Source: a virus | Virus record (IMG/VR): IMGVR_UViG_3300027749_000042 | Strand: one strand, 5' to 3' | Length of the DNA: 64,000 bases | Part shown: one piece after another, positions 1 through 64,000 of the stretch | Position numbering within the stretch: position 1 is the stretch's first letter | Layout of the letters: every line of letters starts with the position of its first letter | The notes under the pieces: generated by a model | Seen by the model: only the letters and a program-made list of their open reading frames with translations | Databases searched by the model: none | What the model was told of the DNA's origin: nothing | Program-made: the position numbers and the translations under genes

Positions 1-1365
1 GACTCGTCACCAAATGCATTTGTTATAACTAATAATGGTAATGTCGTAGCAACTCAATTTGCTCCATTCTCATCATTCTCTGCAATAGCAAAATCAGCAA
101 CACAAACACAAACAATACTAACATCTGGTTCTGGAACATATTATACTCCATCGGGTGTTGCTTGGTTACGTGTCCGTATGGTTGGTGGAGGTGGAGGTGC
201 TGGTGGCGGCAGTGTTAGTAGCAGTTACGCTGGTGCTGGTAGTGCTGGGTCTAATACAACTTTTGGTACATCGTTTTTAACTGCTACTGCTGGTAGTGGC
301 GCTGATAATAGTAATGCACCTGGATTAGGTGGTGGTGCTGGTGGTGCTGGCACTATTACAGGGGCTACTGGTATAACAATAGCAGGAGGTAGAGGAAGTC
401 CTGGTGGGTTTTCTCCTTATTCTGTTGGAGGTTCAGGCGGTTCTACTCCATTTGGAGGTGTTGGTGTTGGTTTTCCCCCAGGAAGCGTCGGTAATGGAAC
501 AGCAGGTTCCACAAATAGTGGTAGTGGAGGAGGTGCTGGCGGTGGTCCAGGTGCTGGTTATTCTTTTGCTGGTCATGGTGGCGGTGGTGGCGGATATGTT
601 GAAGCATATATATCAAATCCCGCAGCATCTTATGCATATACAGTAGGAACTGGTGGCGGAGGTGGAGCAGGTAGCACTGGTGGTAACGGTGGGTCTGGCG
701 GTTCTGGTGTTATTATCGTTGAAGAGAATTATGCTGTAAGCGTTGTCAAAAAATCAATGACACAAACAATACTGACATCTGGTTCTGGAACATATACTAC
801 ACCAATTGGCGTTGTTCAATTAGAAATTCGTATGGTTGGTGGTGGTGCTGGTGGAACTGCTGGCGGTGGTGGTACCGTTGGTAGTGCTGGTACTAATACA
901 ACATTTGGAACATCCTTTTTAAATGCTGGTGGTGGTTCTGCTTCTCCCGGTCAATCGGCATATGGTGGCGGACCTGGAGGTACGTCGAGTGGTGGTAATA
1001 TAAATCTAAATGGCGGTAGTGGTGCTGCTGGAACTGCATCATATAGTTCCGCTCAAGGTGTAGGCGCTGTTGGTGGATCATCAGCTTTTGGTGGCGGCGG
1101 ATATGCTGGTGGCGCTTATAGTAACGTGAATGGTGGTGCAGCTGGAACAAACACTGGCGGCGGTGGAGGTGGTGGTGCTGTTAACAGTCAAGGAGGTTGG
1201 GGCGGCGGCGGCGGTGGCGCTGGTGGATATGTTGAAGCATATATATCAACTCCCGCAGCATCTTATTCATATACTGTAGGTGCTGGTGGAGGTGGAGGCG
1301 CTAGTGGAGCAACAACTGGCGGCGGTGGTGGTTCTGGTATCATTATAATTAAAGAATATTATTAA
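1..1365 (+). CDS. Glycine-rich tail fibre/adhesin-like virion protein (5' truncated by window)
   Basis: Frame is open from base 1 through the ORF called at 178; two copies of a Gly-rich domain (TQTILTSGSGTY.TP...MVGGG...GGYVEAYIS.PAASY.YTVG...GSG.III.E). Confidence 0.75.
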   Translation, partial: DSSPNAFVITNNGNVVATQFAPFSSFSAIAKSATQTQTILTSGSGTYYTPSGVAWLRVRMVGGGGGAGGGSVSSSYAGAGSAGSNTTFGTSFLTATAGSGADNSNAPGLGGGAGGAGTITGATGITIAGGRGSPGGFSPYSVGGSGGSTPFGGVGVGFPPGSVGNGTAGSTNSGSGGGAGGGPGAGYSFAGHGGGGGGYVEAYISNPAASYAYTVGTGGGGGAGSTGGNGGSGGSGVIIVEENYAVSVVKKSMTQTILTSGSGTYTTPIGVVQLEIRMVGGGAGGTAGGGGTVGSAGTNTTFGTSFLNAGGGSASPGQSAYGGGPGGTSSGGNINLNGGSGAAGTASYSSAQGVGAVGGSSAFGGGGYAGGAYSNVNGGAAGTNTGGGGGGGAVNSQGGWGGGGGGAGGYVEAYISTPAASYSYTVGAGGGGGASGATTGGGGGSGIIIIKEYY

Positions 1366-1384
1366 CTCAAAGGAGAACTAAACA

Positions 1385-1759
1385 ATGGGACATTTTGCAA
1401 AAGTAGTAGACGGAAAAGTATCACAGGTGATTGTTGCGGAGCCAGACTTCTTCGACACATTTGTTGATTCATCACCTGGTCAGTGGATTCAAACCTCATA
1501 TAATACAAGAGGTAATGTTCACTATGCACCAAATTCAAATGAGCCAGATGGTGGTGAAGCACTAAGAGTTAACTATGCTGGTATTGGATACACATATGAT
1601 AATATCAATGATGTGTTCTATGCACCACAGCCATTTCCTAGCTGGACATTATCAGAAACAACATGGCTGTGGGCAGCACCAGTTGCTTATCCAGATGATG
1701 GTAAGATGTATGTTTGGGATGAAGTGACTACATCTTGGAAAGAAGTTGGTCAGCCATAA
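1385..1759 (+). CDS. Small protein typically following phage tail-fibre genes (putative fibre assembly/chaperone)
   Basis: SD AAGGAG; MGHFAKV...WIQTSYN...NYAGIGYTYD...FYAPQPFPSW pattern; position after fibre gene. Confidence 0.6.
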   Translation: MGHFAKVVDGKVSQVIVAEPDFFDTFVDSSPGQWIQTSYNTRGNVHYAPNSNEPDGGEALRVNYAGIGYTYDNINDVFYAPQPFPSWTLSETTWLWAAPVAYPDDGKMYVWDEVTTSWKEVGQP

Positions 1760-1770
1760 TCATTAGTTTT

Positions 1771-1778
1771 TATAAATA
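1771..1778 (+). promoter_or_regulatory. T4-type late promoter (TATAAATA)
   Basis: Exact gp55 consensus upstream of head-assembly genes. Confidence 0.8.
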
Positions 1779-1802
1779 GATTATCATAAGAAAGGTTTAA
1801 TT

Positions 1803-2000
1803 ATGGAAGAGATTCAACTAGCAATTCAAGCAGCCGCTTCATCAGATGCCAACGCATTTCGCGAGCATATTGGTGCTGCATTGTCTGCAAAGATTTCAGA
1901 TGCTCTTGATCTGAGACGAATCGAAATTGCGTCCAATATGCTTGCGCCTCAAGAAGAGGCCTTAGAAGATCAGGAGATCGTATCAGATGAAGACGTTTAA
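1803..2000 (+). CDS. Prohead core protein, gp67-like
   Basis: Small helical protein with acidic tail, upstream of gp21 and after a late promoter. Confidence 0.55.
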   Translation: MEEIQLAIQAAASSDANAFREHIGAALSAKISDALDLRRIEIASNMLAPQEEALEDQEIVSDEDV

Positions 2001-2565
2001 ACAACTTCGCGAAGCGGTAACAAAGAAAGATGCCGAATCTGACGAACTAAAGCCACGTGCTAAGGGTGAGCAAGATTTTGCAAACGCACATACAAAAACA
2101 GTGACAGATTATCCAGCAGAAGGCGATGCTTTTGAGACCGACGACAAGATTGCAAAATCAAAGCATCATGGTGTAGGTGGTGATCGTAGTGTTATCAAGC
2201 AGGGTACATCTGACCTAGCAGATAAGTCTGGATTTAAGGGGCAACAAACAAAGACACGCGCAAACGCCACAAATGCGTCTAGCGATAAGACACCAATTCG
2301 TGGTCCATCATCCGTGCAAGCGTATGCGGAAGAAGTATTCAGCGAGCGTTCTACCATCACAGAATCAAGCGAAGACACATATGAGATTGAGCTTGAAAAT
2401 GGTGACGTTGTAGAAGTAAACGAGGAAACACTTGATATCATTACCGACACATATTCAAGATTAAATGCTGAGAATCAGGAAATGTTCCGTGACATGATTA
2501 ACCAGAGCGCCGATTCATTCTCAACGATTATGGACTTCGTTGCTTCAAACGTAGAAGTGGAGTAA
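1987..2565 (+). CDS. Putative prohead core/internal head protein
   Basis: N-terminal MKTFKQLRE resembles T4 capsid-targeting sequence; lies in head module. Confidence 0.5.
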   Translation: MKTFKQLREAVTKKDAESDELKPRAKGEQDFANAHTKTVTDYPAEGDAFETDDKIAKSKHHGVGGDRSVIKQGTSDLADKSGFKGQQTKTRANATNASSDKTPIRGPSSVQAYAEEVFSERSTITESSEDTYEIELENGDVVEVNEETLDIITDTYSRLNAENQEMFRDMINQSADSFSTIMDFVASNVEVE

Positions 2566-2568
2566 CTC

Positions 2569-2982
2569 ATGGCTGCTAATAACGAAGGCATTATGAACAA
2601 GCAAACCAAAGGTGGTTGGATTATTGCTAAGTTTCATAACAGCGGCGGAATCAAACCAAATGCGGTAGACGCAACGACAAACGGCACTCCAGTATGGGGT
2701 GCTAATTCTGCTGGTGAAACTGTTGCAAGCATGAACATCATCTCAGCCGATGTTAACTGTGGTGGCGCTAATAGCGTGTATTTTGAAGTTAAACGCGGCG
2801 CAAGTATGGTACTGGTTCTTTCAGGTCAAAGTTACCATGACTTATCTGATAGTCGTCTTGTTGATAACACACCAGCTATGGCTACATCAAATGTAACGAT
2901 TACTAAAGTTGGTACTGGTCCGGCTACTCTTATTCTCAAGCTGCATAAGACGGTAGCCATCACAGGAGGTTCGCGTTACTAA
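2569..2982 (+). CDS. Hypothetical virion protein
   Basis: ORF tightly packed between head genes; TAATG overlap with gp21. Confidence 0.55.
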   Translation: MAANNEGIMNKQTKGGWIIAKFHNSGGIKPNAVDATTNGTPVWGANSAGETVASMNIISADVNCGGANSVYFEVKRGASMVLVLSGQSYHDLSDSRLVDNTPAMATSNVTITKVGTGPATLILKLHKTVAITGGSRY

Positions 2983-3638
2983 TGAAGCTAATCTGCGAAC
3001 TAAACGAAAGCGATATTCAAATCGTAACCGAGGCTACCGAGTCTGGTGAAAAGAACTTCTTCATTGAAGGCATTTTCATGCAAGCTGGTATTCAAAACAA
3101 AAACGGTCGAGTTTATCCCGTTGATATTGTCTCACGCGAAGTCGATAGGTACCGTGGTGCATATATCGACACCAACCGTGCATATGGTGAACTAGGCCAT
3201 CCTGCAGGTCCAAACATTAACCTAGAGCGCGTATCACACATGATTAAGGATCTTCACATGGAAGGTTCTAATGCTATTGGTCGTGCAAAGATCATGGACA
3301 CACCATACGGTAAGATCGTCAAGGATCTTATGAAGGAAGGTGCCAACCTTGGTGTCTCTTCACGCGGTATGGGAACACTCACAAAAAGAAATGGTATCAT
3401 GGAAGTAGGTAGCGATTTCTACCTTGCTACCGCTGCTGATATCGTTGCTGATCCTTCTGCACCACAAGCGTTTGTTCGTGGTATCATGGAAGGCAAAGAA
3501 TGGATTTGGGAAAACGGCGTTCTACACGAGCGTGAAATTTCTGAGATTCGCGACGACATTGAAGACGGTTATGCTACCACTCGCAACAAAGAAGAGGTAA
3601 TGATTGAGGCTTTTAAAAAGTTTCTATCAAAACTCTGA
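2982..3638 (+). CDS. gp21: Prohead core protease gp21
   Basis: IEGIFMQA..NKNGRVYP, AYGELGHP, LGVSSRGMG, ADIVADPSAP motifs. Confidence 0.97.
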   Translation: MKLICELNESDIQIVTEATESGEKNFFIEGIFMQAGIQNKNGRVYPVDIVSREVDRYRGAYIDTNRAYGELGHPAGPNINLERVSHMIKDLHMEGSNAIGRAKIMDTPYGKIVKDLMKEGANLGVSSRGMGTLTKRNGIMEVGSDFYLATAADIVADPSAPQAFVRGIMEGKEWIWENGVLHEREISEIRDDIEDGYATTRNKEEVMIEAFKKFLSKL

Positions 3639-3641
3639 TTT

Positions 3642-3649
3642 TATAAATA
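3642..3649 (+). promoter_or_regulatory. T4-type late promoter
   Basis: TATAAATA upstream of gp22. Confidence 0.8.
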
Positions 3650-3691
3650 ACATAAGAAACATTTTTTGATAACACCTGAGGAGAAATGAAT

Positions 3692-4783
3692 ATGTCAGTT
3701 CAGGACACAAATGTCGATAAGCTCGACGTACAAGAAGCAAAGAGAGCGAGCTTTGGCGTTAATGCTGAGGTTCCTGATCCAACTGGAGTAAGTGCATCAC
3801 CTCCTGGTGGTTCACAGAATTCTGGTGATAGAACAAACCCAATGCAGGGTTCTAGCGTTAAGCCATACACAAAGGTTGGTATGATTAACTCTATGATTCA
3901 AGCACTCTCTGGAATGAAGAAGGCCGAAGTATCAATAGCTTATGATTCATTCAAGGGCGATAAGACAAACCCAATGCAGGGTTCATCTGTTAATCCAAAG
4001 GGCCGTATGGCTGAGTCCAAGATTGCCCGTCTAACAAAGGAAGACCTCGACGTGTCCGATGATATCAAGGCCATTTTTGAAGGCACCGACGTTTCTGCCG
4101 ATTTCATTGCTCGCGCAACTGAAGTATTTGAAGCAGCTGTTCTAACTAAAGTTAATGAGCAGATTTCTGTTCTTGACGAAAGATTTGAATTGGCTCTATC
4201 CGAAGAAACAGAAAGCCTAGGCGAGTCGCTAGTTGAGCGCGTAGACACATATCTTGACTATGTTGTTGAGAGCTGGATGGAAAACAATGCCGTTGCTGTA
4301 GAGCGCGGGCTAAAGGCTGAGATCGTAGAAGGTTTCATGAAGGGTCTTAAGGATCTATTCACAGAACACTACATCGACATTCCAGATGAAGCCGTTGATG
4401 TAACCGAAGAACTAGCTGACCAGGTTGAAGTTCTTGAGGCTGTTATCAACGAAGAAATCGAAAAGAATATTGAGCTAACAGCTCAGATTAAAGAATTTGA
4501 GCGCGTAATTGCGTTCAATGAAGTTTCAGAAGGTCTTGCAGATACGCAGTATGCAAAGCTACAATCGCTTTCTGAAGCAGTTGACTTCGATGACATTGAG
4601 TCATATCAGAAGAAGATTGCTACCCTTCGTGAGAGTTACTTCCCAACAAGGGGTTCGGCCGGCCCCCTAAACGAAAGCGTAACACTCGATGAGGAACCAG
4701 TGGGCGAAGAAATCGCTGAAAAGCAGGTTCCGGGCGAAATGGCTGCTTACATGAACGCGATCACTCGCGGTATCAGAAAGTAA
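3692..4783 (+). CDS. gp22: Prohead core scaffold protein gp22
   Basis: Acidic coiled coil; VDTYLDYVVESWMENN, LFTEHYIDIP, LRESYF motifs; between gp21 and gp23. Confidence 0.93.
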   Translation: MSVQDTNVDKLDVQEAKRASFGVNAEVPDPTGVSASPPGGSQNSGDRTNPMQGSSVKPYTKVGMINSMIQALSGMKKAEVSIAYDSFKGDKTNPMQGSSVNPKGRMAESKIARLTKEDLDVSDDIKAIFEGTDVSADFIARATEVFEAAVLTKVNEQISVLDERFELALSEETESLGESLVERVDTYLDYVVESWMENNAVAVERGLKAEIVEGFMKGLKDLFTEHYIDIPDEAVDVTEELADQVEVLEAVINEEIEKNIELTAQIKEFERVIAFNEVSEGLADTQYAKLQSLSEAVDFDDIESYQKKIATLRESYFPTRGSAGPLNESVTLDEEPVGEEIAEKQVPGEMAAYMNAITRGIRK

Positions 4784-4823
4784 GTTTTTATAACATTAGT
4801 TGAAATCAATAAGGAGAACTAAC

Positions 4824-6215
4824 ATGCAATCTCTGAATGAACAAGTTCAGAAAAAGTGGCAGCCAGTCCTGGAGCACAATGACCTTGCTCCAATCAAGGA
4901 TACGCACCGCCGCTCAGTAGTAGCACAGCTTCTAGAAAATCAGGAGCGTTCCGCTCGCGAACAAGGTTTTGGATCTGGTGGTTACCAGGCTCCATCACTA
5001 CTAGGTGAAACAGCTCCAACAAACGCTATGGGTGCATCGTCATCCACAGCAGCCGACGGTTCAATCGACACATTCGATCCAGTGCTTATCTCATTGGTTC
5101 GTCGTTCTATGCCTAACCTAATTGCGTATGATATCTGCGGCGTTCAGCCAATGACAGGTCCAACAGGACTTATCTTCGCAATGCGTTCACGTTACACATC
5201 ACAGACTGGCACAGAAGCTCTCTTCAACGAAGCTAACACAACCTACTCTGCATCTGCTAAGGCTAACACAGCATCGTCATTCGTTGTTGCTAACACCTCA
5301 GCCCGCGCACAGTCTGGTACTGATCCAACTGAGCGTGTAAAGGCTGGTGCTGCTGGCTATAACGTGTCAACAGGTATGACTACTGCTCGTGCAGAAGCTC
5401 TTGGTGACGGACGTGGTAACGATTTCCAGGAAATGGCATTCAGCATTGAGAAGGTTGCTGTAACCGCAGTTAGCCGCGCTCTCAAGGCAGAATACACAAT
5501 GGAACTTGCACAGGATCTTAAGGCCATTCACGGTCTTGACGCTGAGCAGGAACTATCAAATATTCTTGCTGCTGAAATCCTTGCCGAAATCAACCGTGAA
5601 GTTGTTCGTACAATCAACTACACTGCTACAGCCGGCGCTCAGGAAAACGTAACCTCAACAGGTACGTTCAACCTAGACGTTGACTCTAACGGTCGTTGGA
5701 TGGTAGAAAAGTTCAAGGGGCTATTGTTCCAGATTGAACGCGAAGCTAACCAAATTGCCAAGGCAACTCGTCGTGGTAAGGGTAACGTAATCATCTGCGG
5801 TTCTGACGTAGCTTCGGCTCTTCAGATGGCAGGCGTTCTTGATTACACTCCAGCTCTTGCAAACAATCTAAACGTAGACGATACTGGTAATACCTTCGCT
5901 GGTGTTCTTGGTGGTCGTATCAAGGTTTACATTGATCCATACTTCTCTTCTGCATCTGGTAAGCAGTATTTCACAATCGGCTATAAGGGCTCTTCAGCAT
6001 TCGACGCTGGTCTGTTCTATTGTCCATACGTACCACTTCAGATGGTTCGTGCAGTTGGTGAAAACAGCTTCCAGCCAAAAATTGGCTTCAAGACTCGTTA
6101 CGGAATGGTTGCAAACCCATTCGCAACAACGAATGCCACTGGTTCTATTGGTACGTTCGGCGATGCCCGCGCAAACCTTTACTACCGCTTTGTGCAGGTC
6201 ACAAACCTTATGTAA
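4824..6215 (+). CDS. gp23: Major capsid protein gp23
   Basis: KWQPVLEH, LVRRSMPNLIAYDICGVQPMTGPTGLIFAMR, FYCPYVPLQM, FQPKIGFKTRYG; SD AAGGAG before ATG 4824. Confidence 0.99.
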   Translation: MQSLNEQVQKKWQPVLEHNDLAPIKDTHRRSVVAQLLENQERSAREQGFGSGGYQAPSLLGETAPTNAMGASSSTAADGSIDTFDPVLISLVRRSMPNLIAYDICGVQPMTGPTGLIFAMRSRYTSQTGTEALFNEANTTYSASAKANTASSFVVANTSARAQSGTDPTERVKAGAAGYNVSTGMTTARAEALGDGRGNDFQEMAFSIEKVAVTAVSRALKAEYTMELAQDLKAIHGLDAEQELSNILAAEILAEINREVVRTINYTATAGAQENVTSTGTFNLDVDSNGRWMVEKFKGLLFQIEREANQIAKATRRGKGNVIICGSDVASALQMAGVLDYTPALANNLNVDDTGNTFAGVLGGRIKVYIDPYFSSASGKQYFTIGYKGSSAFDAGLFYCPYVPLQMVRAVGENSFQPKIGFKTRYGMVANPFATTNATGSIGTFGDARANLYYRFVQVTNLM

Positions 6216-6272
6216 TAAAAACCTCTCTGATTCAAAGGAGAGGCAATACAAGACGGGTTCAAACCGCAAACT

Positions 6273-6300
6273 GGGAGGGCAGAAATGCTCTCCCTTTTTT
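6273..6300 (+). terminator. Rho-independent terminator after gp23
   Basis: GGGAGGGCA-GAAA-TGCTCTCCC followed by a T-run. Confidence 0.85.
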
Positions 6301-6315
6301 ATTATAAATAGTCGT

Positions 6316-6861
6316 ATGTCAGTATATCAAAATCAACCAGATAACATCAATATGCTCGGGCAAAATGGTTTCCAGTTTGCTATCAAGCGACTGCCTACCG
6401 TGAACTATTTTGCTCAAGGCGTTTCTATTCCAGCCATATCAATGAATGCAATTGAGACACCAACTCCGTTTGCGTATGTACCACGTCCAGGAGATAGGTT
6501 GACATATGACCCGTTATCAATTACATTTAAGGTTGATGAGGATCTAAAAAACTATTTTGAAATTCAAAGATGGCTTGTAGGGCTTGGGCACCCTGATGAT
6601 CTCGGGCAGACACGCGACCTGTCAAAAGACATTCGCAATAACTCAGTTGGTTTTAGACCAGTTGGTAATGCAACCACATTCGTATCAGACGCAGTTCTTT
6701 CGGTATTGACTAGTGCTAAGAATCTAAATATCAATATCTTCTTTTATGATTGCTTCCCAATCTCACTTACAGAATTAGCATTTACGTCTACCAATACCAC
6801 AATTGATTATCTAGAGGCCACAGCGGTATTCAGATATCGTAAGTATGCGCTAGACGAGTGA
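6316..6861 (+). CDS. gp3: Tail completion/tube terminator protein gp3-like
   Basis: F.IKRLPTVNYFAQGVSIP, PGDRLTYDPLSITFKVDEDLKNY, DCFPISL; late promoter TATAAATA at 6303-6310. Confidence 0.85.
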   Translation: MSVYQNQPDNINMLGQNGFQFAIKRLPTVNYFAQGVSIPAISMNAIETPTPFAYVPRPGDRLTYDPLSITFKVDEDLKNYFEIQRWLVGLGHPDDLGQTRDLSKDIRNNSVGFRPVGNATTFVSDAVLSVLTSAKNLNINIFFYDCFPISLTELAFTSTNTTIDYLEATAVFRYRKYALDE

Positions 6862-6886
6862 TAGACTGACCCGATACAACATCCTT

Positions 6887-6915
6887 ATTATACCTTAGAT
6901 ATAGTCGGTTGTCAA
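6887..6915 (-). promoter_or_regulatory. Antisense sigma70 promoter (TTGACA-17-TATAAT)
   Basis: + strand ATTATA 6887-6892 and TGTCAA 6910-6915, 17-bp spacer. Confidence 0.7.
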
Positions 6916-6928
6916 TACAAATAATGCA

Positions 6929-6957
6929 TTGACAATGCTCAAACTTAATGGTATTAT
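6929..6957 (+). promoter_or_regulatory. Early/middle sigma70-type promoter of uvsY
   Basis: TTGACA-17-TATTAT. Confidence 0.8.
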
Positions 6958-6963
6958 GTACAT

Positions 6964-7401
6964 ATGAAACTTGAAGACATCCTTGAGAACTGGTCAAAAG
7001 ACGCGCTATATGACGATCTTAACTTAGATCGCGATAGCCTCGCAATTTCTTCCCTTCACGCCAAATATATCCAAATCTTAGCCATTGAAAGGTCGCTTCT
7101 GAGATCATGCATGGCTAAGAAAAAAGGTCTGTATAAGGACTTGCGTGAGTATTACCTTGGCACATTAAACAATCCCGATGACCTCGAGCGCATGAGCCGT
7201 GAGCCTTTTCTTCACAAGGTGTTGAAGAATGAGGTGCATAACTATGTGGATTCTGATAGCGAATTGATGAAGCTAGACAACCGCATCTCTATGCAGGAAG
7301 AAAAGGTAGAGACACTAACCTCAATCATCAAAGCTATTCATCAGCGTGGTTATGATATCAAGTCGGCTATTGAGTGGAGAAAGTTCACGAATGGATTCTG
7401 A
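6964..7401 (+). CDS. uvsY: Recombination mediator UvsY
   Basis: LHAKY, EYYLG, RGYDIKSAIEWRKF..G; upstream of uvsW. Confidence 0.92.
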   Translation: MKLEDILENWSKDALYDDLNLDRDSLAISSLHAKYIQILAIERSLLRSCMAKKKGLYKDLREYYLGTLNNPDDLERMSREPFLHKVLKNEVHNYVDSDSELMKLDNRISMQEEKVETLTSIIKAIHQRGYDIKSAIEWRKFTNGF

Positions 7402-8881
7402 TATCAGATTGCACAAAGTAAATGAAGCTTTTATTAGTGTTGAGTGTGATCTTGGTATTGCTAGAGAATTATCTGAGCATCTTACATTTGAAGTGCCTGG
7501 TGCTAAGTATAGCCCTGCGTTCAAAGCAAAACATTGGGACGGTAAGATCCGTCTATTCAACTCTCGCAACAATCAAATCTACCACGGCCTCTCACGCGAG
7601 GTAATGCGTTGGGGGCAAGAGCATGATTACACCGTAGAGTCGGTTGATGGTTTTGACGCAACAGAAGAATTCTCATTGACTGAAGCTAAAGAATTTGCAC
7701 ATTCGCTCGGGCTTCCGTTCGAACCCCACGATCATCAACTACGCGCATTTGCTCTTGCTGTTAGGAACAAACGCTGTGTTTTGGTTTCTCCTACTGGTTC
7801 TGGTAAATCACTTATCATCTATCTTTTGACGAGGTACTATGACTGCCGTACTCTTATTATTGTGCCAACTATTTCTTTGGTGCACCAGTTGTATTCTGAT
7901 TTTGCCGACTATGGTTTTGTATCTGATGAGTTCGTTCACCGAATTTTTGGAGGGCAAGACAAACAAACTGATAAACCAATTGTTATCTCAACCTGGCAAT
8001 CCGTTTACGAAATGGATAAAAGATTTTTCGAATCTTTTGAGTTGATTGTCGGTGACGAAGCACATCTGTTCAAAGCACAGAGCCTTACTAAGATTATGAC
8101 ATCCATGGGCAATACTCAGTATCGGTTTGGTCTCACAGGTACGCTTGATGGCTCACAAGTCAATGAACTAGTCCTTGAGGGTCTTTTTGGTCCAGCAACC
8201 AAGATCATCTCCTCACGCGAACTAATGGATCAAGGCACACTTGCTGATTTGAAAATCAAAGTTCTGGTGTTGAATCATCCTGTTGCAGAAGCAAAGAAAC
8301 TAAAAGGTGGTACATATCAAGATGAAATTGCACACATTATTTCTTTTGAACCTCGCAATAAATTCATTCGTAATCTTGCTGTATCTCTCGGGGGGAATAC
8401 ACTGATCCTTTATTCATATGTTGAAAAGCATGGTGCTATTCTGTATGACATGATCGGTGAGAAAGCAGGCAATCGCAAAGTGTTTTTCGTTCACGGTGGT
8501 GTCGATGGTGAAGAGCGAGAGGCCATTCGTGCTATCGTCGAGAAGGAAAAAGATGCTATCATCGTTGCATCCTACGGCACGTTTAGTACAGGCATAAATA
8601 TCAAGAACCTACACAATGTCATATTCGCAAGCCCAACTAAAAGCCGCGTTAGAACTATGCAATCAGTCGGTCGCGGCTTGCGCGTATCAGATACCAAAGA
8701 CAGTATGACACTATTCGATATTGCAGACAATCTTACTATCGGCAACAATAAGAACTTCACATTGAACCACCTTATTGAACGTGTGAAGATGTACAACTCT
8801 GAGGGGTTTGCATATGAAATGCACACCATCAAACTAAAGGAGAGTTCTAATGACCGAAGTGTATTATTTGAAGATGAATAA
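7391..8881 (+). CDS. uvsW: SF2 DNA helicase UvsW
   Basis: WDGKIRLF, SPTGSGKS, GDEAH, GLTGT, QSVGRGLR. Confidence 0.97.
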   Translation: MDSDIRLHKVNEAFISVECDLGIARELSEHLTFEVPGAKYSPAFKAKHWDGKIRLFNSRNNQIYHGLSREVMRWGQEHDYTVESVDGFDATEEFSLTEAKEFAHSLGLPFEPHDHQLRAFALAVRNKRCVLVSPTGSGKSLIIYLLTRYYDCRTLIIVPTISLVHQLYSDFADYGFVSDEFVHRIFGGQDKQTDKPIVISTWQSVYEMDKRFFESFELIVGDEAHLFKAQSLTKIMTSMGNTQYRFGLTGTLDGSQVNELVLEGLFGPATKIISSRELMDQGTLADLKIKVLVLNHPVAEAKKLKGGTYQDEIAHIISFEPRNKFIRNLAVSLGGNTLILYSYVEKHGAILYDMIGEKAGNRKVFFVHGGVDGEEREAIRAIVEKEKDAIIVASYGTFSTGINIKNLHNVIFASPTKSRVRTMQSVGRGLRVSDTKDSMTLFDIADNLTIGNNKNFTLNHLIERVKMYNSEGFAYEMHTIKLKESSNDRSVLFEDE

Positions 8882-9212
8882 CGGCGATGATCTCCTATGC
8901 ACCTACGAAGGTGAGGACGAGGATTGTCTTTATGTTTGTCAGCCATTCGTCGTTGATGCCACACCAAATCTTGACACTGGCATATTGACAACAACTATAA
9001 TGCGTTGGATTCCATTTGATTCGCTCATGGAAACCAAAATAACTATTGACAAATGCAACGTAATGGTGTATTCTCAAGTAGAATTAGATATCGCAGAACG
9101 CTACCAACGCACCCTTATTATGCTGGAAGAGAAGCGTAAATATGAAGCGCGCCAAGAAATGATTCGCGATATGGCCGAATCTGCAAATGGCATTAGCTTA
9201 TCAATCCACTAG
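8850..9212 (+). CDS. Conserved T4-like hypothetical protein (Sm-like fold suspected)
   Basis: YYLKMNNGDDLLC pattern; usual position between uvsW and gp55. Confidence 0.6.
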   Translation: MTEVYYLKMNNGDDLLCTYEGEDEDCLYVCQPFVVDATPNLDTGILTTTIMRWIPFDSLMETKITIDKCNVMVYSQVELDIAERYQRTLIMLEEKRKYEARQEMIRDMAESANGISLSIH

Positions 9213-9221
9213 GAGTATATT

Positions 9222-9812
9222 ATGACTGAAGAATTAGCGCCAATCACTTATGCTAAACCGCCTAAGAAGAAAAAGCATTATGTGAACAACGTGGATTTGT
9301 TTGATGCGCTGGTAATCCATAGAGAAAAGGTGCAAGCTGCTAAGGACGCTGGCAAACAACTGCCTCGCATTCCACATTATATCGGTGAAGCGATTATGAA
9401 GATTGCTACCCATCTTGCATACAAGCCAAACTTCTCAAACTACACGTTCCGCGAAGAGATGATTTCGGATGGCATTGAGAATTGCCTGCTGTATCTGAAT
9501 AACTTTGATCCTGCGAAGTCTAAAAATCCATTCGCATACTTCACACAGATTATTTACTTTGCATTTCTTCGCCGCATCCAACGAGAGAAGCGTCATTTAT
9601 ATACCAAGTATGCAGCCATTGAACAAGCAAACATTATGGGTGCTACATCTGAGAATCAAGGCGGTGATATCAGGTCTTATGATACGGACATCAAGTATGG
9701 TGAGTGGTCACAAGAACAGATGGAACGCTTTATGAAAGACTTTGAAGATTCCAGCATTGCTAAAAAAACTAAGGCCGCTGAAACTAAAGAAGCGAAGTTG
9801 AATCCACAATGA
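9222..9812 (+). CDS. gp55: Late-transcription sigma factor gp55
   Basis: HYVNN, KPNFSNYTFREEMISDGIENC, NPFAYFTQIIYFAFLRRIQREK. Confidence 0.97.
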   Translation: MTEELAPITYAKPPKKKKHYVNNVDLFDALVIHREKVQAAKDAGKQLPRIPHYIGEAIMKIATHLAYKPNFSNYTFREEMISDGIENCLLYLNNFDPAKSKNPFAYFTQIIYFAFLRRIQREKRHLYTKYAAIEQANIMGATSENQGGDIRSYDTDIKYGEWSQEQMERFMKDFEDSSIAKKTKAAETKEAKLNPQ

Positions 9813-10867
9813 AGATTGCACTTATCACTGATACGCACTGGGGTGTGCGTAATGACAATTCCGCATTTCTCGACAACAACAAGAAATTCTTAGATGACAT
9901 TTTCTTTCCGTATCTCGATACTCATGGCATTGACACTGTTATCCATCTCGGTGATTTGGTTGACCGTCGTAAATATCTTAATATCAATACAGCTAAGCGA
10001 CTACGAGAAGATTTTATATCGCCTCTCCATAGAAGAGAAATCCGCCCCCACCTCATCATTGGAAACCACGATACCTATTTCAAAAATACGAACTCTGTAA
10101 ATTCAATCCGAGAAATCTACGGAAATGATTTCTGTATCTATGAGTCCGCTAGAGAGGTAAAAGTTGATGGCGTTCCAATTCTTTTCATTCCATGGATCTG
10201 CGATGATAACCGCGATGAAACGCTACAGCTTATCAGCACAACAAACGCTCAAATCTGCATGGGCCACCTCGAGCTTGCAGGTTTTGAAATGTATCGAGGT
10301 AGTCCAGTCAGCCATGGAGATGATCGTGGTTTGTTTGGTAGGTTCGACATGGTACTTAGCGGTCATTATCATCACAGGTCTTCTGCTGGGAACATTCACT
10401 ACCTTGGTAGCCATGCTGAGTTTACTTGGAGCGACTACGATGACCCCAAAGGATTCCATATCCTTGATACGGAAACTCGTGAACTGGCGTTTATAGAAAA
10501 CCCATTCAAGATGTTTCGTAAGATGTGGTATAACGATAAAGACGTTACCACCGAAGCTTTGCTTGACAGAGACTTTTCAAAATACGCGGGCGCGTATGTG
10601 AAGCTTATTGTTCAGGGTAAAGATAATCCGTTTGCGTTTGATTTGTTTACCACTAAGCTTTATGAAGCCAATCCAATTGAGGTGGTAATCGTTGAAGACC
10701 ATCGCAACATGGACACCATTGACGAGAATGACCTATTGAACGAGGCCGAAGATACCCTTACGATTTTGTCTAAGTATATTGGCACACTAGAAACAAGCGT
10801 TGACACAAAAGAGCTTGACAATCTAATGCATTCTCTATACAATGAAGCAATGAAAATGGAAGTTTGA
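9809..10867 (+). CDS. gp47: Recombination nuclease subunit gp47 (Mre11/SbcD-like)
   Basis: DTHWG, LGDLVD, GNHD, SGHYH metallophosphoesterase motifs. Confidence 0.96.
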   Translation: MKIALITDTHWGVRNDNSAFLDNNKKFLDDIFFPYLDTHGIDTVIHLGDLVDRRKYLNINTAKRLREDFISPLHRREIRPHLIIGNHDTYFKNTNSVNSIREIYGNDFCIYESAREVKVDGVPILFIPWICDDNRDETLQLISTTNAQICMGHLELAGFEMYRGSPVSHGDDRGLFGRFDMVLSGHYHHRSSAGNIHYLGSHAEFTWSDYDDPKGFHILDTETRELAFIENPFKMFRKMWYNDKDVTTEALLDRDFSKYAGAYVKLIVQGKDNPFAFDLFTTKLYEANPIEVVIVEDHRNMDTIDENDLLNEAEDTLTILSKYIGTLETSVDTKELDNLMHSLYNEAMKMEV

Positions 10868-10868
10868 T

Positions 10869-11051
10869 ATGGAATTTGAGCCAAGTGTAATTTACCTTGA
10901 TCGTAAAGGTAATGAATACCGATATATCTATAAGACTGGTGGCGTAACTGTCTTTGAGAATAACGAAGAGAAACGGTTCGCTCAACATTCTACTGGGCGA
11001 TACAGATGGGATAATCAAGACCATCCTCGTGATATTATTGGAAAGAAATGA
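10869..11051 (+). CDS. Hypothetical protein inserted between gp47 and gp46
   Basis: 60-aa ORF abutting both neighbours (ATGA overlap with gp46). Confidence 0.55.
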   Translation: MEFEPSVIYLDRKGNEYRYIYKTGGVTVFENNEEKRFAQHSTGRYRWDNQDHPRDIIGKK

Positions 11052-12757
11052 TACATTTTACATCCGTTCGTTGGAAGAACTTTCTATCAACTGGCAACGC
11101 CTTCACAGAGATTTCGCTAGATGCCAATTCATCAACGCTTATCGTTGGTGAGAATGGTGCTGGCAAATCTACTGTGTTGGATGCGTTGTGTTTTTCTTTG
11201 TATGGCAAACCATTCCGTAAGATCAAAAAGGATCAGCTAGTCAACTCGGTCAATGGCCGAGATGTTGTCGTTGAGGTAGAGTTTACAATTGGTGACAAGC
11301 ACTATCTAATTCGGCGTGGTATCAAGCCAGCTATCTTTGAAATCATCGAGAATGGCAAGCTCCTGGATCAGGAAGCTGCTTCGCGTGACTATCAAGAAAT
11401 GCTTGAGAAGAATATTCTCCGGCTTACCATGAAGTCCTTCACGCAGGTTGTCATTCTTGGTTCGTCATCGTTCGTACCATTCATGCAGCTATCAACTAAC
11501 AATCGCCGTGAGGTTATTGAAGACCTGTTGGACATCCGTGTATTCTCGTCAATGGCCTTGCTATTGAAGGATCGCGTCACGGGTGCGCGTGAGGACTACA
11601 ATCTAAACGAACGTGATATGACATCCACATCCGATTCCATTCTTGTGCAGGAAAAACTTCGCAAGCAACAAGAGGATCATAAGGGTGAAAAGATCCTCGA
11701 GCGCCGCGAGCGCATTGCTGAGCTGGAACAGGCTATTGATAGCGCGATGGCCAATGCACAGGAAGAACAAGAAACCATCGCTCAACTAACCGAGTCTACA
11801 GATGACCATGATTCTGTGATTGAGAGACAGCGAAAACTCCTTGCGTTAGAGAAAAGCCTGACATTAAAGAAAGCTAATGCAAAAAAATCAATCGCATTCT
11901 ACCACGATAATAATGAGTGCCCAACATGCACACAGGATATCGACCAAGCAATCAAGTGTGAGAAAATAGATGAGAAAGAAAAGACAATCGCAGAAATTGA
12001 AGATGCGCTCACTAAGCTATCTGGAGAAATTGCAACATGCGAAGCTCGTAGAGAAGCGATTGAGCGAGTACTTCGGCAAATCCATAAACATCAATCGAGC
12101 CTCAATAGCATCCAAGCCGATGTTCGCACAAGCCAAAAAGAAATCTCTATCTGGCAAAAAGAAATTGAAGGCCTCGAGAAAGAGACCGTCATTACCAGTC
12201 ACGACGAAATCATCAAAGACCTACAAGAGAAATATAGCAATCTCTTGGAACGCAAAAAGCATCTACTTGCACAGAGAGAAATGCACGATCTGGCAGGAAT
12301 AATTCTGCGCGACTCAGGTATCAAGTCTCGAATCATCAAGCAATATGTGCCCGTTATCAATACGCTTGTCAACAAGTACCTTGCTGCTATGGATTTCTTT
12401 GTCAAGTTCGAACTAAACGAGCAATTTGAAGAAAAGATTTTGTCACGCCATCGCGATGATTTCACATACGATTCATTTAGCGAAGGCGAAAAAATGCGTA
12501 TCGACCTTTCGCTATTGTTTACATGGCGTTCCATCGCTCGTATGAAGAATAGCGTCAACACCAATCTACTTATCCTCGATGAGGTTTTTGATGCCTCGCT
12601 TGATGCTAACGGCTGTGACGAGTTTCTAAAGCTTATACATAATGTGGAAGACACCAACATCTTCGTCATCTCTCATAAGGGCGATGTTCTACAAGATAAG
12701 TTCACAAGCACACTCCGATTCACAAAACAGAAAAACTTTAGTAGGATGATATCATGA
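11048..12757 (+). CDS. gp46: Recombination ATPase gp46 (Rad50/SbcC-like)
   Basis: GENGAGKST, CPTC zinc hook, FSEGEK signature, LILDEVFD. Confidence 0.97.
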   Translation: MIHFTSVRWKNFLSTGNAFTEISLDANSSTLIVGENGAGKSTVLDALCFSLYGKPFRKIKKDQLVNSVNGRDVVVEVEFTIGDKHYLIRRGIKPAIFEIIENGKLLDQEAASRDYQEMLEKNILRLTMKSFTQVVILGSSSFVPFMQLSTNNRREVIEDLLDIRVFSSMALLLKDRVTGAREDYNLNERDMTSTSDSILVQEKLRKQQEDHKGEKILERRERIAELEQAIDSAMANAQEEQETIAQLTESTDDHDSVIERQRKLLALEKSLTLKKANAKKSIAFYHDNNECPTCTQDIDQAIKCEKIDEKEKTIAEIEDALTKLSGEIATCEARREAIERVLRQIHKHQSSLNSIQADVRTSQKEISIWQKEIEGLEKETVITSHDEIIKDLQEKYSNLLERKKHLLAQREMHDLAGIILRDSGIKSRIIKQYVPVINTLVNKYLAAMDFFVKFELNEQFEEKILSRHRDDFTYDSFSEGEKMRIDLSLLFTWRSIARMKNSVNTNLLILDEVFDASLDANGCDEFLKLIHNVEDTNIFVISHKGDVLQDKFTSTLRFTKQKNFSRMIS

Positions 12758-13281
12758 TTATTCCGGGCAACGATCCACGTTTGAAGCAAGTGTGTAAGCC
12801 ATTCAATTTTGATGTTGGCTACACAATGGAAGATGGTAGCATCCTCTCAGCCGAGAAGCTTTTCTACATGCTGAAGGAACAGATGATTGCTAACAAAGGT
12901 GTAGGATTGTCCGCGTGTCAGATTGGCATTATGACTCGCGCATTTGTCATTGGTAACTTTACCGACCCCGATAGTGTGATTTCTGTTTTCAATCCACGCA
13001 TCGTAACAATGAATGATGATACTGTTGTGTATGAAGAGGGTTGCATTTCATATCCTGGTTTGTTTATGAAAGTGAAGCGCCCCAAAGAGTTTGAGGTTCG
13101 TTTCTCTGGTTGGGATGGCGTTGCTGGTACCACGATGTTCAAAGGCTATACGGCCAGGGTGTTTCTTCATGAGCTAGACCATCTCGATGGCATTACCTTT
13201 CAAAGCAAGGCTAGTCGTTTTCATTTGGAACAAGCTACCAATCAATTAAAGAAAATGAATAGAATAAAGAAACATGCATAG
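12754..13281 (+). CDS. def: Peptide deformylase
   Basis: GVGLSACQIG, EEGCIS, HELDHLDG motifs. Confidence 0.95.
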   Translation: MIIPGNDPRLKQVCKPFNFDVGYTMEDGSILSAEKLFYMLKEQMIANKGVGLSACQIGIMTRAFVIGNFTDPDSVISVFNPRIVTMNDDTVVYEEGCISYPGLFMKVKRPKEFEVRFSGWDGVAGTTMFKGYTARVFLHELDHLDGITFQSKASRFHLEQATNQLKKMNRIKKHA

Positions 13282-13288
13282 AAAACGC

Positions 13289-13317
13289 TTGACAAACTCT
13301 TCAAATCTGTTTATAAT
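13289..13317 (+). promoter_or_regulatory. Sigma70-type promoter of the MTase-cmoA pair
   Basis: Perfect TTGACA-17-TATAAT. Confidence 0.85.
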
Positions 13318-13331
13318 GCAAATAATAAAGA

Positions 13332-14627
13332 TTGGACAAAACATTGACAAAATATATTCCATACACAGTTGACGATATCAAAAAGTCTTCGGCCCGAGAG
13401 CTATTCACCGTCGTATCCACTTTTGCTGGTGGTGGTGGTTCATCAACTGGCTATCGCATCGCCGGTGGTAAAGTTATTGCCATGAATGAATTTGTAGAAG
13501 AAGCCATAAAGACATATTCAACAAATTTTCCAGATACCAAGATTATCCCAGGCGATATCAAAAAGCTTACTGGGCTTGATTTTCTTCGTGAAGCAAATCT
13601 CAAGCCTGGTGAACTTGATATCTTCGATGGGTCACCTCCTTGCTCCGCGTTCTCTGTTGCTGGTAAACGAGAGAAGCAATGGAAGGGTGCTGTAAAGAAA
13701 ACCGATAGCTCGTTTGAGATTGACGAATATGGTGAGCTAGAATTCGTCGAGGGTGAGACGTTTACGAAAACAGGCATCAAAACTTATAGTGATGGTATGG
13801 TTGTTGAAGCTATTGAAGATTTATTCCTAGAGTTCGTTCGCATCGCAAAAGATATCAAGCCTAAGGTTATCGTTGCAGAAAACGTCAAGGGTATCACAAT
13901 GGGCGAAGCGCGCAAGAAGCTTGTAGAGTTTCAGAACGCATTTGAAAACATTGAACCTGGTTATGTTGTCACGCATCACGTTTTGAGCGCCGCAAATTAT
14001 GGAGTTCCGCAAGCGCGTGAGAGACTGTTCTTTGTCTGTGTGCGTAGTGATGTTGCTAGTGTGATCGGTATGAACTGGATGAATGCCGAGACAATGACAA
14101 AGCCACCCGAAACAACTCCTATCATTCGTTCTGGTGGGCGTCGTCTAAGCGAGAATAGTCAACACATCTCATTGCGCGAAGCAATTGAAGATATCGAAAA
14201 TGATCCTGAAGAAATCCAGATGCTTAAGGATTATGTGATGGGTGGCTTTCAAAAAGATTGGATCACGAAGCTTCCATTTAATCCCAAGCGTCATACCAAG
14301 CCGAGCGATACTGAGTATCGGTCATGGAATCCTACAGGTTCATGTTTCAATATGATTCGCCCTTGCCCGGAACTTCCATGCCCTACTCTAACGCAGAGAG
14401 GGCAACAGCTTTCTGTGTCTGGTGTGTTTCATTACGCAGAGAATAGAAAGTTTACCATCAAAGAGTTGAAACGAATCATGAGTCTTCCAGAAGACTACAT
14501 ATTGTCTGGAAACTTTGATAAGCAAGCAGAACGAATCGGGCGCATGGTTGCTCCTAAAATGATGGGTGCCCTTGCGACTAACATCTATAATAAAATATTG
14601 AAACCCTATAAGGAAGCTACACAATGA
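13332..14627 (+). CDS. C5 cytosine DNA methyltransferase family (probable carboxymethyltransferase)
   Basis: Motifs I FAGGGG, IV GSPPCSAFS, VI ENVKG, VIII QARER; motif X reads IGRMVAP instead of IGN(A/S)V. Confidence 0.9.
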   Translation: MDKTLTKYIPYTVDDIKKSSARELFTVVSTFAGGGGSSTGYRIAGGKVIAMNEFVEEAIKTYSTNFPDTKIIPGDIKKLTGLDFLREANLKPGELDIFDGSPPCSAFSVAGKREKQWKGAVKKTDSSFEIDEYGELEFVEGETFTKTGIKTYSDGMVVEAIEDLFLEFVRIAKDIKPKVIVAENVKGITMGEARKKLVEFQNAFENIEPGYVVTHHVLSAANYGVPQARERLFFVCVRSDVASVIGMNWMNAETMTKPPETTPIIRSGGRRLSENSQHISLREAIEDIENDPEEIQMLKDYVMGGFQKDWITKLPFNPKRHTKPSDTEYRSWNPTGSCFNMIRPCPELPCPTLTQRGQQLSVSGVFHYAENRKFTIKELKRIMSLPEDYILSGNFDKQAERIGRMVAPKMMGALATNIYNKILKPYKEATQ

Positions 14628-15316
14628 CAGGTCAGTTCACGTTCGCGACACGCGAAGAAGGCTTTGATACGCACATCGACACATCCATTCGCGGCTACAG
14701 TGATCTGTGGCAAGACGTTGTGGATATCTCCCAGTACTTTGTTGAGAATGATACCAGCGTGGTCGATATTGGTTGCTCGACAGGTAAGATGTTAAAGAGT
14801 ATGATTAACCAGAACACGTTTGCACCTAACGCAATTTATACAGGTCTAGAGATTGAACCTGAGTTTTGGGGACCATACGATCAGGACGAAAAGGATTTCG
14901 ACAACCTCACATATCACAAGGGTGATGCTAATGGGTATTATTTCGACAACTGTTCATATGTCACGTCCATCTTCACACTTCAGTTCATGCCGTACCATGA
15001 TCGTATGCATCTAATCAGTCGCGTATTCAATGGATTGAACCCTGGTGGTGCTTTTGTCTTCGCGGAGAAGACGATGCCTGAGAATGTACGAATCCATGAA
15101 ATTCGCACCTTTACCTATTATGATTACAAGCGCCGCACGTTTACCACCGACGATATCATGGACAAGGAGCATCAGCTCCGTCATATGACCAAACCAAACA
15201 CCCGTGGCGAGCTAATCAAGGTCTGTCTAGACGCCGGCTTTCAAGCGGTTGACACCTTCTGGCAAAACCACGCCTTTACAGGGTTCATTGCGTTGAAGGG
15301 AACGACACAAAAGTAA
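14624..15316 (+). CDS. cmoA: CmoA-like carboxy-S-adenosylmethionine synthase
   Basis: FTF...FDTHIDTSIRGY, VDIGCSTG, FTLQF, GLNPGGAFVFAEK, F.GFIALK parallel E. coli CmoA blocks; ATGA overlap with MTase. Confidence 0.8.
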   Translation: MTGQFTFATREEGFDTHIDTSIRGYSDLWQDVVDISQYFVENDTSVVDIGCSTGKMLKSMINQNTFAPNAIYTGLEIEPEFWGPYDQDEKDFDNLTYHKGDANGYYFDNCSYVTSIFTLQFMPYHDRMHLISRVFNGLNPGGAFVFAEKTMPENVRIHEIRTFTYYDYKRRTFTTDDIMDKEHQLRHMTKPNTRGELIKVCLDAGFQAVDTFWQNHAFTGFIALKGTTQK

Positions 15317-15380
15317 CATAAAATGTTTCAAAAATAATTGAAAAAACACCAAAATACCTGAAAATAATTGGCAAACAATT

Positions 15381-15420
15381 TCAATGGCTTAGCGGAGATG
15401 ATCCCTAAGCCATTGTTTTT
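15381..15420 (+). terminator. Hairpin/terminator before early island
   Basis: CAATGGCTTAG...CTAAGCCATTG inverted repeat followed by a T-run. Confidence 0.6.
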
Positions 15421-15436
15421 GCTTGTTTTTCTAGCC

Positions 15437-15465
15437 TTGACAATGAGGTGGTTCTTTGCTATTAT
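15437..15465 (+). promoter_or_regulatory. Early promoter
   Basis: TTGACA-17-TATTAT with TG extension. Confidence 0.8.
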
Positions 15466-15502
15466 AAGAATATAAGATGAATTGAAAGACGAGAGACACA
15501 CC

Positions 15503-15709
15503 ATGAGCGTAGCAACAAACCCCAACCGCCGTCAAGCCCTTCGCGAAGCAACCCAAGATGCTATTGCTCAGTTCATGCAGAACGGCGGCAATGTGACCCG
15601 TTGCGAGACTTCTACTGCTAAGGTCAAGACGTTTCGCCACTTTGCTTCCATTGCCTCGCAAGGCCGCAAATTGACCACCCTCCGCAATGCCGGCTTTGCT
15701 TCTCGCTAA
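15503..15709 (+). CDS. Hypothetical early protein
   Basis: ORF downstream of early promoter. Confidence 0.6.
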   Translation: MSVATNPNRRQALREATQDAIAQFMQNGGNVTRCETSTAKVKTFRHFASIASQGRKLTTLRNAGFASR

Positions 15710-15724
15710 TTGAAAGGTTCAACC

Positions 15725-16057
15725 ATGTTTTCCATTCGCAAGCTCGACCTCTACCTTGCCGCTATCCGCGCTGATTATGCCGCTTTCAAAGCGCGCTCGC
15801 CTTATAGCAACGATCAAGTTCAGCAGGAAATGATTGCTGAATTCAACGCTGGTCTCCGCTATGAAATCGGTAGCCGCTATGTGAAGGTTATCGCAGGCAA
15901 TTCCGTTCACTCCTTCATTTGCATGACCGATATGGGTAAATTCTGCAAGGGCGATATCCTGAAGGCTGCAAGCTGGAAAGCTCCTGCAAAAAACAAGGCT
16001 CGCGGCAATGTAGTGCTCCGCGATTATCCCACCGTCCAATGGACCGGCGTCCACTAA
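15725..16057 (+). CDS. Conserved phage hypothetical protein
   Basis: VHSFI...GDILKAASWKAPAKNKARGN motif seen in many phage early proteins; SD GAAAGG. Confidence 0.7.
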   Translation: MFSIRKLDLYLAAIRADYAAFKARSPYSNDQVQQEMIAEFNAGLRYEIGSRYVKVIAGNSVHSFICMTDMGKFCKGDILKAASWKAPAKNKARGNVVLRDYPTVQWTGVH

Positions 16058-16070
16058 GAAAGGTTACACC

Positions 16071-16343
16071 ATGAGAAAAGTCCTTCGCAAAACTGTCCGC
16101 GCTTCCACTCTCACCGAGATTGCCAACCGTCTGTTAGCTTCGCCCTCGTCCACGCGGGATGAGCGGGTCGGTGTTATCGTTCTTTTGGAATCTTCACTCC
16201 TCACCGACGACGCCTACCGTGGCTATAACTACCTTGATGCCGAGCAGATTGGCTTTGAAGGTGTGCAGCCCGGCATTCGGCCCGAGCGTGGCGTTACCAA
16301 CCAGTTTGCCGACACCGACAACACCCGCCGTGTTTACCTCTGA
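16071..16343 (+). CDS. Hypothetical early protein
   Basis: SD GAAAGG, packed ORF. Confidence 0.6.
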   Translation: MRKVLRKTVRASTLTEIANRLLASPSSTRDERVGVIVLLESSLLTDDAYRGYNYLDAEQIGFEGVQPGIRPERGVTNQFADTDNTRRVYL

Positions 16344-16353
16344 GGAGAATCCT

Positions 16354-16536
16354 ATGACCACGTTAGATGAACGGATGAACCAAGGCATTGACCAGCTAAT
16401 TGCCAAGCTGGAAGAAATCAAAGCCATTCGTGGTGGCTATAGCCGTAAGGTCACGGCTGTGGATAAGGTGGCTGAGGAAGCCAAAAACTACGCCGACTTT
16501 TGGGATTACAAGCTTACCGATTGGGCTTCCGACTGA
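16354..16536 (+). CDS. Hypothetical early protein
   Basis: SD GAGGAG then ATG 16354. Confidence 0.6.
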   Translation: MTTLDERMNQGIDQLIAKLEEIKAIRGGYSRKVTAVDKVAEEAKNYADFWDYKLTDWASD

Positions 16537-16547
16537 GGAGAGATATC

Positions 16548-16862
16548 ATGGCTTTGGACACTGTAACCTTTGAACTGCCTACGCATTGGGCTTCCGCGCT
16601 TGTCAACTCCGACGAGAGCGGTCTGGATGAATTCGACTGCGAAGCCCTCGATGCTTTTACCGAGTGGATGCTCGAGGAGCATGGTCAATGCTGGTGCATT
16701 GGCGTAGAAGAGGATTCCTTTTTCTCGTGGCACCATGATGCCATTGATTTCAACGCATTGCCTGGCGACGTTTCGGTATTTACCTTTGACGTTTCGCCAG
16801 AAGCCAACGATGGTCAGCCATCCGAGATGCAGGAATGGCAGGACTTTGACCGAGATTGCTAG
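16548..16862 (+). CDS. Acidic hypothetical early protein
   Basis: SD GAGGAG; LPTHWASALVNSDESGL; very D/E-rich. Confidence 0.6.
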   Translation: MALDTVTFELPTHWASALVNSDESGLDEFDCEALDAFTEWMLEEHGQCWCIGVEEDSFFSWHHDAIDFNALPGDVSVFTFDVSPEANDGQPSEMQEWQDFDRDC

Positions 16863-16891
16863 TTGACAAACCGCGCGCCATGTGGTACTAT
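16863..16891 (+). promoter_or_regulatory. Early promoter
   Basis: TTGACA-17-TACTAT with TG extension. Confidence 0.8.
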
Positions 16892-16915
16892 ACATAATGA
16901 ATTGAGGAGAAGGTA

Positions 16916-19210
16916 ATGGCTGAGAAACTGGTATCGCCTGGCGCGCTTGACAAGTTGGCTAAATTGCTCGCGGCTGAGAACATTGCTGTGGAACATGCAC
17001 CCGTGGTCACTGCGTCTTTTGATGTTAAGAACCGCGTCCTGCGTCTGCCCATGTGGCAGGAAATGACTGAGAGCCTGTATCATCTGCTGGTGCTCCACGA
17101 GGTCGGGCACGCCCTTGAGACTCCGTGCGATGGCTGGAAAGGTGCTATTGACGCCGTTGAGGAATCAGACGGCCGCCGTGTGTCGCGCACATTTCAGGGC
17201 TATCTGAATGTGGTCGAGGACGCGCGGATCGAGCGCAAGATCAAGGCTAAGTTCCCCGGCTCGCGCCGTGATTTTCACGATGGCTACAAGTGGCTTTTCG
17301 AGTCGGACTTTTTCAATGTGAAGTCTACCAATCCCGATCAACTGTCAACCATTGACCGTATCAACCTGTATTTCAAGGTTGGTTCTCATATGCAGGTGCC
17401 GTTCTCGGATGAAGAACAGGTGTTTGTAAAGCGGGCTGAGGACATCCACACATGGGATGAGGCCGTCCAGCTTGCTAATGATCTCCTTGCTTTTGCCAAA
17501 GAAAAGGCGGAGCAGGAAGAGGAAGACCTGGATGAAGAAAAGCGTGACGTTTCTACCCGTACCCTTGATGATGACGGCGAGGAAGGTGACGATTGGGAAG
17601 ACGGTGAAGACGGCGATGAGGGGTTAAAAGGCGAGTCCGATCAGGATGAAGTCGGCGATGGTGATGATGAAGACAAACCGAAGCCCTCGCGCCGTGCGTC
17701 TGGTGGTCCCATCGAAGAGGCTACCACTGATAAGGCTCTGTCCGATAAGATGCAGGATCTGGTTGATCCTACTATGCTCGGCAGGGAGCTCCGTTATGTG
17801 GTGCTGCCGAAGGATATCGACTCCTCCAATTTCATTGTGAAGTATGGCGATATCCTCAAGTTCGCGCAGCACGATATCAACCTCGGCAAGGCAGCCAATT
17901 ATCAGGCTTTTGCCAATCGTGTGTTCTTCAAGTTCCGCAGCGACAATAACAATGCCATCAATTATATGGTCAAGGAGTTCGAAATGAAGAAGGCTGCTAC
18001 GGCCTATTCCCGTAGCAAGCAATCCAAGACTGGTACCATTGATACGACAAAGATTCATAGCTATAAGTTCAGCGAGGATATCTTCCGTCGTCTCACGGTA
18101 CTGCCAACTGGTAAGAACCACGGGCTTGTCGTCTATCTCGACCTGTCGGGTTCAATGTCTGGGCATATCCGTGGTGCGGTTGAACAGATGATTACCCTGG
18201 CTACTTTTTGTCGCCGTGCTAACATTCCACACCGTATCTATGGTTTCTCGACGAGCTTGTCTGGTGCAGGTTACAATCATCCTGCTACTCTGAAATACCA
18301 CGATATGCGGTCTAAAATCAATACGGAATGGCGTAACATTGACAATCGTGTTGACAAGCATTTCGTATACCCTAACACGGAACTGTCACTGCTGGAATTG
18401 TTTCACGAGGGCATGAACCTGCGTGATTTTAATTTCATGTGTTCCACATTGCTTATTTCAGGTATGATCCAGAACTATACCACATGCGATCTGGTTCCTG
18501 CTGGCTATAATAATGTGAAGCATTATGTCCGTGATGTTATCTTCAATAAATTCCGTGACCCGTTTGAGTTCCTTAGCCTTGGATCGACTCCGTTCAATGA
18601 TTCCTTGATGCTTGGTCGCGATATCATTACCAAGTTCACAAAGGAGAAGAACCTCGAGATTGTGAACATGGTGACGATTACCGATGGTGAGTCCGATCAT
18701 CCATCATATATTCTGCACAAGCAGAATGGTCAACGTGGTAATTTGGCTGGTTCTAGTATCATCCACAATAACCGCACCTCGTTCCTGACCGACGAGCATA
18801 GCAGGCGCCAAATTCGTTTGAATTTTGAGCATAACCATCAATATACCTCAATGTATGCTAAACTCATCCGTGACACGATGAAGGTCAATCTTGTTGGCTT
18901 CTACATTACCAACAGTGCCCGTGACGTTACCAGCGGCGCCCAGATGGCTGGGTCAAACTGGTATGATGCTGACCTGATGGCTAAGTCTTTCCGCTCTAAT
19001 CAGTATGCCATTGTGCCCGGCTTGTACGGCCACAATGAGTTCTACTATATCAAGGGCGGTAAAGACTTGCGTACCGAGAGTTCTGGCATGGGTGATATTG
19101 CTGCGGATTCATCCAAGGGTAAACTGAAAACCGCGTTTGCCAACGCACAATCCAAGCGCGGTACGTCCCGTGTTGTGTTGGCTAAGTTTATCGACAAGAT
19201 CGCCGTATAA
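16916..19210 (+). CDS. HEXXH metallopeptidase-like + VWA domain protein (CobT-like MoxR partner)
   Basis: LAKLLAAENI, HEVGHAL, NVVEDARIE, acidic linker, MIDAS DLSGSM and TITDGE. Confidence 0.85.
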   Translation: MAEKLVSPGALDKLAKLLAAENIAVEHAPVVTASFDVKNRVLRLPMWQEMTESLYHLLVLHEVGHALETPCDGWKGAIDAVEESDGRRVSRTFQGYLNVVEDARIERKIKAKFPGSRRDFHDGYKWLFESDFFNVKSTNPDQLSTIDRINLYFKVGSHMQVPFSDEEQVFVKRAEDIHTWDEAVQLANDLLAFAKEKAEQEEEDLDEEKRDVSTRTLDDDGEEGDDWEDGEDGDEGLKGESDQDEVGDGDDEDKPKPSRRASGGPIEEATTDKALSDKMQDLVDPTMLGRELRYVVLPKDIDSSNFIVKYGDILKFAQHDINLGKAANYQAFANRVFFKFRSDNNNAINYMVKEFEMKKAATAYSRSKQSKTGTIDTTKIHSYKFSEDIFRRLTVLPTGKNHGLVVYLDLSGSMSGHIRGAVEQMITLATFCRRANIPHRIYGFSTSLSGAGYNHPATLKYHDMRSKINTEWRNIDNRVDKHFVYPNTELSLLELFHEGMNLRDFNFMCSTLLISGMIQNYTTCDLVPAGYNNVKHYVRDVIFNKFRDPFEFLSLGSTPFNDSLMLGRDIITKFTKEKNLEIVNMVTITDGESDHPSYILHKQNGQRGNLAGSSIIHNNRTSFLTDEHSRRQIRLNFEHNHQYTSMYAKLIRDTMKVNLVGFYITNSARDVTSGAQMAGSNWYDADLMAKSFRSNQYAIVPGLYGHNEFYYIKGGKDLRTESSGMGDIAADSSKGKLKTAFANAQSKRGTSRVVLAKFIDKIAV

Positions 19211-19288
19211 ATACAAAGCAAAAATGAGGGGTTGACAAATCCCTCATTACCAACTACAATGGTAACATAATGACAAAAGGAGATGGCT

Positions 19289-19441
19289 ATGTTTAAAGTA
19301 TCATATACTCTCAAGGATGAAAACAAGCTTCTGTCGGACGAGACGGCCAAGTTTCGTTACCTACAGGATGCTTTCGATTTCATGCGTCGTTTGTTGGCTT
19401 CTACTGGACTTGTTGGTAAACCCACCATCGAGCGGCTTTGA
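19289..19441 (+). CDS. Small hypothetical protein (50 aa, not in ORF track)
   Basis: Promoter TTGACA-17-TACAAT at 19232-19260, SD AAGGAG, MFKVSYTLKDENK...KPTIERL. Confidence 0.6.
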   Translation: MFKVSYTLKDENKLLSDETAKFRYLQDAFDFMRRLLASTGLVGKPTIERL

Positions 19442-19505
19442 CCATTGACAATCCGACCTAATCCGTGCTATAATACTTATATGATGATGAAAAAAGGGCG
19501 ATGAA

Positions 19506-20708
19506 ATGAATACCAATCAGTCCAAGTTCCTTGAGCAGGCTACCAATCATTTTGGTGCTAATGCCGTCGTGGCTCGTTCTGAGCTTTGCGATTTTGCTTT
19601 GGCAAGCAATTTCAAGCGGGGTTCTTATCGTTGGATTTTTAAAGACGAGTATCGTGCTAGCCATGGCAAGTACAAGCTGCCTGCCGTCTCTGGCGCTGCT
19701 AGTGTTGATACTACGTCCATTGCCGCTATGGCAGCCGATATCGTTCCCATTCGCAAGGCTCAGCCAGTGGCTACCACTACCAAGTTCGATCCTAACGCCG
19801 TGTCGGAGCATGATTATGCTGCGGTGCCCGAGAAGGACAAGAACTATGTGCCTTTTGGCGAGTTCAAGATGATCGAAAAGATTATCGCCTCTGGCAAGTT
19901 CTTCCCTGTGTTCATTTCTGGGCATTCTGGCAACGGCAAGACTTTCATGGTTGAGCAGGCTTGCAGCAAAGCCAAACGAGCCATGATCCGTGTGCAGATG
20001 TCGCGTGAGACCGACGAGGACGATCTGATCGGTGGTTTCCGTCTTATCAATGGCGAGACCAAGTTCATGAAAGGCCCGGTACTCCGTGCGATGGAAATCG
20101 GTGCTTTGCTTCTGATTGACGAGGCCGACCGTGCTGATCCTGGCAAGGCTATGTGCCTCCAGGGTATCCTCGAGGGCAAGTCTTACTATGTGAAGAAGAC
20201 TGGTGAGATTGTAAAGCCAGCCGATGGCTTTAATATCATGGTCACTGCAAACACCAAGGGCCGTGGCTCTGAGGATGGGCGTTATGTTGCTGCGACCATG
20301 CTTGACGATGCTTGGCTTGAGCGTTTCCCGATCACGGTCGAGCAGGAATATCCTACTGTCCAGATCGAAAAGAAGATCCTCGTCAACTATCTTGGCAAAG
20401 ATTTGCCCGAGGCTGATGTTTCGTTCATCGACCATCTGACCGTCTGGTCTGAAATCATCCGCAAGACCTTTGCTGATGGTGCCATTGATGAACTCATTTC
20501 CACTCGCCGTCTGGTGCATATCGCACAGACGTTCCTGATGCTCGGTGACCGCATGAAGGCCATCAAGTTCTGCATTAACCGTTTCGATGAAGAGACCAAG
20601 ACCGCGTTCCTTGATCTCTATAGCAAGGTTGATCCTACGATCAATCCCATCCCCGCCACTCCTGCAGCCGATGCTGCTTCGGAGAAGTCTCAGGAAATTT
20701 CTTTCTGA
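19506..20708 (+). CDS. MoxR/CobS-like AAA+ ATPase
   Basis: GHSGNGKT Walker A, DLIGGFRL, LLIDEAD Walker B, TANTKG, ISTRRLV. Confidence 0.9.
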   Translation: MNTNQSKFLEQATNHFGANAVVARSELCDFALASNFKRGSYRWIFKDEYRASHGKYKLPAVSGAASVDTTSIAAMAADIVPIRKAQPVATTTKFDPNAVSEHDYAAVPEKDKNYVPFGEFKMIEKIIASGKFFPVFISGHSGNGKTFMVEQACSKAKRAMIRVQMSRETDEDDLIGGFRLINGETKFMKGPVLRAMEIGALLLIDEADRADPGKAMCLQGILEGKSYYVKKTGEIVKPADGFNIMVTANTKGRGSEDGRYVAATMLDDAWLERFPITVEQEYPTVQIEKKILVNYLGKDLPEADVSFIDHLTVWSEIIRKTFADGAIDELISTRRLVHIAQTFLMLGDRMKAIKFCINRFDEETKTAFLDLYSKVDPTINPIPATPAADAASEKSQEISF

Positions 20709-20746
20709 GATTAATATAAACCTAAACTTAAATTATGGAGAGATAT

Positions 20747-20953
20747 ATGTCCCAGTTGTCCTTGATTGAAAAGCACCTTCGTCGTAATAACACTGGCCCT
20801 GGTGTCACTGTCGATAAGCTTTCGAAGCTTACTGGCATTCCTAAGGAAGGTATCTATAAGCGTGTTAGCGACCTTCGCGAAGCGCACACAATCTACAGCA
20901 ACTACCGCAAGGTAAATGGCGAGCGCAAGCTTTACTACCGCATCGCTGCCTAA
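20747..20953 (+). CDS. Small HTH-like DNA-binding protein
   Basis: GVTVDKLSKLTGIPKEGIYKRVSDLR helix-turn-helix pattern. Confidence 0.6.
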   Translation: MSQLSLIEKHLRRNNTGPGVTVDKLSKLTGIPKEGIYKRVSDLREAHTIYSNYRKVNGERKLYYRIAA

Positions 20954-20965
20954 TTTGTGCTATAT

Positions 20966-20995
20966 AGGGTGGGGAGCATTCCTCACCCTATTTTT
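20966..20995 (+). terminator. Rho-independent terminator
   Basis: AGGGTGGGGA-GCAT-TCCTCACCCT followed by ATTTTT. Confidence 0.7.
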
Positions 20996-21009
20996 AATGG
21001 AGTCTAAAA

Positions 21010-21246
21010 TTGAATAACGATGAAATTCCTTATGCCCATCTTCGTGGTTTGAGTGTCACAGTTCGGAACAATGATATCAATGGTGCATTGCGTGTCCTGA
21101 AGAAGAAAATTCAAGCTGATGGTATAATGCGAGACCTAGCTGAGCGCGAACATTACACAAAGCCTTCCATGCAACGCCGTCTGAATAAAATTCAGGCTAT
21201 TCGCCGTTGGAAAAAGAAGCAGCAGGAAGTTGCTGAACAGCTTTGA
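21010..21246 (+). CDS. rpsU: Ribosomal protein bS21 homolog
   Basis: VTVRNNDINGALRVLKKK...REHYTKPSMQRR matches the bS21 pattern; SD GGAG, TTG start. Confidence 0.85.
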   Translation: MNNDEIPYAHLRGLSVTVRNNDINGALRVLKKKIQADGIMRDLAEREHYTKPSMQRRLNKIQAIRRWKKKQQEVAEQL

Positions 21247-21287
21247 ATTTCCATATATATTATTGCAATTTTTAACATGGAGTCGTT

Positions 21288-22145
21288 ATGTCCGCACTAG
21301 AAGTTTCTGTAACAATTGAAGAACTACGCAAGCGTAAGATTTTAGTAGCCACACCTATGTACGGCGGTATGTGTGGTGGTACTTATACAAAGTCAACTGC
21401 CGATCTTGCGTCCATGGCAGCACAGTATGGCATGGATGTTCGCTTCTATTATCTCTTCAATGAATCCCTAATTACTCGTGCGCGAAATTACCTCGTGGAC
21501 GAATTTCTGCGTTCTGATTGTACTCACTTGATGTTCATCGACGCCGACATTGGTTTTGATCCGAATGATGTTATTGCATTGTCGGTCATTGCGGAAGCTG
21601 GCAATGATAAGGAAATCGTATGTGGTCCGTATCCCAAGAAATGTATTGCTTGGGAAAAGATCAAGCGCGCGGTCGACCGTGGCTTCGCTGACAAGGATCC
21701 AGAGAACCTCGAGAAGTATGTTGGCGATTATGTTTTCAATCCTAAGGAAGGATCTGGATCCATTGCTCTCGATCAACCAGTAGAGGTGCTTGAAGGTGGC
21801 ACTGGCTTTATGATGATCCAGCGTTCTGCGTTGGAAAAGTTTGCAGCCGCTTACCCACAATACACATATCTGCCTGACCATGTGCGTACCGCACACTTTG
21901 ATGGTACCCGCGAAATCATGCAGTTCTTTCAGGCTGAGATTGATCCTAAGTCTAAGCGGTACCTATCAGAAGATTATTGGTTCTGCCAGAAGATGTGGGA
22001 CATCAATGTGAAGACATGGCTCTGCCCATGGATGAAGCTCCAGCACATGGGTTCATATGTGTTTGCTGGTTCTCTCATTGATCTGGCTCAAATTGGCGCT
22101 GGTGCTACCGCAGATATGGGCGAACTAGCTCCTCGTAAGAAGTAA
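21288..22145 (+). CDS. Glycosyltransferase-like (GT-A) conserved T4-like protein
   Basis: ATPMYGG, NESLITRARN, FIDADI (DxD), GTGFMMI, YLSEDYWFC. Confidence 0.7.
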   Translation: MSALEVSVTIEELRKRKILVATPMYGGMCGGTYTKSTADLASMAAQYGMDVRFYYLFNESLITRARNYLVDEFLRSDCTHLMFIDADIGFDPNDVIALSVIAEAGNDKEIVCGPYPKKCIAWEKIKRAVDRGFADKDPENLEKYVGDYVFNPKEGSGSIALDQPVEVLEGGTGFMMIQRSALEKFAAAYPQYTYLPDHVRTAHFDGTREIMQFFQAEIDPKSKRYLSEDYWFCQKMWDINVKTWLCPWMKLQHMGSYVFAGSLIDLAQIGAGATADMGELAPRKK

Positions 22146-22201
22146 CTTGACATTTGCATTCACACCTGCTATTATGATTATCTTGAGTGAAGGAATATAC
22201 C

Positions 22202-22873
22202 ATGAAAATCTCTAAGACCACAATCGACGTACTAAAGAATTTTGCGACAATCAATCCCAGCATGTTGTTTTCTGCTGGCTCTGAATTGAAGACGGTCTCA
22301 CCACAAAAGACAGTCTTCGCTAAGGTAAAGATTGAAGATACCATTGACACTGAATTTGGTGTCTTCGATTTGTCTCAGTTCATTAATGTTTTGAGTGACT
22401 ACGAAAATCCCGATATCTCTGTCAATGACACGTTCATCTCCATCACAAATGGAACTGGCGATATCTCAGATATCGTTCGTGCAAAGGCAGAGCTTCTTCC
22501 CAGTCTTCCTACCAAGGAAGTTACTCTACCTTCGGTCGATGTAGCTTTTGTTCTGGAAGCAGCGAAGCTTCAAAGAGCATTGCGTCAAGCTTCGCTTCTC
22601 GTTCTGCCAGAAATTGCTCTTGTTGGTGAACATGGTAACGCATACTTCTGCGCTATTGATTCGCGCAGCGATTCCACGAATCGTTTCAAGAGCCCTGTAG
22701 GCAAGGCTGAGAAGAGTTATAAGATGATCTTCAAGGTTGATAACCTTAAGGTCATGGGTGGTAAGGACTATGATGTGAAGGTATCTTCAAAGGGTATCGC
22801 ATACTTTGCATCCACTGATGGCATCTGTCATTACTGGGTCGCAACGGAATCTGGTTCGTCTTTTGATGCCTAA
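22202..22873 (+). CDS. gp45: Sliding clamp gp45
   Basis: MKISKTTIDVLKNFATINPS, FGVFDLSQF, YWVATE; promoter TTGACA-17-TATTAT at 22147-22175. Confidence 0.93.
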   Translation: MKISKTTIDVLKNFATINPSMLFSAGSELKTVSPQKTVFAKVKIEDTIDTEFGVFDLSQFINVLSDYENPDISVNDTFISITNGTGDISDIVRAKAELLPSLPTKEVTLPSVDVAFVLEAAKLQRALRQASLLVLPEIALVGEHGNAYFCAIDSRSDSTNRFKSPVGKAEKSYKMIFKVDNLKVMGGKDYDVKVSSKGIAYFASTDGICHYWVATESGSSFDA

Positions 22874-22921
22874 TAAATGGGGGCGAAAGCCCCCATCTTT
22901 CGTTATGAACATGGAGCCAAC

Positions 22922-23860
22922 ATGCGTGATGAATTTCTGTGGGTAGAAAAATATCGTCCTCATAAGATTGCCGATTGCATTCTACCTGATGACCTGAAGC
23001 AAACATTCCAACAATTTGTAAACGATGGCAGCATTCCTAATCTGTTGCTTGCTGGCACTGCTGGTGTCGGTAAGACAACGGTCGCTCGTGCTATGCTTGA
23101 CGAGATCAATGCTGACTATTTAATTATCAATGGGTCAATGAATGGTAACATCGACACACTGCGAAATGAAATTCGCAACTATGCAGGTACCGTATCATTT
23201 GGTGGAGGTCGTAAGTATGTTATCCTGGATGAGGCGGATTACCTCAACGCTAGTTCCACACAGCCCGCACTCAGAAACTTCATGGAGGAGTTCTCAAGTA
23301 ACTGTGGATTTATTCTCACCTGCAATTTCAAGAACCGAATTATCCAACCACTACATTCTCGGTGCGCTGTTGTAGACTTCAAGATCCAGAAGAAGCACCT
23401 TGGCCCTCTCGCGGTCGAGTTTATGAAGCGAGCCATTTGGATCCTTGAGACCGAGAATGTTGAGTATGATAAAGGTGCAGTCGCAGAGGTAATCAAAAAG
23501 CATCTTCCCGATTGGCGTCGTGTACTCAATGAGTTTCAGCGGTATGCTGCGCGTGGTAAGATTGACGCTGGTATCCTTGCGTCGATAGAGAATGTGGATA
23601 TCAAGGAGCTTGTCAAGTGTTTGAAGAACCGCGAGTTCGAGAACATGCGAAAGTGGGTTGGCGCTAACTCTAGCGCGGACGTGAACACTCTATTCCGTTC
23701 TCTATACGATAATGCTTATGATTTCATGGAACAAGATTATGTACCACAGTTGGTCATTATCTTGGCTGATTACCAGTACAAGGCCGCATTTGTTGTTGAC
23801 CAAGAAATTAATCTGGCTGCATGTATGACGCAGCTTATGTTAGACTGTAGATATAAGTGA
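22922..23860 (+). CDS. gp44: Clamp loader large subunit gp44
   Basis: LWVEKYRP, GTAGVGKTT, ILDEADYL, PLHSRC. Confidence 0.97.
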   Translation: MRDEFLWVEKYRPHKIADCILPDDLKQTFQQFVNDGSIPNLLLAGTAGVGKTTVARAMLDEINADYLIINGSMNGNIDTLRNEIRNYAGTVSFGGGRKYVILDEADYLNASSTQPALRNFMEEFSSNCGFILTCNFKNRIIQPLHSRCAVVDFKIQKKHLGPLAVEFMKRAIWILETENVEYDKGAVAEVIKKHLPDWRRVLNEFQRYAARGKIDAGILASIENVDIKELVKCLKNREFENMRKWVGANSSADVNTLFRSLYDNAYDFMEQDYVPQLVIILADYQYKAAFVVDQEINLAACMTQLMLDCRYK

Positions 23861-23876
23861 GCTAAGGAATTTAGTT

Positions 23877-24524
23877 ATGGCTGGCATATACTTTCTTCTA
23901 GAAAATCATCCCATAGACTATGATGGCGCAGAATATGTAAAGATCGGTAAGACAGAATTACTTGTAGAAGAACGCATTGCCGGGTTGCAGACCGGCAACC
24001 CTAGACCATTGTTCCAGATAAATTTTCTAACATGCACTTATAATCAATTGTCGAGAGAAGAAGTTAAAGCACATAATCATTTTAGAGCATATCGCGTGGC
24101 TCATAACACTGAGTGGTTCAAAAATATTCCTTTAGATATGATAGAGGAATATGTTAAGCGTTCAAACGATACGCTTAACTTTAAATCTGCAAACTCTATT
24201 AAAATTGCAAGACTGAATTTTGATGGCGAGTTTATTACAGGTGAAGATCAATACCCAATTAAACCAAAGTGCTATTTTTATCCAGAGCGAGATGCTGGGA
24301 CTATGCGTGAGGTTGGTCCTAAAATTATCTTTAGAACAAAAGAATGGCCGACGTATGGGAAGCATATGATTTTACCACAATCTACAGCCCTCAATAGGGT
24401 ATTCATTAGCAATAAGAAAAGCGACGAAGATCGTGAAGAACGTAAATATTATGACAAAATAAAAACACAATATCGTCGAAATGATTACGTCGATAAAAAT
24501 GCAACCAATCGACTGGAACTTTAA
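23877..24524 (+). CDS. GIY-YIG/T5orf172-like nuclease domain protein
   Basis: GIYF...YVKIGKT...ERIAGLQTGNP...H..F...EWF; AT-rich insertion. Confidence 0.7.
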   Translation: MAGIYFLLENHPIDYDGAEYVKIGKTELLVEERIAGLQTGNPRPLFQINFLTCTYNQLSREEVKAHNHFRAYRVAHNTEWFKNIPLDMIEEYVKRSNDTLNFKSANSIKIARLNFDGEFITGEDQYPIKPKCYFYPERDAGTMREVGPKIIFRTKEWPTYGKHMILPQSTALNRVFISNKKSDEDREERKYYDKIKTQYRRNDYVDKNATNRLEL

Positions 24525-24544
24525 ACTCGACAGAGGTACATTTG

Positions 24545-24931
24545 ATGGCTACAAACCCTTTTGACTACGTTAATTCTATATGTAAACCAAAGCAATCAAA
24601 CATGATGCGCGGCCACGATGAGAGCGTAGAGAAGGATTATAAACCATTTCTAACAAATAAATCATTATCGTATCATCAAGACTGCATCCTCTATGCCAAC
24701 GAGATGAACATGCGTGGGCATCTAGACAAATTACTCCAGTATGAGTATTTTATAAATATAATCAGGAAACAGAACCGTAAGTTTGCCAAGTGGCAAAAAG
24801 AAGAAAAAAACGATTCTGTCGACCTGATTATGGAGTTCTTCGGCTATGGGCGTTCAGAAGCTAAACAAGCACTGACGGTATTGACACCTAGCCAAGTAGA
24901 CCAGATCAGGTTGCTACTTGGCAAAAGGTAA
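24545..24931 (+). CDS. gp62: Clamp loader small subunit gp62
   Basis: NPFDYVNSI, YKPFLTNKSLSYHQD..LYANEMN, RKFAKW. Confidence 0.92.
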   Translation: MATNPFDYVNSICKPKQSNMMRGHDESVEKDYKPFLTNKSLSYHQDCILYANEMNMRGHLDKLLQYEYFINIIRKQNRKFAKWQKEEKNDSVDLIMEFFGYGRSEAKQALTVLTPSQVDQIRLLLGKR

Positions 24932-24936
24932 ACACA

Positions 24937-25347
24937 ATGCAATCCATTATTGAATCCATGATTGAGGTACGACTAAAGACACCAGAAGATTTCCTAAAGA
25001 TTCGCGAAACGCTCAGCCGCATCGGTGTCGCGTCCGCAGAAAAATCCACACTCTACCAATCTTGCCATATCTTCCATAAGCAGGGCCGCTATTATGTGGT
25101 CCACTTCAAGGAACTATTTGCGCTTGATGGCAAACCAACCAACTTCTCTGATGACGACAAAGCTCGTCGGAACAAGATTGCCAATCTCCTTGCTGAATGG
25201 GAGTTGATTGACCTTGTTGATCCTAAGGCCTCAGAAGATCCTATCGCTTCACTCAACCAAATCAAAATTCTTACACACAAGGAGAAGAATGATTGGAAGT
25301 TGGAAGCTAAATACAACATCGGTAAGAACCGCGGAAAGGTCGCTTGA
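24937..25347 (+). CDS. regA: Translational repressor RegA
   Basis: DFLKIRETLSRIGVAS, LYQSCHIFHKQGRYYVVHFKELFALDG. Confidence 0.97.
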   Translation: MQSIIESMIEVRLKTPEDFLKIRETLSRIGVASAEKSTLYQSCHIFHKQGRYYVVHFKELFALDGKPTNFSDDDKARRNKIANLLAEWELIDLVDPKASEDPIASLNQIKILTHKEKNDWKLEAKYNIGKNRGKVA

Positions 25348-25410
25348 TCGACGCAGCTTCTACCTTCTTGAATTTATGTGTAGTGTTTGGAATTTATTTC
25401 CTTCGCTACA

Positions 25411-25474
25411 TATAAATAAAACCGTGATGCCCTCGGGGTCACATAATCAACCTTGCCTAATAGGAGGTCATACT
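25411..25474 (+). promoter_or_regulatory. Late promoter plus two-hairpin hsp20 leader (ROSE-like thermometer)
   Basis: TATAAATA 25411; hairpin 25424-25442; ACCT-TG-CCT-AAT-AGG-AGGT hairpin occluding the SD. Confidence 0.6.
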
Positions 25475-25927
25475 ATGACTAAAGACTACGCACAAATTCC
25501 ATCTCCATTCGCATCTTTCGATCCTTTCTCTGTCGGCTTCGACAAGACATTCAAGCTGCTGTCTTCGCAGTTAGATGGTATCGGTAAGAACCTTCCTGGA
25601 TATCCACCTTACAATATCAAGAAGGTCGATGATAATAAGTATGTTATCGAAATGGCTGTCGCAGGATTTGCGAAGACAGATATCGAGCTGACTCTCGATG
25701 GTGGTAAGCTAACCATTGCTGGTAAGACTAAGGACTCCAGTGATATGGATAAGGCTACCGAATTTTACTACTACAAGGGAATTGCAGAGCGTGCCTTCAA
25801 TCGCACATTCACTCTCGCTGATACTGTAGTGGTAAACAATGCCGAATTGATGAACGGTATTCTCAAGGTGTGGTTGGAAAACTTTATCCCTGAGAACCAG
25901 AAGCCTAAGAGCATCAAGATCGACTAA
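25475..25927 (+). CDS. hsp20: Small heat shock protein Hsp20 (IbpA-like)
   Basis: VGFD, YPPYNI, IEMAVAGF, KGIAERAFNRTFTL, NGIL. Confidence 0.95.
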   Translation: MTKDYAQIPSPFASFDPFSVGFDKTFKLLSSQLDGIGKNLPGYPPYNIKKVDDNKYVIEMAVAGFAKTDIELTLDGGKLTIAGKTKDSSDMDKATEFYYYKGIAERAFNRTFTLADTVVVNNAELMNGILKVWLENFIPENQKPKSIKID

Positions 25928-26002
25928 TTACAACCCATTGAATCCTACATCATGCAAGCGAGCTGGGAAACTGGCTCGCTATTACCGTTTGGAGAAAGAC
26001 AC

Positions 26003-26167
26003 ATGCAAAATATTTTTAACTTAATCGCAAAGCAAGTCGAAGACACACGCCGCTACTACAAGGCATTGAATGAATTGAATCGTTTATCGGATAGAGAACT
26101 GGCTGATATTGGATTATATCGCGGTGATATTCCTATGGTTGCTATGACGGTACTAAATAGAAAGTAA
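26003..26167 (+). CDS. DUF1127 (YjiS-like) small protein
   Basis: ELNRLSDRELADIGLYRGDI signature; SD GGAG. Confidence 0.85.
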   Translation: MQNIFNLIAKQVEDTRRYYKALNELNRLSDRELADIGLYRGDIPMVAMTVLNRK

Positions 26168-26184
26168 CTCAATAAGGAGTGACT

Positions 26185-26802
26185 ATGGCTATTACATTCG
26201 AACAGTTGAATGAGTTCTTCGAAGATACGGGCGAAGATGTTATTCAGAAATATGTGGAACCTTTAAATGATGTAATGGACTTCTATGAAATCAATACCCC
26301 TCAACGTATCTCAATGTTCCTTGCTCAGGTTGGTCATGAATCTGGTGGACTAAGAACGATCAAGGAAAATCTAAACTATTCAGCAGATCGCTTGAAGGTA
26401 ATTTTCCCTAAGTATTTTCGTGGAGTAGACCCAGCACCGTTCGCTAAGAATCCACAGAAAATTGCCAATCGTGTCTATGCTTCGCGCATGGGTAACGGTG
26501 ATGAAGCATCAGGAGATGGGTATCGCTACTGCGGACGTGGGCTTATCCAATTGACAGGCAAATCAAATTATGAAGCTTTTGCCAAAGACATGGGGTGGCC
26601 ACTAGAAGAAGCAACCGAGTGGTTGAGTACAGAAGAAGGAGCTGCGTGGAGTGCTGGATGGTTCTGGGACTCGCGTGAACTAAACAATTGGGCTGATAAA
26701 GGTGACGTTGTTAATGTAACTAAAAAAATCAATGGTGGTACCATTGGACTTGAAGATCGTAAATCTCATTATGCTGCTGCCCTGGAGATATTCACAGCAT
26801 AA
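26185..26802 (+). CDS. GH19 family endolysin
   Basis: FLAQVGHESGG, ENLNYSA, ANRVYASRMGN, GRGLIQLTGK, TKKINGG. Confidence 0.93.
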   Translation: MAITFEQLNEFFEDTGEDVIQKYVEPLNDVMDFYEINTPQRISMFLAQVGHESGGLRTIKENLNYSADRLKVIFPKYFRGVDPAPFAKNPQKIANRVYASRMGNGDEASGDGYRYCGRGLIQLTGKSNYEAFAKDMGWPLEEATEWLSTEEGAAWSAGWFWDSRELNNWADKGDVVNVTKKINGGTIGLEDRKSHYAAALEIFTA

Positions 26803-26811
26803 GGAAATGCG

Positions 26812-27273
26812 ATGCCTAAATTTACAGTAGAAACGGATGAACCTAAACCAGCAATGGATCAGATTCCCCCTGCAACTAAAGGAGCAGGCGCTTCAATCCA
26901 GACTACATATATCGACTCAACCCCTAGAGCAGGTGCACCATCAGCCCCACAGTTATCCGAAGCAGCTCAGCTTGCTAAGATTGAACTGGAAAAGAAACAG
27001 TGGGAAGCAGAGAACGCAAAGCAGAATGAAGACTGGATGGTCAAGAAGTGGCGACCCGCAATGGGTTGGTGCTATATGGTCATCTGTTGCTTAGACATGG
27101 CTATCTTTCCAATCATGTGGAATGTGATCCAAGTTATGATGAAGCAACCACTAACCCAATGGAATCCACTTACGCTGCAAGGCGCTGGTTTGTTCCATCT
27201 AGCAATGGGTGCAGTTCTTGGTATCTCTGCTTGGTCAAGAGGACAAGAGAAAATGCAAGGTGTAACCAAATAA
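26812..27273 (+). CDS. Putative holin (3TM holin-like)
   Basis: KWRPAMGW motif and hydrophobic helices; adjacent to endolysin. Confidence 0.7.
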   Translation: MPKFTVETDEPKPAMDQIPPATKGAGASIQTTYIDSTPRAGAPSAPQLSEAAQLAKIELEKKQWEAENAKQNEDWMVKKWRPAMGWCYMVICCLDMAIFPIMWNVIQVMMKQPLTQWNPLTLQGAGLFHLAMGAVLGISAWSRGQEKMQGVTK

Positions 27274-27283
27274 GGATTATAAA

Positions 27284-27601
27284 ATGGATGATGCTCAGAA
27301 TGTTGAAAGTGTGATGGTCGTTAGGTTTTTCACTGGCGATGAAGTGATTGGTAAAGTGAGTGCGTTTGGTCAACATAACATCGTAATCAAGAAGCCTGCT
27401 GCTATCGTGATGCAACAGGGCACAAATGGTAAAGCCAGTATGGGCCTTCTTGATTACTTACCAATGGCAAAGAATAAAGAGATCGTGGTCAGTTCGTCCA
27501 ATATTCTCTTTGTTTATGAGCCAATGCTTGATGTTGAAAATGCTTACAACACCTCATTTGGTTCCGGTTTGGTATTGCCGAAAAGCGGGTTGACATTTTG
27601 A
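27284..27601 (+). CDS. Conserved T4-like hypothetical protein (Sm-like)
   Basis: VRFFTGDEVIG...YNTSFGSGLVLP; usual position before gp43. Confidence 0.7.
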   Translation: MDDAQNVESVMVVRFFTGDEVIGKVSAFGQHNIVIKKPAAIVMQQGTNGKASMGLLDYLPMAKNKEIVVSSSNILFVYEPMLDVENAYNTSFGSGLVLPKSGLTF

Positions 27602-27623
27602 TGACGATGGTGTACTATACACC

Positions 27624-30152
27624 ATGAGCAAATTTTACACCAATGCGATGCAGTTCGGCAACAACATCTTGGTTCGCGGTTACGACCGCGGGCTACAGTT
27701 CAACGAAAAGATTCCCTACAAGCCCACGATGTTTGTCCAGTCAAAGCATGAAAATGCAAGCTGGACCGACATTCGTGGGCTTTCGCTTGAGCCAATCCAA
27801 TTTGAATCCATCAATGAAGCTAAAGACTTTCTCAAGCAATATGAAGACGTGACCAATTTCAATATCTTTGGTCTACAGCGGTTCGTCTACACATACCTCA
27901 ATGAGGAATATCCAACCGATGTGCCATATGATCGTGACCAAATCAAGGTTGCATATCTCGATATCGAGGTGAGTTCTGAGAATGGTTTTCCTGCGGTTGA
28001 GCGAGCATCCGATACTGTCACAGCTATCACGTTGAAGAAAGGCCCGATCTTTCATGTGTTTGGTCTCAAGCCATACACACCAACTCGCAATGATGTTTTC
28101 TACCATCACTGTGTCAACGAAAAAGAATTGCTCATTCGATTCCTGAGTGAGTGGGCACACGATGGTCATCCTGATATCGTTACTGGTTGGAATATTACCA
28201 TGTTTGATATTCCGTATCTCGTCAAGCGTATGACAACAGTTATTGGTGAAAGCGAAATGAAGCGCCTCTCGCCATGGAAAAATATTCGCGACAGGCAAAT
28301 TCGCACACTCAATAAGGTGCAGGTTGCATATGATATTGGTGGTGTGGCTACACTTGATTACCTTGAGATGTATAAGAAATTCACATACTCTCAGCAGGAA
28401 TCATATCGTCTCGACCATATTGCATTCGTTGAACTTGGTGAGAAGAAACTAGATCACTCTGAATTCGAGACACTTCACGAATTCTACATGAAAGATCATA
28501 CCAAGTTTATTGACTATAATATCATCGACGTGGAACTTATCGTGAAGATGGACGATAAGATGAAACTAATTGATATGGCTCTCGCGCTCGCGTATGACGC
28601 GAAGGTTACCATCGCGGACGTGTTCACGCAGGTGCGTATGTGGGATGTTATCACGCACAACCATTTGTGGAAGAAGAGAATCGCAGTACCACTTGATGGT
28701 GGTGGTAGCAAAGATGAAGTATTTGTTGGCGCATATGTGAAAGACCCGCAAGTTGGTTCACACTCATGGGTTATGTCTTTTGATTTGAACAGCCTATATC
28801 CGCATTTGATTATGCAGTATAACATTTCACCTGAAACCATTCATGTGAACGCGAAAGGCTATGCAATCAAAGCAGACGTTACGATTGATGGTCTGCTTGC
28901 TGGTAATATGCCAGAAGTGCCTGATGGTTATGGCCTTGCTGCGAATGGTTGTTTCTTTAGCAAAGCGAAGCAAGGGTTCTTGCCTACGATTATGCAACGC
29001 ATGTACAATGACCGTGTGGTATATAAGGACAAGATGATCCTTGCTCAAAAGGCCTACGAGAACGCAAAGACGGAAGCAGAGAAAAAGCAGGCCGTCAAAG
29101 ATATCTCACGCTATAAGAATATGCAGCTTGCGAAGAAGGTGCAGTTGAACTCCGCATATGGTGCTATTGGTAATCAGCATTTCCGTTTCTTCGATATTGA
29201 CCAAGCTACCGCTATCACTCTTGGTGGACAACTATCAATTCGTTGGGCTGAAAATGAAATGAATAAGTATCTCAACAAATTATTGAAGACGGAGGATTAT
29301 GATTATGTTATTGCGTCTGATACAGATTCGCTTTATATTAGCTTTGATAAATTGGTACATAGCGTCTTTGAAAAGAGAATTGAGGTTGAAGGGCTTACTC
29401 CGGAACTCAAAGAAAAGATCATTAACTTTCTTGATAAGGTGGCTAGTGATAAAATGGAACCAGTTATTGATCGCATCTATCAGGATCTTGCTGAACGTAT
29501 GTGTGCCTTCCAGCAAAAAATGAATATGAAGCGCGAAGTCATTGCAGACCGTGGCATCTGGACCGCGAAGAAGCGATACATTCTCAATGTCCATGATTCC
29601 GAAGGTGTGCGCTATGCTAAGCCAAAACTAAAGATCATGGGTATGGAAGCTGTGAAATCCTCAACACCAGCAGCTTGCCGCACGGCTATTAAAGATGTTC
29701 TTAACATCGTTATGACACAGAGCGAAGATGACCTGCATAGGTACATTGAAAAGTTCCGTAAAGAGTTTCGCAAGTTACCATTTGAAGATGTTGCATTTCC
29801 TCGCAGTGTCCAGAACCTCACTAAATATCAGTACGAGACAAAAAGCGTTCCCATGCATGTGCGTGGTGCTATCGTATTCAATAAGAAGCTGCAACAGATG
29901 AAGCTTCAGAAAAAGTATGAGCAAATCAAAGACGGTGAGAAGATCCGCTTTGCTTACATGAAGATGCCAAATCCTATTCATGAGAATGTGATTGCCGTAA
30001 TCTCTCAGTTGCCACCTGAGTTTAAATTAAACGCATATATTGACTATGATATGCAATTTGATAAGGCATTTCTCGATCCACTTCGCACTATTCTTAACAC
30101 CATTAATTGGCACACCGAAAAACAATCCACACTGGAGGCATTCTTCACATGA
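27624..30152 (+). CDS. gp43: Family B DNA polymerase gp43
   Basis: Exo DIEV, SFDLNSLYPH, KVQLNSAYGAIG, SDTDS, KKRY; no intein seen. Confidence 0.99.
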   Translation: MSKFYTNAMQFGNNILVRGYDRGLQFNEKIPYKPTMFVQSKHENASWTDIRGLSLEPIQFESINEAKDFLKQYEDVTNFNIFGLQRFVYTYLNEEYPTDVPYDRDQIKVAYLDIEVSSENGFPAVERASDTVTAITLKKGPIFHVFGLKPYTPTRNDVFYHHCVNEKELLIRFLSEWAHDGHPDIVTGWNITMFDIPYLVKRMTTVIGESEMKRLSPWKNIRDRQIRTLNKVQVAYDIGGVATLDYLEMYKKFTYSQQESYRLDHIAFVELGEKKLDHSEFETLHEFYMKDHTKFIDYNIIDVELIVKMDDKMKLIDMALALAYDAKVTIADVFTQVRMWDVITHNHLWKKRIAVPLDGGGSKDEVFVGAYVKDPQVGSHSWVMSFDLNSLYPHLIMQYNISPETIHVNAKGYAIKADVTIDGLLAGNMPEVPDGYGLAANGCFFSKAKQGFLPTIMQRMYNDRVVYKDKMILAQKAYENAKTEAEKKQAVKDISRYKNMQLAKKVQLNSAYGAIGNQHFRFFDIDQATAITLGGQLSIRWAENEMNKYLNKLLKTEDYDYVIASDTDSLYISFDKLVHSVFEKRIEVEGLTPELKEKIINFLDKVASDKMEPVIDRIYQDLAERMCAFQQKMNMKREVIADRGIWTAKKRYILNVHDSEGVRYAKPKLKIMGMEAVKSSTPAACRTAIKDVLNIVMTQSEDDLHRYIEKFRKEFRKLPFEDVAFPRSVQNLTKYQYETKSVPMHVRGAIVFNKKLQQMKLQKKYEQIKDGEKIRFAYMKMPNPIHENVIAVISQLPPEFKLNAYIDYDMQFDKAFLDPLRTILNTINWHTEKQSTLEAFFT

Positions 30153-30364
30153 AAGACGACGAATACGATTTTGGCTTTACATTTTCTGACACCGAAGAAA
30201 TTAAAAGTCAGGCTGTTGACAAGGCAGAAGGCTTGCGTAAGATGATTATGCCATTGCTGAATAACTTGATGAAGAATCCTGAAAAGGATACCATCGTATG
30301 GCCTAACCGCGATAAGACAATCAAGACTTTCATCAAGAAGATGGACGACTACATGAAGTCTTGA
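30149..30364 (+). CDS. Conserved hypothetical protein
   Basis: YDFGFT...PLLNNLMKNPEKDTIVWPNR. Confidence 0.7.
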   Translation: MKDDEYDFGFTFSDTEEIKSQAVDKAEGLRKMIMPLLNNLMKNPEKDTIVWPNRDKTIKTFIKKMDDYMKS

Positions 30365-30410
30365 CAATCTCATATAACTGTGATATGATGTTTATATTAA
30401 TGGAGGTACT

Positions 30411-31463
30411 ATGTCACTAAAAGATAAGCTAATTAAAAATTCCACAATCGCTTTCACGTCCACATTGGCTGATAGCAAAATCTTCGCGAAGAAGGATATG
30501 ATTCCTACTTCTGTTCCCATGATTAACGTAGCACTATCTGGTAGCGTTGATGGTGGTATCGTACCAGGGCTTACCATGCTTGCTGGTCCGTCAAAGCATT
30601 TCAAGACTGGTTTTGCTTTGCTTATGGCTTCATCGTTTCTAAAGAAGTATCCTGATGGTATCGTACTGTTTTATGATTCTGAGTTTGGTACTCCTCAGTC
30701 TTATTTTGAAACATTTGGTATTCCGTTTGATAGTGTGGTGCATACACCGATCACTGATATCGAGGAACTAAAGTTTGATATCATGCAGCAGATTGGCGCT
30801 ATCACCCGCGAGGAGCATGTGATGATTGTCATCGACTCTATTGGTAATTTGGCTTCGAAGAAAGAAGTGGAAGATGCTAAAGATGGCAAGTCGGTCGCTG
30901 ATATGTCTAGAGCAAAGCAGTTGAAGTCTTTGTTCCGTATGATTACACCACACCTGACGCTCAAGGATATGCCTATGATCGTCGTCAATCACACTTATAA
31001 AGAAATTGGCTTGTATCCCAAGGATATCGTTGGTGGTGGTACTGGCTCGTACTATTCATCCGATGCTATTTGGATTCTTGGTCGTCAGCAAGACAAGGAC
31101 GGCACTGAGATCCAAGGCTATCATTTCGTTATCAATGTTGAGAAGTCGCGCTATGTCAAAGAAAAGTCCAAGATTCCAATTACCGTCTCTTTCGAAGGTG
31201 GTATTAATCGTTGGTCAGGCCTCCTTGATGTTGCTCTCGACGGCGGTTATATTATTAAGCCTAAGAATGGATGGTATGCAACAGTCGATAAGGAAACTGG
31301 AGAAGTCCATACTCCAAACTTCCGAGCAGGAGATATTGTCAACAACAAAGAGTTCTGGTTGAAGATGTTCAAGGAAACGGATTTCTCTCAGTACATTGAA
31401 AGCAAGTACAAGATGGCTATGGGTGCTATCATGGAAGACAGCGGTGATGACGATGCCGAATAA
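30411..31463 (+). CDS. uvsX: RecA-like recombinase UvsX
   Basis: AGPSKHFKT, FYDSEFG, IDSIGNLASKKE, VVNHTY; promoter 30361-30389. Confidence 0.97.
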   Translation: MSLKDKLIKNSTIAFTSTLADSKIFAKKDMIPTSVPMINVALSGSVDGGIVPGLTMLAGPSKHFKTGFALLMASSFLKKYPDGIVLFYDSEFGTPQSYFETFGIPFDSVVHTPITDIEELKFDIMQQIGAITREEHVMIVIDSIGNLASKKEVEDAKDGKSVADMSRAKQLKSLFRMITPHLTLKDMPMIVVNHTYKEIGLYPKDIVGGGTGSYYSSDAIWILGRQQDKDGTEIQGYHFVINVEKSRYVKEKSKIPITVSFEGGINRWSGLLDVALDGGYIIKPKNGWYATVDKETGEVHTPNFRAGDIVNNKEFWLKMFKETDFSQYIESKYKMAMGAIMEDSGDDDAE

Positions 31464-31827
31464 TGTTATTGACAATCCCGTTGCACCACGATATACTCAC
31501 TTAGATCATCCAAGCGTACAGAATTTCACATGCATCCATGTTCAAGATGGTGAGTTCGAAGGTTTGGTTTATCACTATGAGAATTTAAAGATTGGCGCAC
31601 CAGATGATGAAGGTGCATTGCTCACATTCAATTACCATATTGTTGAGGGTTCAACACCAGAAGATCCTGAAGTGAAGCGCCGTATGGAAGATGTTATTGC
31701 TTCCATCATTTATCATATTTTATCTGACAGTGTAGGAAAGATTGGATCCGATGAGAATAGAACAGACAATCCTGAAGAACTTGGTACACAACGAGGACTT
31801 CGCACGGAAGACCCTTCCGTTTCTTAA
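31453..31827 (+). CDS. Hypothetical protein at the gp40 position
   Basis: Between uvsX and gp41, overlapping both. Confidence 0.6.
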   Translation: MPNNVIDNPVAPRYTHLDHPSVQNFTCIHVQDGEFEGLVYHYENLKIGAPDDEGALLTFNYHIVEGSTPEDPEVKRRMEDVIASIIYHILSDSVGKIGSDENRTDNPEELGTQRGLRTEDPSVS

Positions 31828-33172
31828 AGACGAATATTTTACCAATGGTAGTGAACGCGCGGTATTCCTGCGCGTTCATGAATTTATAATGAAGTACAAT
31901 TCTCGTCCGACACGCGAGGCTTTGGCAGTTGAGTTGGACAATGCAATCAACATGCCTGAGGAAGAACATAAGCGGGCTCTTGAGGTAGTTGCTAATCTAA
32001 GCGAACCAGAACCAACCGATATTCAATGGTTACTTGATAACACCGAGAAGTTTTGTCAAGAGAAGGCTGTCCATAACGCTATCATGGAAAGCATTACCAT
32101 TCTTGATGGTAAAGATAAGAACCGCTCGTCTAGTAGCATTCCTGAGATCCTATCAGAGGCCCTTGGTGTGTCTTTTGATTCTCATGTTGGTCACGATTTC
32201 ATCGAGGACTTCGGTGAGCGATATGATTTCTACCATCGCGTAGAAGAAAAGATTCCGTTTGATCTAGGTTTGATGAACGATATCACTCGTGGTGGTCTAT
32301 CTCGTAAGTCTCTCAACATCATCCTCGCTGGCACCGGTGCTGGTAAAACTTTGATGATGTGCCACTTCGCAGCAAATAATCTTGCGTCTGGTAAGAATGT
32401 TCTCTATATCACGATGGAAATGGCCGAAGAGAAGATTGCAGAGCGCATTGATGCCAACCTGCTGAATGTGCCACTAGAAGACCTTGGGCAGCTACCGCGT
32501 GATATGTACGAAAAGAAGATTGAACGCCTTCGTGCGAAGACAACTGGCAAGCTTATCATCAAGGAGTATCCTACCGCGTCCGCACACGCGGGTCATTTTA
32601 GGCATCTTCTGAATGAGCTAAATCTAAAGCGAAATTTTATGCCAGATATCATCTATATTGATTACCTGAATATCTGCATGTCCGCACGAATCAAGCCTGG
32701 TGCAAATGTGAATAGTTATACATACATTAAGGCTATTGCAGAAGAGCTTCGTGGCCTTGCGGTAGAGAAAAATCTACCCATCGTATCAGCCACACAGACA
32801 ACCAGGTCTGGCTATACTTCAAGCGACCCTGGGCTTGAAGATACATCCGAGTCGTTTGGTCTACCAGCTACAGCCGACTTTATGATTGCTCTTATCCGTA
32901 CCGAAGACGCAGACGAGCGTGGGCAGGTAATGGTAAAGCAATTGAAGAACCGTTATGCTGATCCAGCTATCAATAAGAGGTTCATGCTCGGCATCGACAG
33001 AACCAAAATGCGTCTTTTTGATGCTGAGAATAGCGCACAGGATGACCTGATTGATGATAGTCGTGGTGGTAAGACCAAGCGGTCTGATTCTGTAATGGAC
33101 AACTCTAAGTTTGGTATGGAAGACCGTGAGCGTACCAAACCAAAGTCAAAGTTTGGTAATTTCAAATTCTAA
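31751..33172 (+). CDS. gp41: Replicative helicase gp41
   Basis: AGTGAGKT, YITMEMAEEKIAERID, IDYLNI, SATQTTR, QLKNRY. Confidence 0.97.
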   Translation: MRIEQTILKNLVHNEDFARKTLPFLKDEYFTNGSERAVFLRVHEFIMKYNSRPTREALAVELDNAINMPEEEHKRALEVVANLSEPEPTDIQWLLDNTEKFCQEKAVHNAIMESITILDGKDKNRSSSSIPEILSEALGVSFDSHVGHDFIEDFGERYDFYHRVEEKIPFDLGLMNDITRGGLSRKSLNIILAGTGAGKTLMMCHFAANNLASGKNVLYITMEMAEEKIAERIDANLLNVPLEDLGQLPRDMYEKKIERLRAKTTGKLIIKEYPTASAHAGHFRHLLNELNLKRNFMPDIIYIDYLNICMSARIKPGANVNSYTYIKAIAEELRGLAVEKNLPIVSATQTTRSGYTSSDPGLEDTSESFGLPATADFMIALIRTEDADERGQVMVKQLKNRYADPAINKRFMLGIDRTKMRLFDAENSAQDDLIDDSRGGKTKRSDSVMDNSKFGMEDRERTKPKSKFGNFKF

Positions 33173-33202
33173 ATAGATATTCGACGGCTGGAGAATTAAG
33201 TA

Positions 33203-33430
33203 ATGCAGATTAAGATGTTCACAAAGGACGTGTGCAGTTATTGTGCTGCGGCCAAAGATTTCTTCAACGACCGCCATCTTGAGTTCACCGAGTTTAAGAT
33301 TGGCAAACATATTACCCGTGAAGATTTCGTTAAGCAGTATCCTGACTATCGTACAGTACCGCAGATTTTTATCAATGACGAACATGTTGGTGGTTACGAC
33401 GATTTAGTTAAGGATCCTAGATTTAAATAG
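33203..33430 (+). CDS. Glutaredoxin (NrdC-like)
   Basis: CSYC, TVPQIF, GGYDD. Confidence 0.92.
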   Translation: MQIKMFTKDVCSYCAAAKDFFNDRHLEFTEFKIGKHITREDFVKQYPDYRTVPQIFINDEHVGGYDDLVKDPRFK

Positions 33431-33439
33431 GAGACTAAA

Positions 33440-34282
33440 ATGTTAAAAACAACCATGGCTATACTCATGTTGGTGTTCTTGTGTAACACCGCAGAAGCCG
33501 AACCAAAGAAGAAAGTTTCAGCGAAGACCGCGGAACGCTACTGCAACCTAAGCGTACAAGACAGGTACGCGCATCTTGCAAAATTCTGCAAGCAGTTACA
33601 AGCAAAGAAGGTAGTTCCAGCTGCGGCTGTTGTTGCGTCTACATATGATGACGACACGCCTGCAAATTTCTTTAGACAGGATAGGGAGAGAGCCGAAGCA
33701 TCACAGTTTTTTGCTGGTTGGCAAAAGCTAGATGCACCACCGGTAGAGCATAAGAAGCCTAAAGCTAAACCGGTAATGGCTGTTATTGATTTGAATACCG
33801 AGCTTCCTAAGGGTAGCACCACACTATCTCAGTCGCACCACGAACAACCTGTGCGCCGTGAAAATCCACGCCCTATGTTTGCACCAGAGCCAGTGCGGAT
33901 CGCAAGAGAGTGGGAAGGACTAAATGTGAGAAAGGATCGTTCCGATCTTACCAAATTATTGTCAGTAGATCCAGGTCGTATTCCATGGTGTGCAGCTTTC
34001 GCAAATGCGGTATTAAACAAGGCTGGATACCAGGGCACAGGTTCTCTAATGGCACGAAGCTTTTTAGGGTACGGAATTCCTACTACATATCCAAGAGAAG
34101 GTGATATTGCGGTGTTCTCACGAGGCAAGAATAGCTCGGCAGGCCATGTTGGATTCTATGTCGGTGAGGAAACATTAGATGGTGTTAGATACATCAAGGT
34201 TCTTGGTGGTAACCAGAACAAAGAAGTTAGCGTAGCTTACTACCCAGCAAACAAGCTGCTGGGCTACAGAAAATTGGGCTAG
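33440..34282 (+). CDS. TIGR02594-family NlpC/P60-like protein with N-terminal signal peptide
   Basis: PWCAAF, SLMARSFL, GDIAVF, GHVGF, VLGGNQ; hydrophobic N-terminus ending AEA. Confidence 0.8.
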   Translation: MLKTTMAILMLVFLCNTAEAEPKKKVSAKTAERYCNLSVQDRYAHLAKFCKQLQAKKVVPAAAVVASTYDDDTPANFFRQDRERAEASQFFAGWQKLDAPPVEHKKPKAKPVMAVIDLNTELPKGSTTLSQSHHEQPVRRENPRPMFAPEPVRIAREWEGLNVRKDRSDLTKLLSVDPGRIPWCAAFANAVLNKAGYQGTGSLMARSFLGYGIPTTYPREGDIAVFSRGKNSSAGHVGFYVGEETLDGVRYIKVLGGNQNKEVSVAYYPANKLLGYRKLG

Positions 34283-34314
34283 CATACAAGGAGGTGCCTT
34301 TTATTATGTTAGTC

Positions 34315-34344
34315 AGGGGGGAGCAATAACGCTTCCCCCTTTTT
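34315..34344 (+). terminator. Rho-independent terminator
   Basis: G-rich/C-rich stem GGGGGAGC...GCTTCCCCC followed by a T-run. Confidence 0.7.
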
Positions 34345-34367
34345 CGTTTTATTATAAATAGGATACG

Positions 34368-34976
34368 ATGCTAAAATTCCGCGAGTTCATAGCTGAGGAT
34401 GTTTCTGGTAGTCTGTCGGTGTTTGACATTGACGATACGCTATTCAGCACCACGACACAAGTCCTCGTCAGAAAAGGTGGCAAGGTTGTTGAGAAATTGA
34501 CACCAGCCGAGTTCAATGTGTATGCGTTAAAACCTGGTGAGGAATTTGACTTCGCTCAATTCCGATCATCTAAGGTGTTCGCTGATACCGCAAAGCCAAT
34601 TGAGACGGTATTCAAGACGGCTAAGAAAATGATTAGCAGATTCCGTGCGCATCCTAACAAGCGTATTATCATCTGTACCGCTCGCGCGGATCTAGACGAT
34701 AAGAAGCTGTTCCTTGATACGTTTAAAAAGTATGGCTTTGATATCACGCAGGTGCATGTGTATCGCGCAGGCAATATTAAAGCCCCAGGTGCAGAAGCCA
34801 AAAAGCAAATTGTTCGTGACCAACTAAAAGCTGGCAAGTATCAGGTCGCTAGAATGTTTGATGATGCTAAGGCCAATCTGGACAAGTTCATTGAACTGCA
34901 TACCGAATTTCCAAAGATTAATTTTGAAGCATTCCTAATCCACGAAGATGGAAGAATAACCCGCTACAACGGATAA
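34368..34976 (+). CDS. HAD-superfamily phosphatase with capsid-targeting-like N-terminus
   Basis: FDIDDTL (motif I), CTAR (II), K (III), MFDD (IV); starts MLKFREFIAE; late promoter 34353-34360. Confidence 0.8.
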   Translation: MLKFREFIAEDVSGSLSVFDIDDTLFSTTTQVLVRKGGKVVEKLTPAEFNVYALKPGEEFDFAQFRSSKVFADTAKPIETVFKTAKKMISRFRAHPNKRIIICTARADLDDKKLFLDTFKKYGFDITQVHVYRAGNIKAPGAEAKKQIVRDQLKAGKYQVARMFDDAKANLDKFIELHTEFPKINFEAFLIHEDGRITRYNG

Positions 34977-34992
34977 CAAGAAAGGTATAAGC

Positions 34993-35379
34993 ATGACATA
35001 TATTCTAACACCAAACGGTCGTAGACCAATTGTTTCTATCAATGAATCTGCTGAGCAGGTAAATGATACCGAAATGGACATTGATTTTGATGTAGAACAC
35101 TTCCTTGATTATGTTATGGAAAATTTCCCTGAGCTAACCGAAAAGTACATTGAAGAAAACTACGAGCAGGTAGATGAGCTATCAAGAAAGACACTTGGTT
35201 CATATGCTTACAAGGCAGACAATCAGCTTGGTAAAGTTGATGCAACTGGTCCTAGTCACAAGGCTGGTATTCCAAGTCATTACAGAGGCAAGAACAAGGA
35301 ACTTGGTAAAGATCCTGTGGATAAGATGAGAGCTAGAAAAGCAGGTATCAAGCTTGCAGTTAAAAAGTTGGATAGATGA
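34993..35379 (+). CDS. Putative internal head protein
   Basis: Contains EQVDELSRKTLGSY module shared with 41107-42855. Confidence 0.55.
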   Translation: MTYILTPNGRRPIVSINESAEQVNDTEMDIDFDVEHFLDYVMENFPELTEKYIEENYEQVDELSRKTLGSYAYKADNQLGKVDATGPSHKAGIPSHYRGKNKELGKDPVDKMRARKAGIKLAVKKLDR

Positions 35380-35392
35380 GGTATAATGGCAA

Positions 35393-36196
35393 ATGGCAAA
35401 TAAAGGTTTACAATTTGAATGGTGCATCTACCATCTCGTAGCTAAAGTGGATCCTAAAAAATTTGCTAACGATGCAAATGCCAAAACAGCCAAGGCCAAT
35501 TACGCCACGGCTGATGCAGATGTAAAAAAAGATGCCGAATATGCTATCGTTATGATACAAAAAGCGTATGGTAAAATCAAAGATATCGAAAAAACATCTG
35601 GTGGTGGGGTAGAACCGAAAACTGATCTATATATTACATGCGCTAAGAAAGCAATCAAATGCTCTCTAAAGCATGGTGGTTCTATTCAACTATCATCTGG
35701 TGGTATTAAAACGACAGTAAAATTTCTCAATGGTGTATTGAAGAATGTGTCAAAGAAGCCTGGGTATGACGCTAAAAAAATCAAATCAATAATGTCTGTT
35801 CTAGCTGAATTAGATGAGGGATATGGTGATCTTGGGAAAATGCGTAGAACACAAGCTGACGTTGTGTTAGGGAAAGCACAGCGATACAATGACCTTCTTC
35901 AAAATATTTTAGGATCTGGTAAAAATCCTGTGGTTTCAAAAGAGTATGAAAAAATAAAATTAGCTATTATTGAAGAAGCGATAACAGGGAAATACACTTT
36001 TGGTGCAACATCAAAATTGGCAGCAGATCATATCTTATCCGACAAAAAACTAGAATTGGTTACACCAGCACTCATCAAAACCGTTTCAGATAAAACTTCA
36101 GTTAGAATTAGACTTAAGGGTCGTGGTAAAGAAATGGTTGCCGGTAAAGAAGTTAGATTGAATGAAGTGGTAGTTAGCTTTGACACTAAAGCGTAG
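35393..36196 (+). CDS. Hypothetical, possible PD-(D/E)xK-type nuclease
   Basis: Early Glu helix, EPKTDLY...KCSLK pattern; basic and AT-rich. Confidence 0.5.
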   Translation: MANKGLQFEWCIYHLVAKVDPKKFANDANAKTAKANYATADADVKKDAEYAIVMIQKAYGKIKDIEKTSGGGVEPKTDLYITCAKKAIKCSLKHGGSIQLSSGGIKTTVKFLNGVLKNVSKKPGYDAKKIKSIMSVLAELDEGYGDLGKMRRTQADVVLGKAQRYNDLLQNILGSGKNPVVSKEYEKIKLAIIEEAITGKYTFGATSKLAADHILSDKKLELVTPALIKTVSDKTSVRIRLKGRGKEMVAGKEVRLNEVVVSFDTKA

Positions 36197-36220
36197 TATC
36201 TGACCGGTTACAACATCCTT

Positions 36221-36249
36221 ATTATACCACGACAACACCAATTTGTCAA
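36221..36249 (-). promoter_or_regulatory. Antisense sigma70 promoter (TTGACA-17-TATAAT, extended -10)
   Basis: + strand ATTATA 36221-36226 and TGTCAA 36244-36249. Confidence 0.7.
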
Positions 36250-36253
36250 GTAT

Positions 36254-36261
36254 TATAAATA
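36254..36261 (+). promoter_or_regulatory. T4-type late promoter
   Basis: TATAAATA. Confidence 0.8.
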
Positions 36262-36326
36262 GACAAGCAGAAAGCTAAGGCAGTCCTGCATGGTCGCGGT
36301 TAGGGTACGCCAATCCCGCTAGGAGT

Positions 36327-37511
36327 ATGATGAAAAGTTTCAAGAGCTTCGTGGTAGAAGCTGCGTTTTCGTCTGAGGAAGACAAGTCGCACTATACCCA
36401 CATTGAAGACGAGATTTATGTTTCTGGAAAGAAGTCCATTGCTAAGATCAGTGGTTACTTCCATGACCTCATAAAGGGCATTCCCGAAACTGTAAATCAA
36501 ACTAAGATCGACGGTGCTCCTAGCGTATTTTATGGCTATCAGAATGGTAAGTTCTTCGTAGCGACCAAATCAATCTTCAACAAAGATCCTAAGGTCAATT
36601 TCACTGTTGAGGATATCGAGCGTAATCACGGCCACGCACCAGGGCTTGTAGCTAAACTAAAGCTCGCTCTAGAATATTTCCCATACATTACAAACAACAA
36701 GAATGAGATCCTTCAAGGCGATATGATGTTCGCTAAGGTTGACTTGAAGAAGGTTGACATTGAAGGTGTTCAGCACTGGTTGTTCAAGCCAAACACAGTT
36801 ATCAATGCGGTACCTGTGAACTCGGTGCTTGGTCGTGAGATTGCTAAGTCTGTTGTTGGATTCGCACCACATACCAAGTACAATGCATCTGGTAGTCGCG
36901 TAACCATCCAAGCGCGTGACATGAAGAAAAACTCACATGTGTTCCTGATGCCAATTGACGCACCATCGTTGGATCATGTTGGTCATTTGAAGGCCCATAT
37001 CACAGAGGTCGATAAGCTCCTTGCATCTATACCGGGTGATGCGTTTGCATACATTTCATCCGAAGAGATGAATCCACATTTTCTTGCATATGCCAACTAT
37101 GTGATCCGTAATAACACCGATCAGTCGTATGCTGGTTTCCTTGCGTACATGAAAGAGAAGCTCCAGAAGTTCATTGACAAGGCTGCTAGTGAAAAAGGTA
37201 AAGCTTCAAAGCAGGTGGTATATGATACCATTACCAGCCAAATTGAATCCAATAAAAACCTAATCACAAATGTCCTTGATGTTCACAACAAGCTTGCTGA
37301 TATCAAGGATAAGATCATTGACGAGCTGGACACATATCAGCCTATCCGCAGATATTTTGAGAATGAGTTTGGTGCGTTGATAAAGACAAATCCAGAAGGT
37401 TATGTTCTTCTCGGTAAGCACGGTACTGCAAAGCTAGTCAAGCGCCGCGTATTCAGTATGCAGAACTTTGCTCAGGGTTCATTCAGAAAGGCGGCACCGA
37501 AAGATGAGTAA
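36327..37511 (+). CDS. DUF6267-like protein; ligase-type nucleotidyltransferase motifs
   Basis: THIED, TKIDGAPS (KxDG), FFVATKS, LQGD, EGYVL, KLV; starts MKSFKSFVVE. Confidence 0.7.
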   Translation: MMKSFKSFVVEAAFSSEEDKSHYTHIEDEIYVSGKKSIAKISGYFHDLIKGIPETVNQTKIDGAPSVFYGYQNGKFFVATKSIFNKDPKVNFTVEDIERNHGHAPGLVAKLKLALEYFPYITNNKNEILQGDMMFAKVDLKKVDIEGVQHWLFKPNTVINAVPVNSVLGREIAKSVVGFAPHTKYNASGSRVTIQARDMKKNSHVFLMPIDAPSLDHVGHLKAHITEVDKLLASIPGDAFAYISSEEMNPHFLAYANYVIRNNTDQSYAGFLAYMKEKLQKFIDKAASEKGKASKQVVYDTITSQIESNKNLITNVLDVHNKLADIKDKIIDELDTYQPIRRYFENEFGALIKTNPEGYVLLGKHGTAKLVKRRVFSMQNFAQGSFRKAAPKDE

Positions 37512-40299
37512 ATCTATCGTTATCGTACCGCTTGGTCGTTTCAATCCGCCACACAAAGAACACGCGCACCTAGTTGACGCAGTTATCAAGCTTGCTAAAT
37601 CAACACACAGCGATGCCAAAGTTTTTGTTTCGCGCACCGTCAATAAGAAGAAAGATCCACTGACACCACAGGAAAAGATCCGATTCCTGAATAAGATGTT
37701 TCCTGGTCATAAGAAACTATTTGATGTGCCACCGATTTCTAATCCATCAATGGTTGGGGTACTAAAGAGTTTGTCTGGTAAATATGATACCGTGCATATC
37801 GTATTGGGTGACGATAGAGTTGCAGAAATAAAAGCGTTTGTTGATAAGTATAATGGCGTTGATTACAACTACGATAAGATTGAGGTCCATTCGCGCCACT
37901 CTATCGTAAACACTCGCGTTGGTGATCTTGATGGCGTTCACGCATCCGACATTCGCAAGTGGGCCCAAGCTGGTAATTTTGCTAAGGTCAAAGATGCTAT
38001 GTCGGAACATCTTACCGATGCAGATGTAAAGCAAATGATCCGCATCATCCAATCGCGTCTAGGAAAAACAATGAATGAATCCGTAGTTGCTGAGGAAGAA
38101 ATTCCACTACCATCTGACGCTGAGATTGACAGATATCTCGACAAGCTAACCGACATGAGTGAGCTGGATCTTCGCGATGAAGATGCTATGATGTTGGATA
38201 TGATTGTATATGACGACGAGCCAAAGAATGTTCATGAAGGCCTAACATCTCAGCAACGCCAGAAGCGTTCACAAAAGATGAAGTCCATGAGCAAGCGTCT
38301 TGCTCGTCTGCGTAAGCTTAAATCAAAACAGATGCCAGCTGGGCAACGTCTACGCCTTCGTGCGCGTAAGGCTGCTATTATGATCCTTCGCGCTCGCGCA
38401 AGCGGTCGTAAGAACCTAGATTATAATGCGCTATCACGTTCGCAGCGCATCTCAGTTGATAATGCATTGACACAGCGTTTTGGTAAATCATTAAAGGGTG
38501 CTATCAATAGAATAGCCACTCGCATTCTTCCACGTATCCGTAGCAAAGCGCAGGCATCTGTAGCGCAGGCTCGCTCAACTACAAACGAGGCATTTCACAT
38601 GTTCCTAGAAGGCAAAGAAGGTTCTACAAAAGACAGAGCAACAGATATCAAGCAGGCTAAAGCAAAGAAGATTTCGGTATCAGATTGGGAAAAATCAAAG
38701 GCTGATGTTGCACATGATAGCCCATTGCATATTGACACCACAAAGATTGACTCAACAAAGGTCGATTCGACAACCGTTGATCGTGCTGCACCTAATCCAA
38801 CACATGCAACATCTGGTGCAAAACGTCTATCGCAGTTCCGCCTTCGCACCGAAGCGCGCTCTAGTGCAGCCGATGCTATAGATGCTGGTGATACAAACAT
38901 CATATATCAAATGCGTAAGGTCATCATTGCTCGCGGTGAGCATGATGTTGTATTTGGTGATAAGCACAAAGTAAAAATTTCTGTGGCTGATGCGAGAAAG
39001 ATGTTGGACCTGTTTCAGCACACACGTTTGCCTGCTGATAAGCAGAAGCTAACAGTGGCTGCTGGTAAGAGCTTGACTGCATTCAGAAGTGTTCTTTCTC
39101 ACGGTATTCCAAAAGATAAGCCTAAGATTTCTCTCGGTGGCAGAAAGCTTGATGAGGTAACATTCAATGCTCGCAATTGGAATCCAAATGATCCAGACGC
39201 ACCTCCTGGTATCACACAGGCTAATGAAAAGAAAAAACCATCAGTAAAAGAAGATTCGGAAGATCCAAATCAATCAAAGCGTTTGAATCAAAAGATGGAT
39301 GTTCTGTTGCGTCTTGGCCTTGTTGACACAACCGAGCTTCAAGGTTACCGTCGTGCGTTGCGTAGTAGCAAGCAGTTTGCTTTGCAAAGCCCAAAGCTTC
39401 GTAAGAACCTTGCGGACTTGCTTGACAAGCTTATTGATTTGACTACGCAAGATCCTGCAACATATTCTCGCGTTCGTTATAACGTAGTGAATAAGGAACT
39501 TGATAGTCAACCAAATCCGGACCTACGCAAGAAAGCAAAGAAGTCTGGTATGGCTGAAGATGTTTTGAATCAAGTCTTCGCTCGTGAAATGGCGGAATCA
39601 AACAATGTTAGTCGCGCATATAATCGCGTGGACTCATTTATTGCTGGCGGCTTCGCTGCTAAGTTGGATGAGGATCTAGCTGAAGATGGCGGGTATAAGA
39701 GTCCAACCGGTGGGTTAACTCAAAAGGGCCGAGATCGCTATAATAGAGAAACTGGTGGTAATCTGCAAGCCCCAGTTACTACACCACCATCTAAATTAAA
39801 AGCTGGATCAAAAGCCGCTGGTCGTCGTAAATCATTCTGCGCTCGCATGAGTGGTGTTGACGGACCGATGAAGAAACCAAACGGTGAGCCATCTCGTAAA
39901 GCCTTAGCATTGCGTAAGTGGAACTGCCGTAGTGAAGAAACAAGCATTGACGAGAAGCGTGGACTATGGGATAATATTCACGCTAAACAGAACCGTATCA
40001 AGAATGGTTCTGGCGAGCATATGCGTAAGCCAGATTCTGAAGGATCTCCATCAAACAAGGATCTCAGAGTTTCAAGAACAGAAGATATTACGGCCCGCCA
40101 TGCATCCCATAAAGTGATTCGCGTGAAAGACGGCAGTAACTTCAGATATCGTAAGGTATATGAAGAACCTATTAGTATAGCTAAATATTCAGTTGACAAG
40201 CCGATTGTTGGCGATGCAGCCGATGGTCCAGATAAGGTCACAAAGACACCAGCACATTTCAAAGAGATTCGTAAGGCGCTTGCTGGTAAACGAGAATAA
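37504..40299 (+). CDS. Large multidomain protein with N-terminal HIGH-type nucleotidyltransferase (cytidylyltransferase-like)
   Basis: GRFNPPHKEH, KDPL, VLGDDR, HASDIR; C-terminal small basic modules (GGLTQKGR...RRKSFCARM...ALRKWNC; GLWDNIHAK). Confidence 0.75.
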   Translation: MSKSIVIVPLGRFNPPHKEHAHLVDAVIKLAKSTHSDAKVFVSRTVNKKKDPLTPQEKIRFLNKMFPGHKKLFDVPPISNPSMVGVLKSLSGKYDTVHIVLGDDRVAEIKAFVDKYNGVDYNYDKIEVHSRHSIVNTRVGDLDGVHASDIRKWAQAGNFAKVKDAMSEHLTDADVKQMIRIIQSRLGKTMNESVVAEEEIPLPSDAEIDRYLDKLTDMSELDLRDEDAMMLDMIVYDDEPKNVHEGLTSQQRQKRSQKMKSMSKRLARLRKLKSKQMPAGQRLRLRARKAAIMILRARASGRKNLDYNALSRSQRISVDNALTQRFGKSLKGAINRIATRILPRIRSKAQASVAQARSTTNEAFHMFLEGKEGSTKDRATDIKQAKAKKISVSDWEKSKADVAHDSPLHIDTTKIDSTKVDSTTVDRAAPNPTHATSGAKRLSQFRLRTEARSSAADAIDAGDTNIIYQMRKVIIARGEHDVVFGDKHKVKISVADARKMLDLFQHTRLPADKQKLTVAAGKSLTAFRSVLSHGIPKDKPKISLGGRKLDEVTFNARNWNPNDPDAPPGITQANEKKKPSVKEDSEDPNQSKRLNQKMDVLLRLGLVDTTELQGYRRALRSSKQFALQSPKLRKNLADLLDKLIDLTTQDPATYSRVRYNVVNKELDSQPNPDLRKKAKKSGMAEDVLNQVFAREMAESNNVSRAYNRVDSFIAGGFAAKLDEDLAEDGGYKSPTGGLTQKGRDRYNRETGGNLQAPVTTPPSKLKAGSKAAGRRKSFCARMSGVDGPMKKPNGEPSRKALALRKWNCRSEETSIDEKRGLWDNIHAKQNRIKNGSGEHMRKPDSEGSPSNKDLRVSRTEDITARHASHKVIRVKDGSNFRYRKVYEEPISIAKYSVDKPIVGDAADGPDKVTKTPAHFKEIRKALAGKRE

Positions 40300-40326
40300 G
40301 TTCAAAATAAAAAAGGAGAAGTGAAA

Positions 40327-40665
40327 ATGGATATGGATGTAATTATTGGTTGCGTTATTTTTTTAGCTATTGTTGGGTATTTGGTATATGCAAAGCCATG
40401 GAAAAATGAAGAGTTCATTGTTGCTGATGAGCAAGAAGCAAAGGCTGCGGTTGAAGAGGTAAAGGCAGCAGAAACAGTGGCTGCTAAGACAGAAGAGATT
40501 TTTGCTAAGGTAGTGGAAGAAGCTACTAAGCTTGATAAGGAAGTTGGAGAAGTTCTTAAAGAAGTAGTGGCTACTGTTGAACCTGTTGTGGAAGAAGCAC
40601 CAGTGGTTGTTATTGAGCCAGAAGATGCGCCGAAGCCTAAGAGAGGTAGAAAAGGAAAGAACTAA
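40327..40665 (+). CDS. Hypothetical membrane-anchored protein
   Basis: N-terminal TM helix, E/V/A-rich body, KPKRGRK tail. Confidence 0.6.
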   Translation: MDMDVIIGCVIFLAIVGYLVYAKPWKNEEFIVADEQEAKAAVEEVKAAETVAAKTEEIFAKVVEEATKLDKEVGEVLKEVVATVEPVVEEAPVVVIEPEDAPKPKRGRKGKN

Positions 40666-41105
40666 TGGATGAGCTTTCAGAATTACTGAAAAAGTCACTC
40701 GCTACAACATTTGCGTTTTATCTGAAGGCTCATAACTTTCACTGGAACGTAGAAGGACCATTCTTCTCGCAGTACCATGAATTTTTTGAAACACTATACA
40801 CCGATGCGTTTATAGCTACCGATGGCCTTGCAGAACATATTCGCACATTGAATGTTTATGCGCCAGGTTCATTCAAGCGTTTCGGTGAGCTATCATCTAT
40901 TCAAGACGAACTAACAGTTCCTAATGCTGCTGGTATGTTGAATCGTTTATACGATGATAACAATGCAGTTATTGCTACGCTTGTTCCTGCACAGAAAGCC
41001 GCGGAGATTGCTGGTGCGGTAGGAATTGCAAACTACCTACAAGACCGTATTGATATTCATAATAAACATGCTTGGATGCTAAGAGCAACAAAGAAAGGTA
41101 ACTAA
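40665..41105 (+). CDS. dps: Dps/ferritin-like protein
   Basis: KAHNFHWNVEGPFF..YHEFF..LY, D.LAEHIR, KHAWML. Confidence 0.92.
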   Translation: MDELSELLKKSLATTFAFYLKAHNFHWNVEGPFFSQYHEFFETLYTDAFIATDGLAEHIRTLNVYAPGSFKRFGELSSIQDELTVPNAAGMLNRLYDDNNAVIATLVPAQKAAEIAGAVGIANYLQDRIDIHNKHAWMLRATKKGN

Positions 41106-41106
41106 A

Positions 41107-42855
41107 ATGTCTATTGATCCAAATAAATTTGGTATTAGCAAATCGCTAATTGATGCAGTAAATGAAGCACTCAAAGGTGGTCAGGTCAAGATTGATAAGA
41201 ATCATAATGGTAAGATTGATGGTCAAGATTTCAAGATGCTTCGTAAGGAAGAAATTGTTGATGAAGGCAATCCTGCTAATAAGGAAAAGAAGAACGCAGC
41301 TGCGGCGGCTGTCGGTGCTAAGAACCGAGATGGCCAATATCTAAGCAGAATGAATCCATCTGTCGCTGATAAGATTCGTGGTCGCGAAAAGATGTCAGGT
41401 AAAGATCGTCAGCAGCACGAAGAAGTTGAGCAGGTTGACGAGAAATCTGTATCAAAGGCTCAACAACACGCAGCCGGTGCAGCACTTGCTACACAGCGCG
41501 GCGAGTATGATGGTGGTAAGAAAGGCGGCGCAATCAATCGCATGGCTTCTATGAAGACTTCCGAGCTTCGCAAGTTTGCTGGCACAAAAACAAAGAGCCT
41601 TCCTACACACAAGGAAGAAGTCGAGCAGGTAGACGAGCTTTCAAAGGCTACTCTTGGTTCTTATGTAAACAAATCAGCAGCAAGTCTCGGAAAGGCTGGT
41701 TACAATGCGGGCAATACCGATGGCACTGCGGCTAAGTTAGATCCACATATTAATACTATAAACAAGAGATCAGCTGGCATCAAAAGAGCTGTAGGTAAAT
41801 TGGCTAAAGAAGACACTCAAATTGATGAGCTATCAACTGACACATATCACAAGGCAGCACACAAAGCTGCTAAGAAAGCTATGGGTGATGCTCAGGGTCG
41901 TTCTGGTCCTATCTTCAAGAAGTATGCTGGAATGGCTAATAAGTTCCGTGATAAGGGTATGGATCAGGAGAAGAAAGAGAAGGCGTCTAAGGATGCTAAG
42001 TCTGCAAAGATGAAAGCTTATCGTGCTGAGCGTGATAAGAATATGGAAGAAGAGATTCAGATTGATGAAATCTCGAAAGGAACTCTTGCATCTTATGGTT
42101 ATAAGGCCGGTAGACAAATGCAAGGTAATCAACCATCTGATCCTGATAAGTTTCGTAAGCGCACCAATCGTGAAAAGGGTTCTAAGTTGGCTTACGGTAA
42201 GTATTACGGCCACAAGGTAAAGGTACCTGCTACTGAAGAAGCAGAATCTGTTGATGAACTATCAAAAAATACTCTTGGTAATTATGCTCTAGCAGGAGTA
42301 AGAGACATTGCTTCTCGTCAGTATGCTCTTGGTAAAGGCGACAAATCTAATACGGGCAAGCTTATGAATCGTCGTAAGGGCGTTGATAAAGCAATCAGTA
42401 AACTTACTAAAGAAGCCACTGATCCTCGTGATTCAAGACCACAAACATATAGACCAAATAATACCGGATATGCTTGGGATAAACTATCAACAAGATCCTC
42501 ATCAAATCCTAAAGATAGTAAAGCAACTAAGTCTGGAAAACAATTAGGACTAAAGCATTCGATAAAGGGCGCATTAGGTTCTCATGGTCCAAAGGGTAAG
42601 TTGCCAGAAGCAACCGAGAATCCAATGGCAAAGCAACTGGCTGATAAGAAGGCTGCGATTCAGAAGACAATCGTTCAGAAGAAACTGCAGGTTATGCAGT
42701 CTAAAGCTAACAAGCAAATGTCTTCAATGAAAGAGGGTAAATGCTCTTGCACTGAAGGTAAAAAGTCTATGACATGTGAGACACACGGTGATAAAGCAAA
42801 GGGAATGAAGGGTGGCAAAGAGCCAATCCTAATGAACCCACCACTCAGAGACTAA
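41107..42855 (+). CDS. Modular internal head protein with repeated (V/I)DE(L/I)S units
   Basis: Repeated EE.EQVDELSK.TL.SY units separating Lys/Arg-rich segments. Confidence 0.65.
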   Translation: MSIDPNKFGISKSLIDAVNEALKGGQVKIDKNHNGKIDGQDFKMLRKEEIVDEGNPANKEKKNAAAAAVGAKNRDGQYLSRMNPSVADKIRGREKMSGKDRQQHEEVEQVDEKSVSKAQQHAAGAALATQRGEYDGGKKGGAINRMASMKTSELRKFAGTKTKSLPTHKEEVEQVDELSKATLGSYVNKSAASLGKAGYNAGNTDGTAAKLDPHINTINKRSAGIKRAVGKLAKEDTQIDELSTDTYHKAAHKAAKKAMGDAQGRSGPIFKKYAGMANKFRDKGMDQEKKEKASKDAKSAKMKAYRAERDKNMEEEIQIDEISKGTLASYGYKAGRQMQGNQPSDPDKFRKRTNREKGSKLAYGKYYGHKVKVPATEEAESVDELSKNTLGNYALAGVRDIASRQYALGKGDKSNTGKLMNRRKGVDKAISKLTKEATDPRDSRPQTYRPNNTGYAWDKLSTRSSSNPKDSKATKSGKQLGLKHSIKGALGSHGPKGKLPEATENPMAKQLADKKAAIQKTIVQKKLQVMQSKANKQMSSMKEGKCSCTEGKKSMTCETHGDKAKGMKGGKEPILMNPPLRD

Positions 42856-42919
42856 ATAGGAATAGCGAAACATATATTATGCCGAGTAGTCACAACGAAA
42901 AGCGAAAAGGAATAAGAAA

Positions 42920-43666
42920 ATGTCACTATGGGGTTTTAGTAGAGAAAGCACACAGGTAGCTTCCGGAGCAAATACGGAAGCTGCTATCCGCAAAGGTTAT
43001 CGCCCACTTCCACTAGCAGGCGGTATTGGTCACTCATTTGATTTACCAGATGGTGGTAGTTATGCAAACAAGCGTAACGTCATCGCAACATCTGCTGGAT
43101 GGGTTCGTCGTACCAATCGCGTATCAGATGGCAATCAACGTCAGTTTGATGAAATATTGGTTGCAGCAAATCCAGGCAGTGGATTTAGATATACATCTAA
43201 TACATTTCTTGGTAGTCCAGACATTGTAGAAATCTTCGTGAAGCTAAATGCTAACGGAGTTATTTCTGCAAACGCATCTGGTGCTAACCTATATGTTGTG
43301 TTCAATATGCCAGTTCATAAGCGCCCATCAGGTAACCTTATGTCAATTAGCATTGCAAACACTGCTGGTGGTAATAACGCAGTTGCTCGTATCACAGCAG
43401 CTTCGGCCGCTCGTGCAAACGTGGCCAATAACGTAATGATCTTCACTCTACCTGCAATGCGTGGTGGTGTTGGTTCTGCAAAGGCTACATATCATGTGAA
43501 CGCGCAATCAATCTCAGTAACTGGTGGTGGTAACCCACTTTATAATCCAGACTTCGGTGTTACGATTACAGCTAACCTTGTAATCACAGGCGCAGTTGCT
43601 AATAATCTTACTCGCTTCAACGGCGAGCGTATTACCAACTTCACAGTTTCACCAGGCGGGCGCTAA
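42920..43666 (+). CDS. Putative virion structural protein
   Basis: MSLWG start, GWVRR, A/N/G/T-rich beta-type composition. Confidence 0.6.
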   Translation: MSLWGFSRESTQVASGANTEAAIRKGYRPLPLAGGIGHSFDLPDGGSYANKRNVIATSAGWVRRTNRVSDGNQRQFDEILVAANPGSGFRYTSNTFLGSPDIVEIFVKLNANGVISANASGANLYVVFNMPVHKRPSGNLMSISIANTAGGNNAVARITAASAARANVANNVMIFTLPAMRGGVGSAKATYHVNAQSISVTGGGNPLYNPDFGVTITANLVITGAVANNLTRFNGERITNFTVSPGGR

Positions 43667-43687
43667 TAAAGGATCGGGAGCTGAATA

Positions 43688-44068
43688 ATGGCTGACAAGA
43701 AAGTATCACAACTACCATCAGCGACAACAGCGGCATCTCCCGATTTGCTCCTGATTGTTACTGACGCTAATGGAACACCTACATCTAAACAGATTACTGT
43801 AAAGAAGCTATTTGGTGCAGTTCCATCCAACACCGTGTTCAGTGGGTCAACACTCACTGTACGCGCACGTACCACAACTACAGCAAACGTCAATGTTACA
43901 AAAACTCTCACTGCAAATATTGTCAACGTCACATTAGGTAGCACACCAGCTTCCAATAATGCGACAACTGTTGGTATGGCTGTAGGAGAAATGCGTTTCA
44001 CAAATACATACATCTATATTGCAGTCAACGCAACTACCATAAAGAGAGTTGCGCTTAATACATTTTGA
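43688..44068 (+). CDS. Putative virion structural protein
   Basis: MADKKVSQL...YIYIAV....KRVAL pattern of phage fibre-like proteins. Confidence 0.6.
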   Translation: MADKKVSQLPSATTAASPDLLLIVTDANGTPTSKQITVKKLFGAVPSNTVFSGSTLTVRARTTTTANVNVTKTLTANIVNVTLGSTPASNNATTVGMAVGEMRFTNTYIYIAVNATTIKRVALNTF

Positions 44069-44076
44069 GGTGTGAT

Positions 44077-44520
44077 TTGATTCATAAGATAATTGAGTTT
44101 CTTTTAGATAATGGTGCAGATGAAAATGAACATAGTCACCGATCACTATTAGAGCATCTAACTGGTACAGCAAGTTTACTTATGGACTGGGGCTGCTCTA
44201 ATCATATTGTGTATGCTGGTTTATGCCACTCAATTTATGGTACAGATTCATATCATACAGTTACCATAGATCCATCAAAGCGCGATGAAGTTCGTGCGTT
44301 GATAGGAGAGAAGGCAGAAGCATTAGCGTGGGAGTTCGGCAATCGCAAGAACCCACGCATTGTTTCGTTTATAAAAAACCAAGAAATAGATTTAGTTGTT
44401 ATTGAGTGCGCGAACCTTATAGAGCAGAAAGTTGAGCCACATCATTTGGCTGCTGCTCTTGCTATATCATTACCACATGAAGTCCGCAAGAGCGTAATCA
44501 ATTATTTAAAGGTCTACTAA
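44077..44520 (+). CDS. HD-like/DUF6817-type protein
   Basis: HSHRSLLEHL.GT, AGLCHSIYGT, LIGEKAE; SD GAGGTG before TTG. Confidence 0.65.
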   Translation: MIHKIIEFLLDNGADENEHSHRSLLEHLTGTASLLMDWGCSNHIVYAGLCHSIYGTDSYHTVTIDPSKRDEVRALIGEKAEALAWEFGNRKNPRIVSFIKNQEIDLVVIECANLIEQKVEPHHLAAALAISLPHEVRKSVINYLKVY

Positions 44521-44903
44521 TGGTCGGTGCAACAGAAAGAATCGAAGCTGCTATAGACAAGCTCGCTGATATTTCCAGTGACTTGAAAGCTATGATTGCG
44601 GTTCAAGAAACCAGACTGACTCAGCACGAAAAGCAAGCTGAGGTTATTGAAACCAAATTGGAAAAACGTCGTGAAGAATTGGATCAGAAATTGAAAGATG
44701 TTTATGATACGATACGCACACAAGACAAAGCCATATTAGACGAAATAAAAGCAGTAAGAGAAGAACAAAATATACATTATGCATGTTTGAATGAAAAGAT
44801 AGCTGCTATTCAGAAATACATATGGATGGCTATTGGAGGTGGTACTGTACTTGGCTATGGGTTCTCGTTTATAGTCACATTTTTTAAGGTACTTGGGCAC
44901 TAG
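44520..44903 (+). CDS. Coiled-coil protein with C-terminal TM helix
   Basis: IDKLADIS..MIAVQE.RL...WMAIGG conserved T4-like pattern. Confidence 0.65.
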   Translation: MVGATERIEAAIDKLADISSDLKAMIAVQETRLTQHEKQAEVIETKLEKRREELDQKLKDVYDTIRTQDKAILDEIKAVREEQNIHYACLNEKIAAIQKYIWMAIGGGTVLGYGFSFIVTFFKVLGH

Positions 44904-44913
44904 TGAAAGAGAT

Positions 44914-45303
44914 ATGAAAGGTACCTTGGACGAATCAAATTTTTTTCTATTTGCCGCAAAGCATTATACCAATCCGTGCATTGACGCAATAGAGTTCAAC
45001 GAAGACCTAGATAGGATTAAAAATCTACGTCGCTTATTCAATCGCTATGAAAAGAAAGGTGAGTTGAAGGAACGGTTGATACTGAATCACTTGGTGGTTC
45101 TTTACAATGTGTTTGAGCCAGAAGCTTTGACGCGAATGCTGACATTTAAGTTATATGATTACCTTGAGTATCTAAAGCCATTCTTGTTGTTATTGAATTA
45201 TTGGCCCGAAGCTGTACACGGCATTGGTCAAAGAAACGAGACGATTAGATCCACAGACGTTATGATGGATCGACAAATAATGGATACACTAAGGAAAATC
45301 TAA
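44914..45303 (+). CDS. Conserved T4-like hypothetical protein
   Basis: FAAKHY.NP, EF.EDL.R, ERLILNHLVVLYNVF. Confidence 0.75.
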   Translation: MKGTLDESNFFLFAAKHYTNPCIDAIEFNEDLDRIKNLRRLFNRYEKKGELKERLILNHLVVLYNVFEPEALTRMLTFKLYDYLEYLKPFLLLLNYWPEAVHGIGQRNETIRSTDVMMDRQIMDTLRKI

Positions 45304-45638
45304 TGAGCGAAATCAAAGAAGATGGTGCACCAGTCAATGCTACAGGCGCAGCAGTCGCAGGCACAGGTGGCGGTGTTCATTGGAGTAAGAGACAACCAAA
45401 ATTGGGCCTCAAAGGTACCATGAAAAAGTATGGGCAACCCATACTGTTCAAGACCCTTCGTCGTAAAGCTATAAAAGAAGCCAGACGCACAGAAGTGGAT
45501 TACCAGCATGAATTAGATCGTAAGAAAGATGCTGGTGCAAATGAATCAAAATCCGTATATTACAAAGTCTTAAAGAAGCGTTTGCCTGCGGTCAGTCGCA
45601 CAAGCGCAATGGGAGACGGTTCAGACGGGAGCGAGTAA
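45303..45638 (+). CDS. Hypothetical protein
   Basis: IKEDGAPVNATG..VAG; packed ORF. Confidence 0.55.
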   Translation: MSEIKEDGAPVNATGAAVAGTGGGVHWSKRQPKLGLKGTMKKYGQPILFKTLRRKAIKEARRTEVDYQHELDRKKDAGANESKSVYYKVLKKRLPAVSRTSAMGDGSDGSE

Positions 45639-46111
45639 TGGGTATAGGTATCAAAGTCGCAATAGCGGCAATTCTTTTTTCCATCGTATCAGGTGGATAT
45701 TTCTACATTCAAGCATTAGAAGGTAAGTTAGAGGCTGCTGCGGAAGTTCAGCAGCGCATGGAAGGTGTTATCAACCAGCAAAAAGCGCAGATGGATAGGC
45801 AGAATGAAGATATCCAGAAGATGCAGGAAATCAACACCGAAATAACCAAAGACTTTATCAAGACACAACAGGAAGCATCTGACCTTCGCTCGAAGGTTGC
45901 AGCGCCAAGACTAACAGCCGCATCTATCGCAAATGCTGACGATGTTCAAATGAAAATCAATCGTGGTACCAAAGCAGCGTTTCGTTGTAATGCGATTGCT
46001 ACAGGTTCACCCTTGACAAAAGACGAGCGTTCTGGTACTATGAAAAATGCAATATGTCCAGAATTAATTTCTTCTCTTATGCCTAAGGGAGTGGCTGCAA
46101 ATGCAAAATAA
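45638..46111 (+). CDS. Inner-membrane spanin (Rz/PseT.3-like)
   Basis: N-terminal TM, coiled coil, C-terminal Cys; overlaps lipoprotein gene. Confidence 0.7.
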   Translation: MGIGIKVAIAAILFSIVSGGYFYIQALEGKLEAAAEVQQRMEGVINQQKAQMDRQNEDIQKMQEINTEITKDFIKTQQEASDLRSKVAAPRLTAASIANADDVQMKINRGTKAAFRCNAIATGSPLTKDERSGTMKNAICPELISSLMPKGVAANAK

Positions 46112-46460
46112 AATCTTACTGCTATGCGCTACACTATTGTTGGCGGGTTGCAATTCAACACCCAAGGTATTTGATAAGCCAGTTCTGATTGATCGCCCAG
46201 AACTTATTCTACCAACGGTAATGCCAGCCACACAAAACGATGTGGAGTGGATTGTTCTCACACCAAACAATATCGAAGCTAAGATAAAAGAAATGGGAGC
46301 CAATGGCGGACCGGTGGTGTTATTCGCTGTGACACCTGCAGGCTATGAAACTCTTGCAATCAATGCGGCTGAGATGCGCCGCTATGTTGTACAACAAAAT
46401 ACCATAATTGCTGGCTACAAAAAATACTACCGTAACTACAAGCTAGAGGCTCAGAAATAA
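46101..46460 (+). CDS. Outer-membrane spanin lipoprotein (Rz1/PseT.2-like)
   Basis: Lipobox LLAGC; YETLAIN.AEMRRYV.QQ..II.GYKKYY. Confidence 0.75.
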   Translation: MQNKILLLCATLLLAGCNSTPKVFDKPVLIDRPELILPTVMPATQNDVEWIVLTPNNIEAKIKEMGANGGPVVLFAVTPAGYETLAINAAEMRRYVVQQNTIIAGYKKYYRNYKLEAQK

Positions 46461-46496
46461 CTTGACTAGTGCGATAATTCTGATTATAATGAACCT

Positions 46497-47501
46497 ATGT
46501 CTAATATCACTGATTCGAAATACATAGCCCTCATCTCTCCCAAACTCTTGGTATTCAAGAAGAAGGGCGGCGCATATAATTTTCGTTGTCCTTTCTGTGG
46601 CGATTCCCAGAAAAACAAATACAAAGCCCGAGGCTATCTTTTTCCAAAGAAAGATGGCTACATATTCAAATGTCACAACTGCGATCTAGGTACCTCACTG
46701 TACAAGGTGATTGATACCATTGATCCTAATCTCGCTCGCGCATACAAGCTGGAATCATTCAAGGAACGTGGCTTAGGTAACGAGCCATTGCAGTTCTCTA
46801 TTCCAGATGTTCGCAAAGAAATCATAACCAAGACAGTTCTGGATGATATGCTGATAAAGATCAAGGATCTTCCGTCAGATCATTTTGCTGTGCAATATGT
46901 CAAGGGTCGCAAGATACCAAAGGATCGTTACGACGATCTATATTTCGCACGGGATATGAAAGCCCTAGAAACACTTAACCCTGCATATGAGGGCCGCCTG
47001 GTATCAGATGCTCGCCTTGTCATACCGTTTCGTAATGCGAATGGTAAACTAACAGGCGTGTCTGGGCGTGCGCTCGGTACATCCACACTCCGATATGTCA
47101 CTATGCGTATTGAAGACGAAGCCCTTGTCTATGGGCTCGATAAGGTAGATACAACAAAAACTATATACGTTGTAGAAGGTCCCATCGACAGCATGTTCTT
47201 ACCGAACGCAATTGCTGCTGGTGGTACTGACTTCACACGCGCTGTGCGTACCATACCTACAGATCGTGTTGTGCTTGTTTTTGATAATCAACCGCGTAAT
47301 CCACAGGTCGTAAAGAAAGTTGAATCATTTGTCGCTGGTGGGTACGGGGTCGTCATCTGGCCAGATCACTGGAAATATAAAGATATAAATGAAGCAATTA
47401 TTGATGGTTTGTCGCCAGAAGCAATTCACTCTATAATAAATACAGCTACGCATACTGGCTTGTCTCTCAAGCTTGCGATACGTTCCTGGAAAAAGTGTTG
47501 A
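46497..47501 (+). CDS. gp61: DNA primase gp61
   Basis: NFRCPFCGDS, FKCHNC zinc finger, VVEGPIDSMF, FDNQPRN, KDINE. Confidence 0.96.
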   Translation: MSNITDSKYIALISPKLLVFKKKGGAYNFRCPFCGDSQKNKYKARGYLFPKKDGYIFKCHNCDLGTSLYKVIDTIDPNLARAYKLESFKERGLGNEPLQFSIPDVRKEIITKTVLDDMLIKIKDLPSDHFAVQYVKGRKIPKDRYDDLYFARDMKALETLNPAYEGRLVSDARLVIPFRNANGKLTGVSGRALGTSTLRYVTMRIEDEALVYGLDKVDTTKTIYVVEGPIDSMFLPNAIAAGGTDFTRAVRTIPTDRVVLVFDNQPRNPQVVKKVESFVAGGYGVVIWPDHWKYKDINEAIIDGLSPEAIHSIINTATHTGLSLKLAIRSWKKC

Positions 47502-47562
47502 AATAGCCGAGAGCAATTCTCGGAACGATGTCGTTTGTTCAAAAAGAAAATTGGAGAATTAT

Positions 47563-49470
47563 ATGTCTAACTCGTTACCTTCCCTCTATCAGCAATTCAT
47601 TCACCTATCAAGATATTCAAGGTTCATGTGGGATGAAGGGCGACGAGAAAGTTGGAGTGAAACGATCAGCCGATTCTTTGATTTCTTTGAGAGTCATCTA
47701 AAGAGTAACCATAGTTATGATACGACTCAGATTAGAGCCGAACTTGAAGATGCGGTTTTGTCTCTCAAGGTCATGCCATCTATGCGTTGCATTATGACTG
47801 CTGGTGAAGCTTTGAAGCGTGAGAACATCGCAGCTTACAATTGCTCTTATGTTGCTGTGAATAGTCCACGGTCATTTGATGAGATCCTTTATATTCTTAT
47901 GAATGGTACAGGCGTTGGATTCTCTGTAGAGTCCAAAGACGTAGAACAACTCCCCATCGTTTCCGAAGATTTTCATACCAGCGACACCACAATCGTAGTG
48001 GCCGATTCTAAGCTTGGTTGGGCTAAATCACTCAAGGAACTTATCGGCATGCTTTATGTCGGGCAGATTCCTCAGTGGGACGTATCCAAGGTTCGTGCTG
48101 CTGGTACACCACTAAAGACGTTCGGTGGTCGTGCATCTGGTCCAGAGCCGCTTGAGGCTCTATTCAAGTTCTGTGTCGAAACATTCAAGAAGGCCGCTGG
48201 TCGTCGTCTAAACACATTGGAAGCCCATGATATCGTTTGTAAGATTGCTGATATTGTCGTTGTCGGTGGTGTTCGTCGCTCCGCTCTTATTTCTCTATCT
48301 GATCTTTCTGATGACCGTATGCGCGTTGCCAAGTCTGGTCAATGGTGGATGGATCAGTCTCAGCGCGCACTAGCTAATAACTCTGCGGTCTATAAAGAGA
48401 AGCCTGATATGGGTCTGTTCATGGAAGAGTGGAAGTCTCTCTATGAATCAAAGTCTGGTGAACGCGGTATCTTCAATCGTGCGAGCGCGAAGGCTACAGT
48501 TATCAAGCATGGTCGTCGTAACCCTGATTATGATTTTGGTACCAACCCATGCTCCGAGATTATCTTGCGCGACAAGGAATTCTGCAATCTATCCGAAGTT
48601 GTCGTGCGCGATACTGACACGATGGAAACTCTTAAGGAGAAGGTCTACTGGGCTACCATTCTTGGTACATGGCAGTCAACACTAACTGGATTTAAATATC
48701 TATCATCATCTTGGAAGCGCAACTGTGAAGAAGAGCGTTTGCTCGGTGTGTCAATGACAGGAATCATGGATAATGACCTCACAAATGGAAAACTCCCAGG
48801 AATTGAAGGCCGCTTGGCAGAGCTTCGTGAAATTGCAGTCGCCACGAATGCAAAGTTTGCTAAAGAATTGGGTATTCCGCAATCTGCTGCTGTTACCTGT
48901 GTTAAGCCTTCTGGGACTGTTTCTCAGCTTACTGATGCTGCTTCCGGTATTCATGCTCGTCATAATCCTTATTATATCCGCACCGTTCGTGCTGATAAGA
49001 AAGATCCACTGGCTGCTCTCATGATTGATGCTGGCATTCCAGTTGAAGATTGTGCGATGCGCCCTAATAATGTTTATGTGTTCTCGTTTCCAATGAAGGC
49101 ACCAGAGAATTCGGTATTCCGCACAGATATGACGGCCATTGAACAGCTTGAACTGTGGGTTACATATCAGGATCATTGGTGCGAACATAAGCCTTCGGTT
49201 ACCATTTCTGTCAAGGAACACGAATGGCTTGAAGTTGGTGCTTGGGTCTATAAGCATTTTGACAAGATGTCAGGCGTGTCATTTCTTCCATTCTCTGACC
49301 ATGTGTACAAGCAAGCACCATATCAAGACTGCACGAAGGAAGAATACGAGGCCTTCGCTGCTAAGATGCCTAAGGTAATTGATTGGTCTCGTCTCGGACA
49401 ATATGAGAAGACAGATAATACCACAGGTGCACAAGAATTAGCGTGTGTTGCAGGAGGCTGTGAAATCTAA
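47563..49470 (+). CDS. nrdJ: Class II (adenosylcobalamin-dependent) ribonucleotide reductase
   Basis: MPSMR, YNCS, GTGVGFS, VVVGGVRRSA, TNPCSEI, CVKPSGTVSQL, C-terminal CVAGGC; no nrdB nearby. Confidence 0.93.
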   Translation: MSNSLPSLYQQFIHLSRYSRFMWDEGRRESWSETISRFFDFFESHLKSNHSYDTTQIRAELEDAVLSLKVMPSMRCIMTAGEALKRENIAAYNCSYVAVNSPRSFDEILYILMNGTGVGFSVESKDVEQLPIVSEDFHTSDTTIVVADSKLGWAKSLKELIGMLYVGQIPQWDVSKVRAAGTPLKTFGGRASGPEPLEALFKFCVETFKKAAGRRLNTLEAHDIVCKIADIVVVGGVRRSALISLSDLSDDRMRVAKSGQWWMDQSQRALANNSAVYKEKPDMGLFMEEWKSLYESKSGERGIFNRASAKATVIKHGRRNPDYDFGTNPCSEIILRDKEFCNLSEVVVRDTDTMETLKEKVYWATILGTWQSTLTGFKYLSSSWKRNCEEERLLGVSMTGIMDNDLTNGKLPGIEGRLAELREIAVATNAKFAKELGIPQSAAVTCVKPSGTVSQLTDAASGIHARHNPYYIRTVRADKKDPLAALMIDAGIPVEDCAMRPNNVYVFSFPMKAPENSVFRTDMTAIEQLELWVTYQDHWCEHKPSVTISVKEHEWLEVGAWVYKHFDKMSGVSFLPFSDHVYKQAPYQDCTKEEYEAFAAKMPKVIDWSRLGQYEKTDNTTGAQELACVAGGCEI

Positions 49471-49625
49471 TGCCAGATAGAGATATTAGATGCCCTTGCG
49501 GCGAATATGAGTATACCATTTCATTTGAAAAGAATGGTAAGAAAGACGAACCATCATTCTGCGCCTTTTGTGGCGCAGATGTAGAAGACGCGAAGATTGA
49601 AGAACTCGAGGAAGATGAGGAGTAA
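49470..49625 (+). CDS. Small zinc-ribbon protein (51 aa, not in ORF track)
   Basis: MPDRDIRCPCG...FCAFCG plus acidic tail; TAATG overlap. Confidence 0.7.
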   Translation: MPDRDIRCPCGEYEYTISFEKNGKKDEPSFCAFCGADVEDAKIEELEEDEE

Positions 49626-49628
49626 ATT

Positions 49629-49919
49629 ATGAAACAGTGGTTATATTATGGTTGGGTAACATTCAAACATTGGTTTCTCTTTACATCGTGGACAATTTTC
49701 CACAGTAAAGAGGACCGAGCAGAACTGGTAAAGCTGTACAATGAAAGGCTTTTTCAGAAGAAGCAGATGGCAATATATGTTGCATATTTTGGTCGATTGG
49801 CAAAATATGATGAAATCGAAGACTTTACCCGTCTAGATTTGTATATCGGTGATTTAAAAGCCGATAGGTTTGATCTCGTAGACGAGTACTACAAGACTAA
49901 GGAAAAGAAGGACGAATAA
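49629..49919 (+). CDS. Hypothetical protein
   Basis: Packed ORF. Confidence 0.5.
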   Translation: MKQWLYYGWVTFKHWFLFTSWTIFHSKEDRAELVKLYNERLFQKKQMAIYVAYFGRLAKYDEIEDFTRLDLYIGDLKADRFDLVDEYYKTKEKKDE

Positions 49920-50620
49920 TGATTTCATTCATCATACCATGCTATAACGAAGAAGAACATATCAAAGATTGCATACGTTCTATTCGTAAACATGTGTGGT
50001 ACGTGCCGTATGAAATCATTGTGGTTGATAACAATTGTACCGATAAGACCGCTGAAATCGCAGAACTAGAAGGTGCTTTTGTTATCAAAGAATCTCGCAA
50101 GGGTGTTGTGTTTGCGAGACAAGCTGGCTATGAAGCTGCTAAAGGTTTTCTGATTGCTAACATTGATGCTGATTCCAAGATAACAGATGGTTGGGTTTGG
50201 GAAGCATTGAGTTGCCTATCTAATGAAAATGTTGTCGCTGTAAGCGGTCCTCTTGAATATGATGGTGCTAGTTTTGGTTTAAAGGTAATGACGAAACTAT
50301 ATTATCTTCTTGGCAAAGTGAGCAACGATTATATTGGTGTGTTTCTTCAAGGTGGAAACGCTATGATTAAAAAATCTGCTCTAGATAAAGTTGGTGGATA
50401 TGATCTATCAATTGCTTTCTATGGCGAAGACACTATGACAGCAAAGCGCATTCATCATCTTGGTAAAATAGTATTTAATATGTACATGATTACCACGACT
50501 TCACCTAGAAGACTTGAAGAGCAAGGCGTCCTCAAGACGACCTGGCTTTATTTGACTAACTATTTTTCCGTGACATTCAAAAATAAATCCACAACGAATG
50601 ATTACAAGGATTATAGATGA
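49919..50620 (+). CDS. GT2 family glycosyltransferase
   Basis: ISFIIPCYNEE, IIVVDNNCTD, IDAD, GED, TSPRR. Confidence 0.92.
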   Translation: MISFIIPCYNEEEHIKDCIRSIRKHVWYVPYEIIVVDNNCTDKTAEIAELEGAFVIKESRKGVVFARQAGYEAAKGFLIANIDADSKITDGWVWEALSCLSNENVVAVSGPLEYDGASFGLKVMTKLYYLLGKVSNDYIGVFLQGGNAMIKKSALDKVGGYDLSIAFYGEDTMTAKRIHHLGKIVFNMYMITTTSPRRLEEQGVLKTTWLYLTNYFSVTFKNKSTTNDYKDYR

Positions 50621-51345
50621 AGTCATACCGAACAGTATTCATCTCAGATATTCATCTGGGCACGAAAATGAGTCAAGCAGACCAGCTGCTTGAGTTTATG
50701 AAAACATTTGAGTGTGAGAAGATATATCTTGTTGGTGATATTGTTGATTGTTGGGCCATGTCAAAGAAAAACATATGGTCTCAATTTCATAATGACGTAA
50801 TTCAAAAGCTTTTACGTCGCGCTAGAAAGGGCACAGAAGTTGTATATATCCCAGGAAACCATGACGATGTTATGCGTAACTATTGCGATAACGAATTCGG
50901 TCATATTATTATGGTTAGGGAAGCCATACATGTGGGAGTCGATAATCGGTTATATCTTGTTACTCACGGCGATCAGTTTGATGTGGTAATTAGAAATGCG
51001 GAATGGCTTGCACATCTTGGTTCATGGGCATATGATCTTAGTATCGACATGAGCCTTTTTATTAATAAAATCGGAACCGTGTTTGGTATGAAATACTGGT
51101 CATTGTCTGCCTATTTAAAAGGTAGAGTAAAAGAGTCGGTAAATTTTATTGGCAACTATGAAGAGACGCTATGTAATTATGTGAGAGGCAAAAATCTTGA
51201 CGGAATTATATGCGGGCATATTCATCATGCTAATATTCGTGATATTGGCGGTATTAGATATATGAATTGTGGCGATTGGGTAGAATCGTGTACCGCATTG
51301 GTTGAGAACCATGATGGTACATTTGAAATTGTGAAGTGGAAGTAG
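50617..51345 (+). CDS. Metallophosphoesterase, PlcP/LpxH-like
   Basis: FISDIHLG, LVGDIVDCW, HNDVIQKLLRRARKG, PGNHD, HGDQFD, CGHIH, NCGDWVESCTALVE. Confidence 0.88.
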   Translation: MKSYRTVFISDIHLGTKMSQADQLLEFMKTFECEKIYLVGDIVDCWAMSKKNIWSQFHNDVIQKLLRRARKGTEVVYIPGNHDDVMRNYCDNEFGHIIMVREAIHVGVDNRLYLVTHGDQFDVVIRNAEWLAHLGSWAYDLSIDMSLFINKIGTVFGMKYWSLSAYLKGRVKESVNFIGNYEETLCNYVRGKNLDGIICGHIHHANIRDIGGIRYMNCGDWVESCTALVENHDGTFEIVKWK

Positions 51346-51358
51346 ACTATATAAGTCT

Positions 51359-51820
51359 ATGACATATGAGAATGCGTGGACTTTTAATGGTAAGGAATTT
51401 GACAGTGAGAATATCGGGGATGCGTACGGCTTCGTTTACCTTATCACAACACCAGAGGGTCAGAAGTACATCGGTAGAAAGTACTTCTGGTCTATCAGAA
51501 AAGTTAAGGGTAAGACCCGTCGTCAGCGATCCGAATCTGACTGGAAAAAGTATTATGGCTCCAGTGATTTACTCAAAGCCAAAATCAAAGAATCAGACAG
51601 AAAACTCTTCCGAAGAGAAATTATCTCTTTACATTCGACCAAAGGTCGTGTAAACTATGAAGAAGTAAAAGAGCAATTCGTAAATGGCGTCCTGGAAAGT
51701 GACGACTATATCAATGACAATATCAATGGAAAGTGGCACCGTGGACCAGAACACATCACAAGCAAATCAAGATTCTCTTCCCTCTCATCTGGGCGGGCAT
51801 CTAAACAAAACCCACAATGA
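51359..51820 (+). CDS. GIY-YIG (Seg-like) nuclease
   Basis: YGFVYLIT...KYIGRK, ESDWKKYYGS. Confidence 0.8.
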   Translation: MTYENAWTFNGKEFDSENIGDAYGFVYLITTPEGQKYIGRKYFWSIRKVKGKTRRQRSESDWKKYYGSSDLLKAKIKESDRKLFRREIISLHSTKGRVNYEEVKEQFVNGVLESDDYINDNINGKWHRGPEHITSKSRFSSLSSGRASKQNPQ

Positions 51821-52319
51821 TCGTGGCACTCTCCTTCATTGTATCGAGAAGTTTCAAATCAAATCATTCCTCGATGTTGGCTGTGGCCCTGGCGGTATGG
51901 TTCGTCTCGCACAAATGCGTAATCTATTCTCATTAGGTATCGACGGCGATTGGGAAGTTCCTAAGGAAAAAGAAGCAAAGATTATCATCCACGATTTCAC
52001 AACTGGTCCTGCGCCATTAGACCGCGAGTTCGATCTTGGTTGGTCTGTCGAGTTTCTTGAGCATGTGGATGAACAATATCAGGATAACTATATGCAAGCT
52101 TTTGCTCGCTGTAAGTATGTTGCATGTACCGCTGCTGGTCCTGGTGCACCTGGGCATCATCATGTGAACTGCCAACTACCTACATATTGGCTTGATGTTT
52201 TTGATAAGTATGGTTTTGATTATGATGACGAGACCACACAGGAAATTCGTCTACACAAGTCTACCATGCAGAAGCCATTCATGCAGCGCACTGGTATGTT
52301 TTTCGCAAGGAGAGCATAA
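51726..52319 (+). CDS. Class I SAM-dependent methyltransferase (start uncertain)
   Basis: FLDVGCGPG, GIDG, WSVEFLEHV, HHVNCQ. Confidence 0.8.
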   Translation: MESGTVDQNTSQANQDSLPSHLGGHLNKTHNDRGTLLHCIEKFQIKSFLDVGCGPGGMVRLAQMRNLFSLGIDGDWEVPKEKEAKIIIHDFTTGPAPLDREFDLGWSVEFLEHVDEQYQDNYMQAFARCKYVACTAAGPGAPGHHHVNCQLPTYWLDVFDKYGFDYDDETTQEIRLHKSTMQKPFMQRTGMFFARRA

Positions 52320-52540
52320 TGATTTCGCAATATTGGAGCACTGATAAAAAGCTTTGTGCTGAAGTCCGTTTGTTTGAAGAACGCAGATTGGGTCCTGATA
52401 CGGCCGCGGCTGCTAACATGTACGCGGTAGATTTCAAGCGCGATGGTGTGCTTGTCGAGACAAGATACTTTCCTGGCAAGAGTGAAGCCTATGCTGATAG
52501 CGCAGCCTATAACTGGACGATTGGTATTCTAAATCTTTAG
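52319..52540 (+). CDS. Hypothetical protein
   Basis: SD AGGAG; resembles next ORF (A.NWTIGI). Confidence 0.6.
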   Translation: MISQYWSTDKKLCAEVRLFEERRLGPDTAAAANMYAVDFKRDGVLVETRYFPGKSEAYADSAAYNWTIGILNL

Positions 52541-52548
52541 GAGATAAC

Positions 52549-52755
52549 ATGCAAATTTTAACGACACATAGTTGCGATGATGACCACCGTTGCGCTGACG
52601 TTCTCAAATATGAAGATGGCACATTTACAGTTCGGTTTCGTTTATACGAGACTGTAGTTAAGACACAAGATTTTTCAACCGATCAGCAAGAAGCTGAAGC
52701 GGCGGCTAAAGATTGGTCTATAGGTATTATGGTGCGTCCTGATAATTCTATGTAA
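52549..52755 (+). CDS. Hypothetical protein
   Basis: SD AGGAG; A.DWSIGI. Confidence 0.6.
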   Translation: MQILTTHSCDDDHRCADVLKYEDGTFTVRFRLYETVVKTQDFSTDQQEAEAAAKDWSIGIMVRPDNSM

Positions 52756-52769
52756 TAAAGGATTTAATT

Positions 52770-53501
52770 ATGATTGAACCTATTCGTATTTTCGTAGGCA
52801 CATCTTCTAACAATGAAGATGCTGAGGCTGAAATGGTGTTGGAATATACACTAAAGAAGCACGCCACGCATCCTATCCAGATTACATGGATGCGGCAGAC
52901 GCATGACACCAATTCGCATTGGGGTGGATGGGAAACAGAAAATTGGTCTACCCCTTTCAGTGGTTTTCGTTGGGCAATTCCAGAGGCATGTGGTTATCAT
53001 GGGCGAGCAATTTACATGGATGTGGATCAGCTTAATTTGCGTGATATCGCTGATCTATACGCAACGGATCTTAACGGGCGTCCTATGGCTGCTAGGCGCG
53101 GCGCTCGTTTTGGTGGTCATGAGTTTTGCGTCATTGTTATGGATTGTGAGCAGTTTAATGGTATTCTTACACCTGTGGCGCGAATGAAGCCTAACCCTTC
53201 TGCACATCATAGATATATCAACATGTTCTCGGGCAATGCGGAATATGTAACCGATCTTGATCCACGATGGAATTGTCACGATGGTGACGGATTAGTGCTT
53301 GACAATATCTGGCACTTGCACTATACTAAAATGAGTACACAACCTTGGAAGCCTGCGTGGTTTACTGGCAAAGCTGAGGAACATCCACGGCAAGACCTTG
53401 TGAAGCTTTGGCATGATATGCGAGCCGAAGCAGTTCTTAATGGCTACGCGCCACAGCTTACCAATGAAACATATGGCGACTATAACATCATAGGAAGATA
53501 A
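52770..53501 (+). CDS. GT-A (GT8-like) glycosyltransferase
   Basis: IRIFVG, STPFSGFRWAIP, AIYMDVD, WN, LHYT..TQPW. Confidence 0.75.
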   Translation: MIEPIRIFVGTSSNNEDAEAEMVLEYTLKKHATHPIQITWMRQTHDTNSHWGGWETENWSTPFSGFRWAIPEACGYHGRAIYMDVDQLNLRDIADLYATDLNGRPMAARRGARFGGHEFCVIVMDCEQFNGILTPVARMKPNPSAHHRYINMFSGNAEYVTDLDPRWNCHDGDGLVLDNIWHLHYTKMSTQPWKPAWFTGKAEEHPRQDLVKLWHDMRAEAVLNGYAPQLTNETYGDYNIIGR

Positions 53502-53502
53502 T

Positions 53503-53733
53503 ATGGCTTTGCGTGAAGATATGGGAGGTGCAATGGAGATATTCAATCACATGTATTTCCTGAAGAAGGAGATTGCGTATCTTACGAGGTACGCTGAAGT
53601 CAATGGGCCTCATGATATGGGTCACATTCATACTACCATCAGCGTTCTTCAAGGCCGCTTTGATGAATGCAAAAAGTTCTCGGATGATTTTATGGCCAGT
53701 TCTCGGCATCTTCTTGATGGGATTACACTATGA
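53503..53733 (+). CDS. Hypothetical protein
   Basis: HDMGHIHTTISVL..R motif; packed ORF. Confidence 0.55.
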   Translation: MALREDMGGAMEIFNHMYFLKKEIAYLTRYAEVNGPHDMGHIHTTISVLQGRFDECKKFSDDFMASSRHLLDGITL

Positions 53734-54446
53734 AACTATTTGCTTCCTGTGATTCCAAGTACCTTCGCGTACACGCGCCCGCGCTCGTAGCGTCGGCTGC
53801 ATATCATAATAACTCTATCCATATCAATGTGATTGCTCCTGGGCAAGATGATCGTGACATCCTTGATGATATGAGTTCCAAGTATCACAAGATATCTGAA
53901 TGGCCGCATAGTGATTTTAGTTGGTCTATGAGTACCATGTATGCTTGCCCTAAAGATTCAGAAGAACTGCGTACGGTTTATGCTTGCGATAGGTTCCTTA
54001 CCGCAGGTCTCGTTATGCAGAACCACGAATGCGATTTGCTTATCATCGACACCGACTGTTTGGTTATGCAACACATTGAACCAATTCTTGATGATCAGGT
54101 TGGATTGTTTCTTCGTGAGTCATTGCCCGGCACACAGGGTTGGGAAAATGCTGGTAGTCGTGTAGCAGCTGGTGCTGTGTTTATTTCACAAGAGGCTGTA
54201 CCATTCCTTGAGAAGGTTGAAAATCGTATCAGGAAAGGGCCTCTCGCGTGGTTCTTAGATCAGGTAGCTATCAATGAAGCTTATCAGGAAGATATTACTG
54301 ACTATCGTTTTAGGTATTTCGACGCGCAATTTATGGACTGGGAGTTCGTGGAAGGAACTACGATCTGGACTGGTAAAGGACCGCGGAAGTATGAGAACGA
54401 AAAGTACCTTGCCAAGAAAGCTTTCTTCGAAAGGATGATGCGGTGA
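53730..54446 (+). CDS. Nucleotide-diphospho-sugar transferase-like protein
   Basis: YACDRF, IIDTD (DxD), AAGAV, WFLDQ, WTGKG. Confidence 0.65.
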   Translation: MKLFASCDSKYLRVHAPALVASAAYHNNSIHINVIAPGQDDRDILDDMSSKYHKISEWPHSDFSWSMSTMYACPKDSEELRTVYACDRFLTAGLVMQNHECDLLIIDTDCLVMQHIEPILDDQVGLFLRESLPGTQGWENAGSRVAAGAVFISQEAVPFLEKVENRIRKGPLAWFLDQVAINEAYQEDITDYRFRYFDAQFMDWEFVEGTTIWTGKGPRKYENEKYLAKKAFFERMMR

Positions 54447-54649
54447 GATACTTCTGTTACCTGATAACAGGCGGTGAACGAGGCGAAACCTATGAAGTCG
54501 AAACAGTATCAGAGGAACAAATTCTTGATTGGGATTGGCGCGATTGGGTGCGCGAAGAACGTAAAAAAACAAACCCAAAAGAACTAACAAAAGAAAACTG
54601 TATCAATGATTGGGTTATTTTGAATAACGCATGGGAGAGTACGCCTTGA
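54443..54649 (+). CDS. Hypothetical protein
   Basis: SEEQIL..W...CINDWVILNNAW. Confidence 0.55.
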   Translation: MRYFCYLITGGERGETYEVETVSEEQILDWDWRDWVREERKKTNPKELTKENCINDWVILNNAWESTP

Positions 54650-55614
54650 GAAAAGTAACAATCCTATTCCCTCGCTTGGATGTTGCGTTCAAGGAAGGTC
54701 CAGTTTCTGAAGGTCGTGGTGAGATTCCACCGATTCGTATTCACTGGCAGAATTTCAAAGATAAGCTGTTGCAGCATCATATGCTTAAGGCTGGTGATAA
54801 GGTTTCAGTTATTGAAAAGCCACTTTGGCAATTTACGACTGAGTTCGTAGAATCACTAGACGCTGATATCGTGTATATTCCACATAAGTCGACCGATACT
54901 TTTCCTGTGAGTGGAAAAGAAGTTCGCTACTATATGCAGAGCGTATTTCCTTTTCAGTTCTATATTGACTCAAAGGGATTTGCTGGTGGTGCATCAAGGT
55001 ATCCATTTGATTTTGACAGAGGCCGTGAGATTCCACCTGGTAGTTTCTATGCTCAGATGCAGGCTCGTGCGCTCGCGGGTGAGAGTAAGTTCGCACAACC
55101 GCCTATGGGTAAAATTACAGTTGAATCTGATGGCCCATATGTTCTGTTTCCATGCCAGATTCCACACGATGAAACAATCAAGTACCATTCCGACATCTCG
55201 GTACTTGATGCATTGATGGCTACATGTGAGGCTACAAAGAAACTAAATATGCCACTGGTGGTAAAAGGGCATCCTGTAAATCCAGGTAGCATGGCACCAC
55301 TATATCAAGCGATTAAGCAATACGATGATGTTCATTGGGTTGATGATGTGTCCATTCACGATTTGATTCCCAAAGCACATGCGGTTGTCGTCGTAAATTC
55401 TGGGACTGGTATGGAAGCAATGCTTCATAAACGCCCAGTGATTACCTTTGGTAGATGTGAGTATGATTGCGTGAGTAACAAAGCTACGGCGGATAATATC
55501 GTTGACGTTCTCAGGTCTCCTGTGTTCAACGAGAAGGAAGTACGAGCATTTTTCGAGTCGTGGTACGAATGGACTTACGACACAAGAAACGGTAATTCTT
55601 TTAACGGGCTATAA
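54646..55614 (+). CDS. Capsular polysaccharide biosynthesis protein-like (KpsC/KpsS-type GT-B)
   Basis: LFPCQIPHD, VVKGHP, SIHDLI, VVNSGTGMEAMLH.RPVITFG. Confidence 0.75.
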   Translation: MRKVTILFPRLDVAFKEGPVSEGRGEIPPIRIHWQNFKDKLLQHHMLKAGDKVSVIEKPLWQFTTEFVESLDADIVYIPHKSTDTFPVSGKEVRYYMQSVFPFQFYIDSKGFAGGASRYPFDFDRGREIPPGSFYAQMQARALAGESKFAQPPMGKITVESDGPYVLFPCQIPHDETIKYHSDISVLDALMATCEATKKLNMPLVVKGHPVNPGSMAPLYQAIKQYDDVHWVDDVSIHDLIPKAHAVVVVNSGTGMEAMLHKRPVITFGRCEYDCVSNKATADNIVDVLRSPVFNEKEVRAFFESWYEWTYDTRNGNSFNGL

Positions 55615-55625
55615 GGAGAACGAAT

Positions 55626-55991
55626 ATGTCATACTGGGGTTATCACCTCCTATTGGACTGCGCTGAACTAGACCACGCAGCAATCACAGATGCGGATAAC
55701 ATCTATTATTTCGTCAAGCGTTTGGTCAAAGACATTGATATGGTTGCTTACGGCGAACCACAGATTGTAAACTTTGGCTCAGGCAACAAGGCCGGCTACA
55801 CATTGGTACAGTTAATCGAAACATCAAATATCGTAGCGCATTTTGTGCCAGATGATGGCATGGGTGGTAATGCTATGTACCTTGATGTATTCTCATGTAA
55901 GGAATATGACGATCAGATTGTCATCCAGCTGGTCAAGGAATATTTTGGTGCAAAGTATGTGCGTCCAAACTATCTCACAAGACAGGCGTAA
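55626..55991 (+). CDS. speD: S-adenosylmethionine decarboxylase proenzyme
   Basis: WGYHLLLD, GYTLVQLIETSNIVAHF, YLDVFSCK. Confidence 0.85.
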   Translation: MSYWGYHLLLDCAELDHAAITDADNIYYFVKRLVKDIDMVAYGEPQIVNFGSGNKAGYTLVQLIETSNIVAHFVPDDGMGGNAMYLDVFSCKEYDDQIVIQLVKEYFGAKYVRPNYLTRQA

Positions 55992-56036
55992 TTATCTTGA
56001 CAACCATTAAAGATTTATATATAATGCATAGAGAAT

Positions 56037-56111
56037 GCGGGTGTAGTTCAGGGGTAGAACATCAGATTTCCAATCTGAGTGTCGCTGGTTCGATTCCAGT
56101 CACCCGCTCCA
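56037..56111 (+). tRNA. tRNA-Gly(TCC)
   Basis: GCGGGTG/CACCCGC acceptor, TCAGA-TT-TCC-AA-TCTGA arm, GGTTCGATT, encoded CCA; promoter 55997-56025. Confidence 0.93.
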
Positions 56112-56224
56112 ACTTTCGCGAGTGGCTAGAAATAGCCCTCGTGATTGCTATCTGTAATTGGATGGCATTGAGTGTAGGAATCTTCCTACTATTATATAAT
56201 GTCTTTTTAGACTAAGGAGTAAAT

Positions 56225-56770
56225 ATGAAAAACACAATCACTACCATCTTCGCACTTGCACTAAGCACTTCCGCTTATGCAACTGACGTACCAAGCGGCA
56301 AGGTCGCTCCAAAGGCTCCCGTACCCGTCTTCGTAAGCGCCGACAATTATATCGGTGTTAATGTCGGAGCGAATGTCACTGATGGCGTCAACAGACAAGC
56401 TCCTACAGCTTTCGGCGTTATTGCAGGTCGTAAGGTTCTAGGTTTTGGTCCGATGGGTTTCACAGCAGAAGCCGCATATGATTACACCAAGGGCAATACT
56501 AACATGGTTTCAGGCAATGCGCTTGTATCATATACGTTTGGTCCTTTCTCTCCATACGCTCTTGGTGGTGTTGGCTATCGTTTTGTTGATAGCAAGCTTC
56601 CTGTTCGTGTTGGTGGTCCTAAGAATGAGGCAGTTTGGGCAGCTGGTGGTGGTATTAAGTTTGCGGTCACGTCCGCAATTGAGCTTGATGCTCGGTACCA
56701 TCGCGTAGAAAACTTTGACTACAAGCGTCCCGAAGATCGTATGTCTCTTGGAGTTAATTATAAGTTCTGA
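56225..56770 (+). CDS. Outer membrane beta-barrel protein (Omp25/Omp31/RopB-like)
   Basis: Signal peptide ending AYA, then TDVPSGKVAPKAPVP; amphipathic strands; C-terminal GVNYKF. Confidence 0.8.
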   Translation: MKNTITTIFALALSTSAYATDVPSGKVAPKAPVPVFVSADNYIGVNVGANVTDGVNRQAPTAFGVIAGRKVLGFGPMGFTAEAAYDYTKGNTNMVSGNALVSYTFGPFSPYALGGVGYRFVDSKLPVRVGGPKNEAVWAAGGGIKFAVTSAIELDARYHRVENFDYKRPEDRMSLGVNYKF

Positions 56771-57903
56771 TGATGAAAATATCCCTCACTGCGGATAAGT
56801 TTGGTTATTATGAAGTGGGGGGTAGAACCACATATAGTAAAATGGAAGCCCTTGAATGGGCTTCCACTACTAACATGAAGGCGGAGTGGAATTTTAATCG
56901 CTCCGCCTTTGAGTCTATGGATTGGAAGAAAGAGCCTACTGGTTCTCTTTGGGAAATGTACAAAGAGAGAGCGAGGCAAATCCGTGAAGAATACGATTAT
57001 GTTGTACTATGGTATAGCGGAGGTTCTGATAGTCATAATCTACTTTGGGCATGGTTGGATGCAGGTCTTAAAATAGACGAGATTGCAACAACATGGAATT
57101 ACGGTGCTACTGGCGATAAACAGAATCACTATAACGCAGAAATCACAAATGTGGTTTTGCCAGATATCGCAATGCTGAAAAATGCTGGTTACGAATTCGA
57201 GTTTCGTTTGATTGATATCTCACATTTCTGTATAAAACTTTTTAGTACATGGAATACAGAGTTTGAATATAACGTCAACTTCCATCTCAGTCCAAACAAT
57301 CCTGCAAAACACATATTCCGAAATGAGATTGACGATTATAAAAACATGATCGCTGATGGTAAGAAGTTATGTTTTGTTTGGGGTAAAGAAAAGCCAGTTC
57401 TTCAATATGAGAACGGTAAACATTTCTTCGTGTTTTCCGATAACATTGACAACACGGTTGGTCCATATGTTCAGAAAAAGTATCATCAAGGGTGGTATGA
57501 TGAGCTATTCTATTGGACACCTGATATGCCACAGCTGGCTATCAAGCAAGCGCATGTTCTAAAGAACTATGTGGAATCATGTATTGACGAATCGCAGTTC
57601 GAACCAAAGAGCGACACTAAATTTCAAACAGGTGGCTATTCGAAACGATTCGATGGGTATCTAAAAGATGCATATGTCAAGACAGCTATATATCCAAAAT
57701 GGTCAAATGATATTTTCTGTAATGGTAAAGCTGGATCTATGACATATAGCCAGCGTGATAGATGGTTCATCAAGTCGTCATTGCTCGAAAGACATAAGTT
57801 CATGTCAATAATGGATTCAATATATTCAGGTATCTATAAGAAAGATTTCTACGACAGACATAATTATTATCCATTTTACAGCTCAAGGTATTTTTTAGAA
57901 TGA
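56770..57903 (+). CDS. PP-loop (adenine nucleotide alpha hydrolase-like) protein
   Basis: YKERARQIR..YDYVVLWYSGGSDSHN. Confidence 0.65.
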   Translation: MMKISLTADKFGYYEVGGRTTYSKMEALEWASTTNMKAEWNFNRSAFESMDWKKEPTGSLWEMYKERARQIREEYDYVVLWYSGGSDSHNLLWAWLDAGLKIDEIATTWNYGATGDKQNHYNAEITNVVLPDIAMLKNAGYEFEFRLIDISHFCIKLFSTWNTEFEYNVNFHLSPNNPAKHIFRNEIDDYKNMIADGKKLCFVWGKEKPVLQYENGKHFFVFSDNIDNTVGPYVQKKYHQGWYDELFYWTPDMPQLAIKQAHVLKNYVESCIDESQFEPKSDTKFQTGGYSKRFDGYLKDAYVKTAIYPKWSNDIFCNGKAGSMTYSQRDRWFIKSSLLERHKFMSIMDSIYSGIYKKDFYDRHNYYPFYSSRYFLE

Positions 57904-58352
57904 ACAAATTTTATGAGACGCACACGCGCACGATAGCGAAGACGCTGACGATCAGAGTTCTATTCACTCTAAGCCATCTCTTGAATGGATTCATCGTTAC
58001 CGGTAGTTTCGTTATTGGAGCGCAGATTGCAGGCGTAGCAGCCATCATCAATATGGTTTTATTTTGGATTCACGACCGTGCGTGGGAATTTGCGGCATTC
58101 AATAGAAAACCAGGTGACACCAAGTTATTTGTTGACGGGCACCCAAGAACTATTAGCAAGAGCATAACGTGGCGGGCACTAATCACAATCAATAATTTTA
58201 TGATTCCATTCATAATGACTGGCTCTTGGCAATCGGCTATAGCGTTCCTAGGAATAGCTACCGTACTAAATATTATCGTATATTATGCTCATGAACGAGT
58301 TTGGAATGGTGTTGTTTGGGGAAAGAGAGAAAAAGATGTCGTTCAGCAATAA
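57900..58352 (+). CDS. Tandem DUF2061-like membrane protein
   Basis: Two repeats: RTIAKT...HDRAW and RTISKSITWR...HERVWN. Confidence 0.75.
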   Translation: MNKFYETHTRTIAKTLTIRVLFTLSHLLNGFIVTGSFVIGAQIAGVAAIINMVLFWIHDRAWEFAAFNRKPGDTKLFVDGHPRTISKSITWRALITINNFMIPFIMTGSWQSAIAFLGIATVLNIIVYYAHERVWNGVVWGKREKDVVQQ

Positions 58353-59712
58353 AACATTTTGTACGATGCCTTGGTCGTCTATTATGATTTTGCCATCAGG
58401 TGATTTCAAGATTTGTTGTTTCACAGGCCACAAGACATCAGATGGTCGTGATAGCCATGGTGTTGCTATAGATGATGACGGCAATTCAATGAATGTCCTG
58501 ACGCATTCTATCAAAGAAGCAATGAATAGTAAATGGCATAAAGAATTGCGAGTAGCGCAGTCACAAGGCAAGCGCCACGAGATATGCAAGGTGTGTTGGG
58601 ATCGTGATGATGCCGCAGCGACACATGATGAGGCTGCAACATCATTGCGCGTCGTGCGAACCTACTACCAGAATGCTGATAGCGGAACAAATCAATCCCG
58701 TAAACATTTTGGTGGGCATCCTATGACGGGTGCTGTTCTACCTGAGACTGCATCTGATATCATGACCGCTGGTGGTTCGATTGACATGATGCCAATCAGC
58801 TTGGATATGCGCTTTAGCAATCTATGCAATGCTAAATGCATCATGTGTGAACCTCTCTATAGCACACTTTGGTACGGAGATCAAATCGACGTAAATCAAA
58901 AAGATTTTTTTGATGTAGGACCAAAACGATATAACATCATTACCAAAACATCTCCTACCGGCCGCAAGACATATACCGATGACATGCCAAATTGGAATGA
59001 TGACCCTCGTTGGTGGAAACAGTTTGATGAACTAGCACCACATCTTCGTCACGTTTATATCACAGGTGGCGAACCTTTCATCCAGCCTGTCCATGATGTA
59101 TTCATCGAAAAGCTTGTCGAGCGCGGCTTCGCAAAAAACATTATCATCGAATATGATACCAATCTCAGCGTTTTGAATCCAAAGATTTTGAATTATCTCA
59201 CAGAGTTCAAAGATGTTATCATTCGCATCAGTGCCGATGATGTCGGCGAAAGGTATAACCTTGTTCGCTTTCCATTGAAGTTTGATCGCATCACCAAGAA
59301 CATAGAACTACTAAAGGAATATGGGCTCCACGAAAAAATTGTCAATATCACATCATGCATTGGTATTCATACCATTTTTGCTCCACTTACCATTCACAGA
59401 TATTTTAGTGCGCTCGGCTACGATAAGTATGTGTTCCGTATCCTTCGCTCTCCACCACAGGTCGATATCATCAATCTACCTCGAGCGGCCAAAGAAGCCG
59501 TGATAAAAATTTATGAGCAATCGGATCTTCCGCATTCAGACCAAAAGCATGTTGTTGGTTATCTGAAAAACAATCTGGATGCTCTATCAGATGAAAAGGC
59601 GCGAAATCAAATTTCGATTTTCAGACATTATATGAATTCTCTCGATCGGTCGCGTGGCACAGATTGGCGTGCTACAATACCCGAGGTGGACGCACTTATT
59701 GCTAAGTTCTAG
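58336..59712 (+). CDS. Radical SAM protein with N-terminal SPASM/twitch-like domain
   Basis: FCTMPW, KICC, CKVCW, NLCNAKCIMC (CxxxCxxC), ITGGEP. Confidence 0.88.
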   Translation: MSFSNKTFCTMPWSSIMILPSGDFKICCFTGHKTSDGRDSHGVAIDDDGNSMNVLTHSIKEAMNSKWHKELRVAQSQGKRHEICKVCWDRDDAAATHDEAATSLRVVRTYYQNADSGTNQSRKHFGGHPMTGAVLPETASDIMTAGGSIDMMPISLDMRFSNLCNAKCIMCEPLYSTLWYGDQIDVNQKDFFDVGPKRYNIITKTSPTGRKTYTDDMPNWNDDPRWWKQFDELAPHLRHVYITGGEPFIQPVHDVFIEKLVERGFAKNIIIEYDTNLSVLNPKILNYLTEFKDVIIRISADDVGERYNLVRFPLKFDRITKNIELLKEYGLHEKIVNITSCIGIHTIFAPLTIHRYFSALGYDKYVFRILRSPPQVDIINLPRAAKEAVIKIYEQSDLPHSDQKHVVGYLKNNLDALSDEKARNQISIFRHYMNSLDRSRGTDWRATIPEVDALIAKF

Positions 59713-59759
59713 TGGTGTGATAATTTAGCAACACCAAATCATCTAGTGGTTAGGGCGCC

Positions 59760-59788
59760 TTGACAATAGGCCCCCTTTCTGGTATTAT
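59760..59788 (+). promoter_or_regulatory. Early promoter (first of a series: 59861, 60125, 60746, 61458)
   Basis: TTGACA followed after 17 nt by a TANNAT -10, repeated before each small gene. Confidence 0.8.
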
Positions 59789-59919
59789 AGGGATATGAGT
59801 TGAGGTTAAGGCATGAGCGTAGCAATAACGAGCGTATCACAGTTTGTTACCATTATTACCTTGACAATCAAGCAGAAGCCTAGTAAGATGGTTATATAGT
59901 CAGAAAACGGAGCTAAAGC

Positions 59920-60066
59920 ATGACAATAGAATATATCTTCGAAACCTTTCGTGCGCTTGAGACTGTTGCAGAGCGTGTTACATACTTGCAAGAACTTGCA
60001 ACTCTTTCGCTGCCGTACGATATCAATTATGAAGCGTTAATCCGTGCATGGCTTGCATCAGAATAA
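59920..60066 (+). CDS. Small hypothetical early protein (48 aa, not in ORF track)
   Basis: SD GGAG; MTIEYIFETFRALE...LIRAWLASE. Confidence 0.6.
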   Translation: MTIEYIFETFRALETVAERVTYLQELATLSLPYDINYEALIRAWLASE

Positions 60067-60183
60067 ACAAAGATCGTAACATAAACAATTACAAAAATAA
60101 CCGACAAATCGCCGCTAGGTGCCATTGACAATCCAATCCGCTCCTAGTAGAATATAAAAGTAGGGTGAAATCAGAGGTACATC

Positions 60184-60717
60184 ATGAACTTTAAGCAAGC
60201 AGATCCGGTCGTCAACCTTCTCAAGGCTAATGGCAACCGCTTTACTCCCGCGCAGCTTGACGCCGCGACGGGTTCCGAACGCCGCTCCCGTCGGGCGCTG
60301 TTTCTCGCTCGTCAGATGGGTCTGGCTATCGAGGCAGTTCGTGATGGCGGCCGTGGCGTTACCGCTTACGTCCTTGCGTCTGGCGACCTTAGTGCCATTC
60401 CTGTCGCAGCGCCCAAAGCTGCTAAGGTCAAGGCTCCCAAGGTTGTAAAGACGCAAGCGCCGAAGGCGGTCAAGGACAAGGCGGTCAAGGTTGTCGATAC
60501 CTCTCGTCTGTCCGACGAGGCTAAGGCGGCAGTCAAGGCTAAGAACCTTGAGACCATGAAGGTTGTGTCTGCCAAAAAGCATCCTATCACCAAGCAAGCC
60601 ATGACCAAGACCCAAGAAGAGGTTCTTGAGGAGTTTGCCCGAATGGAATTGGCAGACAAGATCGACCCGCGTGAATATATGCCCGCCTTCCTTCTCAAGG
60701 AATCTTATAGCGAATAG
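60184..60717 (+). CDS. Early DNA-binding-like protein with Lys/Ala/Pro-rich linker
   Basis: HTH-like N-terminus; APKAAKVKAPKVVK repeats. Confidence 0.55.
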   Translation: MNFKQADPVVNLLKANGNRFTPAQLDAATGSERRSRRALFLARQMGLAIEAVRDGGRGVTAYVLASGDLSAIPVAAPKAAKVKAPKVVKTQAPKAVKDKAVKVVDTSRLSDEAKAAVKAKNLETMKVVSAKKHPITKQAMTKTQEEVLEEFARMELADKIDPREYMPAFLLKESYSE

Positions 60718-60788
60718 CAGCTTAATTTAAGAGTACCACAGGCCCTTGACAATCAAGCCCGTCTGTGGTATCATTAAGTTAAGATGAA

Positions 60789-61454
60789 ATGAACACGGAG
60801 AACATGGCCATGATTAAGCTTTCCAAAGCCTCTAAAATGCCCGCCAAATCCTGGTCGCTTCAGGCTCGCAAGACCTGCCCCGGTTCTATCGATCCGGTGA
60901 CAAAGGCCCCGGTTGAGGTGTGCGCTGGCTGCTATGCCACCGAAGGCTTCTACCAGATGCCTGACGCCATCGCATTGCGCGAACACAACCGCGAGGATTG
61001 GAAGCGCGGCGAGTGGGTTGATGATATGGTCAAGGAGTTGAAGCGCCAGAAATTTTTCCGTTGGTTCGACTCGGGTGACGTTTACCACCCGGCTCTGGCT
61101 TTCAAGATTTTTCTGGTCATGCAAAAGACTCCTCATGTCCAGCATTGGCTGCCCACGAAGTCTTACAAGGTCCCGCGCATCCGTGCGATCCTTGAGCGGA
61201 TGAAGGCCCTGCCGAACGCAGCGGTTCGCTATTCGTCGGACTTTATCAATGGCGCTTTTGAGCATGGTGAGCATGGCTCGACGGTTGTTCCGTTTGCCGA
61301 CTCCGAGACCGAAGCGTCCAAGGTGTGTGACGCATATGAGCGTGGTGGCAAATGTGGCGATTGCCGCGCTTGCTGGAGCAAGGATGTGGCTGTGGTTGCG
61401 TACCCCGCGCACGGGCGTCGTATGGGCAAGATTATGAAAAATCTTGCGGCCTAA
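60789..61454 (+). CDS. Gp88-like Cys-rich phage protein
   Basis: SKMP..SWSL.A..TCPGS, CAGCYA, FRWFDSGD, HWLPT, CGDCRACW. Confidence 0.75.
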   Translation: MNTENMAMIKLSKASKMPAKSWSLQARKTCPGSIDPVTKAPVEVCAGCYATEGFYQMPDAIALREHNREDWKRGEWVDDMVKELKRQKFFRWFDSGDVYHPALAFKIFLVMQKTPHVQHWLPTKSYKVPRIRAILERMKALPNAAVRYSSDFINGAFEHGEHGSTVVPFADSETEASKVCDAYERGGKCGDCRACWSKDVAVVAYPAHGRRMGKIMKNLAA

Positions 61455-61515
61455 GGGTTGACAATCCTGCCAGCTCGTGGTATTATGGTAATATGATGAT
61501 GAATGGAGAAAAGTG

Positions 61516-61779
61516 ATGGCGCAAGTAGCAACCAAGTCAGTTTCGATCCGTAAGATCATGGCTCGCCCTACCTTTCTACAGGGTGCCCGTGACGCCGCAA
61601 ACGGTCTAGGCTTTTGTTCCGATTACGATGATTTTTCCACAGCGGAACAGTGGTCGTATGAGCGCGGCCGCCTGTTTTATTTTGCTACGGGACTCAAGGC
61701 GTTCCGTGCAGGAGCTGGCGTAAGGCGTGAAGCCATCGTTCTCTATAAGTTTGGCCGTGCCAGCTTGTCCATTCTCTGA
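61516..61779 (+). CDS. Hypothetical early protein
   Basis: SD GGAG; QWSYERGR. Confidence 0.6.
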   Translation: MAQVATKSVSIRKIMARPTFLQGARDAANGLGFCSDYDDFSTAEQWSYERGRLFYFATGLKAFRAGAGVRREAIVLYKFGRASLSIL

Positions 61780-61787
61780 GGTGTCAA

Positions 61788-61997
61788 ATGAACCAGTTTT
61801 TGTCAAAGGATCCTGTGACGGCTATCACTGAAATCAAGGCTCGGTTGTATGACCGCCTAACCCGTAGCCGTCACCTGTTGCACCAATATGATTCCGCCAT
61901 GGCGGGATTGTCTCCGTCCGAGCTTGGGTATCGCGCTGGCATCCATGAGGAAATTATGTACCTAGAGCGTCTCCTAAACGATATCGAAAACAGCTAA
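61788..61997 (+). CDS. Hypothetical protein
   Basis: SD GAGGTG. Confidence 0.55.
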   Translation: MNQFLSKDPVTAITEIKARLYDRLTRSRHLLHQYDSAMAGLSPSELGYRAGIHEEIMYLERLLNDIENS

Positions 61998-62053
61998 AAT
62001 AGACCTTGACAATCCCGTCCCGACCATATAAAATAAAAATAATGGAGAGTGTG

Positions 62054-62257
62054 ATGCAATTTTTAGCCAAACCTAATCTAAATAACTCCATAGGTCAAAA
62101 GGTGTTCGATACGTTGGCAGAAGCAGTCAAGTACCTAGAATACAAAACTGGGCACAAAATGGATTTTGTTGTCGATAGAAAGACGAAGGTAAAAACCTAT
62201 GACTGGGAAATCATCGGTAAGCTCAAGCGGATCGAAGCGCAACCCAATCGCGCTTGA
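62054..62257 (+). CDS. Hypothetical protein
   Basis: SD GGAG; upstream TTGACA (62006) and TATAAATA (62027). Confidence 0.55.
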   Translation: MQFLAKPNLNNSIGQKVFDTLAEAVKYLEYKTGHKMDFVVDRKTKVKTYDWEIIGKLKRIEAQPNRA

Positions 62258-62399
62258 TTTGGCTACTACTAAATACCATGCTCGTGTCGTTGCATCTCGC
62301 AAAGGCTACAAGCGTAAAGGTCGCGTAGCTCAGCTGGATAGAGCAACGGATTTCTACTCCGTGGGCCGAGGGTTCGAATCCTTCCGCGACCGCCACTAA
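62199..62399 (+). CDS. ArfA-like alternative ribosome rescue factor reading into tRNA-Arg (40 codons precede the tRNA)
   Basis: KRNPIALDLATTKYHARVVASRKGYKRK resembles the ArfA core; SD GAAGGT; no stop before tRNA +1. Confidence 0.55.
   Translation: MTGKSSVSSSGSKRNPIALDLATTKYHARVVASRKGYKRKGRVAQLDRATDFYSVGRGFESFRDRH
62319..62395 (+). tRNA. tRNA-Arg(TCT)
   Basis: GGTCGCG/CGCGACC acceptor, ACGGA-TT-TCT-AC-TCCGT arm, GGTTCGAATCC, CCA. Confidence 0.95.
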
Positions 62400-62415
62400 C
62401 AAAGAGGTTGACAAG

Positions 62416-62784
62416 GTGACAAAGATCGTTTATAATGGTTGCTTCGGTGGCTTTGGTTTGTCCGATGCCTGCATTCGTAGGTACCTCAAGATAAAGGGTG
62501 TCCCTTTTACTGAGGAAGATTCGGAATATCCTAGCTTTCGCAATGTCCGATTTCGTATCGGTACTAGCGTAATGAATGAGGGTGACTTTTTCAATGATTG
62601 GAATATTGAGCGGACAGATCCTGTTCTCGCTCAAGCCGTAGAAGAGCTTGGTAAAGCTGCGTCTGGTTATTGTGCTGACCTGTGCATCCGTGAGTTAGCA
62701 CCTGGTACGCGGTACATTCTGCGAGAGTATGACGGTTCCGAATGGATCGAAACCGAAGATGAAATGGAATGGAGTGTAGCATGA
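62416..62784 (+). CDS. Conserved phage hypothetical protein
   Basis: KIVYNGCFGGFGLS...RTDPVL.QAVEELG...EYDGSE. Confidence 0.7.
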   Translation: MTKIVYNGCFGGFGLSDACIRRYLKIKGVPFTEEDSEYPSFRNVRFRIGTSVMNEGDFFNDWNIERTDPVLAQAVEELGKAASGYCADLCIRELAPGTRYILREYDGSEWIETEDEMEWSVA

Positions 62785-63035
62785 TCCGCATTGCAGCCGT
62801 CTCAGCATTAGCCCTCGCGCTCGCGGGCTGCAATGCGACCGTGTATGGTCCTCGCCCTACCATGGATGTTTACGTTCCGCCTCCGCGGTATATCGCGCAG
62901 GAGCCAGTGTATATACCACAGCCTGTCGCTAGGCCGTATTATGCACCACTCCGACGCCCGCGGTGTGCTACTGTGTGGGATCGCACTCCTCATGGGTACG
63001 TAGAGCGTCAGGTTTGCGGGAACCATATCCCGTAA
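62781..63035 (+). CDS. Pro-rich lipoprotein
   Basis: Signal peptide with lipobox LAGC. Confidence 0.65.
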   Translation: MIRIAAVSALALALAGCNATVYGPRPTMDVYVPPPRYIAQEPVYIPQPVARPYYAPLRRPRCATVWDRTPHGYVERQVCGNHIP

Positions 63036-63042
63036 AGATTTC

Positions 63043-63119
63043 GGACTCTTAGCTCAGTTGGTTAGAGCAGCGGTCTTTTAAACCGTTGGTGCTGGGTTCG
63101 AGTCCCAGAGAGTCCACCA
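63043..63119 (+). tRNA. tRNA-Lys(TTT)
   Basis: GGACTCT/AGAGTCC acceptor, GCGGT-CT-TTT-AA-ACCGT arm, CCA. Confidence 0.93.
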
Positions 63120-63124
63120 TATAA

Positions 63125-63202
63125 CCTCCGTTGGTGTAGCGGTCCAACATACCCGCCTTTCAAGCGCGGAGATCATCGGTTCAAATCCGATACGGAGGAC
63201 CA
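63125..63202 (+). tRNA. tRNA-Glu(TTC)
   Basis: CCTCCGT/ACGGAGG acceptor, CT-TTC-AA loop (one anticodon-stem mismatch), GGTTCAAATCC, CCA. Confidence 0.85.
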
Positions 63203-63213
63203 AAAAAGAGTGG

Positions 63214-63273
63214 TTGACAAAAGAGTGCCAACCTGCTACTATATAAGAATAGAGAATACGCTGTTTGACATTG
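63214..63273 (+). promoter_or_regulatory. Sigma70 promoter with downstream boxA-like element
   Basis: TTGACA-17-TACTAT (63214-63242); GCTGTTTGACATTG at 63260-63273. Confidence 0.6.
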
Positions 63274-63285
63274 CTGGTAAAGAAA

Positions 63286-63646
63286 AAGAAACGCCGGGGA
63301 TTCCTGCTTTTAGAGTAGGGATTCTTACCCCATCGTGGGTGTAACGGTTGTTTCTTCTAAAAGAGCTATGCGATGCTGCCACATCGTTAGTGGCAGCTAC
63401 AAGATATCTCGTATGGGGTATGCAAGATAGCTCTTTTAGAAGAAACAACTGATTAGGTATGGTGTTATGGAAAATCCCAGTGTTCCTGGGCAGCGCACAG
63501 TCCCTGGAGCCCTCTGTCCTGCAGGCACGGCATAAACTGAGTTGTAACTGAAAAGTGGGGTTGCTCCCACGCATAAGGTTACAGATTAAAGCGAACGGTA
63601 TGACAGTCTATCCATATCCATAACATAACACCATGCCTAATCAGTT
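63286..63646 (+). ncRNA. Unidentified structured ncRNA block with two 23-bp closing stems
   Basis: Inverted repeats 63347-63369/63427-63449 (perfect) and 63447-63469/63624-63646 (one G-U) enclosing internal hairpins; no plausible + strand ORF. Confidence 0.6.
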
Positions 63647-63648
63647 TT

Positions 63649-63725
63649 CGGAGATTGGCTCAGTCTGGTAGAGCATCGCGTTTGGGACGCGAGGGTCGCA
63701 GGTTCGAATCCTGCATCTCCGACCA
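63649..63725 (+). tRNA. tRNA-Pro(TGG)
   Basis: CGGAGAT/ATCTCCG acceptor, TCGCG-TT-TGG-GA-CGCGA arm, CCA. Confidence 0.95.
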
Positions 63726-63730
63726 ATTTA

Positions 63731-63806
63731 GGACCATTAGCTCAGCTGGTAGAGCAGGAGACTCTTAATCTCTTTGTCGCAGGTTCGAGCCCTGCATGGT
63801 TCACCA
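63731..63806 (+). tRNA. tRNA-Lys(CTT)
   Basis: GGACCAT/ATGGTTC acceptor, GGAGA-CT-CTT-AA-TCTCT arm, CCA. Confidence 0.93.
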
Positions 63807-63811
63807 AATGA

Positions 63812-63886
63812 TGGGGCATAGCTCAGTGGTAGAGCAAACGCTTGATAAGCGTTAGGTCGCTGGTTCGGATCCAGCTGTCCCAACCA
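63812..63886 (+). tRNA. tRNA-Ile(GAT)
   Basis: TGGGGCA/TGTCCCA acceptor, AACGC-TT-GAT-AA-GCGTT arm, CCA. Confidence 0.92.
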
Positions 63887-63932
63887 AATGCATATATAAA
63901 CTATAATAGCATTCGTTGTTATTATAGTTTGA

Positions 63933-64000
63933 TTCTCGATAGCTCAGTTGGTAGAGCGTCTGACTGTTAATCAGAATGTCCCTGGTTCGAGCCCAGGTCG
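63933..64000 (+). tRNA. tRNA-Asn(GTT), 3' end truncated by window
   Basis: TAGCTCAGTTGGTAGAGC D arm, TCTGA-CT-GTT-AA-TCAGA arm, GGTTCGAGCCC. Confidence 0.9.

Follow-up and report, generated by a model that had tools for sequence, protein, structure and literature searches.

The closest described counterpart of the locus studied here is the system of Synechococcus phage S-B43, in which CmoA, CmoX and CmoY were shown experimentally to produce 5-carboxymethylcytosine (5cxmC) and to go on to convert it to the glycine amide (Yang et al., Nat Commun 2025, December; PMC12783734). The crystal structure of the S-B43 transferase (SpCmoX; PDB 8YF3) has R350 in contact with the carboxyl group of carboxy-SAM (Cx-SAM), the enzyme targets GC, and the modification protects DNA from HhaI (PMC12783734). 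The S-B43 synthase (SpCmoA) was assayed with a kcat of 2.3 per s, the glycine amide alone was detected in S-B43 virion DNA, and thousands of candidate systems were counted in the same study (PMC12783734). An engineered enzyme, M.MpeI N374K, is cited there as carrying a basic residue in place of the motif X Asn, using Cx-SAM as the donor and forming 5cxmC at CpG.

We analyzed a 64,000-nucleotide stretch of viral DNA (IMG/VR record IMGVR_UViG_3300027749_000042), referred to here as the window, which carries adjacent cmoX and cmoA genes. The original prediction pointed, correctly, to a similar pair in a cyanophage, which is the S-B43 system. Both enzyme families are shared with S-B43, with CmoX 46% and CmoA 48% identical over their full lengths (the alignment with the assayed SpCmoA covers 231 residues, E 1.5e-68), and so are the SPPC motif, the cofactor-binding residues and the motif X Arg; in both cases the genes are adjacent and cotranscribed in a T4-like myovirus. 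The two systems differ in that S-B43 has CmoY, whereas the window does not, and in gene order, which is cmoA-cmoY-cmoX in S-B43 and cmoX-cmoA with an ATGA overlap in the window. Also absent from SpCmoX are a 29-residue stretch inserted past the catalytic loop of the window CmoX and three additional segments in its recognition region. With M.MpeI N374K, the window CmoX shares a basic residue at the motif X Asn position and membership of the same family only; it is a natural enzyme with Arg rather than an engineered Lys variant, and it is accompanied by its own Cx-SAM synthase. Novelty is limited because the S-B43 system has already been published, and the window cassette is a fresh example of that system, not the discovery of one.

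Operon layout and cassette exchange

The predicted promoter upstream of cmoX has its -35 box at 13289-13294 and its -10 box at 13312-13317, matches the consensus at 12 of 12 positions, and is the sole perfect site within 12500-16200. The cmoX stop codon (TGA, 14625-14627) and the cmoA start codon (ATG, 14624-14626) overlap as ATGA at 14624-14627, through which cmoA is predicted to be translationally coupled to cmoX. Thus, the single perfect sigma-70 promoter and the ATGA overlap of the original prediction were both found by reading the sequence. The terminator hairpin with its U-run folds at -21.9 kcal/mol (z, -4.67), with 0 of 200 shuffled sequences folding equally well, and the next promoter begins at 15437, past the terminator. 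Very probably, the promoter, cmoX, cmoA and the terminator constitute a self-contained early operon of an uncultured T4-like myovirus. The order gp46, PDF, CmoX, (CmoY), CmoA and a 764-aa peptidase recurs across many T4-like contigs.

Table 1. Features of the cmoX-cmoA locus (window coordinates)
Feature	Position	Strand	Basis or detail
Swappable cassette (promoter, cmoX, cmoA)	13233..15325	+	blastn versus sister phage G018
Predicted sigma-70-type promoter, early, host-RNAP-type	13289..13317	+	TTGACA, 17 nt, TATAAT
cmoX, DNA cytosine C5-carboxymethyltransferase homologue	13344..14627	+	PF00145, 8YF3 match, AF2 model
Catalytic Cys104 codon, SPPC motif (= SpCmoX C98)	13641..13643	+	sequence; invariant column in alignments A2 and A4
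Insertion (~29 residues) directly following the catalytic loop, not in SpCmoX	13683..13769	+	alignment A2
Arg404 codon (CGC), motif X GRMVAP (= SpCmoX R350)	14541..14543	+	sequence; alignment to 8yf3
cmoA, carboxy-SAM synthase homologue, 230 aa	14624..15316	+	TIGR00740 best family; SpCmoA homology
Predicted intrinsic terminator, closing the operon	15382..15430	+	14-bp interrupted hairpin, then UUGUUUUUGCUUGUUUUU

When the window was compared by blastn with the sister phage G018, the flanks at 10409-13232 and 15326-21000 aligned at 84 to 92% identity, and the segment between them, which includes the promoter, had no counterpart; in its place G018 has 2.3 kb of other genes. This slot in G018 holds a cassette for a DNA glycosyltransferase (TET-associated glycosyltransferase, TAGT, PF20691) with its own promoter, upstream of the same terminator, which is kept. 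The second gene of the replacement cassette was considered as a cryptic CmoA and rejected, as it shares the GxGxG motif only. TAGT and CmoX-CmoA are unrelated enzymes, the former associated with glycosylation of hydroxymethylated pyrimidines and the latter with carboxymethylation, but since they occupy exactly the same slot ahead of a shared terminator, an equivalent role as exchangeable DNA-modification cassettes is suggested. The interval between the peptide deformylase gene and the shared terminator may be a hotspot for such interchangeable cassettes in this T4-like group, a proposal that we hold tentatively and jointly with those on the final mark and the target sequence below. When the cassette DNA was searched against 50,697 phage records, the sole match was a 260-bp N-terminal motif region at ~70% identity.

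The best database matches of gp43 were cyanomyoviruses at ~50% identity, and the window phage, unlike S-B43, is not a typical cyanomyovirus. Those of gp23 (63 to 67% identity) were split among phages of cyanobacteria, Pelagibacter, Methylophilales and Stenotrophomonas. On these matches, assignment of a host by gp43 and gp23 was rejected.

The transferase and synthase genes

The transferase reading frame is open from a TTG at 13332 (13332-14627, 431 aa) and has no ATG start. Because homologues (L006 and L022) have Met at the position of the second TTG (13344), cmoX probably starts there and would encode 427 aa rather than 431; CmoX residue numbers nevertheless follow the 431-aa frame here, except for strand positions in the AF2 model, which are in 427-aa numbering. 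The original prediction of a C5-methyltransferase with motifs I, IV, VI and VIII intact was upheld by profile matches (PF00145, E 5e-51; TIGR00675 dcm, 137 bits) and by the motifs themselves (FAGGGG, SPPC, ENV and QARER), and its motif X Arg was found, as ERIGRMVAP, with the CGC codon exactly where it had been placed. Ordinary C5-methyltransferases carry Asn at this position. R404 aligned with SpCmoX R350 both in the phmmer alignment (ERIGRMVAP versus ERVGRMVPP) and in alignment A2. The Arg was invariant among 37 aligned homologues and was present in 78 of 80 related IMG/VR loci, the motif being unreadable in the other 2. Residues S101-P102-P103-C104 were invariant in A2 and A4, and F31, E53, F54 and D75, which correspond to the SpCmoX residues that contact the adenine and ribose of Cx-SAM (F25, E47, F48 and D69), were invariant in A2; SPPC (SpCmoX 95-98), R350, ENV and QxRxR of SpCmoX are all kept.

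CmoX matched PDB 8YF3 (SpCmoX with Cx-SAM) with an E value of 1e-102, versus 1.6e-20 for the best ordinary methyltransferase. The top PDB match of its AF2 model (pLDDT 87) was likewise 8yf3 (TM 0.93; E 3e-39), with the next matches near 1e-19, and CmoX is accordingly modeled with a C5-cytosine methyltransferase fold. The insertion, common to the L006 and L008 clades, was modeled as two strands (116-126 and 132-142) with a pLDDT of 47 to 68, which suggests, with low confidence, a long beta-hairpin.

For the second reading frame, the CmoA family led other NCBIfam families by 20 orders of magnitude. Its assignment as CmoA-like in the original prediction held, with TIGR00740 as the best family (E 8.5e-26) and with the identity to SpCmoA given above, though the score of 91.1 bits lies under the curated cutoff of 193 bits; similarly, the match to NF011995 (72.5 bits) lies under the equivalog cutoff of 285 bits. 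The clade-specific substitutions of SpCmoA are also present. Bacterial CmoA (E. coli b1870; PDB 4GEK, 4IWN and 1IM8) has the same class I fold, with 27% identity over the full length (E 1e-19 to 4GEK), and shares the SAM-binding motif DxGCSxG and the equivalents of Tyr39, Asp117 and Phe137. The window CmoA differs from it in falling below the NCBIfam equivalog cutoff, in having Glu at the Arg199 column and in its partner enzyme, which is a DNA transferase rather than CmoB. In E. coli CmoA, Arg199 forms a salt bridge to the Cx-SAM carboxyl. Every phage CmoA in the alignment has Glu in this column, the active SpCmoA among them, and each keeps an LR pair four residues further on.

Proposed modification, its target and alternative readings

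By analogy with the S-B43 enzymes, CmoA would convert SAM and prephenate to Cx-SAM. Cys104 of CmoX, a C5-cytosine methyltransferase fold with the motif X Asn changed to Arg404, would attack cytosine C6, and the Cx-SAM carboxymethyl group would be moved to C5, so that 5cxmC in phage DNA would block restriction enzymes. We consider it highly probable that the pair makes Cx-SAM and installs 5cxmC in phage DNA as an anti-restriction mark, as the original prediction had proposed for a Cx-SAM synthase and an Arg-type C5 transferase and as homology to the S-B43 enzymes supports. The window contributes gene anatomy, homology, residue conservation and synteny to this reading, and the chemistry, the Arg-carboxyl contact and HhaI protection come from the S-B43 orthologues. 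Cytosine C5 should be available for modification, given the absence of a hydroxymethylase of the thymidylate synthase family. Counted against the reading are the extra features of CmoX relative to SpCmoX (the insertion by the catalytic loop and the recognition-region segments), the subcutoff CmoA score (91 versus 193 bits), the Glu at the Arg199 column and the presence of an orphan ligase of the asparagine synthetase fold, described below.

A tblastn search of the window with SpCmoY found no homologue, the sole match being a 28-residue PP-loop at 56995-57078. Likewise, the PF00733 profile found nothing in G001 and G017, whereas CmoY was detected in the control record G006. G001 and G017 belong to a sister strain at 95 to 98% nucleotide identity and tile the window; with estimated completeness of 32% and 65%, they together reach an estimated ~97%, and the genome-wide absence of a ligase refers to this strain rather than to the window's own full genome. 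With the window and the sister strain both negative for a CmoY-type ligase, the modification may end at unligated 5cxmC, and no glycine amide is predicted. For the same reason, the suggestion in the original prediction of a possible handle for hypermodification was not supported for this phage.

Alternatively, 5cxmC might be an intermediate that is amidated by a ligase encoded elsewhere, giving a hypermodified base as in S-B43, which we regard as unlikely. Such a ligase would most plausibly be an orphan PP-loop protein of the asparagine synthetase fold encoded at 56770-57903, the SGGSDS PP-loop of which is intact. Its AF2 model (pLDDT 92) best matched the synthetase domain of asparagine synthetase B (Z 11.5, 284 residues), followed by human ASNS (Z 11.2) and beta-lactam synthetase (Z 9.9), with generic PP-loop enzymes at 7.7 or less; CmoY is likewise an asparagine synthetase homologue (PMC12783734). 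However, the protein resembles SpCmoY in sequence at the PP-loop alone, and its gene, 41 kb away from the cassette, is part of an island that also contains glycosyltransferase, capsule-synthesis-like and radical-SAM genes. Searches of Pfam, PHROG, NCBIfam, PDB sequences and the phage database gave no match to it. Moreover, two phage genomes with orthologues of it (64 to 66% identity), their estimated completeness being 93% and 100%, lack CmoX, any PF00145 gene and any CmoA-like gene, and a genome equipped with CmoY also carries distant paralogues. Its candidacy as a dedicated 5cxmC ligase was rejected on the basis of those near-complete genomes.

A further possibility is that CmoX is an ordinary SAM-dependent 5mC methyltransferase and that CmoA serves tRNA cmo5U, for example on phage tRNAs via a host CmoB. 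CmoA was originally a tRNA-modification enzyme, the window contains at least seven tRNA genes, Pro(UGG) among them, and PHROG 4752 labels the family "tRNA methyltransferase." We nevertheless judge this very improbable: the motif X Arg is kept and wild-type SpCmoX uses Cx-SAM only, not SAM (PMC12783734), the two genes are translationally coupled, and CmoB (PF08003) is absent from sister records G001 and G017. In addition, G018 exchanges the whole cassette for a DNA-glycosyltransferase one, which points to a DNA-modification role. That CmoA chiefly depletes host SAM as a counterdefense against SAM-dependent systems, with DNA carboxymethylation secondary, was raised as a possibility by Yang et al. 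and fits a phage CmoA that outpaces its E. coli counterpart ~10-fold (PMC12783734), but it seems equally remote as the main function, since CmoA stood mostly beside CmoX in the 80-locus survey (which started from CmoX, so that a CmoA standing alone would have been missed) and such a role is compatible with 5cxmC formation.

With regard to the target of the carboxymethyltransferase proposed here, the three segments by which the CmoX recognition region exceeds that of SpCmoX are 13, 5 and 6 residues long. The recognition-region subtype of the window is found in tandem with the SpCmoX subtype at loci L018-L021 and L090-L095. Because the recognition region is of a different subtype that stands in tandem with that of S-B43 elsewhere, the target motif may be other than GC. 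The full combination, in which virion DNA finally carries unligated 5cxmC, placed at a non-GC motif by an uncharacterized CmoX subtype, and the cmoX-cmoA unit is one of several interchangeable hotspot cassettes, is plausible, though we would not favor it over its failing in at least one part.

Implications for T4-like phages

Since the system class is published and thousands of candidates have already been counted, this copy adds little in principle. The CmoY-less lineage, however, is a natural test ground for bare 5cxmC as a terminal mark, and the CmoX subtype could add a second sequence specificity for carboxymethylation-based DNA labeling and sequencing chemistry. The slot shared by G018 and the window is a clean example of how near-identical phages swap one DNA-modification strategy for another as a module.

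Organization of the cmoX-cmoA operon and its relation to the S-B43 system

The original prediction was that the cassette couples a carboxy-SAM (Cx-SAM) synthase to an Arg-type transferase and that the pair would make 5-carboxymethylcytosine (5cxmC). The operon anatomy on which it was based was confirmed throughout (see the table below). The sigma-70-type promoter is perfect and is the sole perfect promoter site across positions 12500 to 16200. The first ORF (cmoX) encodes a C5-cytosine methyltransferase in which motifs I (FAGGGG), IV (SPPC), VI (ENV), and VIII (QARER) are intact and motif X reads ERIGRMVAP. Its TGA stop overlaps the ATG of the CmoA-like ORF as ATGA; the latter scored 91 bits against its top NCBIfam family, CmoA, below the curated cut-off of 193. 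A strong hairpin closes the operon, and the next promoter lies just downstream at 15437. The cmoX ORF has no ATG, and since the Met start of homologues aligns with the second TTG, CmoX is probably 427 amino acids long; residue numbers here refer to the 431-residue frame from the first TTG.

Coordinates and supporting evidence for features of the window
Feature	Position	Evidence
Sigma-70-type promoter	13289-13317	12/12 consensus (TTGACA / 17 nt / TATAAT)
cmoX ORF	13332-14627 (second TTG, 13344)	PF00145, E 5e-51; TIGR00675, 137 bits
Motif X Arg codon CGC	14541-14543	sequence
cmoA	14624-15316	TIGR00740 top family, E 8.5e-26, sub-cut-off
Hairpin with U-run, operon end	15382-15430	-21.9 kcal/mol, z -4.67
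PP-loop ORF and neighbours	56770-57903, with 57900-58352 and 58285-59712	

Yang et al. (Nat Commun, 7 December 2025; PMC12783734) published a system of this kind for Synechococcus phage S-B43. In S-B43, CmoA (SpCmoA) converts SAM and prephenate to Cx-SAM; CmoX (SpCmoX), a C5-methyltransferase homologue with Arg350 in place of the motif X Asn, forms 5cxmC at GC sites, which shields DNA from HhaI; and CmoY (SpCmoY), an Asn-synthetase homologue, adds glycine to give 5gcxmC; in virion DNA, this form alone was detected (PMC12783734). Arg350 touches the Cx-SAM carboxyl (PDB 8YF3; PMC12783734). In viral databases, 5,615 candidate CmoX sequences were recovered by the criterion of SPPC plus R350, their contigs holding 4,257 CmoA, 2,251 ligase, and 1,660 ParBc sequences, and the authors left the sequence specificities to be determined (PMC12783734).

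The window CmoX matched 8YF3 with an E value of 1e-102, compared to only 1.6e-20 for the top ordinary methyltransferase, M.HaeIII, and is 46% identical to SpCmoX over its full length. In the alignment, SpCmoX residues F25, E47, F48, D69, S95-C98, and R350 correspond to F31, E53, F54, D75, S101-C104, and R404, all conserved, as are ENV and QxRxR. An AlphaFold2 model built with 37 homologues (pLDDT 87, pTM 0.85) had 8yf3 as its top structural match (TM 0.93, E 3e-39), the following matches being at about 1e-19. The window CmoA shares 48% identity with SpCmoA, the assayed enzyme, 54% with the homologue from S-CRM01, and 27% with E. coli CmoA, in which Arg199 is the carboxyl-binding residue (PMC3663124). 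When window, S-B43, E. coli, and IMG/VR CmoAs were aligned, Glu stood opposite Arg199 in every phage sequence; these also share KExxLR, whose LR pair lies 4 residues past the Arg199 column, placing an Arg one helical turn on. Since the active SpCmoA also has Glu, this departure appears to be a trait of phage CmoAs and no reason to doubt the window CmoA. Judged by homology and conserved residues, both proteins belong to the S-B43 CmoX and CmoA families, which supports the predicted route to 5cxmC. The system inferred here is of an already known kind, and the window copy is a further member of the CmoA-CmoX family.

CmoX subtypes and target specificity

In comparison with SpCmoX, the window CmoX has a 29-residue insertion after the catalytic loop, modeled with low confidence as a long beta-hairpin, and its recognition region is extended by 13 residues at one point and by the short segments SDTEY and QQLSVS at two others; SpCmoX lacks these segments. 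At IMG/VR loci L018-L021, L023, and L090-L095, a window-subtype and an SpCmoX-subtype CmoX occur in tandem before a single cmoA, and this co-occurrence argues for non-redundant specificities. We predict that the target motif of the window CmoX is possibly new. Tandem cmoX paralogues of differing recognition-region subtypes with one cmoA, with or without cmoY, were also observed at L067-L077, as well as at L090-L095, L018-L021, and L023; they probably represent two target specificities sharing one Cx-SAM supply.

Apparent absence of CmoY and the predicted fate of 5cxmC

No SpCmoY homologue was found in the window by tblastn. Two IMG/VR records from one metagenome, G001 (58 kb, estimated 32% complete) and G017 (107 kb, 65%), tile the window at 95 to 98% nucleotide identity. 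A PF00733 search that recovered CmoY in a control phage record (G006) found none in these sister records or in G010, another CmoY-less record, and CmoB was absent from the sister records. Related IMG/VR loci are syntenic (gp46, peptide deformylase, CmoX, optional CmoY, CmoA, peptidase), with CmoY present in some and absent in others among CmoX proteins of similar divergence. In the locus survey, 35 loci extended 3 kb or more to each side of CmoX; of these, both CmoA and CmoY were nearby in 18, CmoA without CmoY in 6 (window clade included), and CmoY without CmoA in 2; CmoX stood alone in 9. We predict that 5cxmC is the terminal mark in the window phage. At L096, L097, L101, L104, L105, L108-L113, L117, and L119-L122, neither cmoA nor cmoY lies within 6 kb of the Arg-type CmoX gene; such phages may use host CmoA for Cx-SAM or encode CmoA elsewhere.

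A much less likely alternative is that an orphan ORF containing the PP-loop SGGSDS acts on 5cxmC in the window phage. It had no match in Pfam, PHROG, NCBIfam, or PDB sequences and has about 315 metagenomic homologues, all unnamed. Its AlphaFold2 model (pLDDT 92) most resembles asparagine synthetase B in its synthetase domain (Z 11.5, 284 residues), consistent with such a role; the glutaminase domain is absent. However, two related phages, G018 and G019, keep orthologues (64 to 66% identity) beside DUF2061 and twitch radical-SAM genes and have no CmoX, PF00145, or CmoA-like gene. The ORF, the DUF2061 membrane protein, and the twitch-domain radical SAM protein (NF033640, 282 bits) are conserved across phages as a group. 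A dedicated distal 5cxmC ligase is therefore largely rejected as an identity for this ORF.

The phage and cassette exchange after gp46 and peptide deformylase

The window derives from a T4-like myovirus encoding gp21 protease, gp22 scaffold, gp23, UvsY, UvsW, gp47, and gp46, with peptide deformylase, the cassette, a 764-residue peptidase-like protein, and an AAA_5 ATPase next to gp46, and also gp45, gp44, Hsp20, gp43, UvsX, gp41, a class II RNR, glycosyltransferases, and at least 7 tRNAs. The closest database matches of gp43, at only about 50% identity, are cyanomyoviruses; those of gp23 (63 to 67%) are cyanophages and Pelagibacter, Methylophilales, and Stenotrophomonas phages. An outer-membrane beta-barrel protein (56225-56770; PF13505, E 4e-9) adjoins glycosyltransferase/capsule-synthesis-like genes (49919-55614), which implies a Gram-negative (diderm) host. 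ARAGORN called a tRNA-SeC (anticodon TCA) at 63125-63202; the call is doubtful because the loop CUUUCAA in standard register reads UUC (Glu).

In G018 (estimated 93% complete), gp46 is 96% identical to that of the window and the flanks share 84 to 92% nucleotide identity. Positions 13233-15325 of the window are missing; the slot (L125, 6875-9177) holds a TTGACA-type promoter, a 470-residue TET-associated glycosyltransferase (PF20691, E 2e-43; PHROG 842, "beta-glucosyl-HMC-alpha-glucosyltransferase"), and a 292-residue protein resembling class I methyltransferases but not CmoA, followed by the same terminator as behind the window cassette. No PF00303 gene was found in G018. The more distant G019, a complete genome with terminal repeats, carries after gp46 and peptide deformylase (L126, 3300-6800) genes for a glycosylase resembling DenV, a MazG-like protein, a DUF1599 protein ("nucleotide modification associated domain 1"), a thymidylate-synthase-family protein (a weak match, 45 bits; possibly a pyrimidine hydroxymethylase), and dCMP deaminase. 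This gene content suggests that the gp46/deformylase neighborhood serves generally for nucleotide and DNA modification, and the window cassette is predicted to sit in a hotspot at which DNA-modification genes are swapped.

Follow-up and report, generated by a model that had tools for sequence, protein, structure and literature searches.

ArfA-type factors are known as bacterial back-ups of the tmRNA system. Control of their genes through stop-less mRNAs is textbook knowledge as a feedback loop: the messages of bacterial arfA and brfA lack a stop by design, and trans-translation controls both genes (PMC8012679). E. coli ArfA (YhdL, PF03889), whose family is found in beta- and gammaproteobacteria, is a small basic protein with 52-55 residues in its mature form, and the stop-less end of its message is produced by RNase III or by a terminator; it is characterized by RF2-dependent hydrolysis of peptidyl-tRNA on non-stop ribosomes and by synthetic lethality with ssrA. 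No arfA gene was present in any of the 2,376 alphaproteobacterial genomes surveyed (PMC11633108, Table 1). BrfA of B. subtilis and ArfT of Francisella are other small rescue factors that depend on a release factor (PMC8012679, PMC6299226); the BrfA mRNA is also stop-less, due to a terminator inside the ORF (PMC8012679, PMC6299226), and the ArfT gene has an ordinary stop, its product acting with either RF1 or RF2.

Phage-encoded ArfA is already known as well. Gene g10 of Citromicrobium phage RXM is stated to encode ArfA (PMC8953757), and other annotated examples are found in Brevundimonas phages Kabachok, Domovoi and others, and in Ochrobactrum phage vB_OspM_OC (p093). These homologous ArfA-family proteins, 38-65 aa long, are carried by phages of Alphaproteobacteria; no functional test of them was found in the literature. 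Their genes have stops of their own, no tRNA within 600 bases on either side, and a KGKGS or RGRGS-type loop. The entries for DUF7230 (PF23876) and phrog_20887 bear no functional annotation, and a link to ArfA is not recorded in them. Mitochondrial tRNA punctuation, reportedly described by Ojala et al. in 1981, is a process in which an mRNA lacking a complete stop codon of its own receives its 3' end by excision of an abutting tRNA.

Here we describe a phage locus in which an arfA-like ORF of 40 sense codons runs without a stop into a tRNA gene. Like ArfA, the encoded protein is small and basic, and has the same N-terminal offset and a core alignable with ArfA residues 13-45. Its mRNA is likewise predicted to lack a stop, with the level of the protein under the control of trans-translation (PMC8012679). 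Unlike ArfA, it is carried by a phage, with likely alphaproteobacterial hosts that lack arfA (PMC11633108); its loop is three residues shorter, it ends at the equivalent of ArfA K42, and RNase P cutting at a tRNA, rather than RNase III or a terminator, would create the stop-less end of its message. It has no sequence relationship to BrfA or ArfT, differs from the annotated phage ArfA proteins in its loop, its lack of a stop and its adjoining tRNA, and shares the short-loop consensus of DUF7230/phrog_20887; the two members whose contigs were examined lie in T4-like phage contexts. In contrast to mitochondrial punctuation, where polyadenylation completes the stop, no completion is expected here, and the lack of a stop would be the signal in its own right. 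What appears to be new is the route by which a phage is predicted to generate the stop-less end. The first-pass annotation knew of no description of such an architecture. This holds for the tRNA-made non-stop design, as the literature searched contained no description of a tRNA rendering a phage arfA stop-less, nor any of DUF7230, but not for phage ArfA as such, which had already been annotated (PMC8953757).

Organization of the Locus

The window analyzed is a stretch of viral DNA of 64,000 nt (IMG/VR record IMGVR_UViG_3300027749_000042), whose large genes encode DNA polymerase, helicases, and ribonucleotide reductase, typical of a big lytic phage. On the plus strand, ATG 62199 opens an ORF of 40 sense codons (62199-62318), the last being AAA (62316-62318), with no stop of its own; its product is a short-loop, DUF7230-like protein of the ArfA superfamily. 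Codon 41 begins with base +1 of a tRNA-Arg(UCU) gene with encoded CCA on the same strand (62319-62395; identified by ARAGORN, anticodon tct, and by Rfam), so RNase P is expected to cut exactly where codon 40 ends. The frame remains open through the tRNA and the CCA up to the first stop, TAA 62397-62399; the mechanical ORF thus comprises 66 aa, including a read-through tail (62319-62399, plus strand) of 26 codons set by the tRNA sequence. As read from the sequence, a Shine-Dalgarno-like GAAGGT (62185-62190, plus strand) is located 8 nt before the ATG; relatives have AAGGAG or GAAGGA at the corresponding position. The start, the ribosome-binding site, the 40 codons, the position of codon 41 on tRNA base +1, and the stop located only after the CCA are all as the first-pass annotation had given them.

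The ORF begins within an upstream gene for a protein of 67 aa with no assigned function (62054-62257, plus strand). This gene is called on related contigs, its product is 68% identical to the orthologue in locus L011, and no family was assigned to it in Pfam or PHROG; it was not found elsewhere as a companion of phage arfA genes. The first 59 nt of the arfA-like ORF are the last 59 nt of the upstream gene, read in another frame. The dual-coding overlap (62199-62257 in the window) spans 44-59 nt, and its core, TATGACTGGGAA, does not vary among the 15 IMG/VR contigs retrieved with it.

The nearest candidate promoter for the upstream gene, the arfA-like ORF, and the tRNA-Arg gene is a sigma-70-like pattern match from a consensus scan (62006-62034, plus strand; TTGACA, 17 nt, TAAAAT; 11/12). 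A scan found no terminator between this candidate and the tRNA, and there is no room for a promoter between the ORF and the tRNA. Just 3' of the tRNA, a candidate perfect sigma-70 consensus (62408-62436, plus strand; TTGACA, 17 nt, TATAAT; 12/12) extends over the GTG (62416) at which the next gene starts. As phrog_16527 aligns from residue 2 of the 62416 ORF, the next gene is probably read from a transcript passing through the tRNA.

Relationship to ArfA

Searches with the window protein itself were unproductive with respect to ArfA. Neither the 40-mer nor the 66-mer had a match in Pfam at E ≤ 10, and so neither reached the ArfA cut-off (PF03889, 25.5 bits); no match was found in NCBIfam; BLASTP produced no alignment with E. 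coli ArfA; and a shallow profile of six sequences searched against PDB yielded only L23 (E = 0.12). The link to ArfA surfaced only via more distant orthologues and a deep profile. Orthologues L011 and L012, found in the same slot and with the same overlapped start, have the full KGKGS-Y-x-R-K segment and match Pfam ArfA with 35.5 and 35.7 bits, respectively (cut-off, 25.5 bits; E = 7e-9 and 6e-9), and the L011 protein has 16 of 31 residues identical to E. coli ArfA (52% over 31 residues). The window protein lacks KGKGS, the conserved loop that in ArfA is located in the mRNA channel: R-K-G is followed there by Y-K-R-K, and alignment with the KGKGS-Y segment of the orthologues reveals a deletion of three loop residues; a shortened GKGS segment had been noticed earlier from the sequence. 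Long-loop and short-loop forms intergrade within one syntenic slot, and the short loop is the commoner form, with about 100 of some 145 best representatives versus 28 with the long loop.

The short-loop consensus is R-N-P-I-A-x-D-L-R-T-P-K-Y-R-x-R-V-V-x-S-K-K-x-Y-x-R-K. When a profile of short-loop members only (A4, 89 sequences) was searched against 177,635 PDB sequences, the top six matches were all E. coli ArfA chains (E = 0.0075-0.025), the next match having E = 0.94. In hhalign, the short-loop profile aligned with E. coli ArfA with a probability of 86% (E = 5e-6) over ArfA residues 13-44, with a three-residue gap in the loop. The alignment covers ArfA residues 15-31 (N-x-I-A...L...[FY]-R-x-R-V-V), which contact RF2 in E. 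coli (PMC6299226). By homology established through orthologues and profiles, the window protein is ArfA-related. The likeness to the ArfA core, which the first-pass annotation had drawn by eye, is upheld as homology by the orthologues that pass Pfam, the ArfA chains retrieved by A4, and the hhalign alignment, even though the window protein fails the Pfam ArfA search that had been suggested as its check.

The window protein also matches phrog_20887 (E = 4.4e-5, 24.4 bits), its residues 13-40 aligning with profile positions 3-30 of 46. Short-loop members have sub-threshold Pfam matches to DUF7230 (PF23876; 12.7-26.8 bits versus a cut-off of 27), while long-loop members match ArfA; for the window protein, no DUF7230 match reaching the cut-off of 27 bits was reported, and its 78%-identical homologue in L010 scored 17.7 bits. 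One short-loop member is named ArfA in IMG. Judging by these profile relationships, DUF7230 looks like a branch of the ArfA family that is carried by phages and has the short loop. A weak match to DUF7230 (E = 0.11) was obtained with E. coli ArfA itself.

Prediction of a complex of the 40-mer (60-row alignment) with Caulobacter RF2 scored 0.03, which speaks neither for nor against an interaction; ArfA is disordered off the ribosome and contacts RF2 only on it.

Coding Potential and Selection

Loci of the clade were gathered from metagenome contigs and IMG/VR, the contigs coming from freshwater samples. Close metagenomic homologues of the arfA-like ORF exist, and searching 1.84 billion proteins with the clade profile yielded 267 representative relatives at E ≤ 1e-3; the family is a large one of small, mostly phage-borne proteins. 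In codons 21-40, which are not overlapped by the upstream gene, the minimum numbers of changes at codon positions 1, 2, and 3 across 10 loci were 14, 12, and 31, respectively (chi-square p = 0.003), with nucleotide identity down to 57%. Pairwise comparisons gave changes of 2/1/10 at the three positions between the window and L003, and 1/3/12 between L010 and L020. The start codon and the Shine-Dalgarno-like purine run with its AAGG core are conserved in relatives. Folding gave no RNA structure signal for the window ORF or for the stop-bearing L011 orthologue (z from -0.6 to -0.95), and no RNase III-type hairpin was found in either of them. This pattern of divergence indicates that the arfA-like ORF is a real gene under purifying selection.

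A DNA-level search of GenBank phages returned tRNA matches only, and in the nearest virus record (G001) the region is absent. A tblastn match in Roseobacter phage CRP-13 was rejected as due to chance, as it falls within a 313-aa protein.

The tRNA-Arg(UCU) and the ORF-tRNA Junction

The tRNA-Arg is well above the Rfam cut-off (RF00005, 68.1 bits versus a gathering score of 29), and compensatory double changes were observed at 10 of its 21 pairs among phage homologues. As a diverging tRNA with compensatory changes should be functional and used, it must be cut at +1. The predicted cut follows established RNase P rules: base -1, an A or a G, cannot pair with the discriminator G to lengthen the acceptor stem, and hence cleavage at +1 is expected. 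Since a functional tRNA starts right after codon 40, each maturation must leave an mRNA ending on a sense codon.

ARAGORN identified seven tRNAs in the window, and open stretches of 30-43 codons enter three of the others in some frame. As open frames thus enter tRNAs by chance, the case for the junction must rest on homology and conservation. Screening of every locus of the clade gave 12 distinct DNA versions of the fused locus, corresponding to seven distinct 40-residue proteins with identity down to 53-57% at the protein level and 57% at the nucleotide level. In all 12, tRNA-Arg(UCU) starts at nucleotide 121 of the ORF and the last ORF codon is AAA or AAG, never a stop and never followed by a spacer. 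The read-through tails of these relatives comprise 7, 12, or 26 codons, as changes in the tRNA sequence move the first stop. In locus L018 (1030-1041), AGA makes up two of the last three ORF codons and is read by the adjoining tRNA-Arg(UCU); this is not so in the window.

Among the top 150 family representatives, only this clade ends in a translated tRNA. Where the tRNA is absent, clade members end at an ordinary stop after 47-50 codons, both those with the long loop (L011, L012, L030, and L037) and those with the short loop (L020 and L029). In L001 (1056-1530) and L002 (285-675), a homing gene of the Endonuclease VII family (PF02945) together with a different tRNA-Arg(UCU) has replaced the resident tRNA after its first 11 bases; the arfA-like ORF there has a stop after 49 codons and keeps G-R-V before this new stop. 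A remnant of the 3' end of the old tRNA is still present in both loci. From the stop-bearing sister phages and the L001/L002 insertion it follows that non-stop expression is not obligatory for the family.

The comparison of related phages that the first-pass annotation had suggested as a check shows that the stop-less junction and its frame are invariant in all tRNA-adjacent homologues, while sister phages without the tRNA carry stops. The tRNA and the junction are the same in all fused members. This suggests that the stop-less junction arose once; with a single origin, its conservation could partly be due to inheritance.

Predicted Mechanism

The following scheme can be proposed. The arfA-like ORF would be co-transcribed with the tRNA-Arg(UCU) that starts at the next base, and host RNase P, in maturing the tRNA, would cut exactly after codon 40, turning each processed transcript into a stop-less arfA-like mRNA on which ribosomes would stall at the 3' end. 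As long as trans-translation had spare capacity, provided by host tmRNA and by a phage tmRNA such as that of close relatives, the peptide would be tagged and degraded. Once trans-translation became saturated, untagged peptide would be released and would assist in rescuing stalled ribosomes from broken mRNAs, probably through a host release factor that it recruits in the way ArfA recruits RF2. Translation of a transcript prior to its processing would yield a longer product with a tail set by the tRNA, and it is predicted that this tail is made from unprocessed transcripts only.

We assign a probability of roughly 0.5 to the reading in which the locus is a functional 40-residue short-loop gene of the ArfA family, whose mRNA is made stop-less by the RNase P cut and whose product is a tmRNA-sensing rescue peptide. 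A broader proposal, to be taken as tentative and a little short of even odds, is that a clade of T4-like phages, probably of Alphaproteobacteria devoid of arfA, has rebuilt the arfA feedback switch by means of RNase P, and that DUF7230 is a large phage-borne branch of ArfA providing release-factor-dependent rescue in many T4-like phages. The logic of the bacterial loop would then have a viral counterpart in which tRNA processing makes the cut, in phages whose relatives carry tmRNA and whose likely hosts are reported to lack arfA. If this is true, phages manage ribosome stalling in infection, e.g., when host mRNA has decayed or nucleases attack tRNA or mRNA; DUF7230, seen in T4-like phage contexts, gains a function; and the known routes to regulatory non-stop messages are extended by one in which RNase P processes an mRNA-tRNA co-transcript.

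Alternative Explanations

The length of the peptide is a difficulty for a 40-residue product, as the basic C-terminal tail of ArfA has to be long enough to fill the empty mRNA tunnel. According to hhalign, the 40-mer ends at the equivalent of E. coli ArfA K42, i.e., between the inactive and active E. coli truncations: ArfA is active when cut back to Asn47 and inactive when truncated after Met40, and thus needs residues beyond Met40 (PMC5378476). In all 127 family representatives, the tail after Y-x-R-K contains at least three residues, with about two basic ones among the first six; the read-through forms would have such residues, and a product ending at K40 would be shorter than any other of the family. 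The active product could therefore be the read-through protein (47-66 aa) from uncut transcripts, with the tRNA lending a basic tail and a stop, and the non-stop mRNAs being a by-product cleared by trans-translation. The composition of the tail fits such a role: it opens G-R (G-R-V-A-Q...), as in several family members, G-R being among the commoner first two tail residues in the 127 representatives, and has two Arg in its first seven residues, and L001 and L002 have kept G-R-V before their new stop. However, the tail varies in length among relatives and its sequence is dictated by tRNA constraints; moreover, cleavage at +1 for the mature tRNA destroys the mRNA, making the yield of full-length protein hostage to the speed of processing, and a stop with a spacer, which would be an easy fix, occurs in none of the 12 versions. 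As the tail is fixed by tRNA constraints, its sequence cannot separate this possibility from the 40-mer; we regard this chief rival as unlikely, although serious enough to be kept in view.

The tmRNA-sensing reading has to be weighed also against an ArfA-derived protein that is not a rescue factor, and instead binds the empty mRNA channel or another ribosomal site, e.g., inhibiting host trans-translation or translation, with the junction being unrelated to tmRNA sensing. The missing KGKGS loop would be consistent with this, as would the fact that Pfam keeps DUF7230 separate with no function assigned, and the absence of arfA from the 2,376 alphaproteobacterial genomes (PMC11633108) makes a partnership with their RF2 only putative. 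Nevertheless, the RF2-contacting segment (residues 15-31) aligns well, long- and short-loop forms intergrade in one syntenic slot, and single KGKGS residues are dispensable in E. coli ArfA (PMC6299226), all of which makes a non-rescue function improbable. Hardly credible, finally, is a chance open frame, or a mere conserved 5' leader of the tRNA that is not translated. Frames do enter other tRNAs of the window by chance, and the first 59 nt would be conserved anyway as part of the upstream gene, but the divergence biased to third positions in the non-overlapped half, the conserved start codon and Shine-Dalgarno-like sequence, the lack of an RNA structure signal, and the membership in a protein family of hundreds with profile homology to ArfA all speak for a translated gene.

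tmRNA, Hosts, and Genomic Context of Homologues

An alpha-type two-piece tmRNA (RF01849; 107-125 bits versus a cut-off of 50) was identified in the closest large relatives, G002 (L023, G002:C1:139351-139706) and G003 (L022, G003:C1:49118-49482), and also in the KGKGS-type relative G004 (L021, G004:C1:5630-5979). Genes for SmpB or release factors were not found in the related phage genomes. The isolated phages with homologues have alphaproteobacterial hosts; the source of the window is probably a T4-like phage infecting an alphaproteobacterium.

A tblastn search with the L011 protein revealed homologues in phages of Brevundimonas, Caulobacter (Cr30), Citromicrobium, Ochrobactrum, and others, several of them already annotated in GenBank as alternative ribosome-rescue factor. 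The homologue of Caulobacter phage Cr30 (L013, about 553-711) is unannotated and is separated by one gene from an RNA ligase gene. On a T4-like contig, a short-loop homologue (L025, 5001-5129) lies between T4 RNA ligase 1 and polynucleotide kinase-phosphatase genes, and a second short-loop representative, also in a T4-like context, is found among MazG and 2OG-oxygenase genes. The ArfA-like family may be linked to tRNA-repair modules. A role in defence against host tRNases is speculation, the only hints being these homologues beside tRNA-repair genes in other phages.

Another tRNA of the window (63125-63202) has the anticodon UCA; it is labelled 'SeC' by ARAGORN, matches the Rfam tRNA family with 54 bits, and is kept in relatives L002 and L006-L009. 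This tRNA is a candidate UGA-reading (opal-suppressor-like) tRNA; among release factors, RF2, with which ArfA works in E. coli, is the only one that reads UGA.

Follow-up and report, generated by a model that had tools for sequence, protein, structure and literature searches.

What is the role of a gene-free stretch of 446 nt (63203–63648) set between a UCA tRNA (63125–63202) and tRNA-Pro in the DNA of a virus? The window, i.e., the whole 64,000-nt stretch of DNA analyzed here, carries seven tRNA genes on the plus strand, which is also the strand of this block. The original prediction described a structured non-coding block inside the tRNA operon, with its own promoter, a boxA-like sequence and three chained modules, from which one or more novel RNAs could be excised. 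The answer reached below is that the locus is real and conserved and consists of several RNA parts, that its RNAs form new families of a known kind, and that its proposed mechanism involves Nus loading, excision by RNase III and dimerisation.

The locus, its relatives and the database searches

Among the T4-type replication genes of the window are those of UvsW and a gp43-type polymerase, and the closest cultured phages by polymerase are T4-like cyanophages (~50% identity). On these grounds, the source can be regarded as an uncultured T4-like phage. The sequencing runs holding the element are freshwater and lake metagenomes.

The UCA tRNA (78 nt, labelled SeC by ARAGORN) is kept in L001–L004, and the arrays that have it additionally hold a CUA tRNA (labelled Pyl). 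These two are likely opal and amber suppressors of a phage that otherwise uses the standard code. Upstream, an 88-aa ORF (62769–63035) with a lipoprotein-type signal (..LALAGC) stops 8 nt before tRNA-Lys; the preceding 122-aa ORF (62416–62784) is kept in seven IMG/VR contigs, always adjoining the tRNA array. As candidate coding sequences within the block, a 111-aa minus-strand ORF (63239–63574), in which L003 has a 4-nt deletion, and a 44-aa plus-strand ORF were rejected in view of the relatives that lack module 1 or carry other cassettes.

Relatives were gathered from one neighboring protein and four conserved DNA patterns, giving 65 related loci (51 distinct, 72–99% identity) from IMG/VR and JGI metagenomes. 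The block heads the tRNA array, between the promoter/box and the first tRNA, in 45 of the 51 distinct loci. Typically, the end of an ORF with an intrinsic terminator, or a promoter, is followed by the box, the modules and the tRNAs, the first of which (Lys-UUU, Pro, Ile or Ala) begins 2–4 nt past the last stem. The window is atypical only by two extra tRNAs upstream of the block. The placement inside a tRNA operon therefore holds for the window but not for most relatives, where the block is the head of the array. The covariation envisaged over related phages was found, and ~50 distinct loci of lake metagenomes show the block to be made of separate plus-strand RNA parts arranged in a chain.

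Rfam searched at gathering scores over the whole window (cmscan) returned tRNAs only. At relaxed thresholds (E ≤ 10 for 63000–64000, E ≤ 0.5 for nine relatives), tRNAs and chance-level hairpin matches were obtained, and the covariance models of GOLLD, ROOL and OLE gave no match in cmscan at these same thresholds. No Rfam model of tmRNA, RNase P RNA, 6S, SRP, YrlA or known self-cleaving ribozymes matched, and ARAGORN found no tmRNA in the window. The failure to recognize tmRNA, RNase P or SRP signatures in the block was thus confirmed, and so was the claim of novelty, since at least two undescribed RNAs have no Rfam match even at E ≤ 10. Among GenBank phages, blastn of the 446 nt gave no match and megablast of 6 kb gave tRNA matches only; the nearest virus record (G001) is a fragment without the block region. 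In 185,000 species genomes searched with the exact pattern, all 32 matches were attributable to chance according to the nhmmer profile.

Both 23-bp stems of the original prediction were recovered by a repeat search. The module 2 arms (63347–63369/63427–63449) are 23 nt long, 100% complementary and separated by 57 nt; the module 3 arms (63447–63469/63624–63646) are also 23 nt long, with one non-Watson–Crick position and 154 nt between them. No such arms are expected in shuffled sequence, and a scan of the 64 kb gave no close-range inverted repeat longer than that of module 2. A repeated mobile element was rejected, because neither arm has a second copy within the 64-kb window. On the plus strand, the 446-nt block folds with −162.7 kcal/mol (z = −6.8). 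The features of the block are collected in Table 1 together with the rrn leader boxes used for comparison.

Table 1. Features of the block in the window, and boxes of bacterial rrn leaders
Feature	Position	Strand	Description
Sigma-70-type promoter	63214–63242	+	TTGACA-17-TACTAT, TG before −10
BoxA-like box	63259–63273	+	CGCTGTTTGACATTG; once in window
H1 (module 1)	63288–63354	+	helix 63288–63296/63345–63354; hairpins 63300–63322, 63329–63339
Module 2	63347–63449	+	perfect 23-bp closing stem (platform) and 57-nt type-4 cassette
Module 3	63447–63646	+	stem 63447–63469/63624–63646; 154-nt conserved core 63470–63623
Module 3, P2	63476–63480/63486–63490	+	
Module 3, P3	63509–63511/63529–63531	+	
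Self-complementary loop	63518–63525	+	CCTGCAGG; inside P3 hairpin of module 3
Module 3, P4	63543–63549/63577–63583	+	inner hairpin 63555–63570
Module 3, P5	63597–63602/63613–63618	+	
tRNA-Pro (UGG)	63649–63725	+	ARAGORN, Rfam; starts 2 nt after module 3 stem
rrn leader box, Methylobacterium			CGTTCTTTGACAAG
rrn leader box, Stenotrophomonas			TGATCTTTGAAAG
rrn leader box, Oxalobacter			CGATCTTTAAAAAG
rrn leader box, Arenicellales			TGCTCTTTTAAAAT
rrn leader box, Acidimicrobiaceae			CGCTCCTTGACATCGG

The promoter, the boxA-like sequence and H1

The block has its own promoter and then a boxA-like sequence, as had been proposed, the box lying 17 nt past −10. In relatives, promoters of the form TTGAC(A/T)-17-TATACT, TATGAT or TATAAT occupy the same place, 15–25 nt upstream of the box, which can also follow an ORF stop or a terminator. 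Each leader has one copy of the box, which in ~45 distinct loci invariably opens the untranslated stretch; L020 has one more, located past the stop of a small ORF within the array. With the box at the start of each untranslated stretch, it could mark the places where Rho could load. Its alternative interpretation as a −35 element was rejected, since TTGACA is not kept (TTGAAA in L049, L054, L089 and L040).

The L020 locus (3300–4116) has both boxes in one array. The first of its two leaders has another cassette type and runs directly into two tRNAs; a promoter and a ~70-aa basic ORF come next, and the second box is found ~20 nt past the stop of this ORF.

The consensus of the box family is G-Y-T-G-T-T-T-G-A-(C/A)-A, with an invariant core. 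For gammaproteobacteria, the boxA consensus is GYTCTTTAANA (PMC5725501). The phage box (GYTGTTTGAMA) agrees with it in 9 of 11 positions. The mismatches are G for C at position 4, which is a critical one, and G at position 8, which is normal in the rrn leaders of Methylobacterium and Stenotrophomonas. C is found at position 4 in all six rrn leaders compared, and also in E. coli, whereas the phage box has G; simultaneous mutation of C4 and T6 abolished boxA function in E. coli (PMC5725501). Closely similar boxes occur in the rrn leaders of Methylobacterium, Stenotrophomonas, Oxalobacter and Acidimicrobiaceae. The phage box appears to fall inside the natural variation of boxA save for G at position 4, and can be termed boxA-like, with a putative function suggested by its sequence and context.

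The exact phage box was also searched in 401 Actinomycetota genomes, where none of the 12 loci inspected was near a 16S gene. The rrn leaders of Acidimicrobiaceae MAGs (L185, L186) read CGCTCCTTGACATCGGAATAGGAAC, and the phage leaders L014, L015 and L027 read CGCTGTTTGACATTGTTGGAATAGGAAAC. This likeness reaches past the boxA core and may be either a clue to the host or chance.

In 20 loci, H1, the first module, is simply a hairpin of 8–9 bp whose loop is GAAA (GAAACAATC-GAAA-GGTTGTTTC). In 21 loci, two hairpins are inserted in this loop as in the window, so the loop is not essential. In the window, these inner hairpins are formed by 63300–63308/63314–63322 (9 bp) and 63329–63332/63336–63339, and many compensatory variants of the 9-bp hairpin are observed. 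The module 1 pairing and the two inner hairpins were thus described correctly for the window, and they are kept in relatives.

The 3′ strand of H1 is at the same time the 5′ strand of the module 2 stem, and the 5′ strand of H1 repeats the module 2 3′ strand. The H1 5′, shared and module 2 3′ strands read GAGACAAC, GTTGTCTC and GAGACAAC in L040, and GAAACATC, GATGTTTC and GAAACATC in L014, L041 and L058. Since the three strands change together, it is shown at the level of sequence comparison that both pairings are under selection although they are mutually exclusive. The anticipated competition of modules 1 and 2 for one strand is borne out by this three-way covariation. The stability of module 2 greatly exceeds that of H1 (−53.5 vs. 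−31.5 kcal/mol), and H1 would accordingly be read as a transient co-transcriptional holder of the module 2 5′ strand, with a presumed order of folding.

Module 2, module 3 and their occurrence in RNA libraries

The basal stem of module 2 (GTTGTTTCTTC/GAAGAAACAAC) is kept in all loci, with its basal 11 bp of the same sequence everywhere. In relatives, the stem totals 20–24 bp, often with one internal loop, and the base of the stalk switches between GTTG/CAAC, ATCG/CGAT, GATG/CATC and GTTGTC/GAGACAAC. The interior is represented by at least 15 unrelated cassette types, plus another one in L020. The cassette of the window forms a three-way junction with two hairpins, 63375–63382/63390–63397 (8 bp) and 63404–63410/63415–63421 (7 bp). 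In the second hairpin of this type-4 cassette, two independent U-to-C changes convert U.G into C-G (L008, L016). Some other cassettes have T-loop-like hairpins. Against the Rfam tRNA model, whose gathering score is 29, the L039 cassette (9792–9853) reaches 26.2 bits, and it is not called by ARAGORN; it folds into a tRNA-like cloverleaf, in which acceptor (5-bp stem), D and T arms are recognizable and the anticodon arm is stunted. In L045, the platform is empty and consists of the stem and a short loop, taking up the ~50 nt that precede module 3 (begins near 858). A fixed stem with swapped, empty or tRNA-like interiors suggests that module 2 is a display stem for swappable small RNAs.

An additional long perfect hairpin in L006 and L091 bears the motif TATAAGCCTAACG..ACGCATAAG, which elsewhere is a module 2 cassette. 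L015, L018 and L022, which have no module 3, carry a platform with cassette type 4 and another with type 5 in tandem.

For module 3, an alignment of 41 distinct sequences (A3) was used. In its seven helices, 99.1% of cells are paired, compared with 33–47% when the partners are slid. Compensatory change is observed in 24 of 48 pairs, and none of 500 shuffles reaches any of the observed measures. In the closing stem, 15 of 21 pairs have changed on both sides. Covariation supports the predicted hairpins CCCAG/CTGGG and TGTAAC../..GTTACA with GTGGG/CCCAC. The third one (GCAG..ACAG/CTGT.CTGC) was not upheld: CTGC is part of a palindromic loop whose own positions covary with one another, and no variation is seen in ACAG/CTGT. 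All 41 sequences have the same joining strands, namely GGAAAAT, AGCGCACAGTC, ACTGAGTTG, TAAAGCGAACG and CATAACA.

In four loci (L038, L053, L068 and L104), neither box nor H1 nor module 2 accompanies module 3, which directly adjoins tRNA-Val and tRNA-Ala and has a closing stem wholly different in sequence yet complementary. Since it stands alone between two tRNAs in these loci, module 3 is an autonomous gene and not a piece of a leader.

The highest mutual information in the alignment is that of columns 78:81 (U:A in 26 sequences, A:U in 14, G:C in 1). Only the invariant GC lies between them, and columns 77:82 switch between C:G and U:A. Two bases with only two others between them cannot pair within one chain. 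The loop is palindromic in 100% of the 41 sequences; its variants CCUGCAGG (63518–63525 of the window), CCAGCUGG, CUAGCUAG and CGGCCG, with UGCA, AGCU or GGCC in the center, are found on different backgrounds. The self-duplex energy is −14.3 kcal/mol for the loop of the window and ranges from −10 to −14. A second self-complementary loop (GUCAUGAC/GUCGCGAC) is present in some relatives and absent from the window. Symmetric kissing loops of OLE and GOLLD were supported by switches of the same type (GGCC/GAUC/AGCU) (Kretsch et al. 2025, PMC12286853). Because the palindrome is kept in the pattern used for these kissing loops, module 3 RNA probably pairs with its own copies as a homodimer, as judged from covariation and the four palindrome variants.

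The reshuffling of palindrome and hairpin types among backgrounds could also be a trace of mobility. Cassettes, and perhaps module 3, would then be selfish or neutral mobile elements, spread among co-infecting phages by recombination in the stem flanks, similarly to the small homing elements of T4-like tRNA regions, and perfect stems would reflect recent transfer and not function. The type-4 cassette is indeed near-identical in 14 or more loci with differing flanks, and the T4 tRNA cluster houses the homing endonuclease gene segB. However, neither an endonuclease nor a transposase adjoins the block, there is a single copy per locus (none second in the 64-kb window), and compensatory and G.U-mediated changes specific to the plus strand point to selection on RNA. 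Such an origin is considered quite improbable.

Logan contigs of four lake metatranscriptome studies (X15–X18) were placed on 62800–64000. Module 3 is covered in all four studies, over a span of 63456–63630. In X18, an exact 158-nt contig (63473–63630, depth 15.7) is accompanied by a variant one, the contigs of X16 and X17 on module 3 are shorter, and the X15 contig, which belongs to a relative, spans module 2 into module 3. Module 2 is represented in the RNA libraries by one contig of depth 2. Over the upstream ORFs, depth is 0 in three runs out of four. Uncovered bins in general carry no weight as proof of absence. DNA carry-over does not explain the presence of the element in RNA libraries. 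Contig ends scatter over 63456–63473 and 63602–63630, so that they reveal no cut site, and assembled contigs cannot give RNA ends. The flanking helices (23 bp twice in the window, 20–24 bp in relatives) have the length of an RNase III-type stalk.

The choice of strand is determined by G.U pairs; the minus strand of the block folds almost equally well (z = −6.4). The odd position of the module 3 stem is U.G on the plus strand and A/C on the minus strand, and further G.U pairs on the plus strand are 19:191 (GU, n = 33), 68:88 (UG, n = 23) and 108:137 (UG, n = 20). Since these would be A/C mismatches on the minus strand, the RNA is that of the plus strand, and the orientation of the element is always that of the tRNAs. 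Taken with the 23-bp repeats, the fold and the covariation, these pairs substantiate the predicted structured non-coding RNA of the plus strand.

The good folding of the minus strand could be expected of an element acting at the DNA level, such as protein-binding sites, cruciforms, or a replication or recombination site. The perfect 23-bp arms and the 6–8 bp palindromes of restriction-site type (CTGCAG, CAGCTG, CGGCCG) agree with it, and perfect stems with cassette swaps would also fit a DNA-level recombination element. Nevertheless, G.U pairs on the plus strand only, variable sites that compensate rather than keep particular bases, and the occurrence in RNA libraries where flanking ORFs are absent are those of an RNA, and five nested helices with multi-branch cores would be senseless for DNA binding. 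A function of this kind is thus very hard to credit.

An RNA of the plus strand could still act purely in cis, as a leader whose stems serve transcription and processing of the tRNA array, the excised pieces being by-products. Antitermination of the HK022 put type, folding insulation between tRNAs, or nuclease entry sites could be the modes of its action. The position of the block between promoter/box and first tRNA in 45 of 51 distinct loci is as expected for a leader, the stem alone is kept in the empty platform of L045, and the H1/module 2 strand exchange resembles a co-transcriptional device. A leader alone hardly accounts, however, for module 3 between two tRNAs without box, H1 and module 2, for unpaired joining strands invariant in 41 sequences, for a self-complementary loop maintained by covariation, or for RNA contigs concentrated on module 3, and T-loop or tRNA-like cassettes are hard to explain as spacers. 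A purely cis-acting role is therefore rated unlikely.

Proposed mechanism and comparison with known systems

The block is rather probably the head of a phage tRNA transcription unit, organized like an rRNA operon and holding two stand-alone RNA genes. According to this scheme, the transcript would begin at the sigma-70-type promoter. The boxA-like sequence would most likely load host NusB/NusE, and the polymerase could then resist Rho across the untranslated array. H1 would form first and hold the 5′ strand of module 2 until it is displaced when the module 2 3′ strand emerges. By analogy with rRNA, the ~22-bp helices of modules 2 and 3 could serve as processing stalks for cleavage by host RNase III and further trimming, and RNase P cleavage at the 5′ end of tRNA-Pro would set the 3′ limit of the module 3 precursor. 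Module 2 would present a strain-variable small RNA, in this phage the 57-nt two-hairpin cassette. The product of module 3 would be a conserved RNA of ~155 nt, made of five helices joined by invariant strands; most likely, this RNA pairs with a second copy through the palindromic loop and functions in trans in the infected cell, as RNA or RNP.

A further-reaching version of this scheme is offered only tentatively. Module 3 may represent a new class of small self-associating phage RNAs, akin to the GOLLD, ROOL and OLE assemblies in kind though not in sequence, whose pairing specificity is given by the swappable palindrome. Module 2 may be a stem for cargo display and processing, with the cargo including tRNA mimics, e.g., decoys for host enzymes or for tRNA-acting defence nucleases.

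Module 3 is a small test object (~155 nt) with a covariation-backed fold and a testable prediction of self-pairing. Module 2 is a natural cassette system, in which at least 15 small RNAs on one stem hint at strain-specific functions. The virus appears to copy the design of rRNA operons, using an anti-Rho signal and processing stalks for a long untranslated array. If the box works, the range of accepted boxA sequences would be widened.

Bacterial YrlA has a long stem formed by its ends and topped by a tRNA-like module, as does the L039 cassette. In contrast, the cassette of the window has no tRNA-like fold, and the Rfam YrlA model matches true tRNAs only, below threshold.

Lambda nut and HK022 put are also phage RNA signals located just past a promoter and providing resistance to termination, which is proposed here. 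In nut, a GNRA-type hairpin comes after boxA, and in the phage block this place is taken by H1, whose loop is GAAA in 20 loci. The systems differ in that two hairpins replace the H1 loop in the window and in 21 loci, and an N-like protein is not known for the phage block. HK022 put has no likeness to it.

In their biology, the nearest counterparts are the T4 species 1 and 2 RNAs (rnaC, rnaD), likewise non-tRNA RNA genes on the tRNA strand of a T4-type tRNA cluster. They are stable RNAs of 120–140 nt, and in vitro cleavage of species 1 by RNase III has been reported. A tRNA-like T arm is found in species 1 and likewise in some module 2 cassettes of relatives. However, the folds of the T4 RNAs are unlike those of the block, their genes are located at the 3′ end of the cluster, and they have no 22-bp stalks, boxA-like box or cassette platform. 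A search of T4 68000–76000 with the module 3 nhmmer profile gave nothing, and blastn gave matches only at E > 0.4. In the fold of the T4 species 1 RNA (L036, T4 70908–71046), the T arm (CCGGGTTCGAATCCCGG) is canonical and one stem is acceptor-like.

GOLLD and ROOL are RNAs of phages and prophages that often adjoin tRNA islands, and by analogy module 3 would be the same kind of object as these tRNA-island RNAs. GOLLD, ROOL and OLE belong to the 'ornate' RNAs examined by cryo-EM (PMC12286853). Covariation that preserves a palindrome is common to OLE, GOLLD and module 3. The differences are in size, 500–800 nt for GOLLD, ROOL and OLE vs. 155–200 nt for module 3, and in the oligomers, which are suggested here by covariation. 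To our knowledge, none of the non-tRNA RNAs of phage tRNA clusters (T4 species 1 and 2, GOLLD, ROOL) has a known function.

The whole block is laid out like an rrn operon. The phage block differs from it in enclosing RNAs of 57–155 nt instead of rRNAs, in having G at position 4 of the box where C is conserved, and in that boxB and boxC are not recognized. The elements come in the same order, namely promoter, boxA or boxA-like box, a helper that pairs with the first stalk's 5′ strand, stalk-enclosed RNAs and tRNAs, and the rrn-like layout of the original prediction is in this respect supported. The core of the phage box (TTTGACA) is identical in the rrn leader of Methylobacterium, and the interplay of H1 with module 2 is like that of the leader with 16S in rrn operons.
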